From the IMG/VR virus record IMGVR_UViG_3300044984_001322, positions 1-56,878 of that record: DNA of 56,878 nt; one strand, 5' to 3'. The stretch is from a virus (Duplodnaviria > Caudoviricetes). The stretch's first letter is position 1. The number at the start of each line of letters is the position of its first letter. The notes beneath the pieces were generated by a model. It was not told the DNA's origin. It did not search any database and was given only the letters and a program-made list of their open reading frames with translations. Both the position numbers and the translations under genes were made by a program. Below are positions 1-56,878 of the stretch, piece by piece.

Positions 1-96
1 CAGTCATTTGCTTTTGTCCTTATCTCCAGCCCACGGGCATCCAGTGCAGCGCGGAAGTCATCAGCATCGGGCATAAACCCGCCAAAATCTTTCAGC
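1..96. repeat. Terminal direct repeat (circular assembly overlap), identical to 56783-56878
   Basis: Bases 1-96 match 56783-56878 exactly; a minus-strand ORF needs the circular join to complete its stop codon. Confidence 0.95.
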
Positions 97-230
97 ACTT
101 TCGTCAGCGGGTCATTCTCAGCGCGTTCTTCCGCCAAGTCGTGTTCCAGCATCATCACCTTGGCTTCCAATGCCAGCAACGCAGCGCGGACAGGGCCAGA
201 CGTTCCTTCAGCCAGTTCTTTAATGTTCAT
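1..230 (-). CDS. Hypothetical protein (76 aa, MNIKELAEG...GLEIRTKAND); stop codon spans the circular junction
   Basis: Manual translation; ATG overlaps the upstream TGA; TGA is completed by base 56782; next ORF (56580-56789) overlaps its end. Confidence 0.7.
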   Translation of the reverse strand, partial: MNIKELAEGTSGPVRAALLALEAKVMMLEHDLAEERAENDPLTKVLKDFGGFMPDADDFRAALDARGLEIRTKAND

Positions 231-373
231 GTGCTTTGATCCCGCCGACTCACACGCTTGCGGACAGGGGATAGAGATTGGCGGCGCTGTGCCTCTGCGA
301 AGGTGAGACCCTCAGCATTCCGAAGGGGCCATACATCGTCTCTTGATCTGCGTGTTTGTGCTTGATTGTTCAT
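227..373 (-). CDS. Small hypothetical protein (48 aa, MNNQAQTRRSRDDVWPLRNAEGLTFAEAQ...)
   Basis: Manual translation; GGAGG RBS upstream; ATGA coupling to next gene. Confidence 0.55.
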   Translation of the reverse strand: MNNQAQTRRSRDDVWPLRNAEGLTFAEAQRRQSLSPVRKRVSRRDQST

Positions 374-528
374 TTTTGTACCCTCCAAATTAAAATTTAA
401 TGCTTGATAAAACGTAGGCTATGTTCCTGCATTGTTCCAGCTTTTTATGCCTAAAAAATAAGGGAAAAGCTGTGATTTTGGGCAGTCTGTATAGGTGCCA
501 CTGCTTGGTGAACATACGAAGAACAGAA

Positions 529-562
529 TGTGCGGATTTTGTGCAGGAATTGTGCAGGAATT
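529..562. repeat. Putative integrase arm-type sites (TGTGCGGATTT TGTGCAGGAAT TGTGCAGGAAT)
   Basis: Tandem 11-bp repeats; a related set lies at 721-757 on the other side of the tRNA-derived core. Confidence 0.65.
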
Positions 563-637
563 GATGTTTGTTCCCGCCCTGTTCCGCTTTAGGGCATAGC
601 GCAGAATCTGCGTATGTTGTTGAAATGTATGGAGTTT

Positions 638-690
638 TGGCGCGCCCTACAGGAGTCGAACCTGTGGCCTCAAGATTAGAAGTCTCGCGC
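638..690 (-). other. attP core: 3' portion of tRNA-Arg(UCU)
   Basis: Minus strand GCGCGAGACTTCTAATCTTGAGGCCACAGGTTCGACTCCTGTAGGGCGCGCCA: anticodon arm with TCT, T-arm GGTTCGACTCC, CCA end; 5' half absent; directly downstream of integrase. Confidence 0.9.
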
Positions 691-706
691 AAACCCGCAC
701 AAATGC

Positions 707-1741
707 TCATGTCTCACCCATTTTGTGCGAGTTTTGTGCAGGAATATTCTCAGGAACTATTCTTCCGGCGCGATCAAAAACAGTCATGACATCCTCTGCC
801 TCAACGTGGGCGTAGCGCATGGTGGTCTTGATATCCGCATGGCCTAACGCACGCTGCAATTCTGGAAGGCTTGCACCTTTCATGAGGGCGTGAGTAGCAA
901 ACGTGTGGCGTAGATCGTGGAAGTGGAAATCGTGCATGTCGGCTCTTCTTAGGGCTGCTTCCCAAAGCTTTCTAAAGTTGACCACATCGAACACCCGATC
1001 CTTTGGTTCGCCTACTGGCAAAGTCGATAGCGCCGTCATCAGTGGTGCTGCTATTCGCGTGACCAGTGGCTTGCGACCCTTGGTGCGTGGGATGATGATC
1101 GTCCGCCCGACCATGTCTACTTGATACCATTCCAACTTAAGGACGTTCGCCTTACGAAGGCCAAGACTAACCGCCGCCACAATGATAGGCCGGATGCGTG
1201 GATTGGCTGCTTCTAATAGAACGCCAAGATCAGGTTCACTTGCATAGCGCACCCTTCCCTCATTCTCTTGGACGCGAATGGTTGTCCAATCGATTGATGG
1301 GATGTCGGCTTTGTAGACACGATTAGCGTACCGCATGGCGGCGCGAAGCATGGAGAAATGCCGATTGATAGTGACCAGTGAGATGTCCTTCTTACTGGAG
1401 CTACGAAGCTGCGCGGAAAAGGAAACAAGACTGCGCTCGTTGACCGACATGATGCTTGTGTTCTTTCCCATGATATCCATGAACCTTCGAAAGTAACGGT
1501 CAGTGGCATCACCGCTGTCTAGGTTCCTGCCCTTGTCTTTCCAGTAAACATCTATGACATCACCCAAGCGCCACTGTGCGCCTAGCGGCTCCGCCTTCGC
1601 GCTTTCCTCTGCGATAATCCGAAGCGCAGCCTCTTTAGCTGCGCGTGGCTTGGTTTCTCTGGTACTTTGCCGAAGCAATCGACCATTCACGGTTTCCGTA
1701 AACCAGAGATAAGGTGACCCTTCGCGGGTATAGATTTTCAT
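707..1741 (-). CDS. int: Tyrosine integrase (N-terminal arm-binding region plus catalytic domain)
   Basis: LGLRKANV, HFHDLRHTFAT, LGHADIKTTMRY motifs (R-HxxR-H-Y); adjacent attP. Confidence 0.95.
   Translation of the reverse strand: MKIYTREGSPYLWFTETVNGRLLRQSTRETKPRAAKEAALRIIAEESAKAEPLGAQWRLGDVIDVYWKDKGRNLDSGDATDRYFRRFMDIMGKNTSIMSVNERSLVSFSAQLRSSSKKDISLVTINRHFSMLRAAMRYANRVYKADIPSIDWTTIRVQENEGRVRYASEPDLGVLLEAANPRIRPIIVAAVSLGLRKANVLKLEWYQVDMVGRTIIIPRTKGRKPLVTRIAAPLMTALSTLPVGEPKDRVFDVVNFRKLWEAALRRADMHDFHFHDLRHTFATHALMKGASLPELQRALGHADIKTTMRYAHVEAEDVMTVFDRAGRIVPENIPAQNSHKMGET
721..757. repeat. Putative integrase arm-type sites (TTTTGTGCGAG TTTTGTGCAGGAAT ATTCTCAGGAAC), inside the int 3' end
   Basis: Same TTGTGCAGGAAT motif as 529-562. 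Confidence 0.6.
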
Positions 1742-1774
1742 TGTGCGCTGCTTTCCATAGAGCGTTAGGCATCT

Positions 1775-2074
1775 TTACGCCGCCTTAGCGACTGCATAAT
1801 CCCACTCTTCGTCGGAGACAACTACCCCACGGCCAATGATCTCCGGCTCACGCTCCCACTCAGCTTCGAACTCTAGCTGCTCCAGTGTTCCGGCTGGTTC
1901 GTCATCGAACCGCACGATCTCTGCCAACAGTTCCATGTACAGATCATGATCGATCTGTGGGCGGTCACGAAAGTGCGCAGCGTACCCATTGGCAGCGCGG
2001 TTAACGTTCCAATTGTAGATTGCATCGTTGATGGCGCGAAGGCCAGCGATAGCTGCTTCCATTTCTTTTCTCAT
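1775..2074 (-). CDS. Hypothetical early protein
   Basis: 99-aa ORF, ATGA overlap with upstream gene, GGAG RBS. Confidence 0.75.
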   Translation of the reverse strand: MRKEMEAAIAGLRAINDAIYNWNVNRAANGYAAHFRDRPQIDHDLYMELLAEIVRFDDEPAGTLEQLEFEAEWEREPEIIGRGVVVSDEEWDYAVAKAA

Positions 2075-2259
2075 GTCCGGTTCTCCTTTATGATGCCGCG
2101 CTCAATCAAATCAGCGGCGGTGCGTCCGAAGAAGCCTTGCAACTCATAGGCAAGACCAGTGTCATGCAAGTGCTGCCACGCTTCGACGGTGGTGTCATAG
2201 TCAGCATCCTCAGAGCCTTCAGCAATCGAAACGGCTCTGTAGTTATCCATTTCAGCCAT
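2071..2259 (-). CDS. Small phage protein (AWQHLHDTGLAYELQGFFGRTA)
   Basis: RBS AAGGAG; resembles a widespread small phage protein family (from memory). Confidence 0.8.
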   Translation of the reverse strand: MAEMDNYRAVSIAEGSEDADYDTTVEAWQHLHDTGLAYELQGFFGRTAADLIERGIIKENRT

Positions 2260-2272
2260 TCACTTTCTCCTT

Positions 2273-2323
2273 CTGATTTCATCTGCGCGGCGGAGTCGAA
2301 ACCCCGCCGTCTAGTGATGTCAG
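2273..2323 (-). ncRNA. Conserved junction hairpin, copy A (unassigned RNA motif)
   Basis: CTGA CA TCA CT AGA CGGCGGGG TTTCGA CTCCGCCG CGC AG A TGA AA TCAG; includes the stop codon of the upstream gene. Confidence 0.75.
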
Positions 2324-2625
2324 GCGAACACCCATTCCGTTGGGTATTGGCGGTGGTTTTTAAGCTGCCACTTTTGCAGCACTGGTTCGCCATCATCATC
2401 CTCATCGACTGCGATGTAGGCGACAGTCTTCAGCACCCGTGCGTAGCGGATGCGGTCAGCGACATAGACGATGTGCGGACAGTCAGGGGCGAAGTCGACG
2501 CCTTCGTCTGGCCGGATGGCGTACTCAAACGTGTGGCCGTAGTCGGCCTCAACGAAGCTGCCCAAGATCAGCGGCAGCACTGCGCCGTTGCGAATGTCGG
2601 TGTTGGTATGCGGTGCAAAGCCCAT
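2320..2625 (-). CDS. Hypothetical phage protein (ARVLKTVAYIAVDED motif)
   Basis: 101-aa ORF with AAGGAG RBS. Confidence 0.8.
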   Translation of the reverse strand: MGFAPHTNTDIRNGAVLPLILGSFVEADYGHTFEYAIRPDEGVDFAPDCPHIVYVADRIRYARVLKTVAYIAVDEDDDGEPVLQKWQLKNHRQYPTEWVFA

Positions 2626-2661
2626 GCGCTTTCTCCTTGGAGGCTTGATTGCCTGTCTGCT

Positions 2662-2690
2662 CCACTATCTTATGTATTCTTATGCGTCAA
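2662..2690 (-). promoter_or_regulatory. Putative sigma70-type leftward promoter TTGACG-N17-TAGTGG
   Basis: Near-consensus -35, 17-bp spacer, AT-rich context ahead of the 2625 gene; -10 weak. Confidence 0.5.
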
Positions 2691-2789
2691 CATGCAAAGC
2701 ACATATAATGTTATGTACCGTGACGTAAATGATTAACACAGAACAAAATGCGAACAAAGTTATTTTGCTATCGCGCCGGAGGACGCAAA

Positions 2790-3080
2790 ATGATAAGGCA
2801 TGACAACGCAAACTTAGAAAGAACCGCCGTGGATTTACCAGCCATCGATCACCGCCTTGGGCGGATCGAAGACGAGATGAAATCAATAGCGGAAGCTATG
2901 CGCTTGCTGTCGCGGGTGGACGAACGTCTGCACCGCCATCGCGAAGACATCGACGACCACGAAGACCGTCTAAGGTTGCTTGAAAAGACAGCGACGAACC
3001 AGAGCGGTGCGCTCAAGATGGTAGAGCGTGGAATCTGGTTAGTGGTGACGGTGGGCTTGGCCCTAGTCCAGTTCGCCTAA
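2790..3080 (+). CDS. Coiled-coil protein with C-terminal TM helix (XhlA/holin-like)
   Basis: GGAGG RBS; heptad-rich region then GIWLVVTVGLALVQFA. Confidence 0.7.
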   Translation: MIRHDNANLERTAVDLPAIDHRLGRIEDEMKSIAEAMRLLSRVDERLHRHREDIDDHEDRLRLLEKTATNQSGALKMVERGIWLVVTVGLALVQFA

Positions 3081-3100
3081 AAAATCGGCGGGAAAACCAA

Positions 3101-3133
3101 AGGGGCCGCGATCCACACCGCAGCCCCTCTGTT
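3101..3133. terminator. Hairpin between convergent genes, likely bidirectional terminator
   Basis: AGGGGCCGCG-loop-CGCAGCCCCT; T-rich tail on the minus strand. Confidence 0.6.
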
Positions 3134-3135
3134 AA

Positions 3136-3477
3136 TCATTCTGGATAGAAGCACAGATCGAAGCTGTAGTAGGGTTCAGCGAAGACGCCAACCTGACACA
3201 GCGCATCACTGGCAACGATAGCCCACTCAAAGGGGCCAGCCTCATACGACACGCGCCAGCCGCCACGTTCCTTTCGAGCAAAGCATTCAATGTCAGGGCT
3301 GTGTCCGGTGTCGCTTGCACATTGGCGCAGTACCTCAAGCACAGCGTGAGCGCGTCCCTTGGCTGACTTTCGTGTGACCGCTGCCTTTGCTATCCTCTCA
3401 GATAGATCAGATGCGCCATAGCCGTAGTAGTGGCCTTCATTCTTTCGTGCGTAATCAAGATTGATATCCATAATCAT
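3136..3477 (-). CDS. Hypothetical early protein
   Basis: ORF with AGGAG RBS immediately after hammerhead HH1. Confidence 0.8.
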   Translation of the reverse strand: MIMDINLDYARKNEGHYYGYGASDLSERIAKAAVTRKSAKGRAHAVLEVLRQCASDTGHSPDIECFARKERGGWRVSYEAGPFEWAIVASDALCQVGVFAEPYYSFDLCFYPE

Positions 3478-3490
3478 TCTCCTGTGGTCT

Positions 3491-3543
3491 GTCTCATCAG
3501 TGGCGGTAAACCAACCCCGCCAGACGCCCGAAGGCGTTTCGAC
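3491..3543 (-). ncRNA. Type II hammerhead ribozyme HH1
   Basis: GTC GAAA CGCC TTCG GGCG TC^ TGGCGG [GGTTGGTTTA] CCGCCA CTGATGA GAC; full core; loop TGGTTT can pair with 3' tail AGACCA; predicted cut 3523/3522. Confidence 0.93.
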
Positions 3544-3881
3544 TATTTTACTTTCTCTTGAGCCTCACACAGTGCGAGTGATGCTAGGTGCAGCTTGTGC
3601 GGCAGGGCCAGCTTGTCCCATGCGTCTTGGATGGCGACTGAGTACTCAGTGTAGTTGCGTGGTTCAGTCCGCTGCGCCGGAGCAGTCTGCTCTTGGGGCG
3701 GGGCGGAAACAACCTGAGACACCGAACCACCTACATGATGACGGTTAAGGAATGCCAGTAGACCAGCCTTATCAACTGGAACCTCTGCCTCTTTCCATGT
3801 GGTGGCGTTATCCCTAGCATGCGCCTTCGCGTCAGCCTGAGTGCCTGTCCAGACGCCGTCCGGTGATTGATACAGCTTCAT
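3543..3881 (-). CDS. Hypothetical early protein
   Basis: 112-aa ORF; TAG stop overlaps HH1 stem II. Confidence 0.8.
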   Translation of the reverse strand: MKLYQSPDGVWTGTQADAKAHARDNATTWKEAEVPVDKAGLLAFLNRHHVGGSVSQVVSAPPQEQTAPAQRTEPRNYTEYSVAIQDAWDKLALPHKLHLASLALCEAQEKVK

Positions 3882-4135
3882 GCCGCCTCTCCCCTCTGGA
3901 TTAAGAGCGCCTCTTCAAACAACTCTTCGCGCAATTCATGTAAGACACTAATGCGGTCATGTTGGACTTGGCGGTCAATCATGCACTGCCTCAAATCGCT
4001 TGGGTAATCACGGCCATTTGGCATCGCTTCCCTCAACAGTGTGATGGCATCGTGCAATGCGTCTACGGCTGCACGGCGTGGCTTGATCAGGTCATCCCTG
4101 CTTGAGCCGTTTATATTGATAACGGGCTTGATCAT
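3878..4135 (-). CDS. Hypothetical early protein (PVINING S...PNGRDY)
   Basis: ATGA-coupled ORF with RBS. Confidence 0.8.
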   Translation of the reverse strand: MIKPVININGSSRDDLIKPRRAAVDALHDAITLLREAMPNGRDYPSDLRQCMIDRQVQHDRISVLHELREELFEEALLIQRGEAA

Positions 4136-4329
4136 GCTGCCTCTCCTTCTGCTTTAGAGACTGCATCCCATGCGGCATCCAATGCGGCTCTGAAACTGTC
4201 CGTTCGATACTCTGAGGGCATGTCTTCGTCAGCCTCACAAGCCAGCCATTTCAGGACTTCCAGCAAGTCAGGTGCTGCCGCCATTAGGTTCGCATCTATG
4301 TTGATGCGGGTGTCTATATTCTGTGTCAT
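4132..4329 (-). CDS. Small phage protein with ANLMAAAPDLLE motif
   Basis: Motif common in small phage early proteins; AAGGAAG RBS. Confidence 0.8.
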   Translation of the reverse strand: MTQNIDTRINIDANLMAAAPDLLEVLKWLACEADEDMPSEYRTDSFRAALDAAWDAVSKAEGEAA

Positions 4330-4352
4330 TTCGCTTCCTTTCGCTTTGACCT

Positions 4353-4405
4353 ATCTCATCAGTGACGGCTGGTCAGAACCGTCAGACCCCCGAAGGGGTT
4401 TCGAC
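4353..4405 (-). ncRNA. Type II hammerhead ribozyme HH2
   Basis: GTC GAAA CCCC TTCG GGGG TC^ TGACGG [TTCTGACCAG] CCGTCA CTGATGA GAT; loop TGACC pairs with tail GGTCA; predicted cut 4385/4384. Confidence 0.93.
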
Positions 4406-4407
4406 TA

Positions 4408-4444
4408 GCGGCGGAGCGTGAACCCCGCCGTCCGTTGGTACTAG
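4408..4444 (-). ncRNA. Truncated junction hairpin fused to HH2
   Basis: GGA CGGCGGGG TTCACG CTCCGCCG C is identical to the top of the 6697-6747 copy; lower 3' strand replaced by the hammerhead. Confidence 0.65.
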
Positions 4445-4639
4445 TTAAGAAAAGTCGGATGAGAGGTTGCGGATAAAGTCGAACGCAAACTTGCGCTCGT
4501 TAAAAGACAGCGCCTCATTGTCACCGCGCTCCCGATAGCCGTTGGTCGCCCATTCGGCATCGCCGCCAGTGCGGACTTCACTATAGTCAAGGTCGCCAGC
4601 AAGCGCGGCGGCATATATGTAATTTTCACGGTCAGTCAT
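4445..4639 (-). CDS. Hypothetical early protein
   Basis: 64-aa ORF, AAGGT RBS, fits operon spacing. Confidence 0.6.
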   Translation of the reverse strand: MTDRENYIYAAALAGDLDYSEVRTGGDAEWATNGYRERGDNEALSFNERKFAFDFIRNLSSDFS

Positions 4640-4649
4640 GACATACCTT

Positions 4650-5057
4650 TCAAACGTTCAGTGTGTCGGTTTGGAGGACAAAAACGATCTCAGTGTCATT
4701 GTCGCAATAAGTGCGGCCACCCAAAAGCTGCGGCCTTCCGGCGTAGTAGTTGCCACAGCAATCATGTTCATGCTGGCAGTATTCAGCTTCGATCCAGTAG
4801 TTCATCGCCTCCTTCACCTGTGCCTCAGTGGCATCGCGTGGTACTTTCCAAGCCGTGACCCTGTGGACGGTTTCCCCGTCGATCTCGACGCGAAGGGGGA
4901 GAGAGGCAGAGACCTGATCAAAGCTGATCATCTCATCCTCTTCCTCTTCATCAGCCGGACAGTCTTGCTGCCAGTGGTGGCTTCCGAAGCAACGGTCACA
5001 GAAGTGATCGTCGGCGCTCTCAGTGTGCGGTTCATACGTGTGGTGATTTTCTCTCAT
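4650..5057 (-). CDS. Hypothetical Cys/His-rich acidic protein (CxxC, CQHEHDCCG)
   Basis: AAGGAG RBS right after HH3. Confidence 0.8.
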   Translation of the reverse strand: MRENHHTYEPHTESADDHFCDRCFGSHHWQQDCPADEEEEDEMISFDQVSASLPLRVEIDGETVHRVTAWKVPRDATEAQVKEAMNYWIEAEYCQHEHDCCGNYYAGRPQLLGGRTYCDNDTEIVFVLQTDTLNV

Positions 5058-5078
5058 GTCAGTCTCCTTAAATGACCT

Positions 5079-5134
5079 GTCTCATCAGTAGCTGGGGGTC
5101 AGCCCAAGCTAGACGGCCCGAAGGCCGTTTCGAC
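5079..5134 (-). ncRNA. Type II hammerhead ribozyme HH3
   Basis: GTC GAAA CGGCC TTCG GGCCG TC^ TAGCT [TGGGCTGACCCCC] AGCTA CTGATGA GAC; loop TGACC pairs with tail GGTCA; predicted cut 5112/5111. Confidence 0.93.
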
Positions 5135-5517
5135 TATGCGGTTGTCTCCATCTTATCGATCATTGGCTCCAGTCGATCATAGACTGATTGGCAGTACTCG
5201 TTGTCGGTGTAGTCTCCGATAACGTCATAGCCATCATTGCCGTAGGTCAGTTGGAACCAACCCAGCCGCTTGTTGTCCAAGTCCCTGACCACCAGTTCAT
5301 CACCGTCAGTCGTGAACAATGCATGGCGGATCAGTTTTTCGTCGCGGGAACTTTTGACCGTCCACTCTTCGCTGTCAAAGACCGACAGCGCGTGACCATC
5401 GGCCAACACCTGTTTGACCAGCGCAAAACATATGCGGCGCTCGATCATGATGCGCTTGGCAAGTTTACGCTCGCCGCGCTCAATGGCCTGATCTGCGTAC
5501 TTTTTGAATTCATCCAT
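5134..5517 (-). CDS. Hypothetical early protein (YGNDGYDVIGDY)
   Basis: ORF with GGAG RBS; stop overlaps HH3. Confidence 0.8.
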   Translation of the reverse strand: MDEFKKYADQAIERGERKLAKRIMIERRICFALVKQVLADGHALSVFDSEEWTVKSSRDEKLIRHALFTTDGDELVVRDLDNKRLGWFQLTYGNDGYDVIGDYTDNEYCQSVYDRLEPMIDKMETTA

Positions 5518-5528
5518 AACTGCTCTCC

Positions 5529-5702
5529 TCAAAAGATTGGTTCGATCCGCTCACATGCGGGAAAGTCGCTCTCATACTTAGCGAACATTGGGTGACTTGC
5601 GCCCTTGCAGCCGTAGCCAATAAGGCGGGGCTGGATGACGATAAGGCTGAAGCCGATCAGAATGATCAGACCAGCACAGAAGGTCTTAACTGCATCTTTC
5701 AT
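5529..5702 (-). CDS. Small membrane protein
   Basis: GGAG RBS; N-terminal hydrophobic helix. Confidence 0.6.
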   Translation of the reverse strand: MKDAVKTFCAGLIILIGFSLIVIQPRLIGYGCKGASHPMFAKYESDFPACERIEPIF

Positions 5703-5734
5703 GTCAATCTCCATAAGTGACATTTCGTGGTTGG

Positions 5735-5783
5735 CTGACGCCATCCTCGCCGTGGAGCGAACCCCACGGTCTGGTAGTGTCAG
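5735..5783 (-). ncRNA. Conserved junction hairpin, copy B
   Basis: CTGA CA CTA CC AGA CCGTGGGG TTCG CTCCACGG CGA GG A TGG CG TCAG, 1 nt after the ardC stop. Confidence 0.75.
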
Positions 5784-5784
5784 G

Positions 5785-6666
5785 TCATGCAGCCATCGCC
5801 TGTGGCTGCGCAGCGTTGACCAGATAGTCGACCGCCTTTGTCGCGGCGCTGGCGGCTGACACGAACTCGCGCTTGTGGTCAGACAGCTTTTTCATCCATC
5901 CGTTGAGGTACTTCGCATGATCTGCGCGGGGTGATGCGCTGATGTCCAACGTGGCGCACAGGAACGCCGCACCTAGCTCTGCGACCAGTTCCTCACGGGC
6001 GTAGTCTTCGCTGCCGAAGCCGTTTGCCAGATCACGATCCAAGCGGCTCTTGTGGCCTGTCCAGTGAACCAGTTCGTGGGCCAGTGTGCTGTAAAAGCAC
6101 TCTGAGGCGGTGGACGTTGGTGTCGCCTCAAACACGCCCTTGTTTGGCATGTGGACGCGATCCGTCGATGGGCTGTAGTACGCCTTGCCGACATCTGAAT
6201 AAGTGACGGCGGCAGGGATGTGGCGGAAAAAGTCTTCGGCGGTCACGATCTCAGTCGCACCATCATCATTGGTGGCTGGTGACTGTATCGCCTCTGCAAT
6301 GTCGCCATCCACTTGATCCGCATTGAACACAAAGTACGTGCGCAGCATTGGGATGCTGACATCGTTGCCAGCCTCATCCTTCTTTTTGAAGAACTGCCAG
6401 AACAGTATCTGCGTGGACTTTTCGCCCTTCCGGACTTGGCACTTGCGCTCTGCCCACTGCTTGTATGTACCCCATGTCGCTGAGGTGTGACCGCTCCATC
6501 CCAACAGAATGATGTTGATGCCGCGATACGCTTTTTTGCTGGCGATGTTGCGGGGCGATCCGCCCTGACCCTTGCGGGAGAACGGGTTGATCCAATCAGA
6601 CCCGTGGGTCTCCATCATTTCCAGAACACGCTCTGTGACCTGTGCGTATATGTCGATTTTAGCCAT
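5785..6666 (-). CDS. ardC: ArdC-family antirestriction/ssDNA-binding protein with zincin-like metallopeptidase domain
   Basis: YRGINIILL, WGTYKQW, VFNADQ, HELVHWTGH, YAREELVAELGAAFL motifs. Confidence 0.92.
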   Translation of the reverse strand: MAKIDIYAQVTERVLEMMETHGSDWINPFSRKGQGGSPRNIASKKAYRGINIILLGWSGHTSATWGTYKQWAERKCQVRKGEKSTQILFWQFFKKKDEAGNDVSIPMLRTYFVFNADQVDGDIAEAIQSPATNDDGATEIVTAEDFFRHIPAAVTYSDVGKAYYSPSTDRVHMPNKGVFEATPTSTASECFYSTLAHELVHWTGHKSRLDRDLANGFGSEDYAREELVAELGAAFLCATLDISASPRADHAKYLNGWMKKLSDHKREFVSAASAATKAVDYLVNAAQPQAMAA

Positions 6667-6696
6667 TTCGTTTCCTTTCGTTTTGACTGTTGTTGG

Positions 6697-6747
6697 CTGA
6701 CGCCATTCTCGCGGCGGAGCGTGAACCCCGCCGTCCGATAGTGTCAG
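6697..6747 (-). ncRNA. Conserved junction hairpin, copy C
   Basis: CTGA CA CTA TC GGA CGGCGGGG TTCACG CTCCGCCG CGA GA A TGG CG TCAG, directly after the TAA stop. Confidence 0.75.
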
Positions 6748-7134
6748 TTAGTGGTGGCGCTCGTTAACGAGATCACACTCCCAGCTTTCGATGATCCGCT
6801 TGCGCCATGCGGCTGGCTTTTCGTCCGTCACGTTCGTCGTGAGACCAATGTGCTGGCGGATGTCTTCAAGCGTGTAGGGATCGTCAACGAACTTGCCGCT
6901 GTCGCCCTTCTTGATCCGCACAGCGCCGCGAAGGCGTTCGAACAGTGCGACCCGCTTGTAGAATTCTTTGTAGTTGCTTTCGGTGATCCGGCCAAAGCCC
7001 ACCACCATCGTGGTGAAGATCAGCAATTCAGTGGACTGCGTCAGGCGGCGCTGAGGCTCACCGTTCTCTTCATAGTGATAGAAGCAGACCGTGTTGCTGT
7101 CCGCGATGTTCGAAACGTTCCAATTCAGTGACAT
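6748..7134 (-). CDS. Hypothetical early protein (MSLNWNV...HIGLTTNV)
   Basis: GGAAGGA RBS before ATG 7134. Confidence 0.8.
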   Translation of the reverse strand: MSLNWNVSNIADSNTVCFYHYEENGEPQRRLTQSTELLIFTTMVVGFGRITESNYKEFYKRVALFERLRGAVRIKKGDSGKFVDDPYTLEDIRQHIGLTTNVTDEKPAAWRKRIIESWECDLVNERHH

Positions 7135-7157
7135 GTAGTTTTCCTTCCATTGTGGCA

Positions 7158-7210
7158 CTAGCGCCATAAGTGCCGCGCAGTGGTGAGGTGCGCGGCTGAT
7201 ATGGGGTTAG
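7158..7210 (-). ncRNA. Divergent junction hairpin
   Basis: CTAA CC CCA TA TCA GCCGCGCA loop TGCGCGGC ACT TA TGG CG CTAG; same size and position as the family, different internal loop. Confidence 0.45.
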
Positions 7211-7335
7211 TATCCGCCCGTCAGCGTGATGATGTGAAAGCCCCGCGAGACCTCAGAGGTGAAGGTCAGGCCGCGCTGGACAAGACCAGCAACGGTGTCG
7301 AGAAACTCTTCGTGGGTGGTGCAGTGGATGGTCAT
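7207..7335 (-). CDS. Small protein, 42 aa (MTIHCTTHEEFLDTVAGLVQRGLTF...TLTGGY), absent from the ORF track
   Basis: Manual translation; GGAGG RBS; fills the operon gap. Confidence 0.7.
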   Translation of the reverse strand: MTIHCTTHEEFLDTVAGLVQRGLTFTSEVSRGFHIITLTGGY

Positions 7336-7338
7336 GTC

Positions 7339-7536
7339 TTATGCCCTCCCTTCGCAAGCGGCGTCGAAGTCATCTTGGTAGATTTTCTCCAGTACTGCTT
7401 CGACCAGCCCCAGAGGCACGCTTGTCTCTTGGCTGATGTCCGGCAGGTAGCCGCCTTCGCAGATCATCGTCATGATCGTTGAGATGGTTGCGTTGTCCAT
7501 CAACGACAGGCGGTGGTACATTTGTTCGTCGGTCAT
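7339..7536 (-). CDS. Hypothetical early protein, possibly HTH-like
   Basis: GGAAGGA RBS before ATG 7536. Confidence 0.65.
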   Translation of the reverse strand: MTDEQMYHRLSLMDNATISTIMTMICEGGYLPDISQETSVPLGLVEAVLEKIYQDDFDAACEGRA

Positions 7537-7559
7537 TTCGTGTTCCTTCCATAGTGGCC

Positions 7560-7610
7560 CTGATGCCATCCTCGCAGCGGCTATGGTGGGCCGCTGTCTG
7601 GTGGGGTCAG
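7560..7610 (-). ncRNA. Conserved junction hairpin, copy D
   Basis: CTGA CC CCA CC AGA CAGCGGC CCACCATA GCCGCTG CGA GG A TGG CA TCAG; includes the upstream TGA. Confidence 0.75.
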
Positions 7611-7915
7611 TAATATCCGGCTCGTTCCTCCTGTTCGCGCTGCCACTCTGTGCCGCACTCTCCCAGCCGCTCTTCCAAGCTTTCGGGAAGCTCTGCCTCC
7701 AACCAATGATCCAGATCAACGTGACCGGCGATCATCACCTTGGCGGCGAAGCACTGAGCGTCGAAGCGGTGGCGGAAAGCTTTGGGGTGAACGAACTCTC
7801 CGGCCCACGTTGATGTGGTCACGAAGTAATCGAAGCGGGTGTTGATGCCGTCTTCGCAACGCTCTTCGAAGTACGGGCCTTCGGAGACCCCAACGCCGAT
7901 AACTAAACTTTTCAT
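7607..7915 (-). CDS. First gene of early operon, hypothetical
   Basis: GGAAGGA RBS before ATG 7915. Confidence 0.75.
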   Translation of the reverse strand: MKSLVIGVGVSEGPYFEERCEDGINTRFDYFVTTSTWAGEFVHPKAFRHRFDAQCFAAKVMIAGHVDLDHWLEAELPESLEERLGECGTEWQREQEERAGYY

Positions 7916-8010
7916 GCTGATTTCCTTCCATACTAAAATCACCAGACGGCAGCGGACTGCGGTGTGATGATCCTAGCGGAGACCGAAGCCCCCGTAGGTA
8001 TCAAGCGTTC

Positions 8011-8026
8011 ACAATGTCAAAGATCG
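8011..8026 (-). promoter_or_regulatory. boxA-like antitermination element (CGATCTTTGACATTGT)
   Basis: Resembles rrn/lambda boxA (CGCTCTTT-type) in the leader ~40 nt after the promoter; followed by hairpin 7968-8003. Confidence 0.55.
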
Positions 8027-8065
8027 GGACGGTGGGAGCCTCACGGCGGCGGTGTCTTGGCCTCT

Positions 8066-8094
8066 TCAATACGACCTGTTTTTATATGTGTCAA
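8066..8094 (-). promoter_or_regulatory. Early leftward promoter TTGACA-N17-TATTGA
   Basis: Perfect -35, 17-bp spacer, partial -10. Confidence 0.65.
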
Positions 8095-8299
8095 ACATAA
8101 AAATGCATGTGGCTATAACGTAGGCTGTGCGCGGCTTTAGGTTCTTATACGTTATGTACCGTGATGCACCGAAAGCAGTCTGCCCAAAAAATCGGCGGGA
8201 AAAACCGGAACACCGCGATCCCTTCCCTTCATGTAGAGTAGAGACAATAGACAGTAGGGGATGTATAGAGACCAGACACAAGTAATCGGAATCTATACT

Positions 8300-8758
8300 A
8301 TGAAGAAAGACTACACACCCGAAGCAAAGGGCAAGATCATGGCAAGTGAAATGCCAGACTATATTACGCCGAAGCAGCAAGCGTTCATCCATGCCTACGC
8401 CGCCAATGGGAACAACGGGAGACAGGCAGCGATCTCAGCCGGATATGCACCAGCAAGTGCCCATGTGACCGCCAGCACGATGCTGAAGATGGACAAGATC
8501 AGGAAGCGGATAGAGCCTACACAAGACAAGCAGACAGAGAGGCTGGGGCTTGATGCTGATTGGATCGTCTCCCGTCTGATGAAGGAAGCAGAGAGCGGCG
8601 ACAACTCTGAGGCTGCTCGCGTTCGCGCACTGGAACTGTTGGGCAAAGTCGAAGGCATCTTTGCACCTGACAAGAAACAGATCGAGACCATCAATGGCGG
8701 CGACTTCCTAGCCAATCTGGACATGTCCGACGAAGACGATCCCGACACCCTGCAATAA
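8300..8758 (+). CDS. terS: Terminase small subunit
   Basis: TPKQQAF...NGRQAAISAGY...ALELLGK motifs; start may be 8261. Confidence 0.9.
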   Translation: MKKDYTPEAKGKIMASEMPDYITPKQQAFIHAYAANGNNGRQAAISAGYAPASAHVTASTMLKMDKIRKRIEPTQDKQTERLGLDADWIVSRLMKEAESGDNSEAARVRALELLGKVEGIFAPDKKQIETINGGDFLANLDMSDEDDPDTLQ

Positions 8759-9339
8759 CCACCCCATGCGAGCACGACCCTGACAAGGTTGTGCTTGTTA
8801 TCCCTTGGTTTTTTTCTTGGGCTTTTTTTCTTGGCCTTTTTCTGCGGGCCTTGGCGCGTGGGCTGTGCTGTACGGTGTGCGCACCTGTGCGTGTGCATGC
8901 TGCCTCATCGTGTGCATGCGTATGTGTGCAGGGGGAGGGGGGGGACGTGGTGCAGCGCACCCGCCATCGCCCGTGCGGTTCCATAAGGCCCATGATAAGC
9001 TGTAGCCCTAGAATTGGCACCCTAACCTTTTGCCCCTTCTCTAATAAATGGGGTGGTAAACTTTGAGTCCAAAAATAAAAAAAATATAAAAATCATTTTT
9101 GATGTCTTTTACATAAGACTTATGCGGAAAATTATTCAGTATTGCATCAAGTAAAAAAACAAGTAATCGAACTATTCATGCAAGAAAAAATCATTGGCAT
9201 TTGCCTTCGCTCAAAAAGATTTGAAATTCATTTCTGTTTATCTGTAAACGTATTTGCTGTAGGGCTTGAGTTCTACGACAAGTCTTTTGTTGTTCGTTTT
9301 GGACCGGCTTTCGTTTCTTTATCTTGGGGATGAACAAAC

Positions 9340-9816
9340 ATGATGTGGATGAAGACTGCTCATGAGTCTGTCGGCCTTAAGGAGGTCGTAGGGCCAAAGC
9401 ACAACACGAAGATTCAGGCGTGGCTCTCTAAGCTTGGCGCTTGGTGGAATGACGATGAGACGCCGTGGTGCGGTACATTCGTTGCTCACTGTCTGCGTGA
9501 GGCAGGTCATCCCATTCCCAAGCATTGGTATCGCGCTTTGGGGTGGAAGGAGTACGGTTCGAACCTTCGCCCCACCCATGTATGTGAAGGCGCTATTCTT
9601 GTGTTTTCTCGCGAAGGCGGAGGTCACGTCGGCTTCTATGTAAGCGAAGACCGTTTCTACTACCGTGTGTTGGGCGGCAACCAGAAGAACAGCGTCAACA
9701 TCATGCGTATTGCCAAGAGCCGCTGTGTAGCCATTCGCTGGCCTACAGGCGTACCCGTAACCGGCGTTCCTATCCACGTTGCGACAAACGCTCCTGTCTC
9801 AGGGAATGAGGCGTGA
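9340..9816 (+). CDS. Endolysin, TIGR02594/NlpC-P60-like cysteine peptidase
   Basis: DETPWCGTFV, GGGHVGF, VLGGNQ motifs. Confidence 0.9.
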   Translation: MMWMKTAHESVGLKEVVGPKHNTKIQAWLSKLGAWWNDDETPWCGTFVAHCLREAGHPIPKHWYRALGWKEYGSNLRPTHVCEGAILVFSREGGGHVGFYVSEDRFYYRVLGGNQKNSVNIMRIAKSRCVAIRWPTGVPVTGVPIHVATNAPVSGNEA

Positions 9817-10067
9817 GCTTTAAAGAGCGTCTGCTTGAGATTGAGGCCATTGCCCTTTGCGTGATGCGTAAGTGGTGGAGGCCGGTCACCTGCTTATGGA
9901 TTGCAGGAACGATGGCGGTGCATGGCGTTATCTCTCCCCTCTATCTTCTATTCACAAAAGGTGAGGCTCCAAGCGACATGACTGGACTGTCATTGCTTGT
10001 GACGGCGGTAGCTGCAGCGTTTGCTGTGCGTGAGTGGGGTAAGATTAAAGGAGCGGGAAATGATTGA
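9813..10067 (+). CDS. Holin-like membrane protein
   Basis: WRP followed by two hydrophobic helices; in lysis cassette. Confidence 0.7.
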   Translation: MSFKERLLEIEAIALCVMRKWWRPVTCLWIAGTMAVHGVISPLYLLFTKGEAPSDMTGLSLLVTAVAAAFAVREWGKIKGAGND

Positions 10068-10410
10068 GGCATTGAAGGGTCTTTGGGTTTTCCGCCGATT
10101 TTTTGGGTACGCCGCGCTTCTGGTTGTTATTGGGTGGTTGTGGATGTCTAACTCCGGTCTGGAGAAGGACGTGCTTAAGGCAAAGATCGCCAACACAGAG
10201 TTGATGGCGGTGCTGAATAAGCAAAATGCGCAGGTCTCTCAATTTGAGAATAACGCCAAGCAGCGCAAGGTTGTCGCAGTGAAGGCTATGGCCGCAGCAA
10301 AGGTAGTCGATAAGGCTCACGTCACTAAAGCAAACCGTATTCTTATTACCGTTCCTAAGAATAGCGACGAGTGTGTGGCTGCTCTTGAGTTGTTACGGGA
10401 GTATCAATGA
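10060..10410 (+). CDS. i-spanin (Rz-like)
   Basis: N-terminal TM, coiled coil, C-terminal Cys. Confidence 0.7.
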   Translation: MIEALKGLWVFRRFFGYAALLVVIGWLWMSNSGLEKDVLKAKIANTELMAVLNKQNAQVSQFENNAKQRKVVAVKAMAAAKVVDKAHVTKANRILITVPKNSDECVAALELLREYQ

Positions 10411-10655
10411 TGCGTGTTTGGTTTTTTCCGCCGATTTTTTTGGCGCTGACTGCATGCTCTACTAAAACAGTAGAAGTAAAAATACCTATTCCTGTTCCAT
10501 GTATTACTGAAACTATACCAGAACCTACTTATCCTATTGTTAAAGAAGATGCTGGCATATTTGAAAGAGTAAAGGTATTGCTTGCCGAGCGTGAGTTGCG
10601 CAGGGGTTATGAAATTAAATTACGGGCAGCACTGTCTGCCTGCGGAGAAATCTAA
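10407..10655 (+). CDS. o-spanin (Rz1-like lipoprotein)
   Basis: Lipobox LTAC, Pro-rich segment. Confidence 0.75.
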   Translation: MMRVWFFPPIFLALTACSTKTVEVKIPIPVPCITETIPEPTYPIVKEDAGIFERVKVLLAERELRRGYEIKLRAALSACGEI

Positions 10656-10775
10656 ATGAAGAAGATGAGCAAGAAGATGATGGCCGAAATGCCAATGGGT
10701 AAAGGCATGCCGTTCGGCAAGGAAAAGGGCAAAGAAATGCCAAAGTGCAAGATGCCCATGAAAAAGAAGAAGTAG
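10656..10775 (+). CDS. Small Lys/Met-rich basic peptide (MKKMSKKMMAEMPMGKGM...KKKK)
   Basis: Manual translation, 39 aa; GGAG RBS; ATG directly after upstream TAA. Confidence 0.6.
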   Translation: MKKMSKKMMAEMPMGKGMPFGKEKGKEMPKCKMPMKKKK

Positions 10776-10791
10776 GTAAGAAAGTGGGTAG

Positions 10792-11256
10792 GTGCAGAAA
10801 CTCTGCACCAACTGCGGCCAGTTGAAGGCCTTATCAGAGTACCGCCTGAACTCTATGACAGGGCGGTACTCTACCCGCTGCGCATCATGTCCAGCCTTAA
10901 AAGCTCTTCGAAAATACAACTGCCTTAAGACGTACCTCCAGTACCGATATTACGACGCAACAAGGAAGTCTGTGGGCGGTCAACTACCGACAGCCTGTTT
11001 TACGCTTGAGTATTTGCTTGATCTTCTTGAGAAACAAGACGGCAAATGCGCTGTGACCGGCAAGGTGTTTACCTTCAGCGGCAATTACCTTGGCACGAAT
11101 ATCAGCATTGACCGGATCGACTCCAACAAGCCGTACTCCGCAGAAAACGTAAGGTTAATCTGTCTCGCAGTTAATTATATGAAGCGCCGCATGAACGACA
11201 ACGAGCTTGTCGATTGGTGTCTAGATATCGTCAAAGGTGCAGGTTCGTGGAAATAG
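10792..11256 (+). CDS. HNH-type endonuclease with N-terminal zinc finger
   Basis: CTNC/CASC, QDGKCAVTG, SIDRIDSNKPY..NVRLIC..VNYMK. Confidence 0.8.
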   Translation: MQKLCTNCGQLKALSEYRLNSMTGRYSTRCASCPALKALRKYNCLKTYLQYRYYDATRKSVGGQLPTACFTLEYLLDLLEKQDGKCAVTGKVFTFSGNYLGTNISIDRIDSNKPYSAENVRLICLAVNYMKRRMNDNELVDWCLDIVKGAGSWK

Positions 11257-12833
11257 AAGACGTTGCACGCAAGCTGATGGCGGATTTCCCGCTGTACGCA
11301 AAGAACGTGTTGAGGATCGTGAATAAGAAGGGTGAGATAGCCCCACTGAAGCTCAACCGTGGGCAGATGATCCTGCATGAGACGCTGGAGAAGCAGCTTG
11401 CAGAGACAGGCCGCATTCGCGCTCTTGTGATTAAGGGACGCCAGATGGGCATCTCTACCTATGTTGAAGGCCGCTTCTTTTGGAAAACCACTAAGACCAA
11501 GAACGCCAACGCATTCGTTCTGTCCCACCTTGCAGAGTCGACCACCGCCATCTTCCGAATGGTGCGCTTCTTCTATGACAACGCAGCCCACCCTATCTTC
11601 AAGCCGCCACTGGCAACTAGCACGACCACCACAATGGTCTTTGAGCGGCTGAACTCTCAATATCGTATCGGTACGGCGCGATCCACCAACATTGGTCGCG
11701 GCATGACCAACCGCTATGTGCATGCATCTGAGGCAGCGTTCTATCCCAATAGTGGCGAGATTGTGTCTGGCCTTCTGCAGTCTGTTCCGGCTGATGACTC
11801 AGAGGTTGTGGTTGAGTCCACGGCTAACGGTGCAGGCGGCTGGTTCTACGAACAGGTAATGAAGGCGCTACGTGGAGACGGTGATTGGATCGTGATCTTT
11901 ATCCCGTGGTTTTGGCTTCCGGAATATTCCAAAAAATGTGATCCATATTTTGAGCTAACCAACGACGAACAGAAGCTGTCGCTGCTCTACGGCCTTACAC
12001 CAGAGCAGGTTAACTGGCGGCGCTCAAAGATCGACGAACTTGGTTCGCTAGATTTCTTCAAGCAGGAATACCCTTGCAATCCCGAAGAGGCGTTCCTGTT
12101 CTCTGGCCGCAGCTTCGTTGAGGAAGACTGCCTCATGGATGCAGATCGCGACTGCTACTCACCGGCAATAGAGGGTAGTTTTAAGGATGGGACTGTCACG
12201 CCGCATGAAGACGGCGCGTACAAGCAGTTTGTAAAGCATATCGATCCCGACGAACGCTACTGCATTGGCGTCGACATTGCTGAAGGTCTTGCGCACGGAG
12301 ATTACTCAGTTGCTCAAGTGCTGGATTCCCTTGGCAGGCAGGTTGCTACATGGCGGCTTCACATCGACCCCTATGAGTATGCGGATCAACTCAGCCATTT
12401 AGGCAAGATGTTTAACCGCGCCTACATTGTCCCTGAGAGAAACAACCACGGTCTAACCACCATCCGGCGGCTGCAGGACTTGGGCTACCCCAACCTGTAC
12501 ATCGAACACACTGTTGATGATGCATACGCAGACAGAATGACGAAGCGTGCAGGCTTTTATACGTCTAGTAAAACAAAGCCACTCATCATTGATAATCTTG
12601 CAGCACTACTGCGTAAGCGTGACAGCGGAATAGCAGATAAAGAATTAGTAAAAGAACTGCGAAATTATGTAATAGATGACAAAGGATCAACTAATGCTAA
12701 GGCGGGTTGCTTTGATGACCGAGTAATGGCATATGCCATTGCTCTATTCGGATTAAATACAATGCCACGTAATCGTAAAACATCGACTACAGTGTCTAAA
12801 TATGAGCCATTCGATAGTGTTGTGGGGTATTGA
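11247..12833 (+). CDS. terL: Terminase large subunit
   Basis: Walker A KGRQMGIST, HASE, ESTANG, nuclease GVDIAEG...DYS, DDRVMA; start uncertain. Confidence 0.95.
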   Translation: MEIEDVARKLMADFPLYAKNVLRIVNKKGEIAPLKLNRGQMILHETLEKQLAETGRIRALVIKGRQMGISTYVEGRFFWKTTKTKNANAFVLSHLAESTTAIFRMVRFFYDNAAHPIFKPPLATSTTTTMVFERLNSQYRIGTARSTNIGRGMTNRYVHASEAAFYPNSGEIVSGLLQSVPADDSEVVVESTANGAGGWFYEQVMKALRGDGDWIVIFIPWFWLPEYSKKCDPYFELTNDEQKLSLLYGLTPEQVNWRRSKIDELGSLDFFKQEYPCNPEEAFLFSGRSFVEEDCLMDADRDCYSPAIEGSFKDGTVTPHEDGAYKQFVKHIDPDERYCIGVDIAEGLAHGDYSVAQVLDSLGRQVATWRLHIDPYEYADQLSHLGKMFNRAYIVPERNNHGLTTIRRLQDLGYPNLYIEHTVDDAYADRMTKRAGFYTSSKTKPLIIDNLAALLRKRDSGIADKELVKELRNYVIDDKGSTNAKAGCFDDRVMAYAIALFGLNTMPRNRKTSTTVSKYEPFDSVVGY

Positions 12834-14869
12834 TGTACGAAGACGACATAGAAGACGATGACAATGGAGAAAAAATCGTAACGGCAGCGCGACGCGAAGA
12901 GGACTTTGAAGAGCTTCAAGGTCTTGGTCCGCGTCTGCAGTCCCTATTTCGTGAGTACAAAGACGCTCGTAAAGACATCGAAGACGAGTGGCTTGCCAAT
13001 TTACGCCAGTTTTTAGGGCAATACGACCCCGAAGTGCTGGCAAAGCTACAGGGTAGCCGGTCTAAAATCTTCGTAGGGCTGACCCGCACTAAGGTGATGG
13101 CGGCGTTTTCGCGCATTATCGACCTTCTTTTTCAGAATGGTCAGGACTTCTTTGGCATCGAGCCTACGCCACTACCTGATCTTGATCCCACAGAGATGGT
13201 TGAGATCACTAAATCTGCCACTGCAGAGGTAATGGAGGCGTCCGGCGCTGTTTCGCCGACACAAGTTCTCGACATTATCAATGAGCGCAAAGACGAATTA
13301 ACCGACGAACTGCGTGATGAAGTCCGCCGCCGCGCTAAATTGGCATCGGAAGAGATGATGCTAATCCTGCGTGACCAGCTTGTAGAGGCTGGCGCAGAGC
13401 AGAAGATAAAGGAAGCCGTAATGGAATCCTCCATCTTTGGTACTGGTTGCATTAAGTCCGGCACAGTCCGCATTGACCGCGCCAAGCGTTGGAAACGCAG
13501 CCTCATTAACGGCGTTCAAGCGCATGAACTGACAGTTATTGAGCAGGTCAAGCCAGACATTGAGTCTGTTTCAATCTTCGACATTTATCCTGACCCTTAC
13601 GCAACGTGCAACGAAGACCTTCATGGTTTATTCCGCCGCCACGTTCTTACCCGCCGCCAGTTCCGCGATCTGCGGGACATGGAAGGCATGGACGGTGAGG
13701 CTATTGAGCAAATCCTAGAAGACAGCCCACGCGGTAACTACGTCGAAGAAGACCACGAGCGCGTCCGCCGCGAAGCTGCAAACATTCGCTTGCAAGCTGG
13801 CCCTAACAATCGCTTTGATGTGCTGGAGTATTGGGGATCGATCAATGGCAAAGACCTTATCGACGCCAACGTAGAGCTTCCAAAAGACTCTGACGACTGT
13901 GACGAGTACGAAGCTAACGTGTGGATTTGTGCAGGGCGTGTCATTCGTGCAACACTTAACCCAATTCCAGACGGACGCATCCCGTACAACTGCTTCCCTT
14001 ACGAGCGTAACCCGCACCAGTTTTGGGGAACCGGCGTACCAGCAATGATGCGTGACTCTCAGTCGACCATGAACGCTGCGACCCGCATCTTTATCGACAA
14101 CATGGCGATTGCATCCGGTCCTATGGTGGAGGTCAATACAGACTTCCTAGAGGCAGGAGAAGACCCACGGGACATACACCCTTGGAAAGTCTTCTTGCGC
14201 AGTGGTGGCGATCCTAACGCGCCTGCAGTGCGTTTTAACCAGCCGGTTGCCAATGCTAGCGGTTTGACCAGCATTATCGAGATGTTCCGCCGCTTTGCGG
14301 ACGAGACTACGTCGCTGCCGTCATACACCCACGGTGAGACCGCGCAGTCTCTGAACAAGACTGCAACGGGCATGTCCATCCTGATGGGCAACGCCAACAT
14401 TGCGCTCAAGTCTACTTTGAAGAATGTAGACGATTTCTTAATCGTTCCCATGATTAAGTCTCTATATCACTGGAATATGGAGTGGAGCGACAATGAAAAG
14501 GCAAAGGGCGATCTAAATATAGTAGCTCGCGGATCAACTTCACTTATTCAACGTGAAGTAAGATCACAGAGATTACTGCAATTTCTATCATTAATAAGTA
14601 ATCCTATGGATATTGCTATTGTAAAACGTAGGGAATTACTTACGGAGATTGCAAAGAGCATGGATATTAATCCCGAAGATGTGCTAAAGACTGATAAGGA
14701 ACTTGAATTTGAAGCGCAGGCACAACAGCAGCAGATGCTCGCCCAAGGCGGCGCAGGCGGTGAGTTACCTGCAGGCGCAGCCCCAATGGAAGGAATTGAT
14801 GATCTTTCTAACGGAGCGGCTGGAGGCTTGCAGGGACAAATTGGAGATCGTTCCGGACCACAAATTTGA
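12830..14869 (+). CDS. Portal protein
   Basis: Position after terL, 679 aa, TATGMSIL motif, Q-rich tail. Confidence 0.9.
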   Translation: MMYEDDIEDDDNGEKIVTAARREEDFEELQGLGPRLQSLFREYKDARKDIEDEWLANLRQFLGQYDPEVLAKLQGSRSKIFVGLTRTKVMAAFSRIIDLLFQNGQDFFGIEPTPLPDLDPTEMVEITKSATAEVMEASGAVSPTQVLDIINERKDELTDELRDEVRRRAKLASEEMMLILRDQLVEAGAEQKIKEAVMESSIFGTGCIKSGTVRIDRAKRWKRSLINGVQAHELTVIEQVKPDIESVSIFDIYPDPYATCNEDLHGLFRRHVLTRRQFRDLRDMEGMDGEAIEQILEDSPRGNYVEEDHERVRREAANIRLQAGPNNRFDVLEYWGSINGKDLIDANVELPKDSDDCDEYEANVWICAGRVIRATLNPIPDGRIPYNCFPYERNPHQFWGTGVPAMMRDSQSTMNAATRIFIDNMAIASGPMVEVNTDFLEAGEDPRDIHPWKVFLRSGGDPNAPAVRFNQPVANASGLTSIIEMFRRFADETTSLPSYTHGETAQSLNKTATGMSILMGNANIALKSTLKNVDDFLIVPMIKSLYHWNMEWSDNEKAKGDLNIVARGSTSLIQREVRSQRLLQFLSLISNPMDIAIVKRRELLTEIAKSMDINPEDVLKTDKELEFEAQAQQQQMLAQGGAGGELPAGAAPMEGIDDLSNGAAGGLQGQIGDRSGPQI

Positions 14870-14954
14870 TCAGGGAAGAGCGGCAGAACTGCGCTTCTTT
14901 CTTGAACTAGAAGATACCGCGCAAGCGGTTTTGAGCCAGAAGACGACCTCATAA
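14703..14954 (+). CDS. Small protein overlapping the portal 3' end
   Basis: Amphipathic helical sequence (QWKELMIFL...QGRAAELRFF) like post-portal genes; start uncertain. Confidence 0.6.
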   Translation: MNLKRRHNSSRCSPKAAQAVSYLQAQPQWKELMIFLTERLEACRDKLEIVPDHKFDQGRAAELRFFLELEDTAQAVLSQKTTS

Positions 14955-15021
14955 AGAGATACCCGTTTTCTAAATAAACCAGCGGACACTCCTGCAGCGG
15001 ACCCGCAAACATTGGTGAGAT

Positions 15022-15921
15022 ATGAAGGTAGACCCTGAGAAGCTTGAGCAAGAAGCCGACGAACTTTTGAAGCAGATGATGGAGCAAAACGCGGAACCGG
15101 CACAGACCGACACCCCGCGAGCACCAGAAGATGAAGATAACACCCCCGCAGAACCGGCGGACACAGTGGAAGACGGCAAAGAATTGGTTCCACAGGAGGA
15201 AGATCGCGGCGATCCAGACCCTGATGACGGCGATGATGACCTGCAAAAGCAGGTACGATTGGCTGAAGAACGTGTCAAGAATGCTCAGTCTCGAATGACA
15301 AAAGCGACGCAAGAAGCTGCGGACATGCGGAGAGATAATCTCGCACTACGCCAGCAGATTGCTGACCTGAGTGCTCAGTTAGCTGAGGCCAGTAACGGAA
15401 GCGACAACAGCGATGACGAATTGCGTACTCTTTCCGAAGAGTATCCCGACATTGCGCTGCCACTGCTTAAGAAGCTGTCGAAGCTAGAAGACACAGTCAA
15501 ACAGTACCGGACGCAAGTTGATACCGAAAAGAGCCAAAACACTCTGCAAGAACATTTTGGCACCATAGAGCAGTCGCACCCTGACATGAACGAGATCGTT
15601 ACGTCAGATGACTTTGCTGGATGGATAGAGCGTCAGTCGCCAGTATGGCAGCGTGTAGCCCAAGATGGCAGCGCCCATGAGGTGGTTGAACTCCTTAGTA
15701 AGTACAAAGAAACGTTCGATACACAGCCGCAACAGCCGGTTTCAAAGGTGGATAGAGCGCGTAAGGTTGCAGAACCAACGCTCCCTAAAGCCCGAAGACC
15801 GGACCCTAATTCGGGTAAGCGCATTTGGACGCGAGAAGAAATCACCCGCATGCCTCTCGATGAATTTGAGAAGCGTTCGGCAGAGATCGATCAAGCGTAC
15901 ATGGATGGGCGAGTCCGGTGA
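15022..15921 (+). CDS. Capsid scaffolding protein
   Basis: Acidic coiled coil, HPD...FAGW motif, precedes capsid gene. Confidence 0.8.
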   Translation: MKVDPEKLEQEADELLKQMMEQNAEPAQTDTPRAPEDEDNTPAEPADTVEDGKELVPQEEDRGDPDPDDGDDDLQKQVRLAEERVKNAQSRMTKATQEAADMRRDNLALRQQIADLSAQLAEASNGSDNSDDELRTLSEEYPDIALPLLKKLSKLEDTVKQYRTQVDTEKSQNTLQEHFGTIEQSHPDMNEIVTSDDFAGWIERQSPVWQRVAQDGSAHEVVELLSKYKETFDTQPQQPVSKVDRARKVAEPTLPKARRPDPNSGKRIWTREEITRMPLDEFEKRSAEIDQAYMDGRVR

Positions 15922-15952
15922 TTTAACACTGTTGTAAAAAGGTCAAATTGAC

Positions 15953-16813
15953 ATGCCTGCATTTGCTACTACTGGCGCAACCTCCGCTGCGAACTTCATT
16001 CCTGAGATTTTCTCAAAGAAGCTTCAAGCGAAGTTTTACGCCTCTTCCGTCCTCCCATCGATTTCGAACACCGACTATGAAGGTGAAATCTCTGGACAGG
16101 GCAACAAAGTAAACATCCGCACCGTTCCCAACGTAACTGTAAGCGATTACACTGGTTCGGTTTCGTATGCTGATGTAACCACGCAGATCGTCGAACTGAA
16201 CATCGACAAAGCGAAGTCGTATGCCTTCAAGGTAGACGATATCCTTAAGGTTCAGTCGGACATTGCGTTCCAGAATGAAGCATCGAAGGATGCCGCAGAA
16301 CAGATGCGCATTGCCGTCGACACCGACGTTCTTGCCAACATCCCAACTGCAGCAACGACCATCTTGGACAAAGCTTCGGTTTCGGCATCGACCATTCTGG
16401 ATCACATCCTTGAAGCAGCGCGTAAGCTGGACGAATTGAACATTCCGGATTCGGATCGTTTTCTCGTTCTCTCGCCGCTGTACATCGAGATGTTGAAGAA
16501 GTCTGACCTCAAGCTTGCTTACTTGACCGGCGACTCGGCTTCACCGCTGCGTAACGGTAAGGTTGGCGCTGTGGATCGTTTCACGATCTATCAGTCGAAC
16601 TTGTTGGCAATTGGTTCCGGCGGCGACGCTGGCAAGACGTTTGCTCTTGCTGGTCACCCGAAGGCAACCTGCTTTGCTTCGCAGTTCGTGAAGACTGAAT
16701 CAGTTCGCTTAGAGTCAACCTTTGGCGACGGTATCCGTGGTCTGAAGGTATATGGCTATAAGGTCGTTGTTCCTAACGCCCTTGTTACCTTGAAGCTCAA
16801 GACGACTGCCTAA
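15953..16813 (+). CDS. Major capsid protein
   Basis: NFIPEIFS, NTDYEGEI..G..VNI, GLKVYGYKV; followed by terminator. Confidence 0.88.
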   Translation: MPAFATTGATSAANFIPEIFSKKLQAKFYASSVLPSISNTDYEGEISGQGNKVNIRTVPNVTVSDYTGSVSYADVTTQIVELNIDKAKSYAFKVDDILKVQSDIAFQNEASKDAAEQMRIAVDTDVLANIPTAATTILDKASVSASTILDHILEAARKLDELNIPDSDRFLVLSPLYIEMLKKSDLKLAYLTGDSASPLRNGKVGAVDRFTIYQSNLLAIGSGGDAGKTFALAGHPKATCFASQFVKTESVRLESTFGDGIRGLKVYGYKVVVPNALVTLKLKTTA

Positions 16814-16820
16814 TAGGATT

Positions 16821-16848
16821 GGGGCGGGGGAAACCTCGCCCCTCTCTT
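16821..16848 (+). terminator. Intrinsic terminator-like hairpin after capsid gene
   Basis: GGGGCGGGG GAAA CCTCGCCCC then TCTCTT. Confidence 0.6.
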
Positions 16849-16905
16849 CATAGGTGAGGGCGGGAGTTAGTCCCGCTCTCTACTCTGCAGAGAAACGAGA
16901 GACGT

Positions 16906-17175
16906 ATGAACAAGCCCGTTGAAGACATGAACAAAGACGAACTGGAAGCCTTTGCTCGCAGCGAGTATGGCTACGAGATCGACAAGCGTCGTCGTCTGGA
17001 TGACTTGATTGAGCATATGAAGGTGCTTGCTACCCGTAAAGACAAACCTGTTGAGCAAAAGCCTCTTGGTGAGCGTACTCCAAAAAGAGTGCGTCATTTG
17101 ACTACAGGTATGGAATGGGATTGGAATCCACTGTATAAGGGTAATCAGGATTTAGAAGTTATTGAGTGGGGTTGA
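16906..17175 (+). CDS. Hypothetical head-associated protein
   Basis: 89-aa ORF in structural operon. Confidence 0.75.
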   Translation: MNKPVEDMNKDELEAFARSEYGYEIDKRRRLDDLIEHMKVLATRKDKPVEQKPLGERTPKRVRHLTTGMEWDWNPLYKGNQDLEVIEWG

Positions 17176-17179
17176 TTAG

Positions 17180-17851
17180 ATGGCAACAACTAAAGCTATA
17201 GACCTGATTAATCGGGTTAGCGTTACTCTCCAAGACCCGACCTTTGTTCGCTGGACGCAGGGCGAGCTTCTTAACTATTTGAATGACGCACAGCGGCAGG
17301 TTGTTTTATTCCGCCCTGACGCCAAAGCCGTAAACACAGCTTTTACCTGCACCGCCTCTGCCAAGCAGACGTTGCCAGCAGATGGCCTGCGTCTGATTAA
17401 TGTCCTACGGAACGCCAATGGTCGCGCCATCACAAAGGTTGAGCGCAGCATTTTGGACGTTCAGCTTCCTACTTGGTATGAGACTGCAGTAGGGACTGAT
17501 GGCGTTAAGCACTATGTCTACGACGCGCTTGATCCAAAGAACTTCTACCTATTTCCAAAGCCAGCCGCAGCGGCCTCTATCGAGATCGTTTACGCAATAT
17601 CACCTGTCGATATCACCATCTCCAATTTCACAACGGATGTGCAGGTAATTGGCATTGACGATATCTACGCCAACGCAATCATGGATTACATGATGTACCG
17701 CGCCTATCAAAAGGACAGCGAGTTTGCGAACATCAACCGTGCAGGCGTGTACTTTCAGTCGTTCTCCACGTCGATTGGGATCAAGTCTCAAGCGGATGGC
17801 GGACTACTAGAGAGCATGGTGGCTCAACAACCACGGCGCAATAACCAGTGA
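17180..17851 (+). CDS. Head-tail adaptor protein
   Basis: RWT..ELLNYLNDAQ, YMMYRAYQKDSE; position. Confidence 0.75.
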   Translation: MATTKAIDLINRVSVTLQDPTFVRWTQGELLNYLNDAQRQVVLFRPDAKAVNTAFTCTASAKQTLPADGLRLINVLRNANGRAITKVERSILDVQLPTWYETAVGTDGVKHYVYDALDPKNFYLFPKPAAAASIEIVYAISPVDITISNFTTDVQVIGIDDIYANAIMDYMMYRAYQKDSEFANINRAGVYFQSFSTSIGIKSQADGGLLESMVAQQPRRNNQ

Positions 17852-18468
17852 AGTACACCGATCTCTTAGTCTACGTCCTGACAGAGGTTCCGTCCTGCCC
17901 TGAGTTTACCGCTGAGAGGGCAATCAGAGACACCTGCATAGACTTCTGTGCGCGTACTGACTTGTACCGTGCAGAGCCACAGCTACTGACTGTGTCTGCA
18001 GGGATTACAGAGTATGAGATCGACGCCCCCGCTGGAACTGAACCCAACCACGTTAAGGGTCTGTATCGTGCTGGTAAGGCGTTAGAGGCCGTAACGTATG
18101 AAGACTGCTTCATGCGTATTGAATTGTCGGATCGCAATTCCCCTAAGTATTTTACACAGTACGACAACAAGAACATTATGGTGGGGCCAAAGCCAGAGGC
18201 GCGTGAAACACTTAAGATTCTTTACACATTAAAGCCTACGCAGACCTCCACCTCTATTCCGGACACCGTTGGTCTAGAGCATCGCGAGACGCTGGTCTCT
18301 GGAGCTTTATTCCGCCTTCAGATGATGGGCGGACAGCCGTGGATGGACGGAGCCGCAGCGGGTGCAAACCGCCAGCTTTATGAGCGCGGTGTGGTCGCCG
18401 CAATGCGCCAAGCCAAGTACGGTCATAGCGGTGCTGCGTTAAGTGTAACTCCAAGGGAATTCATCTGA
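17848..18468 (+). CDS. Adaptor/tail-associated protein
   Basis: AIRDTCIDFC motif; coupled to previous gene. Confidence 0.7.
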   Translation: MKYTDLLVYVLTEVPSCPEFTAERAIRDTCIDFCARTDLYRAEPQLLTVSAGITEYEIDAPAGTEPNHVKGLYRAGKALEAVTYEDCFMRIELSDRNSPKYFTQYDNKNIMVGPKPEARETLKILYTLKPTQTSTSIPDTVGLEHRETLVSGALFRLQMMGGQPWMDGAAAGANRQLYERGVVAAMRQAKYGHSGAALSVTPREFI

Positions 18469-18842
18469 TGGCTTATTCTGAAACCCTTTATCTGGTTCAG
18501 GGCGATACGTTGCCACAGCTTAAGGTTACTGTGCGTGACCGTAATGAGGCCGCTGCCGGTAAGGTATTAGACCTAGAAGATTCGTCAACTTGGGCGTTGG
18601 TAAACCTGACCGGCTCAACCGTTCGCCTGCGCATACGTGAAGTGGGCGGGACTACCATTAAATCAACAATTATTGGCAACAACACTAACCCAACAATTGG
18701 GGAGGTAGTGTTCTTGTTTGATCAAACGACGCTCAACACGGCTGGCGTATTTGAGGGTGAGATCGAATACACCTCATCAACTGGCGGCGTGCAGACCGTT
18801 TACGAGCTAATCAAGCTTCAGGTGCGCGAGCAATTTTCTTAA
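18468..18842 (+). CDS. BppU-like virion protein
   Basis: LVQGDT, VNLTG.TV, AG.FEGEIE. Confidence 0.65.
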   Translation: MAYSETLYLVQGDTLPQLKVTVRDRNEAAAGKVLDLEDSSTWALVNLTGSTVRLRIREVGGTTIKSTIIGNNTNPTIGEVVFLFDQTTLNTAGVFEGEIEYTSSTGGVQTVYELIKLQVREQFS

Positions 18843-18852
18843 GGAGTAACCA

Positions 18853-20058
18853 ATGGCAGATGCCGGTGAAACTAAGGATATTGATACCGTCCAATTAGCA
18901 ACAACGCTTAAATATTCAGAACTGTCAGCCGCTGCAGAGCATGCTGAACTGAAGGCAGAGACGCGCTACAAGCTGCTTGCGTCTACAAGCAAGTATGTAA
19001 CCCTAGCTGCGCAAAGCGCCTACACACGCCTCTCTACGGGCCTGTCCTATATTAACCCCAAAGTCCTTGCCCAACTTGGTGAGTTTATTATTTTTCGCGC
19101 CTTTACTGAGGCTACGCAGCTTTTTGATCAGGCGGTGCGTTTCTTTGGCAAGGGTCTGTCGGATACTGCGTCGACAACTGATGCTGCAGAAAAATCATTC
19201 AGCACTACGCGCAGTGATGCAGCAAATGCTTCTGAAACCATGTCACGCCAAGCAGGCAAGGTATTAGCGGACGCTGCAACCGGCGCAGATGCGGCTAGAA
19301 AGACCGCCGACAAAGTTCGCACAGAAATCCTGTCTGCATCTGATTTCTCAACCAAAGCACTTGAGAAGCCACAGAGCGATGCCGTTTCTACAGCGGATGT
19401 CTTACTAAAGACGCTGGTGTATGCGCGGTCTCTCTCTGAATCTCCGCGTGCCAGAGACCTTGCTGCAAAGACGTTTGGTAGAGGTCTTGGTGATCTTGCC
19501 TCCACAACAGACTTTACAAACACTTCGTTTGAGAAGGAGCGGGGGAATCAAGCGAATGCCGCCGACATAGCTTTCCGCACAACGGGCAAGAGCCTTAGCG
19601 ATACCGCCACAACATTTGATTCCAGAGAAATAAGCCTAAGTCGCTCGCTGGTTGATGCTGGCGTTGCATTAGATTTTTCGGAAAAGTTTTTTGAGAAAAG
19701 CTCCGCAGATGCTGCGCAGGCAAGTGATGTCCGCACACGCTCATTTGGCAAGGTGCTGGCCGATCTAGCCTATGCAACAGATGACGTTAACGGCGCGGCT
19801 GCGGATGATGACCAGACAATACAGTTCTTTAAATCTATCACAGAAACTGCTTTTTCTTCTGACATCATCTTGATTGTAACAAGTTACTCTAGAGTGTATA
19901 GCAATGCAGCTTATGCATTGGATGTGTCGGCTAAAGTATTCGATAAGTCGCGTGTAGATCAGGCGGTGACATCTGACTCTGGTTCTCTTAAAAGCCAAGG
20001 GTACTGCGATATTGATTACTTCATGGAAGATTACGTAGGTGCTACAAGAACATTCTGA
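18853..20058 (+). CDS. Virion protein with ~19-aa degenerate repeats
   Basis: Repeats such as FGKGLSDTASTTD / FGKVLADLAYATDD. Confidence 0.75.
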   Translation: MADAGETKDIDTVQLATTLKYSELSAAAEHAELKAETRYKLLASTSKYVTLAAQSAYTRLSTGLSYINPKVLAQLGEFIIFRAFTEATQLFDQAVRFFGKGLSDTASTTDAAEKSFSTTRSDAANASETMSRQAGKVLADAATGADAARKTADKVRTEILSASDFSTKALEKPQSDAVSTADVLLKTLVYARSLSESPRARDLAAKTFGRGLGDLASTTDFTNTSFEKERGNQANAADIAFRTTGKSLSDTATTFDSREISLSRSLVDAGVALDFSEKFFEKSSADAAQASDVRTRSFGKVLADLAYATDDVNGAAADDDQTIQFFKSITETAFSSDIILIVTSYSRVYSNAAYALDVSAKVFDKSRVDQAVTSDSGSLKSQGYCDIDYFMEDYVGATRTF

Positions 20059-20066
20059 GGTAAAAC

Positions 20067-20516
20067 ATGAACACGAACGAAATGATTAAGGCCACTGGCC
20101 GACTGAATATCCAAGTCATCGGTCCTGATGGCACGATCAAAGATGACCAGACCGTAGACAATCTGGTTGTTAGCGTTGGTCTGAATTTCATCGCAAGCCG
20201 CATCCGCGACGCAAGTGCGGCAGTCATGTCACACATGGCGGTTGGTTCTGGCAGCGGTACTGCAGCGGCTAACAACACCACGCTTGGTACTGAGCTTGGG
20301 CGTGTAGCTTTGACATCAACTGTTGCCACCAACAACGCAGTGGCATTCGTTGCTACGTTTGGCTCCGGTGTAGGCACTGGCGCTGTTACAGAAGCTGGTC
20401 TTTTCAACGCATCGACGGCTGGCACCATGCTTTGCCGTACCGTCTTTGGTGTTGTGAACAAAGAAGCTGCAGACACAATGTCGATCACTTGGACTGTGAC
20501 CATCGGCGCTGCGTAA
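20067..20516 (+). CDS. Tail-associated structural protein
   Basis: NLVV..G, MAVGSG, TEAGLF motifs. Confidence 0.75.
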   Translation: MNTNEMIKATGRLNIQVIGPDGTIKDDQTVDNLVVSVGLNFIASRIRDASAAVMSHMAVGSGSGTAAANNTTLGTELGRVALTSTVATNNAVAFVATFGSGVGTGAVTEAGLFNASTAGTMLCRTVFGVVNKEAADTMSITWTVTIGAA

Positions 20517-20537
20517 TTTTTGTTGAGGTGAGTTTGA

Positions 20538-23500
20538 ATGGCAACGATTGTAACACGGGCCGGAAAAGGCTCGCCTCTCACTACCGCTGAGGTTGATGGC
20601 AACTTCACAAATCTGAATACGGAGCTGGGGACGAAGCTTAATACTTCGTCTCTGGCAACCGTAGCCACCACTGGCGCGTATAGCGATCTTACCGGCAAGC
20701 CGACTAACGTCTCATCGTTCACAAACGATAGCGCCTACATTACGTCCTCTGCATTATCGGCATACCAGCCTCTTGACGGCGATCTAACCGCAATTGCTGC
20801 TCTTGCTGGTACAACCGGCTTTGTAACGAAGACCGCAGCCAACACCTATGCGCTTGACACATCGAGCTACCTTACCGGCATCACGTCTGGACAAGTCACA
20901 ACCGCACTTGGTTTTACGCCGTACAATGCGACCAATCCAAGCGGGTACACAGCAAACACCGGAACTGTAACCAGCGTCAGCGGCACAGGCACTGTATCGG
21001 GCCTTACGCTCACAGGGAGCGTCACTGGCTCTGGCTCACTGACGCTTGGTGGAGCAATAACGGGCTTTCTTCCGCTAACTGGCGGGACGCTTACAGGCGC
21101 ACTGACTGTTCCAGCTAATGCCACAACAACAGGTGGCGGCATCAATTTTGCTGGTGTGGGAAGCACCTTCATTAGAGGAACAAGCGGGGACGGTGCAAGC
21201 AGCACACTATCAAACTTACAGCTTCAATCATGGTTTGGCATTGGTTTCGGCCCAAGCATTACGGGACAGACCGTCCCTGTTGGCGAAAACGCAGTTTGGA
21301 TTGATACCCGTTTAGGTGACTTATCTGCGCGAAGAATTATTACTGGCTTGTCAGATGTCCGCGCACCTATCTTTTACGATAGCAACAACACTGCTCGCTA
21401 CTTAGACCCTGCGTCCACCAGTGTTGTTAATACCATTGAAGCTTACGGCGGCTCTGGTTTCCGTTCATTTGCGGCGGGTTCTGCTTCAATTGTCAGCCAC
21501 CTTTATTTTGCAGATGCTGGCAACACCCGTGCATGGAACTGGCAGCTTGATGAAAATAACCGTGCTGCGCTTTGGGGATATAATGGTTCGGGCTGGTCAA
21601 AAACCCTAGGAGTTTCATTTAATGGAGCGGGTGTCTTCCTTCGCAACAGCAGTGGCACAGACGTCTTAGCCTTTAGCGCATCCACCTTCGGATATTCTTC
21701 CGCCTACCGCACACTCATTCTTGGTGACCAAGCCAGCACTACCGTCTGCATTGGCGTTGACCCTGTTGGTAACCCAAGTGGGAGCTTTACTGGCACTGGT
21801 TCTGGCGTTGAAGTAATGTTTAAGAATGGCGTTAATTTCATCACGCCCAATAGCGCAAATAACAGTTATCTAACCCCGCTGACATTAGCTGATGGTTACG
21901 CAGCTTCTACTGGCTCGTTCCGCGCACCTATTTTCTACGACAGCAATGACACTGGTTACTACATTGACCCTGCTAGCACATCAAACATTGTCGGGCTAAA
22001 TGTTAATGGCAGTGCTGTATATCGCAGCGATTGGACAACGCGCTTTCAATCGCCAAGCGACTTCGTTGACGGCACTCTTGTAACCACCGACATCCCCGCA
22101 ACAGGCTTTGCTGGCGACAGCTTCGTCATTGAGATCACTGGAAAGACCTACGACCAGAACAACCCGCCAGTTAAGGTGGTGGCGCAAGGCTATCTGTATA
22201 ACGACACCATCATCAATTATAGCGGCATATCGTATGCAGGAAACTTCGCTTCCTATGTGAAGGTATTTCAGGATGGCGGCGTTCTTAAGTTCTGGTGGCC
22301 CCGCATAAGCTACTGGAACTCGTTCAACGTCAACGTGATGTCGATGGATGGTGCAAGCAACAACACGATCACGCGCAATCGCGTAACCGCTATCGGCAAT
22401 TCCACAGAACCAACTGGCACAAAGAAAGTCCAGATCAACCTCACAAAGACGCTAAAGACGGGAGATGCAGCCGGTTCAATCAGCGGTTTCAATAATCCGA
22501 CAACAGCGCCTACCGCCAACACGATTGCTTACCGCGATGCAGCGGGTGACATCGCGGCGCGTGAGATTGTCCTTAGCTCTGGCCTTTCTGCTGTAACGCC
22601 GACTGTTTTGGTTTCAATGTATCCAGCTACAAACCAAGTGGTTCGCACAACGCCAGCGGCTGTGGCAGCGTCAATTCAAGGTGCGGCAACTGGTAGTTGG
22701 GCCATCAGCGTAACAGGGAACGCTGCTACAGCAACTAAAGCTAATGACCTTGACCAAGCAAGATATACAAATAATGACTTCAATACGCTTGGAGCGTCTC
22801 CTCAAGTATTTAGGGCATATACAAACTACATTCCTTCTGGTGGCTCGTATAACCAACCACTTAGCGGAGGCCAAGACTTTAAGGTTCTTCAATGGGGCGA
22901 TGTTCAAGGAGGCACATCAGGAAACTGGGGCGGTCAAATTGTCCAAAACTTTTACACTGACCAAATGTGGTTCCGCAGAAGTTATGCTAATACTTGGCAA
23001 GCGTGGCGTGAATTTATTCATGATGGAAATGTTGGCAGCTTTGCCATGCGAACTAACGCATCGGCTACTAACAGCGTAGATGTCCGTGCGCCGATTTTCT
23101 ACGACAGCAATGACACTGGCTACTTCATAAACCCCAACGGGGACAGCAACCTTAGCAAGACTTTCACCTACTTAGGCGGTAGGGACGTAAACGCTAACTG
23201 GAACACTGGTTTTCAAAATACACCGCCACAAGCCTACAACTTTCATGGCGACATTTCTAGCGGTGGCCCCGCTGGAACATGGTGGTTCTACGAAAGTATG
23301 CGCCACTCAAACGCCAGCAATTATTGGGGGACACAGATTGCTTGGGGTTGGGAAGATAACTCAAACAGGTTGATGCAGCGCAACGTCAGCGGAAACTCGT
23401 TCAGCGCATGGGTTGAGTATCTAAGCACTGGTGGCCGCACATACTCTGGTGGCTTAGAAATGACTGGAATTATTCAATCTACTGCTGACCTAAGAGCGCC

Positions 23501-25274
23501 TATCTACTATGACCGCGACAACACTGCTTACTTTGTTAATCCCAACGGCACATCATATGTTTCGGGTGAATTTCAAATTGTAGGTTCTGGGATTAACAGC
23601 CTTCGGATAACCTCCCCTAGCACTACGCAAAGTCTGTGGGTGCGTGCTGGCTACAATAGTGATGGTTCAGCAACTCCCGCTGTTAGCGCCACAAATGTTA
23701 TGTTTCAATCTAGCGGAAGCAGTGCGGGGACGTTCAGCTTTGTTAGCGGAAACACGGTGGCGGTATCTATTGGTGGCGACACTGCGACAGTAGCAAATTA
23801 TCTTACTGGAACAAACTCGCTTCGTGCGCCTGTCTTCTACGACAGCAACGACACTGGTTATTACGTTGACCCAAATAGCAGCGGTATTGCTCTACGCACC
23901 TCTGGTTATTGGATTGCTGATACTACAGGTTGGGCTGGAGACATTGACGGTAAAATTCAACGCCACAACAACAGTTGGTATTTTAGTGCATCAAATGCTT
24001 GGATTTTTCGCGCACAGAGCGGTGCAGAACCGTTTACCGTAACGCAAGCTGGTGTAGCAAATGCTACTGGTGACTTCCGCGCCCCACTCTATTACGACAA
24101 CGCCGACACTAACTACTACCTTGACCTAAATGGCGGCGGTTCACAATTAAGAGGTCGCGTTAATGTTGTAGGGCCGCATGGCGGTGCAAGTATTAGACTT
24201 GCCCTTCCCGCGGCGGAGAACGGCGCAACGTCAGGTATTGCTGCATTACAGATGTGGTGTTCTGAGCCGGGAAATAGTTGGACAGGCGCAGGGTTTGGCT
24301 ACAATGTCAGCAATGACATAAACGAAGCTGGCAACGTCCCCTCTTACTATTTTGGCAGAATAAACACTGGTCTTGGTCAAGCGTATATGCGGATGGAGGA
24401 AGTCGGTCATTGGCATTTTTATAATACACCGCAGGGGTCAAATACAAGATATTTAACAATGTCTTTGTATAGCACAGGCTATGCCCTTGCACATCAATCA
24501 TTCCGCGCTCCAATTTTTTACGATAGCGACAACACTGGATATTACGGCGACTTTGCTGGGACATCGAACCTTGTTGGGTTGACTGTAGCTAATACGATTA
24601 CTGGAAGTGTCAGTGGAAACGCAGGAAACGTCACTGGGACTGTGGCAGTGGCTAATGGCGGCACAGGTGCGACTACTCTTACGGCCAACAACGTCCTATT
24701 AGGCAACGGCACAAGCGCGGTTCAAGCAGTTGCTCCAAGCACCACGGGTAACGTCCTGACCAGCAACGGCACAACGTGGGTGTCTTCCGCGCCAACGTCG
24801 TCAACGTCTGTAATGGAACTCATCTCAACTTCATCCCCTAGCTCGGCTAGTCAAATTGTTTTTACAGGTTTGACATCCGCATATACCTATTACGAAATTG
24901 TATTTGAAATGTCGGGTGGGAATATATCTAGATGTCAACTTTCTACCGATAACGGGGCTACTTTCCAAAATACATATTATTACAGTAACTCTACGAATTT
25001 TGGAATCAGCACGGTTACGCAAGTTGGCACTAGTGGTATTGGGCAAACATACATCGACTTGGGTGGTCCTTCCTATAGCGGAGTTATTCGGTTTTTATAT
25101 CCAACATCTACTAACGATGGGGGCTCTAATATTCAATCACAAACGCAGGGACTGACTACGAGCAGTTATCGCGCTTCAGGGCGTCGCTTAACTGGGGGGC
25201 ATAATGCTATCCGCTTATTTCCAGTAACCGGAACTTTTACCGGAACATTTAAGCTATACGGGGTTAAAGTATGA
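20538..25274 (+). CDS. Long modular tail fibre (1578 aa) with 7 RAP[ILV][FY]YD repeats
   Basis: GSPLT..EVDGNF N-terminus, Gly/Thr-rich, repeated linker, followed by chaperone. Confidence 0.88.
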   Translation: MATIVTRAGKGSPLTTAEVDGNFTNLNTELGTKLNTSSLATVATTGAYSDLTGKPTNVSSFTNDSAYITSSALSAYQPLDGDLTAIAALAGTTGFVTKTAANTYALDTSSYLTGITSGQVTTALGFTPYNATNPSGYTANTGTVTSVSGTGTVSGLTLTGSVTGSGSLTLGGAITGFLPLTGGTLTGALTVPANATTTGGGINFAGVGSTFIRGTSGDGASSTLSNLQLQSWFGIGFGPSITGQTVPVGENAVWIDTRLGDLSARRIITGLSDVRAPIFYDSNNTARYLDPASTSVVNTIEAYGGSGFRSFAAGSASIVSHLYFADAGNTRAWNWQLDENNRAALWGYNGSGWSKTLGVSFNGAGVFLRNSSGTDVLAFSASTFGYSSAYRTLILGDQASTTVCIGVDPVGNPSGSFTGTGSGVEVMFKNGVNFITPNSANNSYLTPLTLADGYAASTGSFRAPIFYDSNDTGYYIDPASTSNIVGLNVNGSAVYRSDWTTRFQSPSDFVDGTLVTTDIPATGFAGDSFVIEITGKTYDQNNPPVKVVAQGYLYNDTIINYSGISYAGNFASYVKVFQDGGVLKFWWPRISYWNSFNVNVMSMDGASNNTITRNRVTAIGNSTEPTGTKKVQINLTKTLKTGDAAGSISGFNNPTTAPTANTIAYRDAAGDIAAREIVLSSGLSAVTPTVLVSMYPATNQVVRTTPAAVAASIQGAATGSWAISVTGNAATATKANDLDQARYTNNDFNTLGASPQVFRAYTNYIPSGGSYNQPLSGGQDFKVLQWGDVQGGTSGNWGGQIVQNFYTDQMWFRRSYANTWQAWREFIHDGNVGSFAMRTNASATNSVDVRAPIFYDSNDTGYFINPNGDSNLSKTFTYLGGRDVNANWNTGFQNTPPQAYNFHGDISSGGPAGTWWFYESMRHSNASNYWGTQIAWGWEDNSNRLMQRNVSGNSFSAWVEYLSTGGRTYSGGLEMTGIIQSTADLRAPIYYDRDNTAYFVNPNGTSYVSGEFQIVGSGINSLRITSPSTTQSLWVRAGYNSDGSATPAVSATNVMFQSSGSSAGTFSFVSGNTVAVSIGGDTATVANYLTGTNSLRAPVFYDSNDTGYYVDPNSSGIALRTSGYWIADTTGWAGDIDGKIQRHNNSWYFSASNAWIFRAQSGAEPFTVTQAGVANATGDFRAPLYYDNADTNYYLDLNGGGSQLRGRVNVVGPHGGASIRLALPAAENGATSGIAALQMWCSEPGNSWTGAGFGYNVSNDINEAGNVPSYYFGRINTGLGQAYMRMEEVGHWHFYNTPQGSNTRYLTMSLYSTGYALAHQSFRAPIFYDSDNTGYYGDFAGTSNLVGLTVANTITGSVSGNAGNVTGTVAVANGGTGATTLTANNVLLGNGTSAVQAVAPSTTGNVLTSNGTTWVSSAPTSSTSVMELISTSSPSSASQIVFTGLTSAYTYYEIVFEMSGGNISRCQLSTDNGATFQNTYYYSNSTNFGISTVTQVGTSGIGQTYIDLGGPSYSGVIRFLYPTSTNDGGSNIQSQTQGLTTSSYRASGRRLTGGHNAIRLFPVTGTFTGTFKLYGVKV

Positions 25275-25552
25275 CACCAATTTACAAAATGGTTGATGGC
25301 GTAGAAGTTGCGCTGACTGAGGAAGAAATTGCAGCGTGGGTTGCTTTGCAAGAGGAAGCACCTCTGGCACAATGGGCTGAGATACGCGCAGAACGCAACG
25401 CAAAACTGTCGCAGTGCGATTGGACGCAGTTGCCCGACGCTCCAGTAGACACCGTTGTATGGGCCACATATCGTCAAGCCCTGCGCGATATTACCACGCA
25501 ACACGATCCGTTTAACATCGCATGGCCTGCTTCGCCATTATCAGAAGAGTGA
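25271..25552 (+). CDS. Tail fibre assembly chaperone
   Basis: IRAERNAKL..CDWTQLPDAP...YRQALRDI. Confidence 0.85.
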   Translation: MTPIYKMVDGVEVALTEEEIAAWVALQEEAPLAQWAEIRAERNAKLSQCDWTQLPDAPVDTVVWATYRQALRDITTQHDPFNIAWPASPLSEE

Positions 25553-25553
25553 C

Positions 25554-25652
25554 ATGAGCGTCCATACAATACTGAATCACTTGGGGGATAGCGTGAAGCA
25601 CATTGCTGATGGCTTGGCAGTAGCTGCTGCGTTTGAAACAGTGGCACAGTGA
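25554..25652 (+). pseudogene. Possibly truncated holin-like gene (MSVHTILNHLGDSVKHIADGLAVAAAFETVAQ*)
   Basis: 32-aa ORF that looks like the N-terminus of a small membrane protein and stops early. Confidence 0.35.
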
Positions 25653-25722
25653 ACTAACTTGCTTTTTTATTCATGATGAGCAATGAAGAATTACCTACAA
25701 ATTTATAGTAACAGGAACTAAA

Positions 25723-26088
25723 ATGGCCCTAACATACACTTGGAGTCTTAAATCAATTAAGAAGTCTGATATTTCTGAACTTCAGGGTATCATTGTGCAG
25801 ACAACTTGGACTTGCACTGGCACTGACGAAGACGGAAATGAAGGCGTATTCAACGGCGCAACGCCATTTAATCCAGCCGACGTAGATGCAAATAACTTTA
25901 CTGCCTACGAAGACCTGACCGAAACGCAGGTTCTTGAGTGGATTAAGGGCATAGTTGTTGGCGCTTACAAAGAACACGTCGACGGCCAGATCGCCAAGCA
26001 GATCGAAGCTAAGAAGAACCCCACCGAAGAAGTTGCTGAGGGTGCATTCCCTTGGTCGCCTCCCGCCGAAGCTAGTTTAGAGGTATAA
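25723..26088 (+). CDS. Conserved phage protein near tail fibres (MALTYTW...)
   Basis: AGGA RBS; FTAYEDLTE..VLEW motif. Confidence 0.8.
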   Translation: MALTYTWSLKSIKKSDISELQGIIVQTTWTCTGTDEDGNEGVFNGATPFNPADVDANNFTAYEDLTETQVLEWIKGIVVGAYKEHVDGQIAKQIEAKKNPTEEVAEGAFPWSPPAEASLEV

Positions 26089-26092
26089 ATAT

Positions 26093-26266
26093 ATGAGTGA
26101 AATGGACAATTTCAACGAAGAAACCAAACCAGATGGCGTTACGCTCACTCTGAATGTTCAGGAAATCAATATCGTTCTGAGCGCCCTTGCTGAGTTGCCA
26201 CATCGTGTGTCTGACGCCCTTATCCGTAAGGTGTTTACGCAGGCGCAGGGTCAGCAGGCTCAGTAA
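26093..26266 (+). CDS. Small protein, 57 aa (LTLNVQEINIVLSALAELP)
   Basis: Manual translation; GAGGT RBS. Confidence 0.75.
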   Translation: MSEMDNFNEETKPDGVTLTLNVQEINIVLSALAELPHRVSDALIRKVFTQAQGQQAQ

Positions 26267-26323
26267 GTAAGTAACATACCTCTCTATGTATGGAGATGAG
26301 GAGGCAAGTAGATAGGCTGATAG

Positions 26324-28003
26324 ATGGCTAGCATCAAACTCCAGACATTTGGTGGCGTGTTGCCCCAAGTTTCTTCCCGCCTTTTGCCGGACACAGCGGC
26401 AACTATCGCGGAGAACGCACGTCTGGACTCTGGCCGTCTATCAGCTTGGCGAGCGCCGCTTGCGATTACAGATCACAACAATGCGGCCTTCAACGTTCCT
26501 TCCGGCACGCGCACGATCTATAGACATCGTGATAGGGCAGGGAACTCCTACTGGCTTGTGTGGACTACGGATGTCCACGCAATCTCCTCACCCATAGCTG
26601 AAGACCCATATGACCGTCTGTATTGGACGGGTCAGCAATTCCCGCGCATGGCAATTGGGACTGAGGTCACTGGCTCTGTTGCTCCGACTTACGAGCCATC
26701 CGTCACGCGCAAGCTTGGTGTCCCGCAACCAACAGATACACCTACGGTTGTAGTTTCAACGGCACTTCCAAACTCGACTGCCATCGCTCTTTCTCGTGCG
26801 TATGCCTACACATGGGTGTCGGGACTTGGTGAGGAGGCTGGACCATCGCCAGCATCCGCAATTATTGAGGTTAAGTCGGGCGAAACCGTAACCATTACGT
26901 TTACCGGAACTGTGCCATCCCACATCTACAACACTGTCAGTAGGCCAGCTTTGCGTCGTATTTACCGGACAGGCGCTAACGGTGACTTTCAGTACGTCAA
27001 AGACATCCCATACAGCACATCGTCTATTACCGACAATATTCTTGACGAGAACCTTGGCGAAATCATTCCCACGACTGAGTGGGATGCACCGCCAGACGAA
27101 AACGCCGGAGATCATCCGGATGGCCCACTGCTTGGTTTGACGGCAATGCCCAACGGTATCACTGCCGGATTTACTGGTAGATCGGTTTTTTTCTCAGAAT
27201 CCTACATTCCGCATGCGTTCCCGCGCTCTTATTCGCTGACCACAAAGTCAAAGATTGTTGGTCTTGCCAGCATCAGCATTGGCTTGCTTGTCATGACGCA
27301 GGGTAAGCCTGTCCTGATCACAGGATCATCACCAGCGTCTATGGCGGCTGTAGAGATCGACAACAACCAAGCATGCGTTTCAGGTAGGTCCATAGCCGAC
27401 ATGGGTGAGGTTGCCCTGTACGCCTCTCCTGACGGCATTGTAGCGGGTGGTGAGAGTGGTGTGTCGTTGGTGACTGATGGGATTTTTTCCCGCGACCAGT
27501 GGCAAGCCCTCAATCCCCCAAGCATTCACGGCTATCACTATGAAGGCCGCTACATCTTCTTCTGGCAAAACGGCGGCAACAGCGGTGGTTATGTCTTTGA
27601 TGGTCGTGGCAATACGCCAATGATCTCGACGCTGAACTATTACGCAAAGGCTGGCTTCAACGATCCGGTAGATGATGCGTTGTATTTAGTAGTTACAGAA
27701 GGTGGCTCGACAACCGTTCGTAAGTTCGATGCTGGGGCAGCATCGCCGTACACATGGCAGTCTAAGGAAGTGCGGCTTGAGAAGCCCATCAATCCGTCAT
27801 GCGCAATCGTCGACGCAGAAGCTTATCCGGTAGCCTTCACGCTATACGCTGATGGCGTACAAAAGCACACGCAGTCTGTGACCAGTGGATCGTTGTTCCG
27901 CCTTCCAGCCGGTTACATGGCAAAAGAATTCCAGTTCAAGTTGACGGGTTCTGTTGACGTGAACCAAGTGCTGATTGCGGAGTCTCCGGAGGAGTTTCAG
28001 TGA
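26324..28003 (+). CDS. Tail nozzle / DNA stabilisation protein
   Basis: 559 aa, beta-rich, podovirus gene order. Confidence 0.7.
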   Translation: MASIKLQTFGGVLPQVSSRLLPDTAATIAENARLDSGRLSAWRAPLAITDHNNAAFNVPSGTRTIYRHRDRAGNSYWLVWTTDVHAISSPIAEDPYDRLYWTGQQFPRMAIGTEVTGSVAPTYEPSVTRKLGVPQPTDTPTVVVSTALPNSTAIALSRAYAYTWVSGLGEEAGPSPASAIIEVKSGETVTITFTGTVPSHIYNTVSRPALRRIYRTGANGDFQYVKDIPYSTSSITDNILDENLGEIIPTTEWDAPPDENAGDHPDGPLLGLTAMPNGITAGFTGRSVFFSESYIPHAFPRSYSLTTKSKIVGLASISIGLLVMTQGKPVLITGSSPASMAAVEIDNNQACVSGRSIADMGEVALYASPDGIVAGGESGVSLVTDGIFSRDQWQALNPPSIHGYHYEGRYIFFWQNGGNSGGYVFDGRGNTPMISTLNYYAKAGFNDPVDDALYLVVTEGGSTTVRKFDAGAASPYTWQSKEVRLEKPINPSCAIVDAEAYPVAFTLYADGVQKHTQSVTSGSLFRLPAGYMAKEFQFKLTGSVDVNQVLIAESPEEFQ

Positions 28004-30684
28004 GCCTGCCCAAAACCCCGATTAAGGGTGATGCAGAGACTAGGCGCTTTCTTGAGGCGGTACGCCAGCAAGTAGACAGCACTGCCAACAACGCTCTGAC
28101 GGTTAGTGACCTGCGCACAGACGGCTTTTTTGCAAGAAACCGTATCGACACAGGCGGTGGCAATCTTGACGGCATTGACAACCCTACCGTCCCCACAAAC
28201 CTGCAAGCTAGCGGTGTTTTTGAAATTATTGCGGTTACGTGGGAATACCAAGAGTATGTAGGCCACAGCAATTCGCGTGTGTATCGTTCGCTGACAAATG
28301 TTTTTGCAAATGCGGAAGTAATCGCAAACATTAACGGCCACTTTTACTCAGACGTAGTTGGCGCCAACAAGACCTACTATTATTGGGTGTCGAACGTAAA
28401 CAAGAACGGCATTGAGTCTGCAACCAGCCAAGCGGCGGGTGTGCAAGGAGCTACACTGCCAAACACGCAGTACATTCTTGATACGTTGACCGGAGCCATT
28501 GGCAGCACACGGCTTAATACTGAGCTTGGCACGCGCATTGGCGGGATAGAAACCCTACAAACAAGCATTCAGGCGCAAGTTAACAGTCTTGAGACTACTT
28601 TTGGTAACTCTCAGTCATCCGCCGATAACGTGGCAGCGGCTCAAGCTGCAGCCAGCGCAGCTACTGCGGCAAAAGTTGCAGCTATTGGTGCTAAAGACAC
28701 AGCAGTCCAAGCTAAGATCGATGCCATTGCAGCAAGTGACGGTGCTATTACGGCCCGTAACACCGCTCAGACGGCTGCTACGAACGCATCAACGTCGGCT
28801 GGTAATGCAAGTAGCTCTGCAGGCACAGCGGCTACAGCAGCTTCTCAGTCGGCAACCAACGCTGCAAACGCTGCTACGTCAGCCACTGCATCCGACACTG
28901 CAAAGACATCGGCAGAAAGCGCCAACACAGCGGCACAGACCGCATCAACTGCAGCGGTTACGGCCTCCACCAACGCAGGAACATTTGCTACTAACGCAGA
29001 GACTGCAGCAACAGCCGCCGATACCTCTAAGGTAGCGGCTGAGTCTGCAAGGACGGCTGCGCAGACTTCAGCAACAGCGGCGTCTGGAAGTGCAAGCACA
29101 GCAACCACAGCGGCAACAGATGCGGCTAGTGCGGCAAGTGCAGCCGATACGTCAAAGGTTGCAGCGGTTGCAGCCAATACAGCAGCCCAAACAGCAGCCA
29201 GTGCAGCCGCAACCAGTTCTACTTCTGCGCAGGGTTTTGCGGACACGGCTGGCTCTGCTGCTACGACAGCAACAAGCGCATCACTTACGGCTGTGGCGGC
29301 AAAAGACACGGCTGTTGCATCAAAGGATACCGCAGTTGCTTCTGCTACCGCTGCCGCAAACAGCGCGACAACTGCCAATGCCTCTTCCACAAGCGCCGGT
29401 AACGCTGCGGGTGTAGCCAATACATCAAGCATTACAGCATCGACGGCGGCTACCACGGCTGTGGCGGCAAGAGATGCAGCGGTCACTGCAAAAGATGCCG
29501 CAGTAACAGCAAAGAACTCTGCGGAAGTGGCAAGCACGCAAGCTGTGACGGCTAAAAACACGGCTGAAGGTGCAGCGGCTACAGCGGTAACATCAGCAAC
29601 AACTGCCGCCAACAGTTCAACCGCCGCCACAAACTCGGCTAACGCTGCCGCCGGATCAGTAACTACGGCCACCACCAAAGCCACAGAAGCCGCAAACTCA
29701 GCCTCAGCGGCGAACGCTTCTCGCGTTGCAGCGGACAGTTCAAGAGATACTGCATCGGGATCAGCCAGTGCTGCAGCTACATCAGCTTCGCAAGCGTCGA
29801 CATTAGCTGGTCTGGCAAGCGACAGTGCTTCTGCTTCGTCCGGATCAGCAGTGACAGCTACATCCGCAAAGAACGCTGCGCAAACATCTGCTACCAATGC
29901 GGCGGGATCGGCAACGGCGGCTCAGACCTCTGCAACTGCCGCTTCAACATCTGCATCGACTGCGTCCACTAAAGCAACAAGCGCAGGCTCATCGGCAACG
30001 AGCGCCAGTAACTCAGCCACAACAGCCGCGACGAACGCATCGAACGCGCTTACGTACCGCAACCAAGCAGCACAGTCGGCTACTGACGCATCCGGCTTTG
30101 CCACAGCATCCGCACAAGATTACTCAGTTATCAATGCGCGGCTCAATAATTTTGGCGGCAGCGGGATTTCGGTTGAGCAGAACTCTACCGCAACAGCCAG
30201 TACACTCAACGGATTGTCTGGTCAGTACACCGTAAAAATCGACAATAATGGGTATGTGGCTGGTTTTGGTTTAGCGTCTACCGCAATCAACGGTACGCCA
30301 GTTTCCGATTTCATTGTTCGCGCTGACCGTTTTTCGATCTCAAGCCCATCCGGCCCAAGCGTAGCGCCCAAGACACCCTTCATTGTTACAACGACTGCAT
30401 CGGTAATCAACGGCGTCAGTGTTCCAGCCGGTGTCTACATAGACACTGCAGCAATTCAAAACGGATCAATCGTTAACGCCAAGATTGGTGATGCCACCAT
30501 TGAATCCGCAAAGATTGTCAGCCTTAATGCCGACAAGATTGTGGCAAATAGCCTGTCTGCAATTACAGCCAACATTGGTCTTTTGCGAACAGCAACAAGC
30601 GGTGCGCGGCTTGAGTTAGAAAGCAACCAGATTAGGGTCTATGACGCCAACGGCACATTGCGTGTGCGTATGGGTGTCTTTTAA
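28000..30684 (+). CDS. Tail fibre/host-specificity protein: Fn3-like domain, Ala/Ser/Thr coiled shaft, TipJ-like C-terminus
   Basis: YYYWV..VN, long A/S/T tract, GQYTVKIDNNGYVAGFGL...RVRMG. Confidence 0.8.
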   Translation: MSLPKTPIKGDAETRRFLEAVRQQVDSTANNALTVSDLRTDGFFARNRIDTGGGNLDGIDNPTVPTNLQASGVFEIIAVTWEYQEYVGHSNSRVYRSLTNVFANAEVIANINGHFYSDVVGANKTYYYWVSNVNKNGIESATSQAAGVQGATLPNTQYILDTLTGAIGSTRLNTELGTRIGGIETLQTSIQAQVNSLETTFGNSQSSADNVAAAQAAASAATAAKVAAIGAKDTAVQAKIDAIAASDGAITARNTAQTAATNASTSAGNASSSAGTAATAASQSATNAANAATSATASDTAKTSAESANTAAQTASTAAVTASTNAGTFATNAETAATAADTSKVAAESARTAAQTSATAASGSASTATTAATDAASAASAADTSKVAAVAANTAAQTAASAAATSSTSAQGFADTAGSAATTATSASLTAVAAKDTAVASKDTAVASATAAANSATTANASSTSAGNAAGVANTSSITASTAATTAVAARDAAVTAKDAAVTAKNSAEVASTQAVTAKNTAEGAAATAVTSATTAANSSTAATNSANAAAGSVTTATTKATEAANSASAANASRVAADSSRDTASGSASAAATSASQASTLAGLASDSASASSGSAVTATSAKNAAQTSATNAAGSATAAQTSATAASTSASTASTKATSAGSSATSASNSATTAATNASNALTYRNQAAQSATDASGFATASAQDYSVINARLNNFGGSGISVEQNSTATASTLNGLSGQYTVKIDNNGYVAGFGLASTAINGTPVSDFIVRADRFSISSPSGPSVAPKTPFIVTTTASVINGVSVPAGVYIDTAAIQNGSIVNAKIGDATIESAKIVSLNADKIVANSLSAITANIGLLRTATSGARLELESNQIRVYDANGTLRVRMGVF

Positions 30685-30965
30685 TGCCGCAGGGACTACA
30701 AGTCTTTGACGATCAGGGGCGCATTCTCGTCGATCTTGGCGATTGGCTTGGGCGTTTAGCAGGCTCCGCTGCCGTCACTGCAAATACCGCTGGCTCTACA
30801 AACAACGTTCTACTGCAGAGCGGCACGCCGTTTTTTATCTGGATACCGTCGACTGAAGAAGCTGTGACCGGCGCTACCACGATGCCTAATGTAACGTTTA
30901 GCGGTTCGACCATGAACTGGTCATCCAGTTACGCATCCGGAACAATCATCTACGGAGTGCGCTGA
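30684..30965 (+). CDS. Tail tip accessory protein
   Basis: MPQGLQVFDDQG N-terminus typical after J-like genes. Confidence 0.7.
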   Translation: MPQGLQVFDDQGRILVDLGDWLGRLAGSAAVTANTAGSTNNVLLQSGTPFFIWIPSTEEAVTGATTMPNVTFSGSTMNWSSSYASGTIIYGVR

Positions 30966-31666
30966 TGCCAGCCGGTATGACGATATACAACGATTCCGGC
31001 GCTATACAAATTGATGGCGAAGGAATTCACTACAACTGCACTGGCTCTGGAACAGTTACGACAACATCCAATATAACCGCCAGCGGCACGACTTACGGAA
31101 GTCAGGTAGTCACCTCATTCACTGTTGATGCTTACTCTCTCTACGCATTCCGCTGCGACACAGCCGGTTTGCACGTCCGCCGTCAATGGCTTCCTGTAGG
31201 CGGGACTACGCGCAACTACCGCCTTTGGGTTCTTGCGCCAATAGGGACCACCATCACATGGTATCGTTTTGAACCCGCTACTCAGGGGCAGAGCAATGGT
31301 GCTGGCTTTGATATCTACACGCCAACTGGTGCAATTGCGTTCAGCCTCAGCACAAAGCCAATGGCTATACGGGAACTCATAAACGTAACGAACGGATATA
31401 CAGGCGGGACAATCAGTCTCAGCCCCAACAGAAACTACGCCGTCATACCATCTGCTCAGTTGGGCTGGGAAGGCGCTGCAGTTTTTCTAGGTTTCAACAA
31501 TCGCGGAGAGCCGCTGTATTCCATCACTACTTTTTCTGTGTTCACAAAAAACAACACTGGATCAGTCACGCTGACAGTCGATCAAAGGTCAATTTCAGGA
31601 CGACAATCGTCGACTACTGGTGACAATAACGGCCAAGCCTTAATAGTAGATGTGACTTACCTTTAA
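30965..31666 (+). CDS. Tail tip accessory protein
   Basis: MPAGMTIYNDSG..QID; coupled. Confidence 0.7.
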   Translation: MPAGMTIYNDSGAIQIDGEGIHYNCTGSGTVTTTSNITASGTTYGSQVVTSFTVDAYSLYAFRCDTAGLHVRRQWLPVGGTTRNYRLWVLAPIGTTITWYRFEPATQGQSNGAGFDIYTPTGAIAFSLSTKPMAIRELINVTNGYTGGTISLSPNRNYAVIPSAQLGWEGAAVFLGFNNRGEPLYSITTFSVFTKNNTGSVTLTVDQRSISGRQSSTTGDNNGQALIVDVTYL

Positions 31667-32064
31667 TGTTGTACTCAGTAAATATAAGAGAAGTGTGGGA
31701 TGTTGTACGTATTGGTCTGCAAGAAGTTGTAAAAACAATAAATGCAGATTGGATGCCAGAAGATATATATCATGAAGTATTGAGCGGTAAATCCTTTATC
31801 TTTATGCACTCTTCCGATAATGAGAGTTTTGTTGTATTAAGCCAACGAAAGAACCCGTATTTAGATAGCTCCGTCCTTATAGTTGATGTAGCTTACAATA
31901 AGACGGGAGACGCTATTGATCAGTATCAACCTTTGCTGGAAGAATTGGCAAAGGAAGTAGGTGCTGGTTACATTGAGTTCTCTTCCCCGCGCTCGGGATT
32001 CAAGAGAGTAGCCGACAAGCATGGCTACACATCTGTCTGCACGACGTATAGGAAACAATTGTAA
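31666..32064 (+). CDS. Virion assembly protein, possibly GNAT-like
   Basis: LAKEVGA.YIEFSSPR.GF; position before internal proteins. Confidence 0.6.
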   Translation: MLYSVNIREVWDVVRIGLQEVVKTINADWMPEDIYHEVLSGKSFIFMHSSDNESFVVLSQRKNPYLDSSVLIVDVAYNKTGDAIDQYQPLLEELAKEVGAGYIEFSSPRSGFKRVADKHGYTSVCTTYRKQL

Positions 32065-32687
32065 TGGGAAAAGCCAAAACCCCTGACGAGACTGAACAGG
32101 AACGTGCATTAGCGGAAATCGCTGCGCAACGTTTTAACCGCTACAAAGAGGTCTTTGCGCCTCTTGAGGATCAGTACATTCAGCAGGTCTTCGATGTCCG
32201 TAATCAGGACAACTACGAGACGGCGGGTGGTCTTGCGGCGGCAGAGTACCAGCGCAGCTTTCAGAAGTCTCAGAACGATCTCTCCGGTCAGATGATGCAG
32301 CAAGGCGTCGATCCATCCTCTGGTGCTTATGAAGGCAACAGTGCGGCCCTGCGCCGTGCGCAAGCGGTTGGTCAGGGACTTGGTGTATCCGGCGCTAAGG
32401 TCGCCAACACAGATCGTTTCTATCAGGGACTTAAGGGTATTACCGCAATTGGTCAGGGTCAGGCAGCGGATGCCATCACCGGCATGGGTGATATTGCCAA
32501 GACTGCACGCGAGAATGCAAACCGCGACGCCGAAAATTCTTTCAATTCCAGCGGCATGATCCGCTCCGGTGTTGCAGCCGGTCTTGGTTATGCGGCATCT
32601 CCGTATGTTGACTCTAAACTTAAGCGTCCGACCTCAGCGCCAAAGACTACATTTAATGGCGTGGCTAGCGGACAGGTGGGTGGCTAA
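32064..32687 (+). CDS. Internal virion/ejection protein
   Basis: A/G/Q-rich, GVDPSSG motif. Confidence 0.7.
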   Translation: MGKAKTPDETEQERALAEIAAQRFNRYKEVFAPLEDQYIQQVFDVRNQDNYETAGGLAAAEYQRSFQKSQNDLSGQMMQQGVDPSSGAYEGNSAALRRAQAVGQGLGVSGAKVANTDRFYQGLKGITAIGQGQAADAITGMGDIAKTARENANRDAENSFNSSGMIRSGVAAGLGYAASPYVDSKLKRPTSAPKTTFNGVASGQVGG

Positions 32688-33442
32688 TGAGCTTCTTTGA
32701 TAATTTAGCACTGATGTTGGGCGGCGACGAGAATATACCGCCAGCATTTAAAGAGTCACTTGGTGAATTCCAGCAAATGTCAGTTTCTGGAGGTTTTGTA
32801 GCGCCGACGCCGATTCTTGCGGTAACGCAGTCATCAGCACCAATGACGGATGCTCCAGCCATTATGAACACTGCTCCTCAGCCAGAGGGTAACCCTTATG
32901 GGGTTGGCGGCGGGTTCTTTGGACTTGGATCGGATTTTGGCTACCCCTCTTCTAATTTCACTGAGGCTGATCCAAACACTATCACTACCGGAGCAGGCGG
33001 CGGCTTGTATGGCGGTAACGTCAGCTATAATCCATCAGACAGCGCATACGGAAACATTAACCCTTCGAATTATTTAATGGATAAAAAGAAGGGCGCATCA
33101 AACCTGAATGCTGCAGTGCAGCGTGCGCAGTATCAGGACTATCTCAACCGCTTTGCGCCAGTAGAAAACTATCTGGTCGGACAGGTTGACGGACGCAACA
33201 CCAAAGACCTTGGCTATGACGTAGCGCGAGCAAACCAAGCCGTTGGGAATGCTGGCCTAAACCTTCAGGGTCAGCAGGAACGTGCAATGGGTCGCTTTGG
33301 TCTTGCGACAAGAGCGCCATCAATTGCGACTTCAAACGAAATCACTGGCGGTCAAGTCGCCGCAATGAACCAAGCTCGTATTGCAGATGAGGCCCGTGCG
33401 CTCTCACTCGTATCCGGCTCTGGTAATCAGGCAGGGGGTTAA
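32687..33442 (+). CDS. Internal virion/ejection protein
   Basis: Coupled ORF; YLNRFAPVE resembles previous gene's YKEVFAPLE. Confidence 0.7.
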   Translation: MSFFDNLALMLGGDENIPPAFKESLGEFQQMSVSGGFVAPTPILAVTQSSAPMTDAPAIMNTAPQPEGNPYGVGGGFFGLGSDFGYPSSNFTEADPNTITTGAGGGLYGGNVSYNPSDSAYGNINPSNYLMDKKKGASNLNAAVQRAQYQDYLNRFAPVENYLVGQVDGRNTKDLGYDVARANQAVGNAGLNLQGQQERAMGRFGLATRAPSIATSNEITGGQVAAMNQARIADEARALSLVSGSGNQAGG

Positions 33443-33444
33443 TA

Positions 33445-33939
33445 ATGGCAGGTTTGATCGGCATAGGCCGTAACACTCTTGGGCAGGCAAATGTTGGGTT
33501 CCAACAGTCGGCCAATCTAGAAGACAACCGCAATGCAATGGGTGATCAACTGAGGCAGGCGCGTGCAGCGCAGCGTGCAAGCATGGTCACTACGGGCGCA
33601 GGTCTTGGCGGTTCCATTGGCGTGAACAATGCTATGGCAGCAAGCGCGGCGGCAAAGGCAGGCACAGCGGCGGGAACTGGCGCTGTTGGTACTGCTCCGG
33701 CAGTTCTTGCAACCGCCGCACCCGAAGTTCTTGCAACTGCCGCACCCGAAGTTCTTGCAACTGCAGGAGCCGAAGTTCTTGCGGGAACCGTAGTACCAAC
33801 AGTAGTTCCAGCAGCAGTGCCAGCAGTAGCAGCACCAGCAGCAGCGGCTCCTATGGCTGGCGTAATGGCAATCGCTACACCACTGCTAATTGGGGCCGGA
33901 GCGGCCCTGCTTCTCGACTCAATGTTCGACATTTTTTAA
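33445..33939 (+). CDS. Internal virion/ejection protein with hydrophobic Ala-rich C-terminus
   Basis: ORF track; VLATAAPE repeats. Confidence 0.7.
   Translation: MAGLIGIGRNTLGQANVGFQQSANLEDNRNAMGDQLRQARAAQRASMVTTGAGLGGSIGVNNAMAASAAAKAGTAAGTGAVGTAPAVLATAAPEVLATAAPEVLATAGAEVLAGTVVPTVVPAAVPAVAAPAAAAPMAGVMAIATPLLIGAGAALLLDSMFDIF
33703..33782 (+). repeat. 24-bp tandem repeat (~3.3 copies) encoding VLATAAPE
   Basis: GTTCTTGCAAYYGCCGCACCCGAA units. Confidence 0.85.
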
Positions 33940-33950
33940 GGCATTAGTTC

Positions 33951-35126
33951 ATGGCAATTGATCCAGCACAATCATTCTCTAACGCTCTTGGACAGGGGCT
34001 TGGGATCATGAAGTCCTACCGCGATGAAGCGCGGGGTGATGAGGATCGCACATTTGACAAGATGATGCGGGAGAGAGCGTACCAGCTTCAAGAAAAAACC
34101 TATGGTCTTGCGGTAAGAGGTGATAACCGTGAACAGGGTCGTTATGACTTCTTAAACAGCCCTGAAATGCGTGGTTATGAAACAACAGCAGCTAAAGGCG
34201 ACGCTGATTTTAAAGTAGCATCGGCGAAAGAGGCGGGTGTCAAAGCCGATAGAGCCAATGACATAATTGATACGGACATCAATGCCACCAACAGCAATGC
34301 AACATCAAATCGTATAAGCGCAAACGCTTCGGCGTCCAATGCCTATACTAACCGCTTGAACTATGGCCTTAATAGGCAACAGTACAGAGACACGCGGAGC
34401 GATACCGTGAGTAGTAAGACACTCATTGATTCTCTCAAAGCACTTACTTCGTTTACGGGACCAAACGCCAATCCGGCTGCGGCTAAACAAATCATGGGCA
34501 ATGGCGTCGTTGCAAGCCAAGTTATTAAGATGGCGGCGCTAGCAAGTGACGCTCCTCTCATGGAAAGCATTCTTAAAAACCCTTACGGCAACTGGATCAA
34601 CAACGTTGATTCCCTCAGAGCGGCAAGACGATTTGCTACGTTCGCGCCAGTTGTGAAGGCTACAATGCAGCAACAAGGATTCTTGCAGGGAACAAAGATT
34701 ATAAAATTTAGGGGCCACACTGAAAACAATCCCCAAGGAAAGCCTCAGCAGCTAGTAGAGTTGACCTTTCAAGGGCCAACTGCTGGCGGAAAAACAAAAA
34801 CCTACGTGGGTTATGTCCGGCCAGAGAAGCTTTTTGAGCCAGCCGCAATGGCAAGCAACTTGTTTAGCAACGTCAATAGAGACCCTGTAGCAAAGCAGCG
34901 TCTTGTTCAGGCGTTTATGATGTCGGATGAGAAGGGCTTCAATATGGTCCTTAACAACGAAGTTCAACGAATTGATGGCTTGATTTCTACTTACGGAAGT
35001 GACCGTAAGTATCAGGTGGAGGTTGCCAGCCTAAGAGATAAAAAATCACGACTTCTAAACGGTGATGCAGCAACGGCAGCGGACGTTGTCTTTAGCTCTC
35101 TTGGACGAATAGGTTCAGGCTCGTAA
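33951..35126 (+). CDS. Internal virion/ejection protein
   Basis: 391-aa ORF before giant protein. Confidence 0.7.
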   Translation: MAIDPAQSFSNALGQGLGIMKSYRDEARGDEDRTFDKMMRERAYQLQEKTYGLAVRGDNREQGRYDFLNSPEMRGYETTAAKGDADFKVASAKEAGVKADRANDIIDTDINATNSNATSNRISANASASNAYTNRLNYGLNRQQYRDTRSDTVSSKTLIDSLKALTSFTGPNANPAAAKQIMGNGVVASQVIKMAALASDAPLMESILKNPYGNWINNVDSLRAARRFATFAPVVKATMQQQGFLQGTKIIKFRGHTENNPQGKPQQLVELTFQGPTAGGKTKTYVGYVRPEKLFEPAAMASNLFSNVNRDPVAKQRLVQAFMMSDEKGFNMVLNNEVQRIDGLISTYGSDRKYQVEVASLRDKKSRLLNGDAATAADVVFSSLGRIGSGS

Positions 35127-35157
35127 TAAAATATCTGCGAAGATCGGATTAGAATAA

Positions 35158-38100
35158 ATGCCTGAATATAAGTTTAGTTCTTTCGTAAATTGGGATGGTA
35201 CTCAAAACGAAAGCCAGAACAAAACAAGTACAACGCAGAAGGCAGCACAGCAGAGCCGCCAGCCCGTCGATGAAAATATGGGTGGTTCTGCTATCGAGAC
35301 TTTGCGTGCAAAAGCAAAAAAAGCTGATCAAAACGTCGCCAACATTCAAAGGTCGCGCAAGAACAGCCGCATCTTTGATGCAGTAGAAAGCTTTGGTGAT
35401 TATCTTCCATTTTTTGAAAGCACCACTGAAAGGGTAAAGGCGGATCGCGCTGAGATTGAGACCGACATCCAAGATATCATTCGCTCGCGTGAAGAAATAA
35501 AGCGCAGCGGAGGCTACGGCAAAGGCGGCTATGGCGCTGCTGTAGAGCGTGGTCTTGGCAACCTGCAGTCAATGAAGGGCGGACTTGAGGCCGGTCTTGG
35601 TATTGCAGACGAAGGCAGTATTGGTGATATTCTTCAGGGCCGCGCTCGTGCGCAGGGCGCTGGTGCGCGTAATCAAGCAGAGCAAGAAGCCTACGAAAAG
35701 TTCCAAGCGGCTGATGGAATTATCGGCTCCGCAAAAGAAATCTTCACCAATTTTCGTTTACTGACAAACGTTGCAGTTGAAAGCTTGCCTTCATCTGCTC
35801 CATCTATGGTTGCTGGTGCCGTTGCTGGTGTCGGTGGTTTTGCGGTTGGCGGACCAAAAGGCGCACAGACGGGCGCGAGTATTGGTACTGGACTTGGCAG
35901 CTTTGTTACTGAGTACGGCAACACGATGCTGGAAACGTTTGCTGAGAACGGCGTGGACTTAGATGATCCTAATTCTATTAAGGCTGCACTCGCCGATAAA
36001 GAATTGATGTCAGACGCAAGATGGCGTGGCACTCGTCGTGGTATTGCGGTTGGTGCATTTGATGCAATGTCTGTGGCGCTTGCGGGTAAAATGGGTGGTG
36101 CGCCTGTTGCCAGAACCATCATCGGCGATACTGCAAAGGCAGGGCTCGCACGTAAGGCCACCGGCCTATTGGCGGCTGGCGCGGTAGAAACTGTTGGGCA
36201 AGGAACTCTTGGCGCAGCCGGTGAAGCAGCCGGTCAGTTGGCGGCAGATGGGCGGATCACAAGTCCACAGGACATTGTCGCTGAGTTTGCTGGCGAAATA
36301 CCTTCCGGCGTTGTCGAGTCTATCGGTGGTACAGCGGTACGTCTTGGAGCAGACAGTGCCTCTAGTACTGCGGAGGACGATGAGCTTGCCTCTGCGCTTA
36401 GAGCAAGGGCCGCAGCCAATCCTGTAACGCAAGCCGCTGGTCAAATTGAAGGCCCGAACGTTGGCGAGATGCGTGATCTTGGAAGCGTGCGCGTTGCTGG
36501 TATGACCATGACGCCGACACAGGTTCTTGAGTTTGCGCAGAACAACCAGAGCCAGCCGCGCATTGCCGACATTCTGTCCCAACCCGTTTCAGACGTAACC
36601 AAAGTCGAGCAGGTTGCACGCATCCTAAACGAGCAGGAAGCTGCGCGTGTAGAGCCGGAAGCCGTGAGGCGTATTTCAAGTCTCGTTGGCGGTACTAACC
36701 CCACTAGCCAGAGCCGTCAGTTCATAACAGACGAACTCACTAAGATTGGTGATGAGGTTGTAGCGGCCAGCCCGACATTAAGTGCTATTCGCGATACCAT
36801 TGCCAGCGAAAGGGGCGGCAAGCAATTTGTCGGCACTCTGCGCGGCATCGTAGAGAATTACAGTCCGCCAGCACAACAGGGTGAAACCTTCTTTGCACGG
36901 CCAGAACGTGGCGGCGAAGGCAGCGTTGTTATGACGCCCGACCAGATTGCAGACGAAGCCAAGCGTGAGCGTGATGCGCAGGAAGCATTCCGTCTTGCCG
37001 GTGTCCGCCAGCAACGCTTTGACGAAGCCACAGGAACAGGCGCACAGCGCGAAGACTTGCGTGCCGGAGCACCCGACCCGCAAGCTCAGTTCTTCCTCAA
37101 TCCAGAGGTCTATGGCGAAGCCCTTGGCGGTATCGCTGCTACCATTGTTGGTGCGGAAAACGGCATGGTCCGTATCCAATACGAGTCTCCTACAGAAACT
37201 GGACGTGACGGTCTGCCTGTCACTATCTCTGAGGAAGTTGAGCCTACTGCGATGTTTGACCGCGTCGTTCGTGGCACTGCGCGTATGTCGCAGGAATTAG
37301 CAGGCGATGTCCGCACGCCACGCAGGGGTACTGGCACAAACCTCAACCCACGCAACTCAGTAGATCGCACAAGCACACGCGCACTGGTTCCGACGCAGGA
37401 CGCAGGACTGCCTGCCACAATCTCGCCTACCCGTTTAACGGGCTTTGAAGCAAACACCGACCAGTTGCCGGTGGAAACGCAGAATGCACAAGCAGACCAG
37501 CAAACTCAGCCAAACGTAGAGGGCATACTAGAAGCTCCGCCAGTGACCCCTCAAGCCACGCAAGCAGCGTTGCCTGCTCCAGCGCCACAGCTAGCGTTAC
37601 CTGCTCCTACTCCTACTCCTGCGCCAGTACCGGCTGCAAAGAGAGAGACGCCGCCAGCGCCAAAGGCAGCAGAGCCTGCGGCTACAGAAGAAGATACTGT
37701 AGTTGAGGACGAAGAGGTCGATGTCGACAATGATCCGCGCATGGTTGAGCATAACCAACGGTTTGATGATGCTGTCGAGAGCATACAGGACACTGAGAAC
37801 GCGACAGAGGTTCGTAAGCTTGCCAAGAAGCTGATCAGGGAAGGTGTCGTTGATGAAGATGCCTACGCCGATATAGACGAGAGAATGAAAGATGTCCCCC
37901 TAACAGAGCGTTGGGATGAGGGAATGTCGGCGCTTGAGGACGCAATAGAAGAGCAGAGAGACAACCTTGCCTCTGACATTGAAGAGGAAATCTACAGCGA
38001 AGCAGATGAGAAGGCTTCTGCAAAAGAAGCAGAAAGCACAGATGCGAAGCAGGATGTTCATAACGAACTGACTGATGCTGAGAAGGATGTACTTGCCGAC

Positions 38101-41100
38101 CATTATGGGGAGCCGGAGTACAATGGCGCTGCCAAAACGCGCTTCATTGAAGACTTGGTCACCGCAGTTAACAAAGGTCTGCAGTCGGTAGACAAGAAGA
38201 TCAGGGCCATCGTCAAGCGCATCTCGCTGTTGACCTTGTCTGCCGCTGTTGTCTTCAGCCCAATGTCGCTTACTGGCCCATCCATTCCGCAAGCCAGAGC
38301 GCAAGATATTGCCTACAACGAGACCCTACACCGCGCGGTTCCCGTTGCTGCCCGTGGCAAGATGTCTGTTGGGGCGCAGCGCGTTTACGAAACAATGGCT
38401 CCTGTTGCCACGCAAAACGGCAAGTCATTCTTCATTGCCGATAAGCCCAATGGCATGATCCACGCATTTGCTGCCAATGGTTCCTACATGGCGTCCGCGC
38501 CAAGCCTTTATGGTAAGGCGGCTGGCGATGTGCTGACCGAAGGCCGCAATGAAGCTAATAGTACAGAAGATGTAACCGACAGCGGAAAGGTAACCCCCGC
38601 TGGTACATTCAAGCTAGAGGCTGGCAAAAGCTCCTACACTGGAGGGTATGTTCTATACCTAGTAGACCCCAAGACAGGTGTCGGCGTTGGCGCAAACAAA
38701 GCGGGTGGCGGCGCAATCGTTGCTGTCCATTCTGTATACAACGGAACCACTAGCGAAAACCGTGAAGGCCGTCTCGACACAAATGCGGCCAATGACAATA
38801 AGATCAGCTTCGGCTGCATAAACACTGCCGAAGAGTTCTTCGTAGATAACGTGCGTCCAAACATTGAATCGTTCGATGGCGGCATGGTCTTTGTTATGCC
38901 TGACGATGTCAGCCAGACCGGCAAGTTATTTTCATCCAAGCAGCCGAAGGGTTCGCCAGCAAGCCCGTCAGCGCCAAGCCAGCCTGCCCTTCCGACTGAG
39001 GATGCTGCACGTCCAACGCGCAAAGAACCAGAGCGCCGTGTCGGTGACCAGAAGGACGGCAAGCCAGAAGAAGGAACTACGCAAGAGACCCGATATTCGG
39101 GCCGCACTAATCCAGCCGCAGAAAACGAAACTGTGGCAGACACAGCACTTTCCGACATTGATTATGACGCCGTCATCAATGAGCGGCTGGACAAGATCGC
39201 TGCGCGTGGTGGGCAGGGACGCATTGTTGCCGCTCGCCTTCGCAGCCTATTAAAGCAGAACAACTACGACGCACGTCAACTGTACTATGCTTTCCAGATG
39301 GGGGACGTGGCCTCTCGTATTCTTCCGCAAAATTCGAAGGTCGACATCCTGTTTGTCCCATCGATGAAGGCGAGCAACGCCAACGCTGCCGCAGCTAGTG
39401 GCATTGATGTTGGCTCAGAAGCGGCTGGCTCATACGATGCATACGAGATCAGCCAGAATGGTTTCCGTGGCCTCATCACGCTTTCGCTGAGTGATAACCT
39501 TTTGGGTGTAGCGCGGGAAAACGCTGCGCATGAGGCTTTCCACGTCATTCAAGACATGCTGAAGGTCTATGACCGCCCTGCATACGATGCACTGCAAAAA
39601 TCATTCCGCGACGGCATGACGATTAAAGACTTTGATCCAAGCATTCTGCGCAAGCTGAAGACCCTAACCACCAACGATGACGGAACGAGTGTATATGACT
39701 CGCTCGTCAATGACTTTGGTGACACACCGCTTTCAAGTCTGGAAGCACAGGCGATTGCCTTTGGTGCGTTCGTCGATGCCAAAGATCGTGGGCAGAGCAT
39801 GAAGGGTCTTAAAGCCAGCTTCATCCGTATCGTTGACGCTGTCAGCGGCATGGTTCGTGGCTTGGGTGCTATTCTTCGCAAGGACGGTGTAGCTACACCA
39901 GCCGCCATCTTTGAAGGTTTCCGCTCTGGTAAGTCGCAGGAAAGCCTCACTGAGGCCGCTCCTCTGGCTGGTGAAACTGGACGTACAGAAGAGCAGTACT
40001 CTGGTCGAAAGGAAAAGCCGCCGTACAGCCCACCCAAAATTGGCAAGCAAAAAATTAAGGTTCCTTTGCGTGGGACTTCAACCATTCCGTTTCTCTATGA
40101 CAACGGAGTGGATGAGGTAGAGCAAATGGGCGAAACCTCAATGGCTCTGAAAGATACCGTCAAAGCTATACAGGACCGCGCTCGCGCAAGCCTTCAAGAA
40201 CGCTTTGGAATTGACCGGATCACTGGTCCGAATGAAGAGACGGATGCTTATTTGTCGCAAGCTATTGCGTCAGAAGCTGAGGCGGCTGTCCTAAAAGAGA
40301 GAGCTACTGGAAACCGATCAGCACTCGATTGGTACACAAGCGCAATTGAAAACGCCATTAACGAAGCATCTTCTATCTACCCAATGCTTGCTGATGACGA
40401 TGCAGCAATGGCGCTTAACAACGCGCTTGGCTTTAGAAATAAGGAAGACGCTCGCGTTCTCTTCACTCTTGCGCTTTCTATTACGTCGCAGAACATGAAG
40501 GTTCGCGACAATGCTAGAGCAACTCTTGAGCAGTTCGATTACTTTTTAGAGAACGGCAAGTTTGATCCTTCGCGCTCATACGGAACAAAAGCCCCATCAA
40601 TCTCTGGAAATCTGCGCCTAGCAAACTACAAGCTGGAAAAAGTTTTTGCCGGAAACCCTGCGGACTTTGGCTCGTTTTTAAACACAGAGTTTACGGTCTC
40701 CCAACTTAACAACATTGCAAAAAACATTGGTGATCGCGAAGGCGTTGCACCATTCAAAATCAGTGGAGAGCAAGCATCTGAGACGGTGTACGGTTCAGCA
40801 ATCTTTGGACCAAAGATCGGGAATGGTTTCTACCAAAACCTAAACCGGAACTTCTCACCGGTAACAATCGACCTTTGGTTCATGCGCTTGTGGGGACGGT
40901 TAACTGGAACGCTTGTTGGCAAAGATGCCGCCATTGCAAAGCAAGCGCAGGGTCTTCGTGACGCCATAGCGGAAGATAACCATCCTACCGCAAAGGTTCC
41001 GGACGGTTATGCTGAAATCATAAACGATGTTACTGATGATGAAATGATTGGCGTAGCCGTTCAGATGGCGGCTGATTGGGAGCGTTCTTATAAGGCGCTG

Positions 41101-44100
41101 CAGAAACAAGGACTGACATCAAAGCAAATTACTAGTCAAAACCTAAAGCCCGAATGGGCCTTTAAGGCAGTCGCTCTTGCGGGTCAGCTAAAGCCTAACG
41201 ATGCACCAACAAGCGGTGGGCAGCGTATATGGATACGTAACGTTGTTAAAAACGCCGTAGGAATACTGGCAAAGAATGGTTATAAAGTTACACCGGCAGA
41301 TTTGCAGGCTCTTGTTTGGTATCCTGAAAAAGACCTTGTCAATCTAGCTAAGGAAGGGAAGCTTGAAGCTAGCCTCAATGTCTCCTATGATACCGCTTTC
41401 AGAGAACTATCTACTCAGAGGAATGAAAATGCCGAGACAACCAACACCAATGCAGGAGACGGAGCTAGCAACCGCTCTGCACGATCTGGAAATGTCGAAG
41501 CTGGGAGTTCCAGAAACGATGAGCAAGCAAACGGCTCTCGTGGTGAGGGAGCTTCTGAAGAAGCAGGGGATAAAGTTCGTCGGACGCTCTCTAGAGAAAC
41601 CCGCCAAAAGCTAATTGACCGTGGGACAATGTACTCCGGACGTGGGGCTGCGGCTGCACGGCGGGCTGAAGAGCAGAACGTTCTGTTTGGAAACCGTATA
41701 GGCGATAACATAAGTGCCACGCCTACGCAGGATTTAGAGCCAGCAGATCGCGCTGTGTACACGCCGGAGCGTACTGAACAAATCATACGCGACATGGCTT
41801 ATTCAATGGACGATAAGAAGTCTAAGGGCTGGATGACGTTTATGTCTCCGGATGAATTTCTTGGGCTTACCCTATCCAAAGCTGGTCGCGACATTCTTGC
41901 GACTATGGACCCAACCAAGACCCGCGCACGCAAGCTTAACATCGAAGATTTGCGGAACGTCAGCCAGCCGCTCTTTCTTTCAATTAAGGAAGCCGCGCCC
42001 ATCAGCAACGTTCAGCGCCAGTTGGGCGTTACGGAACTACCTTGGCAAGTTTTTGGACATGAAGGCCGTCACCGTATGGCTGCATTCAAAGATGCTGGGA
42101 TTACACAAATCCCTGTTGTTCTGATGCGTCAGGACGGAGCAACCCAACTTGAGGAAATAGCAGACATTCCGCTCGCTCCTCAGCGGGGCGGACGCAGCGA
42201 CCAATATAACAGCGGCGACACTAGTATCTATGTAGGTGGGGCTACCCCCATCAGCTATGAGAACGCTGGCCGCATCAGGGAAATGATGGAGGGCGAAGGT
42301 ATTCGCTTCTCTGGTCGGCGCGGTTCGCGGACTTCGGGGCCAGCGTCTCTGCGTCCTGCTCCATCGTTTACGGCAGACAATTATAACTTTGGTGGCTCAG
42401 AACCAACCCGCACTGATGACGTGATCTTCAAGCTGCAGGACAAGTTGATCGACCTTAAGCGCGTGCAGGAAAGCATCACTGCCTCTGGCCGTCAGATCGA
42501 TGACAAGGCCAATGTGTACCGTAACGAAGAGCTATACTATGGCCGCGCTGCAAAGCGGTCAAAGCAGTTCCTAAAGAAAGAACTGGCTCCTCTAATTGAG
42601 GACATGAAGTCTAAGGGCGTCAGCCTCAAGATGATCGATGAGTTTTTGCATGCGCGTCACGCGAAGGAGCGGAATGCTCAGATTGCCAAGATCAACGACC
42701 AAATGCCAGATGGCGGCTCCGGCCTGACCAATGCGCAAGTGGACTCGTATCTCAACGGCCTGCCTAATGCTCGTCGCCGTCAACTTGAGAACCTTGCCAA
42801 TCGCGTAGACGCTATCATCGCCAACACGCAGAAGCTGATGGTTGAGTATGGTCTGGAGACGCAAGAGACCATCGACACTTGGAACAAGACATACCAGAAC
42901 TATGTACCACTGCAGCGCGAAGGCTTTGACGAAGCTGATGGCGCTGAAGGCAGCGGCAATGGCATGTCTGTTCGTGGTAGCTCGTCGCGCCGCGCACTTG
43001 GTTCAAGCCTTAGCGTAGTAGACATCCTTGCCAACGTTGCCATGCAGCGTGAAAGGGTCATCAGCCGTGGCGAGCGCAACCGTATTGGCAACTCGCTGGT
43101 AGCGATGGCGCTTCAGAACCCGAACGACTCCTTCTGGTACGTTATTGATCCAAAGAGTGCCGACGCAGCCGCTGCAAAGCAGAAGTTGATCGACTTTGGT
43201 ATGACGCCGCCAGATGCAGAGAACGTCATGGGATCGCCGACACAGCGGTTCATTGATCCGAACAGTGGTCGCGTAACCTACGCACCAAACTCACTATTCA
43301 TGAACGCACCAAACGTGATGGCAACGCGCATCAATGGCGAAGACAAGTTCGTCATCTTCAATACGCGCAACCCACGCTCTAAGCGTTTGGTTGAGTCGTT
43401 GAAGGCTGTAGGCGCAGCGCAGCTTGGCCCGATAATGAACGGTTTTGGGAAGGTTACTCGTTACCTTGCCTCCATTAACACGCAGTACAACCCCGCCTTC
43501 GGCCTTTACAACTTAATGCGTGACTTGCAGGGTGCTGCACTTAACCTATCCACCACCCCTCTTGCCGGTAAGCAAAAGAGCGTTATTGCAAACGCGCTGC
43601 CTGCAACGATTGGCATGTACCGTGACCTTCGCGCAGAGCGGGGCGGGAAGACTGCTTCTACAAATTGGGCTGCTTTGGCAGAAGAGTTTGAGAATGAAGG
43701 CGGTAAGACCGGATACCGTGATCTATTTACGTCATCGACAGAACGCGCTGATGCAATCGAGAACGAACTGACCGGCGGCAGCAAGCTACGTCAGGTTGCG
43801 ACCAAGACAGGTGGTCCTGTATTAAACTGGCTGTCCGACTTTAACGAGTCCATCGAAAATGGTGTGCGTCTGTCTGCCTATAAAGAAGGTCTCGACATGG
43901 GGCTTTCAAAGGCAGAGGCCGCAAGCGTAGCCAAGAACCTGACCGTCAACTTCAATCGTAAGGGTGCAGTGACGGCGCAGGCTGGGGCGCTCTACGCCTT
44001 CTTCAATGCCGCTGTCCAAGGTACTGCGCGACTTGGTGAGACACTCGCCGGACCAGCCGGTAAGAAGATCGTTATGGGTGGTCTCTTGTTGGGCGTGGCA

Positions 44101-45033
44101 CAAGCCATTGCGCTATCAGCGGCTGGACTTGAAGACGAACCAGAGTGGCTGAAGGACAAGAACTTAATCATCCCGCTTGGCGGCGGTAAGTATGTTGCCT
44201 TCCCAATGCCGCTTGGCTTCCATGCTATCCCATCTATGAGCCGTAGGGCTGTTGAGTTTATGATGAGCGACAAGAGTGTTGGGGTACAAACTGTCGGATT
44301 GCTTGGCATGCTTGCAGACGCCTTCAACCCCATTGGGAATGCTGGCCTATCCGCTCAGACAATAGCCCCAACCTTTGGCGATCCGCTTGTTGCGCTTGGT
44401 GAGAATAGGGACTTTGCTGGCCGCGAAATTTACAGAGAAGACTTCAACAAGCTTGATCCGACATCAGGGCCAAGCCGAAACCGTGAGGGCGTCAGTGCTG
44501 TGGGCGCAGCCATATCCACGGCCATCGACTACATGACCGGAGGAAACGGCTACACCGCTGGTGCAGTCAGTTGGACGGGTGACACATTCGACTACATCAT
44601 CGGTCAGGCAACGGGCGGCGTTGGGCGTCTGGCGCTGAACACCATATCGACAGCAGAGGCAGCGGTAACAGGTGAAGACCTCCCCAACTACAAGATACCT
44701 ATCGTGGGCCGGATGATCGGTGACGCCAATGAGGCAGCGGCTGTATCCAAACGCTTCTACGCAGGTATTACGGAAATGAACGGCCACAAGCGCACAGTTG
44801 AGGGTATGGAGGATAATGGCAAGGACACGACCTCTTACTTCGAGCAGTATCCGGAGGCTGATTTCTACCAAGACGCGCAGAAGTACGAGAGCGACCTCAG
44901 CAAGTTGAACAAGGAGCGCCGCCTACTCAAAGAAGAGGGCGCTCCAAAGTCAGAGATCGATGCCATCACCGAAGAGCGGCAGATGCTGATGAATGAGTTT
45001 AACCAGATCGTGGCAGACTATAAGAGGAAATAA
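35158..45033 (+). CDS. Giant polyvalent virion/ejection protein (3291 aa) with L,D-transpeptidase-like, zincin, glycosylase-like, ParB-like and LPD38-like regions
   Basis: KVTPAG/VAVH/SFGCIN; HEAFH; WY..AI/SITSQ/GPKIG/VTIDLW; GHEGRHR; VNFNRKG..YAFFNA.VQG. Confidence 0.85.
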   Translation: MPEYKFSSFVNWDGTQNESQNKTSTTQKAAQQSRQPVDENMGGSAIETLRAKAKKADQNVANIQRSRKNSRIFDAVESFGDYLPFFESTTERVKADRAEIETDIQDIIRSREEIKRSGGYGKGGYGAAVERGLGNLQSMKGGLEAGLGIADEGSIGDILQGRARAQGAGARNQAEQEAYEKFQAADGIIGSAKEIFTNFRLLTNVAVESLPSSAPSMVAGAVAGVGGFAVGGPKGAQTGASIGTGLGSFVTEYGNTMLETFAENGVDLDDPNSIKAALADKELMSDARWRGTRRGIAVGAFDAMSVALAGKMGGAPVARTIIGDTAKAGLARKATGLLAAGAVETVGQGTLGAAGEAAGQLAADGRITSPQDIVAEFAGEIPSGVVESIGGTAVRLGADSASSTAEDDELASALRARAAANPVTQAAGQIEGPNVGEMRDLGSVRVAGMTMTPTQVLEFAQNNQSQPRIADILSQPVSDVTKVEQVARILNEQEAARVEPEAVRRISSLVGGTNPTSQSRQFITDELTKIGDEVVAASPTLSAIRDTIASERGGKQFVGTLRGIVENYSPPAQQGETFFARPERGGEGSVVMTPDQIADEAKRERDAQEAFRLAGVRQQRFDEATGTGAQREDLRAGAPDPQAQFFLNPEVYGEALGGIAATIVGAENGMVRIQYESPTETGRDGLPVTISEEVEPTAMFDRVVRGTARMSQELAGDVRTPRRGTGTNLNPRNSVDRTSTRALVPTQDAGLPATISPTRLTGFEANTDQLPVETQNAQADQQTQPNVEGILEAPPVTPQATQAALPAPAPQLALPAPTPTPAPVPAAKRETPPAPKAAEPAATEEDTVVEDEEVDVDNDPRMVEHNQRFDDAVESIQDTENATEVRKLAKKLIREGVVDEDAYADIDERMKDVPLTERWDEGMSALEDAIEEQRDNLASDIEEEIYSEADEKASAKEAESTDAKQDVHNELTDAEKDVLADHYGEPEYNGAAKTRFIEDLVTAVNKGLQSVDKKIRAIVKRISLLTLSAAVVFSPMSLTGPSIPQARAQDIAYNETLHRAVPVAARGKMSVGAQRVYETMAPVATQNGKSFFIADKPNGMIHAFAANGSYMASAPSLYGKAAGDVLTEGRNEANSTEDVTDSGKVTPAGTFKLEAGKSSYTGGYVLYLVDPKTGVGVGANKAGGGAIVAVHSVYNGTTSENREGRLDTNAANDNKISFGCINTAEEFFVDNVRPNIESFDGGMVFVMPDDVSQTGKLFSSKQPKGSPASPSAPSQPALPTEDAARPTRKEPERRVGDQKDGKPEEGTTQETRYSGRTNPAAENETVADTALSDIDYDAVINERLDKIAARGGQGRIVAARLRSLLKQNNYDARQLYYAFQMGDVASRILPQNSKVDILFVPSMKASNANAAAASGIDVGSEAAGSYDAYEISQNGFRGLITLSLSDNLLGVARENAAHEAFHVIQDMLKVYDRPAYDALQKSFRDGMTIKDFDPSILRKLKTLTTNDDGTSVYDSLVNDFGDTPLSSLEAQAIAFGAFVDAKDRGQSMKGLKASFIRIVDAVSGMVRGLGAILRKDGVATPAAIFEGFRSGKSQESLTEAAPLAGETGRTEEQYSGRKEKPPYSPPKIGKQKIKVPLRGTSTIPFLYDNGVDEVEQMGETSMALKDTVKAIQDRARASLQERFGIDRITGPNEETDAYLSQAIASEAEAAVLKERATGNRSALDWYTSAIENAINEASSIYPMLADDDAAMALNNALGFRNKEDARVLFTLALSITSQNMKVRDNARATLEQFDYFLENGKFDPSRSYGTKAPSISGNLRLANYKLEKVFAGNPADFGSFLNTEFTVSQLNNIAKNIGDREGVAPFKISGEQASETVYGSAIFGPKIGNGFYQNLNRNFSPVTIDLWFMRLWGRLTGTLVGKDAAIAKQAQGLRDAIAEDNHPTAKVPDGYAEIINDVTDDEMIGVAVQMAADWERSYKALQKQGLTSKQITSQNLKPEWAFKAVALAGQLKPNDAPTSGGQRIWIRNVVKNAVGILAKNGYKVTPADLQALVWYPEKDLVNLAKEGKLEASLNVSYDTAFRELSTQRNENAETTNTNAGDGASNRSARSGNVEAGSSRNDEQANGSRGEGASEEAGDKVRRTLSRETRQKLIDRGTMYSGRGAAAARRAEEQNVLFGNRIGDNISATPTQDLEPADRAVYTPERTEQIIRDMAYSMDDKKSKGWMTFMSPDEFLGLTLSKAGRDILATMDPTKTRARKLNIEDLRNVSQPLFLSIKEAAPISNVQRQLGVTELPWQVFGHEGRHRMAAFKDAGITQIPVVLMRQDGATQLEEIADIPLAPQRGGRSDQYNSGDTSIYVGGATPISYENAGRIREMMEGEGIRFSGRRGSRTSGPASLRPAPSFTADNYNFGGSEPTRTDDVIFKLQDKLIDLKRVQESITASGRQIDDKANVYRNEELYYGRAAKRSKQFLKKELAPLIEDMKSKGVSLKMIDEFLHARHAKERNAQIAKINDQMPDGGSGLTNAQVDSYLNGLPNARRRQLENLANRVDAIIANTQKLMVEYGLETQETIDTWNKTYQNYVPLQREGFDEADGAEGSGNGMSVRGSSSRRALGSSLSVVDILANVAMQRERVISRGERNRIGNSLVAMALQNPNDSFWYVIDPKSADAAAAKQKLIDFGMTPPDAENVMGSPTQRFIDPNSGRVTYAPNSLFMNAPNVMATRINGEDKFVIFNTRNPRSKRLVESLKAVGAAQLGPIMNGFGKVTRYLASINTQYNPAFGLYNLMRDLQGAALNLSTTPLAGKQKSVIANALPATIGMYRDLRAERGGKTASTNWAALAEEFENEGGKTGYRDLFTSSTERADAIENELTGGSKLRQVATKTGGPVLNWLSDFNESIENGVRLSAYKEGLDMGLSKAEAASVAKNLTVNFNRKGAVTAQAGALYAFFNAAVQGTARLGETLAGPAGKKIVMGGLLLGVAQAIALSAAGLEDEPEWLKDKNLIIPLGGGKYVAFPMPLGFHAIPSMSRRAVEFMMSDKSVGVQTVGLLGMLADAFNPIGNAGLSAQTIAPTFGDPLVALGENRDFAGREIYREDFNKLDPTSGPSRNREGVSAVGAAISTAIDYMTGGNGYTAGAVSWTGDTFDYIIGQATGGVGRLALNTISTAEAAVTGEDLPNYKIPIVGRMIGDANEAAAVSKRFYAGITEMNGHKRTVEGMEDNGKDTTSYFEQYPEADFYQDAQKYESDLSKLNKERRLLKEEGAPKSEIDAITEERQMLMNEFNQIVADYKRK

Positions 45034-45065
45034 AGAAGCCCCCAACCGTAAGGCTGAGGGCTTCT
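45034..45065. terminator. Terminator hairpin between convergent operons
   Basis: AGAAGCCC...GGGCTTCT stem; T-tract on the minus strand. Confidence 0.6.
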
Positions 45066-45094
45066 AAGATACACGGACTTCCAAAGTGTATCTC

Positions 45095-45952
45095 TTATAG
45101 CGTACCTATATTGTCGGCGACACCGCGCAGATGTTCTGTCGAGAGGTGGGCGTAGCGTTGAACCATCCGGTCATCAGACCAGCCGCCCATTTCTCGTACT
45201 GCGGCTGTGTGTGTACCCTTCTGGATATGCCATGATGCCCACGTATGGCGAAGGTCATGCCAGCGGAAGTTATCGATACCGGCTCTCTTCAGCGCCTCTC
45301 TAAATGCACTCGTCCCGCTGCGGTGTACTGGCTTGCCGCCATATACAAAGACCCACTTCTCGTTGCGGTTCTTGGCGATAGACTTTTTGCTCAGTACTTC
45401 CCAAGCTGTGTCGTTCAGTGGGATCGACAGTGGCAGTCCTGTCTTTGCGCCGCTCTTGTGTTTTGTCGGCGGTATCGTGACCATCCGGTTGATAAGGTCG
45501 ACCTCATCCCACTCCAGTTCGCGCACGTTTGCATCGCGCAGTCCTGTCGAGAGAGCAAAGATCACTTTGTCCTTAAGGTGTGGAGGCAGTTCCGCCAGAA
45601 GGCGCTGTGCTTCTTCCTTCTCAATATAGCGAACGCGCTTGGGTTCCTCCATCCGCTTGATCTTGGGGAAGGTATCGATCCACCCCCATTCATCCCGCGC
45701 CACATTGAGGACGGCACGAAAGACTGTCAGGTATCGATTGACGGTAGATACACCCCTGTCTCTCATCAGCTCTTCGCGCATGTCAGACACCACACCTCTG
45801 GTGATGGCGGTCAGTTGCGTGTCTCCAAGTGTTTTTCCGCCAGCATCTAGGGCGGTCAGAACATCCACATAGTGGCGTTCCTGCTTCACCCATTTGCGGT
45901 GATCTCTACCAGCAAGCCATTTCTGCGACGCATCAGTCCAAGTCTTTTCCAT
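45095..45952 (-). CDS. Second tyrosine recombinase lacking an N-terminal arm-binding domain
   Basis: STGLRDANV, WHDLRHTWASW, GGWS...RYAH; GGAGG RBS before ATG 45952. Confidence 0.92.
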   Translation of the reverse strand: MEKTWTDASQKWLAGRDHRKWVKQERHYVDVLTALDAGGKTLGDTQLTAITRGVVSDMREELMRDRGVSTVNRYLTVFRAVLNVARDEWGWIDTFPKIKRMEEPKRVRYIEKEEAQRLLAELPPHLKDKVIFALSTGLRDANVRELEWDEVDLINRMVTIPPTKHKSGAKTGLPLSIPLNDTAWEVLSKKSIAKNRNEKWVFVYGGKPVHRSGTSAFREALKRAGIDNFRWHDLRHTWASWHIQKGTHTAAVREMGGWSDDRMVQRYAHLSTEHLRGVADNIGTL

Positions 45953-45965
45953 AAAGCCTCCATTC

Positions 45966-46298
45966 TTAAGCTGTCTTTTTGATGGCGTTATCCCTAACCA
46001 GCTTGTAGTTTCGGGGAGCAGCAAAGCCTAAACGCGCAGACATAGCACTCTCTCCAGCACTCTGCTTCAGCACATCAACGAGAACAATCTGCAGGACATT
46101 GTCGAGTACATAGTCATCGTTAAGCGAAAGGCGCAGAATCTGTGTAGACCCATCTTTGCGCGTGATCGTCATGCTCACATGCATGCCGTCAGTAATCTCG
46201 TCGACGCGGATCGCGTGATCAAACGTCTGCTCAAAGTCTTCGGTAAGAGACGTGCCTCCGTAGATAGCTGTCCCTTCCTTTCGAACCATTAGCAACAT
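45966..46298 (-). CDS. Hypothetical protein
   Basis: 110-aa ORF in operon. Confidence 0.65.
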   Translation of the reverse strand: MLLMVRKEGTAIYGGTSLTEDFEQTFDHAIRVDEITDGMHVSMTITRKDGSTQILRLSLNDDYVLDNVLQIVLVDVLKQSAGESAMSARLGFAAPRNYKLVRDNAIKKTA

Positions 46299-46346
46299 GC
46301 TCTAGCCTATAAATAAGGGGGTGCCCCACCACCCCCATTGGTTAAA

Positions 46347-46634
46347 TTAGAATGGGCAATCGTCATCCAGATCAGCATGTACAGAATTCTGTACGGGTGC
46401 GGCGCTTGCCTTCTTTTTCCAAGCGCGGCCAGAGAAGAACTTTCCCTTCGCGCCGTCAATTACCTTCGCTTCGATTCCAAGCGTCTCGCCGGTATCCAGA
46501 AGGAAGCTTCCTGAGTAGACAGGGACACTTGCTTCATCCCAACCCTTCTCACGGTAAAAATTCTTACGCTCTTCAATTCGCTCATCGCTGTCGCGAAAGA
46601 GTGAAAACGTATTCGGCTTTGGTTCGTATGCCAT
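46347..46634 (-). CDS. Putative ssDNA-binding protein
   Basis: Acidic SSB-type tail DLDDDCPF; in recombination module. Confidence 0.6.
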   Translation of the reverse strand: MAYEPKPNTFSLFRDSDERIEERKNFYREKGWDEASVPVYSGSFLLDTGETLGIEAKVIDGAKGKFFSGRAWKKKASAAPVQNSVHADLDDDCPF

Positions 46635-46649
46635 CACTTAGGCCTTTCT

Positions 46650-46832
46650 TCATTGTAAATCTACCCGCCGCAGACGATCTAAGTGTGCAAGGTAGAGGGT
46701 TATAGCCTGCCGGATTACTCCAGCAATAGGCCGGTCTTCTGAGATTGACCTCTCGCAAAGAGCGCGGTAGGTCGCATCATCAATCGTGGTTTGGACCAGA
46801 CGGTTCTGGCCCTCTTTTCTAACTCTTGGCAT
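46650..46832 (-). CDS. Ribbon-helix-helix regulator
   Basis: VQTTIDD..Y..L...DRPIAGVIRQAI pattern. Confidence 0.65.
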   Translation of the reverse strand: MPRVRKEGQNRLVQTTIDDATYRALCERSISEDRPIAGVIRQAITLYLAHLDRLRRVDLQ

Positions 46833-47745
46833 CTTTCTTCCTTACGGGTGTTACGTTATAACTAACGATGGGTTCTTTGCGGAATTGCTCTAGCGACTTG
46901 CCGCTACCTTCCAGTAGCGCCTCAACGCCAACGGCCATATATACAGCAGTGTGATCAACCGCACCCTTTTTCTCAACCCGTAAAAATTTGATCTTTCCTG
47001 TACGGAATGACCCAAATTCTTCCCCCAACTCCTTCTTCAAATTATCGAACTCATTTTTTAGAGGAACAACACTCTTCTCTGCTTCTTTGATCTGTAGATA
47101 TAGATCAGACATCCGATCCGAACGGGCGTCCTTAATCAGGGAAAGTTCGTTTTGAAGGAAAGGCTTTGCCCTTTCCTCATCAGCAATGATCTCAAGATAC
47201 TCTTTGTGGAAGGATTCAAACTTAGGAAGGTTCTTTTCAAACCAACCGTCCTCACGTTCCAGCCGTTCCAGAAGGTAGACTTCTTCGCTAATGTAGCAGA
47301 CGAAATCCATCCATTGCAGGTCACACACCGCCATCACATGCTGGCACTGCGCGTAGTAAGATGGCTTCTCATGAACGGAGTATGGAGCCTTAGCCCAATA
47401 CGGACACTTGATCTCAAGACCGCCATCGATCCCAATCAAGCCATCCGGACTAGCACCTAGCCACGGGTAGTCATCGTGCATGATGATGCCGGTCTCAAAG
47501 ACTTTGTTGCCCGTTATCTTCTCATAGAAGGCACAAGCAACTGGTTCCATGCGTTCACCGTGATTGGTGGCGGCGTTGCCGTTGAATTCTTTTTCCGCGC
47601 CAAATGTTTCGCGAACCATGTCCCGCATAACTTCGTTGGCAGTCTGGTAGGGATTGACACCAATGATCGATCCTACACGGCTTCCGGTTACTACACCGAT
47701 ACGAGCCTTAAACCATGCCTCTGATTTTTGCGGGGCGGCGTTCAC
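46819..47745 (-). CDS. YqaJ/lambda-exonuclease family recombination nuclease
   Basis: WFKAR..VTGS, LGASPDG, LEIKCP, YYAQCQ. Confidence 0.92.
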   Translation of the reverse strand: MNAAPQKSEAWFKARIGVVTGSRVGSIIGVNPYQTANEVMRDMVRETFGAEKEFNGNAATNHGERMEPVACAFYEKITGNKVFETGIIMHDDYPWLGASPDGLIGIDGGLEIKCPYWAKAPYSVHEKPSYYAQCQHVMAVCDLQWMDFVCYISEEVYLLERLEREDGWFEKNLPKFESFHKEYLEIIADEERAKPFLQNELSLIKDARSDRMSDLYLQIKEAEKSVVPLKNEFDNLKKELGEEFGSFRTGKIKFLRVEKKGAVDHTAVYMAVGVEALLEGSGKSLEQFRKEPIVSYNVTPVRKKDAKS

Positions 47746-48407
47746 GCCAATTTCGCCTTCATCATATCCTTGGCAGTCGTAAACGCAGCAAGCATTGGCG
47801 CATCACTGCGGTTCTTCGCGTACTTGGATGCCTTGGCATATGCAGCCTTCAATTCATCAACCGTCTTGGCGTCAGAAATCAACTTTATAAGAGCGTCTTG
47901 GTCATCCAGCGCCGTGTTGGGCGTTGCCTCTTCTGCTTTTGGCGGCGTCTTAGCTGCATCCGGCAAGTCTTCACCTGCATATATGTAGTGGCCTAAACCA
48001 AACAGCGACATCGCCTTTACCAAGCAACGCATCTTCGTATCGTTAAGTGCGCGTGCATCTGGATTTTTAATGGCGGCATTGCGGTGATCCATGACCGGCA
48101 ACCACATAGTGCGTGTAATCCCGTTGATGCTGAGGATGCATCGAACTTCGCATGATCGGTCAGTCATCTCAAAAACTTCGTTGCCGGAGTCCGTCCGTTC
48201 AAAGACAAAGTGGCTGTTGGGGAAATTGTCCATGAGAACCCCCCAAGCCCATGCCCAAGACAGGTAGTTGTGACCTGCTTTCTTCTCGACATTATCGTTG
48301 ACGTTTATTGCGGAGAGCGTCTGCCAAATCTGCTTGGCGCGTTCTTCTGGCAGGGCATCAAAGGTGTTGATGCTGCCGCTAATCATAGTTTCTAATCCCA
48401 TGTCCAT
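47742..48407 (-). CDS. Sak/DUF1071-type single-strand annealing protein
   Basis: YLSWAWAW, MWLPVMD, MRCLVKA..FGLG.YIYAGED. Confidence 0.88.
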   Translation of the reverse strand: MDMGLETMISGSINTFDALPEERAKQIWQTLSAINVNDNVEKKAGHNYLSWAWAWGVLMDNFPNSHFVFERTDSGNEVFEMTDRSCEVRCILSINGITRTMWLPVMDHRNAAIKNPDARALNDTKMRCLVKAMSLFGLGHYIYAGEDLPDAAKTPPKAEEATPNTALDDQDALIKLISDAKTVDELKAAYAKASKYAKNRSDAPMLAAFTTAKDMMKAKLA

Positions 48408-48686
48408 CTCCGTATTGATGCCGCACGTTACCACCCAAAAGATTAGACACAAGCGATACATAAGAATGTGTTTAAATAAGTTGTGCTGTGTGTCTTTTGA
48501 GTCACAAAAAACTAGCTGGTCTTAATCAAGAACACAAGTAGAACATACGTATTTCTGCGGATTTTTTACATTTGGCTACAAATTATGACATTACGGAATG
48601 CTTATGCAAATAATAAAAAGTAAAATTGTTAAAATACTGAGTGTTATTTCTTGCGTAAAAATAATTCTTAGGTAAATTTATGCACA

Positions 48687-48777
48687 GAAGACGGCTAGGG
48701 TAGCCCCCGAAGAGCCGCGTTCGCCCAAGCGATGAATCCCTTCTTCGCGTGGTCTGCCGTCTTCAAATTGGGCGAAC
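48687..48777 (+). ncRNA. Structured leader RNA upstream of initiator (C4/CI-like candidate)
   Basis: Outer stem GAAGACGGC/GCCGTCTTC; internal GTTCGCCCAA perfectly complementary to downstream TTGGGCGAAC. Confidence 0.55.
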
Positions 48778-48797
48778 ATGTAGGGGGACTATTTTTT

Positions 48798-49673
48798 ATG
48801 GATACTAGTAGTACTGTTTCACCGCACCAAGGTGGCTACGTTTTAATTTATCGGCAGCTTTTGCAGAACCCAATCTTCAGAACAGATGCTGAGGCGATGG
48901 CTTTTGCGTTGCTGGTTATGAAGGCATCGTGGAAAGACGTTAATGTCCGTTACAAAGACAAGATCATAAGCCTTCAACGTGGACAGGTTGCTATCTCTTC
49001 ACGAGACCTAGCCTTCCGTCTTGAGCGCAATAAAGATTGGGCAAATCGCTTCTTCAAACGCCTCAGCGACTGCGACATGGTGCGAGTCACCAGTGCGACA
49101 GGGGTCAACGTCGTAACTATATGTAATTACGACAGTTATCAGGGTGCTTGCGACACGGGTGCGACAGCACCGCGACAGGACCGCGACACGAGTGATCCAC
49201 AGAACAATAAAGGGAATAAAGATAATAAAATAAATAAACTTAATACTACTACTGCGCGTGGGACGCGCTTACCCAAAGATTGGATACCTTCGGTAGAGTA
49301 TGTGGAGTTTGCTAAGACAGAACTTAACTGGACTGATGGAGACGTGGCGGCGGAAGCAATGGTGTTCCGCGACCACTGGATTGCACAGCCAGCATCAAAG
49401 GGCGTAAAGAACGATTGGTTTGCCACATGGCGCAATTGGGTTCGTCGCAGCTACCGCAAGCCATCTAGTGCTGGCGAAGCTGACTATCCCACGCCGCCTG
49501 AATTCAAAGACCGCAAGAAATATCTAGATTGGTACTGCTCGCAGTGGGCTGGATACAACTGGTCTGCGCTTATGGCTGGATCAGACGAAGACAAAGCCTA
49601 CGCAGCCAAGACCCGCAAGCAGGTCTCTGTGCTGCGCAAAGAACTGAAGGAGATCGCAAATGGACCTGCGTGA
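48798..49673 (+). CDS. Replication initiator (N-terminal HTH; C-terminal domain with W.ATWRNWVR)
   Basis: LQRGQ..., VVTICNYDSYQ, RGTRLPKDW; internal iterons. Confidence 0.8.
   Translation: MDTSSTVSPHQGGYVLIYRQLLQNPIFRTDAEAMAFALLVMKASWKDVNVRYKDKIISLQRGQVAISSRDLAFRLERNKDWANRFFKRLSDCDMVRVTSATGVNVVTICNYDSYQGACDTGATAPRQDRDTSDPQNNKGNKDNKINKLNTTTARGTRLPKDWIPSVEYVEFAKTELNWTDGDVAAEAMVFRDHWIAQPASKGVKNDWFATWRNWVRRSYRKPSSAGEADYPTPPEFKDRKKYLDWYCSQWAGYNWSALMAGSDEDKAYAAKTRKQVSVLRKELKEIANGPA
49150..49252. other. Putative replication origin: four GCGACA iterons at 11-bp period plus AT-rich tract
   Basis: GCGACA at 49150, 49161, 49172, 49183; A-rich 49201-49252; lambda O-like layout. Confidence 0.75.
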
Positions 49674-51486
49674 ACTTTCAGAGAAGCTGAACAGCAACAT
49701 GCTGGCAAGCCTCCGCCACATCCTTCCGGCTGGCATCATCAACGGCGCTGAGTACTGTGTCGGTGGTTTAAGTGGCGAGAAGGGTCAATCCCTGCGCGTC
49801 CATATGTCTGGCCCGAAGGCTGGTGTGTGGAGCGACTTCTCCACCGGAGAGAGTGGCGGCGACCTGATCGATCTATGGAGGTCAGCGAAGAACCAGACGC
49901 TGATTGAGGCGATGGACGAAGTACGCGCTTGGCTTGGGGTAGAGCGCCCGAAGCTGGTCACACCCAAGAAGGAGTACCAGCCACCGCTAAAACCCCAGAA
50001 TGTCCGTAAGGTTGAGGCTACTCCGGTGGAGCAGTTCTTGTTAGAAAAACGACATCTTATTTCTAACACCTTGCAAGCATTTCGCATCGCTGCGGAAGGA
50101 TCACGGGTCTTTTTCCCGTTCATTGATCCGCACGGTGAAACCAAGATGATCAAGTTCCGCGACATCCACGACAAGAAAAAGCAGGGGCCAACATCAGCCG
50201 GACAGATGCCGACCCTCTTTGGCTGGCAAGCTGTTGATCCAAATACACGCGAGATATGGATCACTGAAGGTGAGTTCGACGCGATGGCTGGCTACCAGAT
50301 GGGTGTGTCGGCCATGTCTGTTCCCTTTGGCGGGGGAGGGGGAGCCAAGCAGCAATGGATAGAGAACGAGTTCGACAATCTCGACCGTTTTGAGACCATC
50401 ATCCTTGCCCTAGACATGGACGATGAGGGTGAATTGGCTGCGCGTGAGATTGCAGAGCGCCTTGGCATTCACCGCTGTTTGCGTGTGTTGCTGCCGTTCA
50501 AAGACCTTAACGAATGTTTGGTTGAAGGCGTCGACATCAAGTCGATCCGCGACACGGCGGCTGGCTATGATCCTCAAGAACTGCGCAGTGCTGTCGACTA
50601 CCGCGAAGACATCTTGAAGGAACTGTTCGCCAGCGAAGAGGATACTCGTGGCTTTGCCCCGCTGGTTGGTACGTTGAGCGATACGCTGCGGTTCAGAGAT
50701 GCCGAACTCGTCATCCTCAATGGCATCAACGGCCACGGTAAGAGCCAGTTGGCAGGGCAGTTCGCGCTCGATGCAATGGCGCAGGGAAAGCGCGTGTGTA
50801 TCGCGTCTATGGAGATGCCAGCACGCCGGTTACTCACGAGACTGACACGACAAGCGGCTGGTATTCCAAGCGGTGATCCCACTGTTGCTTATGCCAATGC
50901 ATGTATTGATTTCTACGCCAACAAGCTGTGGCTGTTCGATCTTGTCGGCACGGCCAAAACCACACGCATGCTGGAGGTGTTTCAGTATGCCCGTAAGCGG
51001 TACGGCATAGACATTTTTATCATAGATAACATGACCAAGTGCGGGATCGATGATGACGATTACTCAGCACAGAAGCGGTTCATGGAAGAACTGTGCGACT
51101 TTAAAAACGTGACGGGAACGACTGTGTTTTTGGTGACGCACTCACGCAAGGGCGAGAGCGAAGAGACACCGACAGGGAAGATGGATGTGAAGGGTTCAGG
51201 GTCGATCACCGACCTTGCCGACACTGTCCTTACGATCTGGCGGAACAAGAAGAAGGAACGCGAGATAGGCGAAGTTGAGGTGGATGAAGAGATTCCGATT
51301 GAGCTTCTGGCAACACCGGACTCCCGCCTCATCTGTAGCAAACAGCGCAATGGGGAATGGGAAGGACAGATCGGAACCTATTGGGGTGGCAAATCGATGC
51401 AATTCATCGGGCGCTACTCAGAGCAGCCGCGCAAGTACGTCCAGTACTCAAGCCCCGCAGTTGAGATGGAAGAGGAATTTATATGA
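49660..51486 (+). CDS. Primase-helicase (TOPRIM + SF4 helicase, T7 gp4/Twinkle-like)
   Basis: ITEGEFDAM, DMDDEG, KDLNE, GINGHGKS, LVTHSRK, KGSGSI, KQRNG. Confidence 0.92.
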   Translation: MDLRELSEKLNSNMLASLRHILPAGIINGAEYCVGGLSGEKGQSLRVHMSGPKAGVWSDFSTGESGGDLIDLWRSAKNQTLIEAMDEVRAWLGVERPKLVTPKKEYQPPLKPQNVRKVEATPVEQFLLEKRHLISNTLQAFRIAAEGSRVFFPFIDPHGETKMIKFRDIHDKKKQGPTSAGQMPTLFGWQAVDPNTREIWITEGEFDAMAGYQMGVSAMSVPFGGGGGAKQQWIENEFDNLDRFETIILALDMDDEGELAAREIAERLGIHRCLRVLLPFKDLNECLVEGVDIKSIRDTAAGYDPQELRSAVDYREDILKELFASEEDTRGFAPLVGTLSDTLRFRDAELVILNGINGHGKSQLAGQFALDAMAQGKRVCIASMEMPARRLLTRLTRQAAGIPSGDPTVAYANACIDFYANKLWLFDLVGTAKTTRMLEVFQYARKRYGIDIFIIDNMTKCGIDDDDYSAQKRFMEELCDFKNVTGTTVFLVTHSRKGESEETPTGKMDVKGSGSITDLADTVLTIWRNKKKEREIGEVEVDEEIPIELLATPDSRLICSKQRNGEWEGQIGTYWGGKSMQFIGRYSEQPRKYVQYSSPAVEMEEEFI

Positions 51487-51716
51487 GTGACAATGTAATT
51501 AACTTTCCGAATGCGGACATCGCCTACGGCCACATAGAACCGACTATGGTGTTGCAAAGCGCAATAGAGCGGGAGCTTGACACCGTGCTTGTCCTTGGTT
51601 GGGCAAGGGATGGTGGCCTGTACATGGCGAGTAGCGAAGGGTCTCTCGCAGAGAATATCACAATGCTTGAACTGGCAAAGTTCGAACACATCGGGATGCT
51701 TCTACAAAATGACTGA
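51483..51716 (+). CDS. Hypothetical protein
   Basis: VLVLGW..DG.LYMASS; coupled. Confidence 0.75.
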   Translation: MSDNVINFPNADIAYGHIEPTMVLQSAIERELDTVLVLGWARDGGLYMASSEGSLAENITMLELAKFEHIGMLLQND

Positions 51717-52041
51717 AGAAAACTTTGCACAAGCCATCCGTGAGGTGGCCGTCATGTTGCGTGATGCTGAGTACGCCGTTGCCAAGACAGAGGCAGACGT
51801 AAAGCGGATCGTGGCAAAAGCCATGTTTGAAGGCGAGATGAAAGGCAACAAGAGTGCCGCTGCCCAAGTGCGTTACGCTGACGAAAGCGATGCTGTGTAC
51901 GCAGCACGGCTGGCACACGGCGTGGCAAAGGGCGAGCAAGCGTTCGCCAAGGCCGAATTGAAGGCGCGAGAGATTGCGTTTGAACACTGGCGCACGAAAG
52001 CGGCGACATTAAGAATGGAACGAAAGGTGTACAGCGCGTGA
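51709..52041 (+). CDS. Helical protein, possibly recombination mediator-like
   Basis: FEHWRT..A..R C-terminal motif. Confidence 0.7.
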   Translation: MTEENFAQAIREVAVMLRDAEYAVAKTEADVKRIVAKAMFEGEMKGNKSAAAQVRYADESDAVYAARLAHGVAKGEQAFAKAELKAREIAFEHWRTKAATLRMERKVYSA

Positions 52042-52349
52042 AGGGGCGCACGCCTACAGCAGCGGAGAAACGGTGGATGGATGCCGTTGCTCAAGTTGGC
52101 TGCATAGCTTGCAAAAGCTTGGGCGTGTACCAGCCGGAGATTTCACTGCACCACATCGAAGGACGGACAAAGGAGGGAGCGCACTTTAAGACGCTGCCGC
52201 TTTGCTACCCGCATCATCAGGGCGGTGATCCAAGAGGGCCATTCACAAGTGTGCATCCTTGGAAGCAGAGGTTCGAAGAAATGTTTGGAACGCAAGAGGA
52301 TTTGCTGGCGAAGTGCCGTACTCTCGTTGGAGAAAATGATAATGGATGA
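52038..52349 (+). CDS. Ref-family (HNH) nuclease
   Basis: GCIAC, LHHI.GR, LPLC..HH, FEEMFGT..DLL. Confidence 0.85.
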   Translation: MKGRTPTAAEKRWMDAVAQVGCIACKSLGVYQPEISLHHIEGRTKEGAHFKTLPLCYPHHQGGDPRGPFTSVHPWKQRFEEMFGTQEDLLAKCRTLVGENDNG

Positions 52350-52875
52350 CTACAGCAATATGCTCAACCGCAACGAGCGGACGTACATGAACCTTAATGA
52401 CAAGCAAAAAAAAGCCTACTGGATGGGCGACCCCAAAAAATTGGCGGGAAAAAACCAGAAGCCAACAAACCCGAAGGATGCTGTCGGTGTAAAGAAGGCT
52501 CCCATGAGTACCGTATCATCAGCCGTACTGGCAGAGGTAGGGGTAGCAATGCTTGAAGGCGCATTGAAGTATGGTCGCCACAACTACAGAGGTGTCGGCG
52601 TAAGGGCATCTGTCTATTACGACGCAACGATCCGCCACATGTTTAGCTGGTGGGAGGGTGAAGACAAAGACCCTGACAGCGGCATGAGCCACATCACCAA
52701 AGCCATAGCTAGCTTGGTCGTGCTGCGAGACGCCATGATCCAGAGCAAGGTAGAGGATGACAGGCCACCACGCTCAGTAGAGTTCTACGCTGGCTTAAAC
52801 GAGCAAGCTGCAAAGCTGATCGATCAGTACGGGAGCGTGCAGCCATATCACTACACGATAGCGAACGATGAGTAA
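52336..52875 (+). CDS. dATP/dGTP diphosphohydrolase-domain protein (DUF5664-like)
   Basis: NPKDAVG..K.P, GA.KYG..NY, GED.DPDSG..H...A, DDRP. Confidence 0.85.
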   Translation: MIMDDYSNMLNRNERTYMNLNDKQKKAYWMGDPKKLAGKNQKPTNPKDAVGVKKAPMSTVSSAVLAEVGVAMLEGALKYGRHNYRGVGVRASVYYDATIRHMFSWWEGEDKDPDSGMSHITKAIASLVVLRDAMIQSKVEDDRPPRSVEFYAGLNEQAAKLIDQYGSVQPYHYTIANDE

Positions 52876-53074
52876 GCAGTCGAAGATAGACAGCTTCATG
52901 GAGACGGTGACTAACACCACCATCGGTTTCGTGGTCTCGCTGATCACATGGGGACAGAACTTAGGCATCACCGCCATCTTCACCGTGGTCTCTGTAGTCA
53001 GGGGCTACATTCTGCGCCGCGCCTTCAATGGCCGGTCAGTCTGGCAGACAATTAGGAGTAAATCATATGGGTAA
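52868..53074 (+). CDS. Small membrane protein
   Basis: SFME...N..IG, FTVVSV.R.Y..RRAFN. Confidence 0.7.
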   Translation: MSKQSKIDSFMETVTNTTIGFVVSLITWGQNLGITAIFTVVSVVRGYILRRAFNGRSVWQTIRSKSYG

Positions 53075-53372
53075 AATGAGCCGCACAAAAGGTGCTGTCT
53101 ATGAGCGCGAACTGGTCAACCAAGCCAAGGAATTCGGCCTGTTTGCGCAGCGTGTACCGTTGTCTGGAGCCACGACTTATGCTAAGGGAGACGTAGAAAT
53201 AACGCCTACTTTCAGTGAGAAGCCGTGGGTGTTCGAAGCCAAGCGCAGGAAGGAGCTTCCGGCGTGGTTGCTTGAAGCTTTGGGTGAGAATGCTGGCCTG
53301 ATCTTACGCGCAGATAACGAGAAATCTGTAGCCATCATCCCGCTCACAACACTGTTGGAGTTGATGCAGTAA
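53067..53372 (+). CDS. Holliday junction resolvase-like PD-(D/E)xK nuclease
   Basis: SRTKG..YERE, GD, FEAKR. Confidence 0.8.
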   Translation: MGKMSRTKGAVYERELVNQAKEFGLFAQRVPLSGATTYAKGDVEITPTFSEKPWVFEAKRRKELPAWLLEALGENAGLILRADNEKSVAIIPLTTLLELMQ

Positions 53373-53678
53373 GTGAAGCCTACAAAGAAAACTACACCGC
53401 TCCAGACTGTGGTGTGGGCAGAGACGGCCTCCAAGCAAGGACGCCATCACGAAAGGATGCAGTGGATTGACAAGAATGTTCCAGAAAGCTTCCGCGCTTT
53501 GGTCAGAGATCACATGGTCTCTTTTCTTGCAGGAATTGCGTATGCGCTACCAACTAAGGAAATGCGCAGAGAATTTATCGACGACATTCCGCTTGATTGC
53601 GATCCTCCTTGGTCGCGTTCGCTAGTAGAGAATTATGTATTATTGATATGGAAAACCCAACGCAAAATGGCCGCATAA
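53373..53678 (+). CDS. Hypothetical protein
   Basis: 101-aa GTG-start ORF in operon. Confidence 0.6.
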   Translation: MKPTKKTTPLQTVVWAETASKQGRHHERMQWIDKNVPESFRALVRDHMVSFLAGIAYALPTKEMRREFIDDIPLDCDPPWSRSLVENYVLLIWKTQRKMAA

Positions 53679-54103
53679 TTTACGAGAATGAAGCCACGCT
53701 TCTAACAGAGCGGCTGGCTATCACTGAGGTTGCGTCCCTATGGACGGTGTCGGTGGTCAAGCTGCCGCGCAAGTACTCCGCTGACTTTGCTCTAATCAGA
53801 GAAGGTTGCGGTGAAAGAAAGGTTGTGGCTTGGGCTGAGTTCAAGAGCCGCACAAATCCCATCGATAAGTACAAGAACTATCAGGTTTCACTACACAAGT
53901 ACATGCGGATGACCTCCCTTGCAACGGAGACAGGGATCATGTCGCTACTCATCGTCCAGTGGACGGATTGCACGGGCTACATTCAACTCCCAACCCCTGT
54001 GAACGTAGTCTTTGGCGGGACTATGAACCGTGGAGATTGGGAGGATAAAGAGCCAATGGTAGAGATACCTAACTCAATGTTTAAGATCATATCCAGAAAG
54101 TGA
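53648..54103 (+). CDS. PD-(D/E)xK nuclease-like protein
   Basis: Y.ADF...WAEFKSR, R.D..D.EP. Confidence 0.7.
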   Translation: MENPTQNGRIIYENEATLLTERLAITEVASLWTVSVVKLPRKYSADFALIREGCGERKVVAWAEFKSRTNPIDKYKNYQVSLHKYMRMTSLATETGIMSLLIVQWTDCTGYIQLPTPVNVVFGGTMNRGDWEDKEPMVEIPNSMFKIISRK

Positions 54104-54364
54104 AGCTAGGTAATTGATCCGCTCTTTGTAGAATGGATCATTCTCAGACCACTTGTCTGCTCTTTGTAGGGCATGACAGACAGTGCTGTGATCCCTGCCC
54201 ATGACTGTACCGATCTTGACTGTGCTATTACCGCGAAGGCTCATCGCCTTCTGAATAGCATATCTTGCCATGACGGTTTCGCGTGTACGCTTGGGAGACA
54301 TGATATCTCTTGGGCATATGCCAAACGTCTCGCCGCCAGCGCGAACAATATCCATTAAAAACAT
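54074..54364 (-). CDS. DnaA C-terminal-like HTH protein
   Basis: R...V.AR, IG...GRDHSTV.HA. Confidence 0.8.
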   Translation of the reverse strand: MFLMDIVRAGGETFGICPRDIMSPKRTRETVMARYAIQKAMSLRGNSTVKIGTVMGRDHSTVCHALQRADKWSENDPFYKERINYLASLSGYDLKH

Positions 54365-54376
54365 ATAAAATCCTTT

Positions 54377-54405
54377 GGGAGAGGCCGAAACCCCTCCCTT
54401 TGTTT
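54377..54405. terminator. Hairpin at the nrdJ 3' end
   Basis: GGGAGAGG CCGAAA CCCCTCCC TTTGTTT. Confidence 0.5.
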
Positions 54406-56350
54406 AAGCTGCGTCTAGTGTTTGTGCGCCGACAATCTCGCAACTGCTACCGGAGCATGCGAGTTCGCGAGTGCCTTCGACTGTATCGATGCCCTTCTCG
54501 TAGTAACCAAGATCAGCCCAATCGATTGCGGCTGGCATTGCTGCCAACATCTCTTCGTACTTTTCGGCTGTGATGGTTTCATACGGCATCTGCGTGTAGG
54601 TGCTGTCACCTTCGAAGTGAGGCAAGAAGGACAGGCCGGTGATATCATCGAAGTGATCGTACACAGAGCCGCCCACTGAAGGCCACTCGTGTTCTTTGAT
54701 GCTTATCGTGCAGGACACAGCATGCTCAGACCAGTGCGTGTTGTATGTACGCACCAGATCAAGATGCTCTAACGCAGTCACATCGTCGCGAGTGACCGTG
54801 CCTTCACCCAACTTCACCGGAAACGCAAAGACAGTCATGCCCTGCGGCTTAGTCGAGTGAGGCTCACTTGGAATACCAGCGTCTGACATGAACGTAGTGA
54901 TGGGGTCTTTGTTGTCGCCCGTCACGCGCCGGATGTAGTAGGGCGCATGCCCTTGGTGGATACCGCTTGGGCTGTTCACTAACTGAGACACTGTGCCGGA
55001 TGGCTTGACGGTGGTCACCGCAGCCGAAGGGTTGATGCCTATGTCGTTGGCCTCCAGACGGTTGGCTTTGATAGCCACAGCCTTCAGCTTCTCCAAGTTC
55101 GCGCCTAGCTTTTCCAAGCCACCTTCACCACGCATCAGTGCGTTGTCGTATATGCCAGTTAGGGACACACCAAGCAGACGCTCTTCCTCTGCGTTTCGAC
55201 GCCACTCTGGCTCGACAAAGTTGAAGCGGGTGAGGGTAGACTGCCATGTGCCAAGGATTGACGCGAGACGTACCTTCTCTTTCAGATCGTTCATCCCGTC
55301 ATGCTCACGCACCACAGCCTCAGTCAGGTTGCAGAAACCACGGGGACGCAAGATGATCTCGCCGCATGGGTTCGTACCAAAGTCATAACGGTGGTCACGC
55401 CGACCAAGCCGTAGGATTTTATTGATGGCTCCCTCACGATTGAAGATGCCACGCTCACCGGAGCGGGAACGATAAAGGGCCAACCACTCATCCATGAACT
55501 GGCCTACCTCTGGCTTCTCTGTGTAGGCGGCAGAGTTATTGGCTAGGGCAAGGTAAGGCTTCTCCATCCACCAATTGCCAGACTTAGCATCGCGCATACG
55601 CTGGTCGGAGAGGTTCGACAGGCTGATCTCAGCGGATCGGCGGACACCACCAACGACAACGATCTCACCTACTTTGCAGATGATCTCATGTATCTCGATG
55701 CTGTTCAGTTTACGCCCACACGCATTACGCATGGTGCGGATCGTGAATTCGAATAGGTCGCGCAGAGGATCAGGGCCAGAGGCGCGGCCACCGAAGACCT
55801 TCAAGCGTTCGCCAGCCGGACGAATCTGGCTGTAGTCCACGTTGGGGATAGTCCCTGCATACAAGCAAGTGATCAGTGTGTGATAAGCTTCAGCCCAACC
55901 AAGCTTGCTATCTCCGACAATGATGTCGAAGGCGGTGCGGTCAAAGTGATCCGGTACAGTAGGCAGCTTGGATATTTCCTGCCGCTCAACGCTGAAACCA
56001 ACACCCGTTCCACACATAAGGACGTAGAGCGCCTCAGAGAACGCCTTGGGGCGATCAATGGGTAGGTAGCTACAATTGTAGCCAGCAATGTTCTCGCGCC
56101 TCAGAGCCTCTCCTGCGGTCATTAAGGCACGCATTGATGGCATGACCCCTAGCGACAGCACGGCGTCCTCAAGCTCACTGCGAAGCATGCGTGATGGCTT
56201 TGTGTCGTGATGCTCTTCAAGCTGCTCTTCAAAGAAGTCGAAATATCGCGAGACGGTTTCGTCCCAATGCTCTCTGCGACCCTTGGAATCAATGAAACGG
56301 GCGTAGCGAGACTTGTGAATATAAGACTGATAGTCAGTTGGTAGTTGCAT
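54404..56350 (-). CDS. nrdJ: Class II (AdoCbl-dependent) ribonucleotide reductase
   Basis: YNCSY, GTGVG, GGVRRSA, TNPCGEI, VKPSGT, C-terminal ACSGSSC; no small-subunit gene seen. Confidence 0.93.
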   Translation of the reverse strand: MQLPTDYQSYIHKSRYARFIDSKGRREHWDETVSRYFDFFEEQLEEHHDTKPSRMLRSELEDAVLSLGVMPSMRALMTAGEALRRENIAGYNCSYLPIDRPKAFSEALYVLMCGTGVGFSVERQEISKLPTVPDHFDRTAFDIIVGDSKLGWAEAYHTLITCLYAGTIPNVDYSQIRPAGERLKVFGGRASGPDPLRDLFEFTIRTMRNACGRKLNSIEIHEIICKVGEIVVVGGVRRSAEISLSNLSDQRMRDAKSGNWWMEKPYLALANNSAAYTEKPEVGQFMDEWLALYRSRSGERGIFNREGAINKILRLGRRDHRYDFGTNPCGEIILRPRGFCNLTEAVVREHDGMNDLKEKVRLASILGTWQSTLTRFNFVEPEWRRNAEEERLLGVSLTGIYDNALMRGEGGLEKLGANLEKLKAVAIKANRLEANDIGINPSAAVTTVKPSGTVSQLVNSPSGIHQGHAPYYIRRVTGDNKDPITTFMSDAGIPSEPHSTKPQGMTVFAFPVKLGEGTVTRDDVTALEHLDLVRTYNTHWSEHAVSCTISIKEHEWPSVGGSVYDHFDDITGLSFLPHFEGDSTYTQMPYETITAEKYEEMLAAMPAAIDWADLGYYEKGIDTVEGTRELACSGSSCEIVGAQTLDAA

Positions 56351-56579
56351 TAGTTCCTCCGGATATAATTGCTACGTTGTTAGACATTCGCACCGCACGT
56401 TTATGAAACCCCCAATCCCTGTGGCGCTTGTTACTTCTGCTGTCTAACCGTCGATCCCGCCGTAGTTGTCGGGATTTGAAAGGAGCAGGATGGGGTAACT
56501 GTTAAACTAGAATTTCACTGATCCCACTGTGTCTGTCCGTTGAACAGACGGTCTATAAACCAATCGATGATGCGCCGGA

Positions 56580-56789
56580 TCATTGCTTTAACTCCTGCAA
56601 TGCGCGGACAATCTCCACCGCCCTTGCTGACGTAATGCTTTTCCACTCGCACCATGCGCCACAGCCGCATTCGCGTTCTTCAAGTGCAGCGCAGTCGCAT
56701 AGCTTGGCATCCTCCTCTAGCGCCTTGGCAGCTTCTTCAACGCCTGAGTTGAATCCTTTTTGCCATCTGGATAGTGGGTCATCAGTCAT
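56580..56789 (-). CDS. Small Cys-rich hypothetical protein
   Basis: CDC...CGCGAWC; coupled to the junction-spanning ORF. Confidence 0.65.
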   Translation of the reverse strand: MTDDPLSRWQKGFNSGVEEAAKALEEDAKLCDCAALEERECGCGAWCEWKSITSARAVEIVRALQELKQ

Positions 56790-56878
56790 TTGCTTTTGTC
56801 CTTATCTCCAGCCCACGGGCATCCAGTGCAGCGCGGAAGTCATCAGCATCGGGCATAAACCCGCCAAAATCTTTCAGC
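56783..56878. repeat. Terminal direct repeat copy 2
   Basis: Identical to 1-96. Confidence 0.95.

Follow-up and report, generated by a model that had tools for sequence, protein, structure and literature searches.

A covarying RNA hairpin family at early gene junctions of Sphingomonadaceae phages, in the slot also filled by type II hammerheads

The DNA analysed here is a stretch of 56,878 nucleotides from a tailed phage (the window). Some of the junctions between its small early genes carry type II hammerheads, while others carry an RNA hairpin of about 50 nt that the preliminary description could not assign to a family. The locus raises the question of what this hairpin is and what it does at junctions of a kind where a ribozyme is otherwise found.

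Hairpin copies in the window

An IUPAC consensus pattern of the hairpin has exactly four matches in the window, all on the minus (gene-sense) strand (Table 1), while 0.00 matches are expected by chance (100 dinucleotide shuffles of the window) and the reversed pattern has none. These are the four copies announced in the preliminary description, which had also placed each of them at a stop codon; this codon lies inside the motif in copies 1 and 4 and is the ORF end 1 nt and 0 nt upstream of it in copies 2 and 3, respectively. The four full copies fold with -22.0 to -26.4 kcal/mol (z scores of -3.4 to -4.6 relative to shuffles). The conserved 8-mers of the hairpin occur in the window only within motif copies, which leaves no trans-acting antisense partner there.

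Table 1. Hairpins and hammerheads of the early region (window coordinates)
Feature	Position	Strand	Score	Upstream stop codon	Downstream gene
Hairpin copy 1	2273-2323	-	64.0 bits	UGA of ORF 2320-2625 at motif positions 2-4	Shine-Dalgarno directly after motif; start of ORF 2071-2259 13 nt downstream
Type II hammerhead	3483-3544	-	40.7 bits	5' end overlaps UAG of ORF 3543-3881	
Type II hammerhead, core intact	4345-4406	-	31.9 bits (gathering score 37)		
Truncated hairpin copy	4409-4444	-	25 bits over model positions 11-40	Adjoins UAA of ORF 4445-4639	
Type II hammerhead	5071-5135	-	39.8 bits	5' end overlaps UAG of ORF 5134-5532	
Hairpin copy 2	5735-5783	-	65.2 bits	Stop of ArdC-like gene 5785-6666, 1 nt upstream of motif	Small gene; start ~32 nt past motif
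Hairpin copy 3	6697-6747	-	69.6 bits	Adjoins UAA of ORF 6748-7167 (0 nt upstream)	ArdC-like gene
Class B hairpin	7158-7210	-		UAA at positions 2-4	
Hairpin copy 4	7560-7610	-	65.3 bits	UGA of ORF 7607-7942 at motif positions 2-4	Start 23 nt past motif

Two related elements had been overlooked. The truncated copy stands directly before a hammerhead: its 5' strand and P3 (the upper stem) are retained, and the hammerhead begins where its 3' strand would be. The class B hairpin has the same outer architecture as the full copies but P2 is a perfect 5-bp helix that lacks the bulged A, the letters of its 3x3 loop are different and non-conserved, and it is not detected by the covariance model of the main hairpin. 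Class B keeps the slot without the conserved loop, so that it is either a decayed copy or a sign that the loop is not needed.

Fold and sequence conservation of the hairpin family

In the hairpin, P1 (4 bp) is followed by a 2x2 spacer and by P2 (5 bp), which contains either a bulged A or a 1x2 loop; above P2 come the conserved 3x3 internal loop (RGA/CGM) and P3, which varies and is 6-13 bp long. Among 89 model hits (80 distinct sequences), 88.7% of the paired cells are complementary versus 72.3% in shuffles, a value reached by 0 of 500 shuffles, and double changes are found in 16 of the 19 pairs. An independent MAFFT alignment (26 sequences) submitted to RNAalifold reproduces these helices, and 13 of 16 pairs have compensatory changes. 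The compensatory changes first read from the window copies (CU/AG, CC/GG, UC/GA, and UCA/UGA versus CYA/UGG) are all present, and the covariation on which the preliminary description made its case depend extends to the homologues. The element is a real covarying RNA hairpin family.

Conservation is not limited to pairing. Loop nucleotides G13, A14, C-15 and G-14 are invariant, as are the C-G pairs that flank both the loop and the conserved bulged A. The unpaired nucleotides do not vary and helix spacing is constant, with no indels across the 80 distinct sequences. The RGA/CGM signature is not a search artefact: of the 33 structured hits of a scan in which the loop was left free (NNN/NNN), 32 still had RGA/CG[AC]. 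The lower stem is irregular: a 2x2 mismatch is present in about half of the sequences, in addition to the bulge. In the predicted fold the 3' strand also sequesters a Shine-Dalgarno-like GAGG. A pseudoknot between the P3 loop and downstream sequence was considered and rejected, the best complementarity to the following 35 nt (mean 2.97) being at the level of shuffled loops (2.96) and mismatched partners (2.92).

The hairpin had been claimed to form G-U pairs only on the transcribed strand. This does not hold for the element as a whole: a frequent C5/A mismatch of the sense strand is a G-U pair on the opposite strand, and the antisense strand of the copies folds about as well (-22.7 to -31.8 kcal/mol). 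It does hold as a bias in P3, where 38 G-U cells versus 4 A-C cells are counted family-wide on the sense strand. The downstream ORF lies on the strand of the motif in 113 of 113 instances. On account of this excess and of the fixed gene orientation, the reading of the hairpin as a sense-strand RNA stands.

Position between stop and start codons

The upstream stop codon coincides with motif positions 2-4 in 101 of 115 cases, precedes the motif by 3-9 nt in 10 and is absent in 4. Variants with a UAA stop have a compensating U in the 3' strand. In 113 of 113 instances the distance from the motif to the start of the next gene is 2-34 nt, and the Shine-Dalgarno of this gene begins 0-20 nt after the helix. 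An intrinsic terminator is rejected: there is no U tail, a Shine-Dalgarno and a start codon come next, and no terminator-like site is called on the minus strand at any of the copies, in agreement with the preliminary description. SECIS, readthrough and translational bypass are likewise rejected. P3 varies in length, no frame is conserved and the codons preceding the stop vary; in copy 1, an in-frame UAG is found two codons past the UGA. The genes downstream of the motif have their own Shine-Dalgarno and start codon, which argues against readthrough.

This overlap with translation signals can be read as the mark of an uncleaved structural insulator or translational (de)coupler. A terminating ribosome would open P1 and P2, and refolding would place the next Shine-Dalgarno at the helix foot or block Rho and exonucleases between cistrons. 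The stop codon inside P1, the UAA variants with their matching U, the proximity of the Shine-Dalgarno, the GAGG putatively sequestered in the 3' strand and the persistence in the slot of a class B hairpin without the conserved loop are all favorable to it. However, a generic hairpin does not need invariant loop letters, and an AUG within the motif shares its frame with the downstream start codon in ~12 of 29 cases, about what chance would give. Moreover, a hammerhead, which separates cistrons and cannot couple them, replaces the hairpin at the same junctions. A purely uncleaved device is judged unlikely.

Shared junctions with type II hammerheads

Hammerheads are described as flanking single genes in prophages, with a proposed role in cutting long phage transcripts into gene-length mRNAs (PMC3088659). 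In the loci studied here they occupy the position of the hairpin: the stop codon lies 4-12 nt before CGAAAC in 35 of 37 hammerheads and, in 36 of 37, the core is followed by a start codon at a distance of 9-28 nt. Both elements are found between a stop codon and a Shine-Dalgarno, which bears out the earlier claim of a common slot. The association is also genomic, with 16 hammerheads in 8 of the 34 motif-bearing loci (267 kb) versus none in 77 control loci (681 kb), and hammerhead and motif are on the same strand in 54 of 54 cases.

Exchange is seen at orthologous junctions. Between the same two genes, one phage locus (L122) carries the hairpin and two others (L094 and L112) a hammerhead. In L007 and L010, a hammerhead stands before the homologue of the gene downstream of copy 2, and in L007 one also follows the homologue of the gene upstream of copy 3. 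The end of the gene upstream of the window hammerhead at 5071-5135 is followed by a class B hairpin in L008, L087 and L115. Protein clusters that mix hairpin and hammerhead number 3 of 15 on the downstream side and 3 of 16 on the upstream side. The proposal that the hairpin is a functional alternative to the hammerheads is strengthened by these junctions. Note that interchangeability means only that both elements are tolerated in the slot; the same function does not follow from it.

Related phages are mosaics in the order of their cassettes, and the breakpoints fall at the elements; the shared boundaries could result in part from recombination at repeated sequences. Mosaicism is also a point in favor of a DNA-level element, namely a folded single-strand recombination site of the attC type or a hotspot that mobilises gene cassettes. 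An integrase gene is present at 707-1741; it matches only the general phage integrase family. Integron attC sites are imperfect hairpins that follow the stop codon of a cassette and in which a conserved outer box, an unpaired spacer and a conserved inner box with an extrahelical base lead up to a variable tip; the hairpin, directly after a stop, resembles them in this layout. Its conserved letters differ, however, and the attC core sequences are probably absent from the motif. In addition, the 38:4 excess of G-U over A-C in P3 is that of RNA pairing on the sense strand, the same boundaries are marked by hammerheads, which are RNA devices and exchange with the hairpin, and many prophages have a single copy. 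A role at the DNA level thus appears highly improbable.

Distribution and neighbouring genes

The covariance model and pattern scans identified ~119 distinct hairpin instances in viral, metagenomic and Sphingobium/Sphingomonas contigs. The carriers are temperate phages of Sphingomonadaceae and related uncultured phages. BLAST of a 51-nt copy against GenBank phages gave only chance matches in GC-rich coding sequence, and megablast of region 2000-9000 found no relative. When 151 genomes around one of Sphingobium were scanned with the model, 39 of the thousands of first-look candidates being scored per genome, only the starting genome was returned, a result from which little can be read on taxonomic spread. 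Matches to a 44-nt pattern in genome contigs, many of them from Rhodobacteraceae/Paracoccaceae, were treated as chance, none having a model hit at E<=0.01 except locus L035, whose hit is weak (22 bits); the match in L016 is a chance hit. No description of this hairpin was found in literature searches.

Some loci have several copies per operon, while in many prophages a single copy precedes unrelated genes. The flanking genes are diverse small phage genes. These data bear on the hairpin as an operator, to which a host or phage RNA-binding protein with sequence specificity would bind and so co-regulate several early cassettes. The conserved purine-rich 3x3 loop and the bulged A, both bordered by invariant C-G pairs, would suit such a protein, as would the repetition within operons. 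Against it, single copies stand before unrelated genes, an operator has no obvious reason to be exchanged with a ribozyme, and no protein family encoded within 6 kb of the hairpin is common to more than 13 of 85 non-redundant loci. An operator is accordingly held to be improbable. The lack of a common neighbour points to a host factor or to autonomy of the RNA.

Proposed function

The hairpin is read as an intercistronic mRNA-processing element, equivalent to type II hammerheads, that bounds small early-gene cassettes (probability of about 0.55). A cut in the polycistronic transcript would fall within the hairpin, the likeliest site being the conserved 3x3 loop, at the shoulder of P3. It would leave the downstream message with a terminal hairpin in front, after which come ~15 nt and the Shine-Dalgarno. 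Such a product would have the layout of the hammerhead cleavage product, in which stem I is followed by the CUGAUGAG strand and the Shine-Dalgarno. Opening of P1 and P2 by the ribosome that terminates at the stop codon within P1 would then set the two halves free.

The catalyst could tentatively be a host structure-specific endonuclease, with RNase III as prime candidate; this is rated somewhat more probable than self-cleavage. The irregular lower stem and the strictness of loop letters and spacing, for which RNase III has no known need, count against this enzyme.

The same cut could be made by the RNA itself. The hairpin would then be a new class of small unbranched self-cleaving ribozyme, used interchangeably with hammerheads to divide early transcripts into single-cassette mRNAs, and its 3x3 loop (G13, A14, C-15, G-14) and conserved GGAUG strand would form an active site that requires no protein. 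The tight association with hammerheads and their replacement at orthologous junctions, the invariant unpaired nucleotides with fixed helix spacing and no indels, and the lack of both a common protein partner and an Rfam match are in line with this. Its architecture is not: all known classes of small ribozyme contain a junction, docking loops or a pseudoknot, while this element is a single unbranched hairpin of ~50 nt, with no junction and no pseudoknot found with downstream sequence, and its class B relative lacks the conserved loop. Most ribozyme-associated motifs tested by Weinberg et al. in 2015 reportedly did not cleave. Autonomous cleavage is doubtful on these grounds. As a whole, the element probably cuts or insulates the message, and may be a ribozyme of a new kind.

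It has been known since 2011 that prophage genes can be separated by hammerheads, whose role is still an inference. With another RNA element, unrelated to them, at the same junctions, the slot itself becomes an object of study: something at each boundary between cassettes has to cut the message, insulate it or protect it. Were the hairpin self-cleaving, it would represent a new ribozyme class with the simplest architecture. Were it cut by a host nuclease, phages would treat ribozymes and nuclease sites as interchangeable parts, a natural counterpart of the ribozyme and nuclease "insulators" of synthetic biology. The compact size (50 nt), the ~119 natural variants and the culturable Sphingobium/Sphingomonas hosts make direct tests possible.

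Comparison with known systems

In phage T7, RNase III processing hairpins lie between early genes. A site of this type has about two turns of mostly double-stranded RNA and an internal loop; the hairpin studied here spans 19-27 bp-equivalents and its 3x3 loop is ~11 steps above the base. Both are irregular hairpins of about 20 bp-equivalents, have an internal loop and are found between consecutive early cistrons of a phage operon, and cleavage of the hairpin would, like that of the T7 sites, leave hairpin-ended mRNAs. In contrast to the T7 sites, to which it has no sequence relationship, the hairpin has a more irregular lower stem, its hosts are Alphaproteobacteria, and the letters of its loop show much stronger conservation than the known requirements of RNase III would explain.

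The kink-turn, defined by a three-nucleotide bulge followed by tandem G-A/A-G pairs (PMC8191799), is rejected, since the loop is a symmetric 3x3 and tandem G-A pairing needs one-nucleotide bulges on both strands. A cmscan search of Rfam 15 at E<=10 returned nothing for 6670-6775 and, within 1-14000, nothing that overlaps the motif copies; a scan at gathering thresholds gave no family for the motif either. The comparison with Rfam that was called for, RAGATH motifs included, therefore gave no match: none of the Rfam 15 ribozymes (twister, twister-sister, pistol, hatchet, hairpin, RAGATH-n) corresponds to the hairpin at this threshold. RAGATH families in Rfam include RF02686 and RF03064 (PMC13085918). 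RAGATH motifs, twister-sister, pistol and hatchet are defined, like the hairpin, by association with hammerheads in phage-like regions (PMC4604425, PMC13085918), and the same logic led to the discovery of the last three (PMC4604425). The hairpin differs from RAGATH-type families as they are represented in Rfam 15, but may still correspond to a motif of the 2015 study that did not enter Rfam.

The hammerhead is built from the blocks CUGAnGA, GAAA and the cleavage-site block, joined by stems I-III (PMC10085705). The hairpin is not a hammerhead in any permutation: there is no hit at E<=10 and the core blocks are absent, GAAA being missing from copies 2-4 and CUGA being followed by Y N N and not by nGA. 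Compared with type II hammerheads, it has neither the three-way junction nor the CUGAnGA or GAAA core, and its self-cleavage is only hypothetical. With the hammerhead arrays that flank genes in prophages (RF02276; Perreault et al. 2011, PMC3088659), the hairpin shares genomes, strand, slot and orthologous junctions.

Structure of the hairpin and its strand of origin

The consensus of the RNA hairpin of about 50 nt, as worded in the preliminary description, has exactly four matches in the window, at the positions reported there and all on the minus strand (copies 1 to 4 in the table). Shuffled sequence gives 0.00 matches and the reversed consensus matches nowhere in the window. Each copy adopts the fold originally described (-22.0 to -26.4 kcal/mol, z-scores -3.4 to -4.6). 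The opposite strand of the copies folds about equally (-22.7 to -31.8 kcal/mol) and the window alone therefore gives no strand assignment. Across the family, P3 (the apical helix, whose sequence is free) has 38 G-U cells versus 4 A-C cells, many of the former coming from related sequences, and P2 (the middle helix) has 9 versus 2; the C5/A mismatch of the spacer (39 cells) follows the trend opposite to this G-U excess. Among the matches listed, an ORF follows on the same strand in 113 of the 113 instances with enough flank. The G-U versus A-C counts and the same-strand downstream ORFs favour a sense-strand RNA element.

Pattern scans of IMG/VR retrieved 9 and then 13 stretches, L016 among them being a chance match (L-numbers identify loci from viral, metagenomic and bacterial-genome contigs). 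Scans of genome contigs and metagenomes gave 64 and at least 85 stretches, respectively, the latter with 80 loci among the matches listed. A covariance model built from 15 sequences found more, further diverged copies in the same loci, 8 strong matches in the 64 genome stretches (Sphingobium, Sphingomonas and one other bacterium) and 68 matches in the 79 metagenome loci searched, L092 being omitted for its identity to L007 in length and match positions. Strains whose records carry the motif include Sphingobium jiangsuense DSM 26189, Sphingobium sp. YR768, S. xenophagum NBRC 107872 and Sphingomonas laterariae LNB2. A last scan with the 3x3 loop between P2 and P3 unconstrained returned at least 119 stretches, and the family amounts to at least 119 distinct instance-plus-context strings.

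The proposed covariation is borne out by 89 model matches (80 distinct), in which 88.7% of cells are paired versus 72.3% in shuffles and both-sided changes occur in 16 of 19 pairs; displacing the partner by 1–3 columns lowers pairing to 27–48%. As this alignment is fitted to the model, 26 diverse copies and their flanks were also aligned with plain MAFFT; RNAalifold then yielded the same helices, with compensatory changes in 13 of 16 pairs. The basal helix P1 is CUGA/UCAG, with variants CUAA/CUAG and one GUGA/CCAC, and above it lies a 2x2 spacer with Watson-Crick pairing in roughly half of its cells. P2 consists of three pairs, a bulged A (for which sequences with C at position 9 have a C/AU 1x2 loop) and two nearly invariant C-G pairs. 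The 3x3 internal loop leads to P3, whose 6–13 bp are capped by a free loop. No variation occurs among the 80 sequences at G13, A14, C-15, G-14 and U-9, most of these letters being forced by the search patterns. When the loop is written NNN/NNN, RGA/CG[AC] is found in 32 of the 33 unique new matches with a real P3 among the matches listed; the single exception there is L197, with CAA/AAC, and the remaining 53 listed matches are stemless and attributed to chance.

The invariant loop letters and rigid spacing are the features that argue for self-cleavage by a new ribozyme class, together with the presence of hammerheads nearby, an association that uncovered earlier ribozyme classes (PMC4604425). 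Such self-cleavage is nevertheless unlikely for an unbranched hairpin in which no pseudoknot was detected.

Exchange with hammerhead ribozymes at gene junctions

Among the matches listed, the stop codon at motif positions 2–4 ends an ORF of at least 40 codons in 101 of the 115 instances that have 150 nt or more of sequence upstream; it lies 3–9 nt upstream of the motif in 10 and is absent in 4. The in-motif stop is UGA; where it is UAA instead, the 3' strand has a compensating U. The next ORF starts 2–34 nt past the motif (median 14, among the matches listed). For the listed hammerheads, which are type II self-cleaving ribozymes, the stop is 4–12 nt before CGAAAC in 35 of 37 and the start 9–28 nt past the core in 36 of 37. 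This like placement agrees with the earlier proposal that hairpins and hammerheads fill the same slot. The other junctions of the window operon are overlapping stop/start pairs, so that the elements mark off groups of one, two or three genes.

Related phages carry the same cassettes in shuffled order. One and the same gene pair is separated by a hairpin in L122 and by a hammerhead in L094 and L112. In L007 and L010 it is a hammerhead that precedes the gene downstream of window copy 2, and in L007 one follows the gene upstream of copy 3; in both cases the switch coincides exactly with the stop codon. Of the protein clusters with at least two members, 3 of the 15 formed by downstream proteins and 3 of the 16 formed by upstream ones have both hairpin and hammerhead neighbours. 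Among the matches listed of the unconstrained-loop scan, 16 hammerheads occur in 8 of the 34 true-motif loci and none in the 77 chance-match loci; of the listed hammerheads sharing a locus with the motif, 54 of 54 are on its strand. Rfam hammerheads above the gathering score were found in L010, L082, L094, L106, L115, L125, L145 and L156. In each of the three window hammerheads, as read from the sequence, the stem I loop can pair with the tail that follows stem II to give the type II pseudoknot. Its letters are UGACC/GGUCA in two of them and covary in the third; UGAC/GUCA is common to hairpin P1.

The hairpin is thus, on positional and evolutionary grounds, firmly identified as a sense-strand RNA element interchangeable with a self-cleaving ribozyme at phage cistron boundaries. 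A non-cleaving role (as translational decoupler, insulator or protein operator) is a possible reading, as is a recombination site acting at the DNA level; both fit the hammerhead exchange less well.

The slot has other occupants. The class B hairpin, a diverged form, keeps the P1, spacer and P3 layout with a perfect 5-bp P2 devoid of bulge, while its 3x3 loop letters differ among the L008, L087 and L115 copies. In these three loci it stands after the gene end that in the window precedes a hammerhead (5071–5135). Hairpin, hammerhead and class B being all found at junctions, the slot has at least three kinds of occupants. Note that a half copy of the motif (5' strand and P3) runs directly into the 5' end of one window hammerhead and that similar fusions are found in L008 and L087, such as a deletion or a recombination joining hairpin and hammerhead would produce.

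Genome context

The window is a complete viral record of 56,878 bp with direct terminal repeats. An SU10-type portal, a primase-helicase and a ribonucleotide reductase are among its gene products. The tRNA-like segment adjoining the integrase gene probably serves as attachment core, with a tRNA gene as the integration target. The hairpins lie among small genes that by their position would be "early" and that form a leftward (minus-strand) block ending at the integrase. Its interruption by a plus-strand ORF places copy 1 in a transcription unit separate from that of copies 2–4. A strongly folding 123-nt gap in the block has no Rfam match and could contain a promoter, another RNA or a hairpin of terminator type.

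The L015 prophage adjoins an alphaproteobacterial tmRNA gene; one of its two motif copies is on the minus and the other on the plus strand, each sense to its own diverging genes. Several Sphingobium-type prophages (L005, L028, L049, L064, L076) carry a single copy before homologous small genes, whose N-termini look RusA-like by eye.

Features of the window and of related loci
Feature	Coordinates	Strand	Remarks
Hairpin copy 1	2273-2323	minus	
Hairpin copy 2	5735-5783	minus	
Hairpin copy 3	6697-6747	minus	
Hairpin copy 4	7560-7610	minus	
Type II hammerhead	3483-3544	minus	Rfam 40.7 bits
Type II hammerhead	4345-4406	minus	Rfam 31.9 bits, below gathering score; core intact
Type II hammerhead	5071-5135	minus	Rfam 39.8 bits
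Half motif fused to hammerhead 4345-4406	4409-4444	minus	
Similar fusions	L008:289-318, L087:3833-3862		
Class B hairpin	7158-7210	minus	UAA stop at positions 2-4
Class B hairpins in other loci	L008:1223-1281, L087:2870-2928, L115:4757-4834		
tRNA-like segment	641-698	minus	30.9 bits, D-arm missing
Integrase	707-1741		
Block interruption	2626-3135		contains ORF 2748-3080
ORF	2748-3080	plus	AT-rich promoter-like region before, hairpin and T run after
ArdC-like anti-restriction protein	5785-6666		member of the leftward block
Intergenic gap	7943-8065	minus	between ORFs 8066-8392 and 7607-7942; folds at -40 kcal/mol for the stretch
1,578-aa ORF	20538-25274		no Pfam match
3,291-aa ORF	35158-45033	plus	sole Pfam match LPD38 (large polyvalent protein domain), near C-terminus
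tmRNA gene	L015:1304-1680		
Motif copies	L015:4000-4046, L015:6234-6295	minus, plus	

Proposed function and relation to known RNAs

Hammerheads were proposed to cut long transcripts into cassette-length mRNAs (PMC3088659). Since the hairpin is interchangeable with them, the same function would be the most economical proposal for it. After a cut at the P3 shoulder the downstream mRNA would start with a terminal hairpin, separated from the Shine-Dalgarno sequence by about 15 single-stranded nt, a layout identical to that of the hammerhead cleavage product. The stop codon lies in P1 (in the stem II 5' strand of hammerheads), which suggests that the terminating ribosome may open the closing helix. 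Cutting by a host enzyme, for instance RNase III, is a tentative possibility with which the overall size and central internal loop are consistent; that no phage protein is common to more than 13 of 85 loci and that class B hairpins are retained at these junctions also point to a host cutter.

The hairpins have no Rfam match at E<=10. Rfam includes RAGATH families (RF02686 and RF03064, named in PMC13085918), and the comparison suggested in the preliminary description is thus negative. BLAST detected no GenBank phage with the hairpin and no published description of it was found; an unpublished RAGATH candidate with this consensus is possible. The hairpin is rated as a new RNA family of an already known functional kind; that it is a ribozyme, and as such categorically new, is doubtful. 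The strand 3' of P3, read letter by letter, loosely resembles the hammerhead CUGAnGA block minus one U, and the 3x3 loop is, also loosely, like the loop at which the substrate helix of another ribozyme is cleaved; no model match supports either resemblance. As read from their sequences, the hammerheads found here share the loop-I-to-3'-tail pseudoknot with the type II ribozymes of PMC3088659.

Follow-up and report, generated by a model that had tools for sequence, protein, structure and literature searches.

The purpose of bacterial and phage hammerhead ribozymes is a long-open question, and it is raised again by a locus in which three hammerhead elements follow one another within 1.65 kb, separated by two and three open reading frames. 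The locus lies in a complete phage record with an integrase (IMG/VR record IMGVR_UViG_3300044984_001322, whose 56,878 nucleotides are referred to here as the window). This uncultured phage of lake water is temperate and podovirus-like, and probably infects Sphingomonadales. An initial annotation of the DNA had described three sense-strand type II hammerheads that punctuate an early operon. We think it likely that the three elements are genuine type II hammerheads, co-transcribed in a minus-strand operon of about 5 kb, and that they cut themselves after the GUC triplet, splitting the polycistronic RNA.

The evidence supports classing the three elements as type II hammerheads in which loop I and the tail form a pseudoknot. 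The Infernal search with Hammerhead_II that the initial annotation had proposed, carried out as an Rfam cmscan with RF02276, matched all three (Table 1), two of them above the cut-off; hammerhead 2, at 31.9 bits, is counted below it because the gathering score of the model is 37 bits, and its E-value was 7.1e-4 in a 3-kb search and 0.014 over the whole window. With the same model, no hammerheads besides these three were found on either strand of the 56.9-kb window at E<=1, and the core pattern CGAAAC..GTC..CTGATGAG gave three matches, compared with none in 100 dinucleotide-preserving shuffles. All three are encoded on the minus strand, as are the genes here; they have the sense orientation and are intercistronic.

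Table 1. Features of the minus-strand unit and its surroundings, in window coordinates (R1 and R2, our own covariance models of the hairpin module).
Feature	Position	Strand	Evidence and remarks
Hammerhead 1, type II	3483..3544	minus	RF02276, 40.7 bits (cut-off 37); sequence; 6-pair pseudoknot
Hammerhead 2, type II	4345..4406	minus	RF02276, 31.9 bits (below 37); core intact; pseudoknot UGACC/GGUCA
Hammerhead 3, type II	5071..5135	minus	RF02276, 39.8 bits (above cut-off)
Hairpin copy A	7552..7611	minus	R1 66.8 bits, R2 69.4 bits
Hairpin copy B, divergent	7150..7211	minus	R1 57.9 bits
Hairpin copy C, in front of ArdC gene	6689..6748	minus	R1 72.6 bits
Hairpin copy D, after ArdC gene	5727..5784	minus	R1 69.8 bits
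Hairpin half copy, upper stem only	4405..4434	minus	R1 19.1 bits, R2 24.3 bits, partial model match
Hairpin copy F, next transcription unit towards integrase	2265..2324	minus	R1 44.5 bits, R2 63.6 bits
Anti-restriction gene of ArdC type, two genes upstream of hammerhead 3	5785..6666	minus	Pfam ArdcN 5.8e-29, MPTase-PolyVal 7.6e-42; phrog_7245
ORF upstream of hammerhead 3, 132 aa	5134..5532	minus	phrog_5680, unknown function
Two ORFs between hammerheads 3 and 2: 4650-5057 (135 aa), 4445-4639 (64 aa)	4445..5057	minus	absent from relative L004
Three ORFs between hammerheads 2 and 1: 4132-4329, 3878-4135, 3543-3881	3543..4329	minus	
ORF that closes the unit, 113 aa, after hammerhead 1	3136..3477	minus	
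Strong hairpin and U-rich run, candidate intrinsic terminator	3092..3131	minus	15 pairs, -29.1 kcal/mol, z -3.6; sequence

In the cmscan alignments loops cap stems I and III and the RNA ends exit through stem II, which is the type II permutation. Each copy contains CUGAUGA followed by G, GAAA within CGAAAC...GUC, and the GUC triplet, in keeping with the hammerhead core (CUGANGA, GAAA and a triplet ending in H), together with the A15.1-U16.1 and G10.1-C11.1 pairs. Stem II consists of three pairs, GUC/GAC, except in hammerhead 2, where it is GUC/GAU and includes a U-G pair. Every copy has a UUCG loop on stem III, the stem sequence differing from copy to copy, and stem I also varies in sequence while its pairing is kept, a G-C pair being replaced by A-U between copies 1 and 2. 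Minimum-free-energy folds contain stems I and III, but their stability is not above that of shuffles (z -0.5 to -1.2). Loop I pairs with the nucleotides just 3' of stem II in every copy, beyond the minimum of four pairs required for the family: UGGUUU/AGACCA in hammerhead 1 (six pairs, one of them G-U) and UGACC/GGUCA (five pairs) in hammerheads 2 and 3.

The initial annotation is thereby upheld on the stems, whose sequences differ while they stay paired, on the pseudoknots (6, 5 and 5 pairs) and, through the covariance model, the intact core and the covariation, on the presence of three sense-strand type II hammerheads. Its intervals (3491-3543 for hammerhead 1 and so on) stopped at stem II and therefore left out the 3' tails of the pseudoknots, which in hammerhead 1 occupy 3490-3485. 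The cut sites that it predicted are identical to those we computed: 3523/3522 for hammerhead 1, 4385/4384 for hammerhead 2 and 5112/5111 for hammerhead 3. The score of hammerhead 2, under the Rfam cut-off, could be taken to mean that the motifs are inactive relics that merely resemble hammerheads. We regard this as very improbable, since the core deviates in none of the three copies, the pairs adjacent to it are intact, and the pseudoknots have been retained with a sequence in copy 1 unlike that of copies 2 and 3.

The pairing can also be followed in a larger sample from IMG/VR, 133 distinct hammerheads that share this core. At least five contiguous loop I/tail pairs occur in 53% of them, against 17.5% when the tails are permuted among the ribozymes. 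Of the cells in an alignment of 35 such ribozymes, 89.8% are paired, versus 70.3% after shuffling, the observed value being reached in none of 500 shuffles, and all five pairs of the pseudoknot show changes on both sides. An upstream open frame of at least 40 codons ends within 30 nt of the ribozyme in 116 of the 133, 43 of these with a UAG that overlaps it, and a Shine-Dalgarno sequence plus start codon lies no more than 60 nt downstream, again in 116 of 133. Type II hammerheads placed between a stop codon and a ribosome-binding site with its start codon are thus common in IMG/VR, a layout that lends support to the idea that viral hammerheads may be intercistronic processing or insulating elements. 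Outside the viral sample, Hammerhead_II was absent from five Sphingorhabdus-type genomes and present in one of 141 sampled genomes of the Sphingorhabdus-type family (33 first-look candidates scored per genome).

In the phage studied here this arrangement is exact to the nucleotide, with a stop codon inside the ribozyme and a ribosome-binding site immediately following the pseudoknot. Hammerheads 1 and 3 take their first two nucleotides from the UAG stop codons of the ORFs at 3543-3881 and 5134-5532, respectively, as the initial annotation had noticed when it placed the start of both inside the upstream stop. Hammerhead 2 also has a UAG on its 5' side, but the stop codon of its upstream ORF is a different one (that ORF ends at 4445). 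At the other end, the pseudoknot tails are followed within 0-8 nt by a Shine-Dalgarno-like run (GGAG, AAGGAAG, AAGGAG), in agreement with the earlier statement that the ribozymes end a few nucleotides before the next ribosome-binding site: GGAG at 3482-3479 and a start codon at 3477 after hammerhead 1, a Shine-Dalgarno run and then the start codon at 4329 after hammerhead 2, and AAGGAG and then the start codon at 5057 after hammerhead 3.

Such close apposition of stop codon and ribozyme suggests an alternative in which cleavage depends on translation: a ribosome terminating at the overlapping stop would block stem II and the core, mostly RNA that is untranslated upstream would be cut, and the downstream genes would be tuned in this way. 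It is favoured by the overlap, present in two of the three ribozymes of this phage and in 43 of the 133 from IMG/VR, by the upstream stop within 30 nt in 116 of 133, and by the fact that regulated cleavage of phage hammerheads has been raised before (PMC3088659). However, the overlap may reflect mere tight packing, because the first two positions of the model are A and G, and pseudoknot-stabilised type II hammerheads are described as fast at physiological Mg2+ (PMC3088659), and we consider conditional cleavage improbable.

The operon that contains the three hammerheads points away from the small-terminase gene, extending from roughly 8090 to 3090 and stopping short of the integrase unit. The three ORFs between hammerheads 2 and 1 overlap at their ends by 4 nt, as in an operon. 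The hairpin downstream of the last ORF is probably an intrinsic terminator that closes the unit; it is not among the sites given by a simple terminator scan, and in consensus scans for promoters and terminators the sites were no more frequent than in shuffles; the promoter and terminator assignments are our own reading of the sequence. The designation of the operon as early goes beyond what the sequence shows; the ArdC-type anti-restriction gene that it contains fits early expression. A Megablast of positions 1700-9300 against known phages returned only a 57-nt match to two Streptomyces phages (four records), and no relatives of the integrase were found among named genome contigs.

Membership of the family, the intact core, covariation and the placement between stop codon and ribosome-binding site are what the sequence shows for this unit; cleavage and its effect on expression we infer. 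Each ribozyme would fold while emerging from the polymerase, with stems I and III as hairpins and the three-pair stem II closing the core, and pairing of the 3' tail with loop I would fix stems I and II next to each other. Self-cutting after the GUC triplet would follow and divide the polycistronic RNA into a set of defined fragments. The stem III hairpin and a 2',3'-cyclic phosphate would form the end of the upstream fragment, just past a stop codon; the downstream fragment would carry a 5'-OH and open with the hairpin of stem I, 35-45 nt ahead of its own ribosome-binding site. As a consequence, each segment could acquire a stability of its own and a standard 5' leader independent of the upstream gene, and expression of the gene blocks might therefore be uncoupled. 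The idea of protein-free cutting of a polycistronic phage mRNA fits the behaviour of tested members of the hammerhead family.

Cyclic-phosphate and 5'-OH ends are in principle ligatable. Paired hammerheads might then free an RNA segment that is subsequently ligated into a circular or spliced RNA, an idea considered by Perreault et al. (PMC3088659), who report finding none of these products. In this phage the segments are normal coding cistrons that each have a Shine-Dalgarno sequence of their own, and the joint was not seen in the contigs compared, which weighs little since these are contigs and mostly from DNA; we find the idea extremely improbable. The sequencing runs located by our search were 23 DNA-type runs and one metatranscriptome containing 5% of the sampled words. 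Four runs were compared and yielded one RNA-library contig of 238 nt (3254-3491, depth 3.4) that ends 31 nt from the predicted cut; since all the runs consist of contigs, they give no readout of transcription or of cleavage. What looks like a junction at 4434 in run X2 is explained by the repeated hairpin copy at 6720.

A natural relative of this phage, L004, which is 94% identical, throws light on the junctions themselves. It has an ortholog of hammerhead 2 (7390-7451, 34.6 bits) with core and pseudoknot kept, and it is missing hammerhead 3, whose place is taken exactly by a hairpin module. The homology stops exactly where hammerhead 3 begins (window 5135) and restarts at the module in front of hammerhead 2; L004 also lacks one gene after hammerhead 2 as well as window positions 7543-7198, the joint falling within a hybrid A/B hairpin module. 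Individual junctions can do without a ribozyme, as is seen from the absence of hammerhead 3 in L004 and from the homologs of ORF 3136-3477 in six other viral contigs, none of which has a hammerhead in front. A hairpin at the exact site of hammerhead 3 therefore makes the two modules look interchangeable, and both appear to mark the places where blocks of the gene mosaic join. That a close relative carries another structured RNA at this junction could make the question of hammerhead function testable.

These breakpoints speak for a reading in which the hammerheads are mainly boundary elements of cassettes, short conserved modules whose spread and persistence at gene junctions would be due to the homology they provide for the recombination that shuffles gene blocks, with cleavage incidental to phage gene expression; that the flanked genes vary, according to Perreault et al. 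(PMC3088659), points the same way. We nevertheless hold it to be unlikely, although less so than the other alternatives considered here: recombination alone would not keep every catalytic nucleotide in three of three copies, nor does it explain pseudoknots that are upheld by covariation, and the strict sense orientation and stop-to-ribosome-binding-site spacing indicate a function at the RNA level. The recombinational and RNA-level roles are compatible with each other.

The hairpin module may represent a new family of structured RNA. It covaries, is about 58 nt long, spans the interval from stop codon to ribosome-binding site, and is present in the window in five copies and a half copy, of which copy F lies outside the seed alignment of our models. 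Its internal loop is nearly invariant, with RGA opposite CGA and then GGAU. In copy A the stop UGA of the ORF at 7607-7915 lies inside the lower stem, and in copy B the stop UAA does so, compensated by a C-to-U change on the 3' strand. The half copy, a 36-nt repeat with 6708-6743, directly abuts the 5' end of hammerhead 2. No match to the module was found in Rfam 15 over any window copy or five other phage loci (cmscan, at the gathering score or E<=10). Readings of the module as a kink-turn, a tRNA-like element or a hammerhead variant were dropped on inspection of the conserved positions, which do not fit.

The module is found in five further phage records with almost no detectable protein in common with this phage. 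A 16-mer search had returned mostly chance matches, with the motif recognised by eye in 6 of 120 (5 loci), and a stricter pattern matched 6 contigs. Hammerhead_II was found in none of the five other hairpin-bearing records, and model R2 gave one weak match only (L062, 21 bits) in about 120 loci selected for hammerheads (L011-L130); the hairpin module has no general linkage to hammerheads. Two R1 matches (27-29 bits) in 2 of the 141 genomes of the Sphingorhabdus-type family were judged false because the loop consensus is missing. A joint reading, in which two interchangeable modules punctuate the operon and the hairpin, at its boldest, is a new class of self-cleaving RNA, seems to us quite improbable; in a tamer reading the hairpin would be a processing signal for a host nuclease (RNase III-like) and do the same job as the hammerhead.

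The ribozymes resemble RF02276 in their closed stems I and III, short open stem II, core, GUC triplet and 5-6-pair pseudoknot after stem II, and differ from it in nothing structural, hammerhead 2 being set apart by its score and the U-G pair in stem II. Perreault et al. (2011, PMC3088659) described prophages in which several hammerheads flank genes, and triple arrays from Agrobacterium tumefaciens, Azorhizobium caulinodans and Clostridium scindens cleave in vitro, that of A. tumefaciens also in E. coli, whereas the ribozymes reported here are known from their sequence. There too, three ribozymes flank single genes or short blocks in a polycistronic phage transcript with an anti-restriction gene in the operon, but they flank ardA directly, while here the ArdC-type gene is two genes upstream of the first ribozyme. 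In Desulfovibrio vulgaris, three type II hammerheads near phage-like genes are active in vivo by cyPhyRNA-seq (PMC8782182), so that the same ribozyme type in the same kind of neighbourhood has had the end chemistry predicted here captured; the organism is another one, two of the three lie close together, and the description given there is not one of punctuation between the cistrons of a single operon. Both phage hammerhead arrays and their reading as mRNA-processing elements were thus published in 2011 (PMC3088659).

Such arrays having been known and tested since then, the present operon is a further example of a kind already known, and as a hammerhead find it adds little: another multi-ribozyme phage operon, in a complete temperate lake phage genome. 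It is of value for its surroundings: the nucleotide-exact boundaries, the other structured RNA at one of its junctions in L004, and the hairpin module. In RiboJ-type synthetic insulators, a self-cleaving hammerhead just upstream of the ribosome-binding site strips the upstream context and leaves a 5' hairpin; these are engineered and use another hammerhead permutation, and their relevance is that of a functional analogy and not of evidence. In the early transcript of phage T7, host RNase III cuts between cistrons in a protein-dependent reaction that leaves 3'-OH and 5'-phosphate ends. Here too the likeness, intercistronic cuts in a long phage mRNA and an upstream fragment with a hairpin at its 3' end, is a functional analogy only, and the T7 sites are resembled more by the unnamed hairpin module than by the hammerheads of this phage.

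Searching the window with the Rfam Hammerhead_II model (RF02276; gathering score 37 bits) recovers the three type II hammerheads proposed in the initial annotation, two above the gathering score and hammerhead 2 below it, and at E<=1 no further part of the window resembles a ribozyme family. The core pattern likewise matches these three elements and has no match in 100 shuffles. Because the local genes are also on the minus strand, the ribozymes stand in sense orientation, as had been stated. No copy departs from the invariant core positions, stem II is three pairs long, UUCG closes stem III on differing stems, stem I varies among the copies with pairing kept, and the loop I/tail pseudoknots that had been noticed comprise 6, 5 and 5 pairs in hammerheads 1, 2 and 3. 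Hammerheads 1 and 3 take their first two nucleotides from the UAG stops of ORFs 3543-3881 and 5134-5532, respectively, and an SD-like run lies 0-8 nt after each tail, bearing out the described fit between stop codon and ribosome-binding site. The predicted cleavage sites we obtained (3523/3522, 4385/4384 and 5112/5111) coincide with those proposed earlier; the intervals then assigned were short by up to 8 nt, the pseudoknot tails being missing, but the rest of that description was accurate.

Coordinates of the hammerhead operon and of other annotated features of the phage genome
Feature	Coordinates	Strand	Remark
Lysozyme-like protein	9340-9816	+	
Small terminase	8261-8758	+	Pfam Terminase_2
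ORF	7607-7915	-	unit step 1
Hairpin module A	7611-7552	-	step 1
ORFs	7339-7536, 7207-7335	-	step 2
Hairpin module B	7211-7150	-	step 2
ORF	6748-7134	-	step 3
Hairpin module C	6748-6689	-	step 3
ArdC gene	5785-6666	-	step 4
Hairpin module D	5784-5727	-	step 4
ORFs	5529-5744, 5134-5532	-	step 5
Hammerhead 3	5135-5071	-	step 5; Hammerhead_II, 39.8 bits
ORFs	4650-5057, 4445-4639	-	step 6
Half module	4434-4405	-	step 6
Hammerhead 2	4406-4345	-	step 6; Hammerhead_II, 31.9 bits
ORFs	4132-4329, 3878-4135, 3543-3881	-	step 7
Hammerhead 1	3544-3483	-	step 7; Hammerhead_II, 40.7 bits
ORF	3136-3477	-	step 8
Hairpin with U-rich tail	3131-3092	-	step 9; 15 pairs, -29.1 kcal/mol, z -3.6
ORF beyond unit end	2748-3080	+	
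ORF	2320-2625		second unit
Hairpin module F	2324-2265	-	second unit; then further ORFs and integrase
Integrase (tyrosine recombinase)	707-1741	-	second unit
tRNA-like fragment	698-641	-	adjoins integrase
Second tyrosine recombinase	45095-46024		

The minus-strand unit seems, from its sequence, to start near 8090, where TTGACA (8094-8089), 17 nt and TATTGA form a candidate promoter that was recognised by eye and is missing from the consensus-scan list; the hairpin of step 9 is probably its terminator. The block CACGGTACATAAC is repeated at 8163-8151 and 2722-2710 (minus strand), upstream of the two minus-strand units, and a second, U-rich block, GGTTTT..CCCGCCGATTTTTT, at 8206-8182 and 3098-3075 (minus strand); the two repeats may represent operator/promoter and terminator-proximal sequences common to both units. 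The hammerhead operon is divergent from the small-terminase gene, and the recombination/replication control region near 48.5 kb does not adjoin it. Given the anti-restriction gene that it carries, the label "early" is plausible, if unproven. The proposal that the phage cuts this polycistronic mRNA without protein is the standard reading of such elements, and a plausible one.

The record has direct terminal repeats and is complete at 56,878 bp, coding for a large terminase, portal/adaptor, major head protein, internal virion protein and tail fibre, for a YqaJ exonuclease, a Sak annealing protein and the second tyrosine recombinase, and for a primase/helicase and ribonucleotide reductase. An ORF of 3,291 aa (35158-45033, plus strand) carries the LPD38 domain of large polyvalent proteins at its C-terminus; the genome also has T7-like genes for internal-virion and adaptor proteins, and two tyrosine recombinases. 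Against known phages, megablast of the left arm gave a single match, of positions 1786-1842 (57 nt) to Streptomyces phages R4 and phiELB20 at 89% identity. In the tRNA-like fragment beside the integrase, a 49-nt stretch runs from the anticodon arm to the CCA of a tRNA-Arg(UCU)-like sequence, whose 3' part is the probable attP. This exact stretch occurs in 80 genome stretches, with titles mostly of Sphingorhabdus or other Sphingomonadales and a few of other groups, which hints that the host is probably a freshwater sphingomonad; the DNA runs containing the region are labelled as lake, freshwater and some marine metagenomes.

The exact core pattern GTCGAAAC..GTCT..CTGATGAG was found in at least 120 IMG/VR stretches, and those listed, with the window and its relative L004, hold at least 139 matches (133 distinct), a sample biased by being pattern-selected and confined to the matches listed. 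Among these, 110 loci have one match, nine have two, two have three and one has five; in the last (L037 8754-11315; IMGVR_UViG_3300008255_000242) the five same-core hammerheads, every one with an SD and start codon behind it, are packed into 2.6 kb, an array larger than that of the window. An upstream open frame of 40 codons or more ends within 30 nt of 116 of the 133 distinct matches listed, in 43 of those 116 with a UAG overlapping the ribozyme as in the window; an SD-like run and a start codon follow within 60 nt in 116 of the 133, the start codon lying a median of 25 nt beyond the end of CUGAUGAG among the distinct matches listed. Phage contigs commonly show this arrangement, in which a stop codon leads into a type II hammerhead and a ribosome-binding site with its start codon comes next. 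Pseudoknots of at least five pairs form with the ribozyme's own tail in 53% of the 133 listed, against 17.5% when tails are permuted among the same ribozymes. For a register-true count, we aligned 35 of the 45 listed sequences among the 71 of 132 that passed a length filter, leaving out ten near-duplicates (L017, L024, L031, L040, L058, L068, L072, L074, L081 and L087). Paired cells amount to 89.8% (70.3% shuffled), the covariation score is 0.505 (0.168 shuffled; reached by 0/500 shuffles) and the pseudoknot helix is 76.6% paired with both-side changes in 5/5 pairs, figures that are lowered by two rows visibly misaligned in stem III and by others out of register in loop I.

The second intercistronic element of the unit is an imperfect hairpin of ~58 nt, in which a lower stem of ~8 pairs, usually with one mismatch, is followed by three pairs with a bulged A, an internal loop that hardly varies (5' strand RGA; 3' strand CGA, then GGAU), a closing C-G pair and a variable upper stem of 5-8 pairs. 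Compared with shuffles, it folds with much greater stability (z -2.9 to -5.0). Our covariance model R1, built from 10 sequences, finds a fifth window copy outside its seed (module F, 44.5 bits) and 1-3 copies in each of five other phage records. Over 18 matches (17 distinct), 90.1% of cells are paired (75.2% shuffled), both-side changes occur in 15/18 pairs (0/500 shuffles) and the upper stem is 100% paired; these figures overstate the support somewhat, the sequences being related and their alignment having been fitted to the model at 15 of the 18 pairs. Clear compensatory cases are the lower stem of L163/L189, which differs altogether, the closing pair of L333, which is G-C instead of C-G, and copy B, where UAA in place of UGA is matched by a C-to-U change. 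The stop of the upstream frame (at least 40 codons) is a UGA or UAA at lower-stem positions 2-4 in 12 of the 18 modules and lies 2-3 nt upstream in five, one degenerate copy having none, and each of the 18 leads into an SD-like run with a start codon after it. The leading reading of the module, short of a probable one, is a processing site for a host nuclease of the RNase III type; somewhat less likely is an uncut hairpin that stabilises the transcript or couples translation, and a DNA-level or protein-binding site is improbable. That the loop stays the same in phages otherwise unrelated is poorly explained by an ordinary RNase III site. At blastp E<1e-5 the window has no protein in common with the five other records apart from a replication protein (weak, 27% over 221 aa), which makes a phage-encoded partner common to these phages unlikely at that sensitivity. 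No Rfam family matches the window copies or those of five other phage loci, and the module may be an undescribed RNA family, very improbably a new self-cleaving class. It is not generally associated with hammerheads: only one weak module match (21 bits, L062) occurs among ~120 hammerhead-selected loci, and Hammerhead_II has none in the five other module-bearing records.

Both elements can be followed in L004, which is ~94% identical to the window over the region. Homology ends exactly at window 5135, the first nucleotide of hammerhead 3; L004 has the same gene's stop, then a B-type module (6399-6461) in the exact place of the ribozyme, then a different ORF of ~290 aa. After this ORF come a half module and a hammerhead 2 ortholog (34.6 bits), directly before the homolog of ORF 3878-4135, ORF 4132-4329 being missing. 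Window 7543-7198 is also missing, and the joint falls within a hybrid A/B module (L004 4324-4383 against window 7611-7150) that marks the deletion of two small ORFs. On this comparison, ribozymes and hairpin modules coincide with recombination joints of a gene mosaic, and at one junction a module stands in place of a ribozyme. In six other contigs, homologs of ORF 3136-3477 (41-87% identity) abut their upstream genes and have no hammerhead before them at E<=0.01. Since these six lack the ribozyme and L004 lacks hammerhead 3, ribozymes are optional at a given junction.

With hammerhead and hairpin swapped in nature, and with cassettes laid out exactly to the nucleotide, it could become possible to test what phage hammerheads do; the module adds value as a possible undescribed RNA family. 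The purpose of hammerheads was still listed as unresolved in a 2019 review (PMC6765202). The array itself is not new in kind, because such ribozymes are already described in PMC3088659 and PMC8782182, and is a further example of them. Type II hammerheads with the loop I/tail pseudoknot, shown by mutation to be needed for speed, were described by Perreault et al. 2011 (PMC3088659), and cleavage ends were captured for three near phage-like genes of D. vulgaris (2021, PMC8782182). Triple arrays are known from A. tumefaciens, A. caulinodans and C. scindens, all of which cleave in vitro; that of A. tumefaciens flanks ardA and also cleaves in E. coli (PMC3088659).
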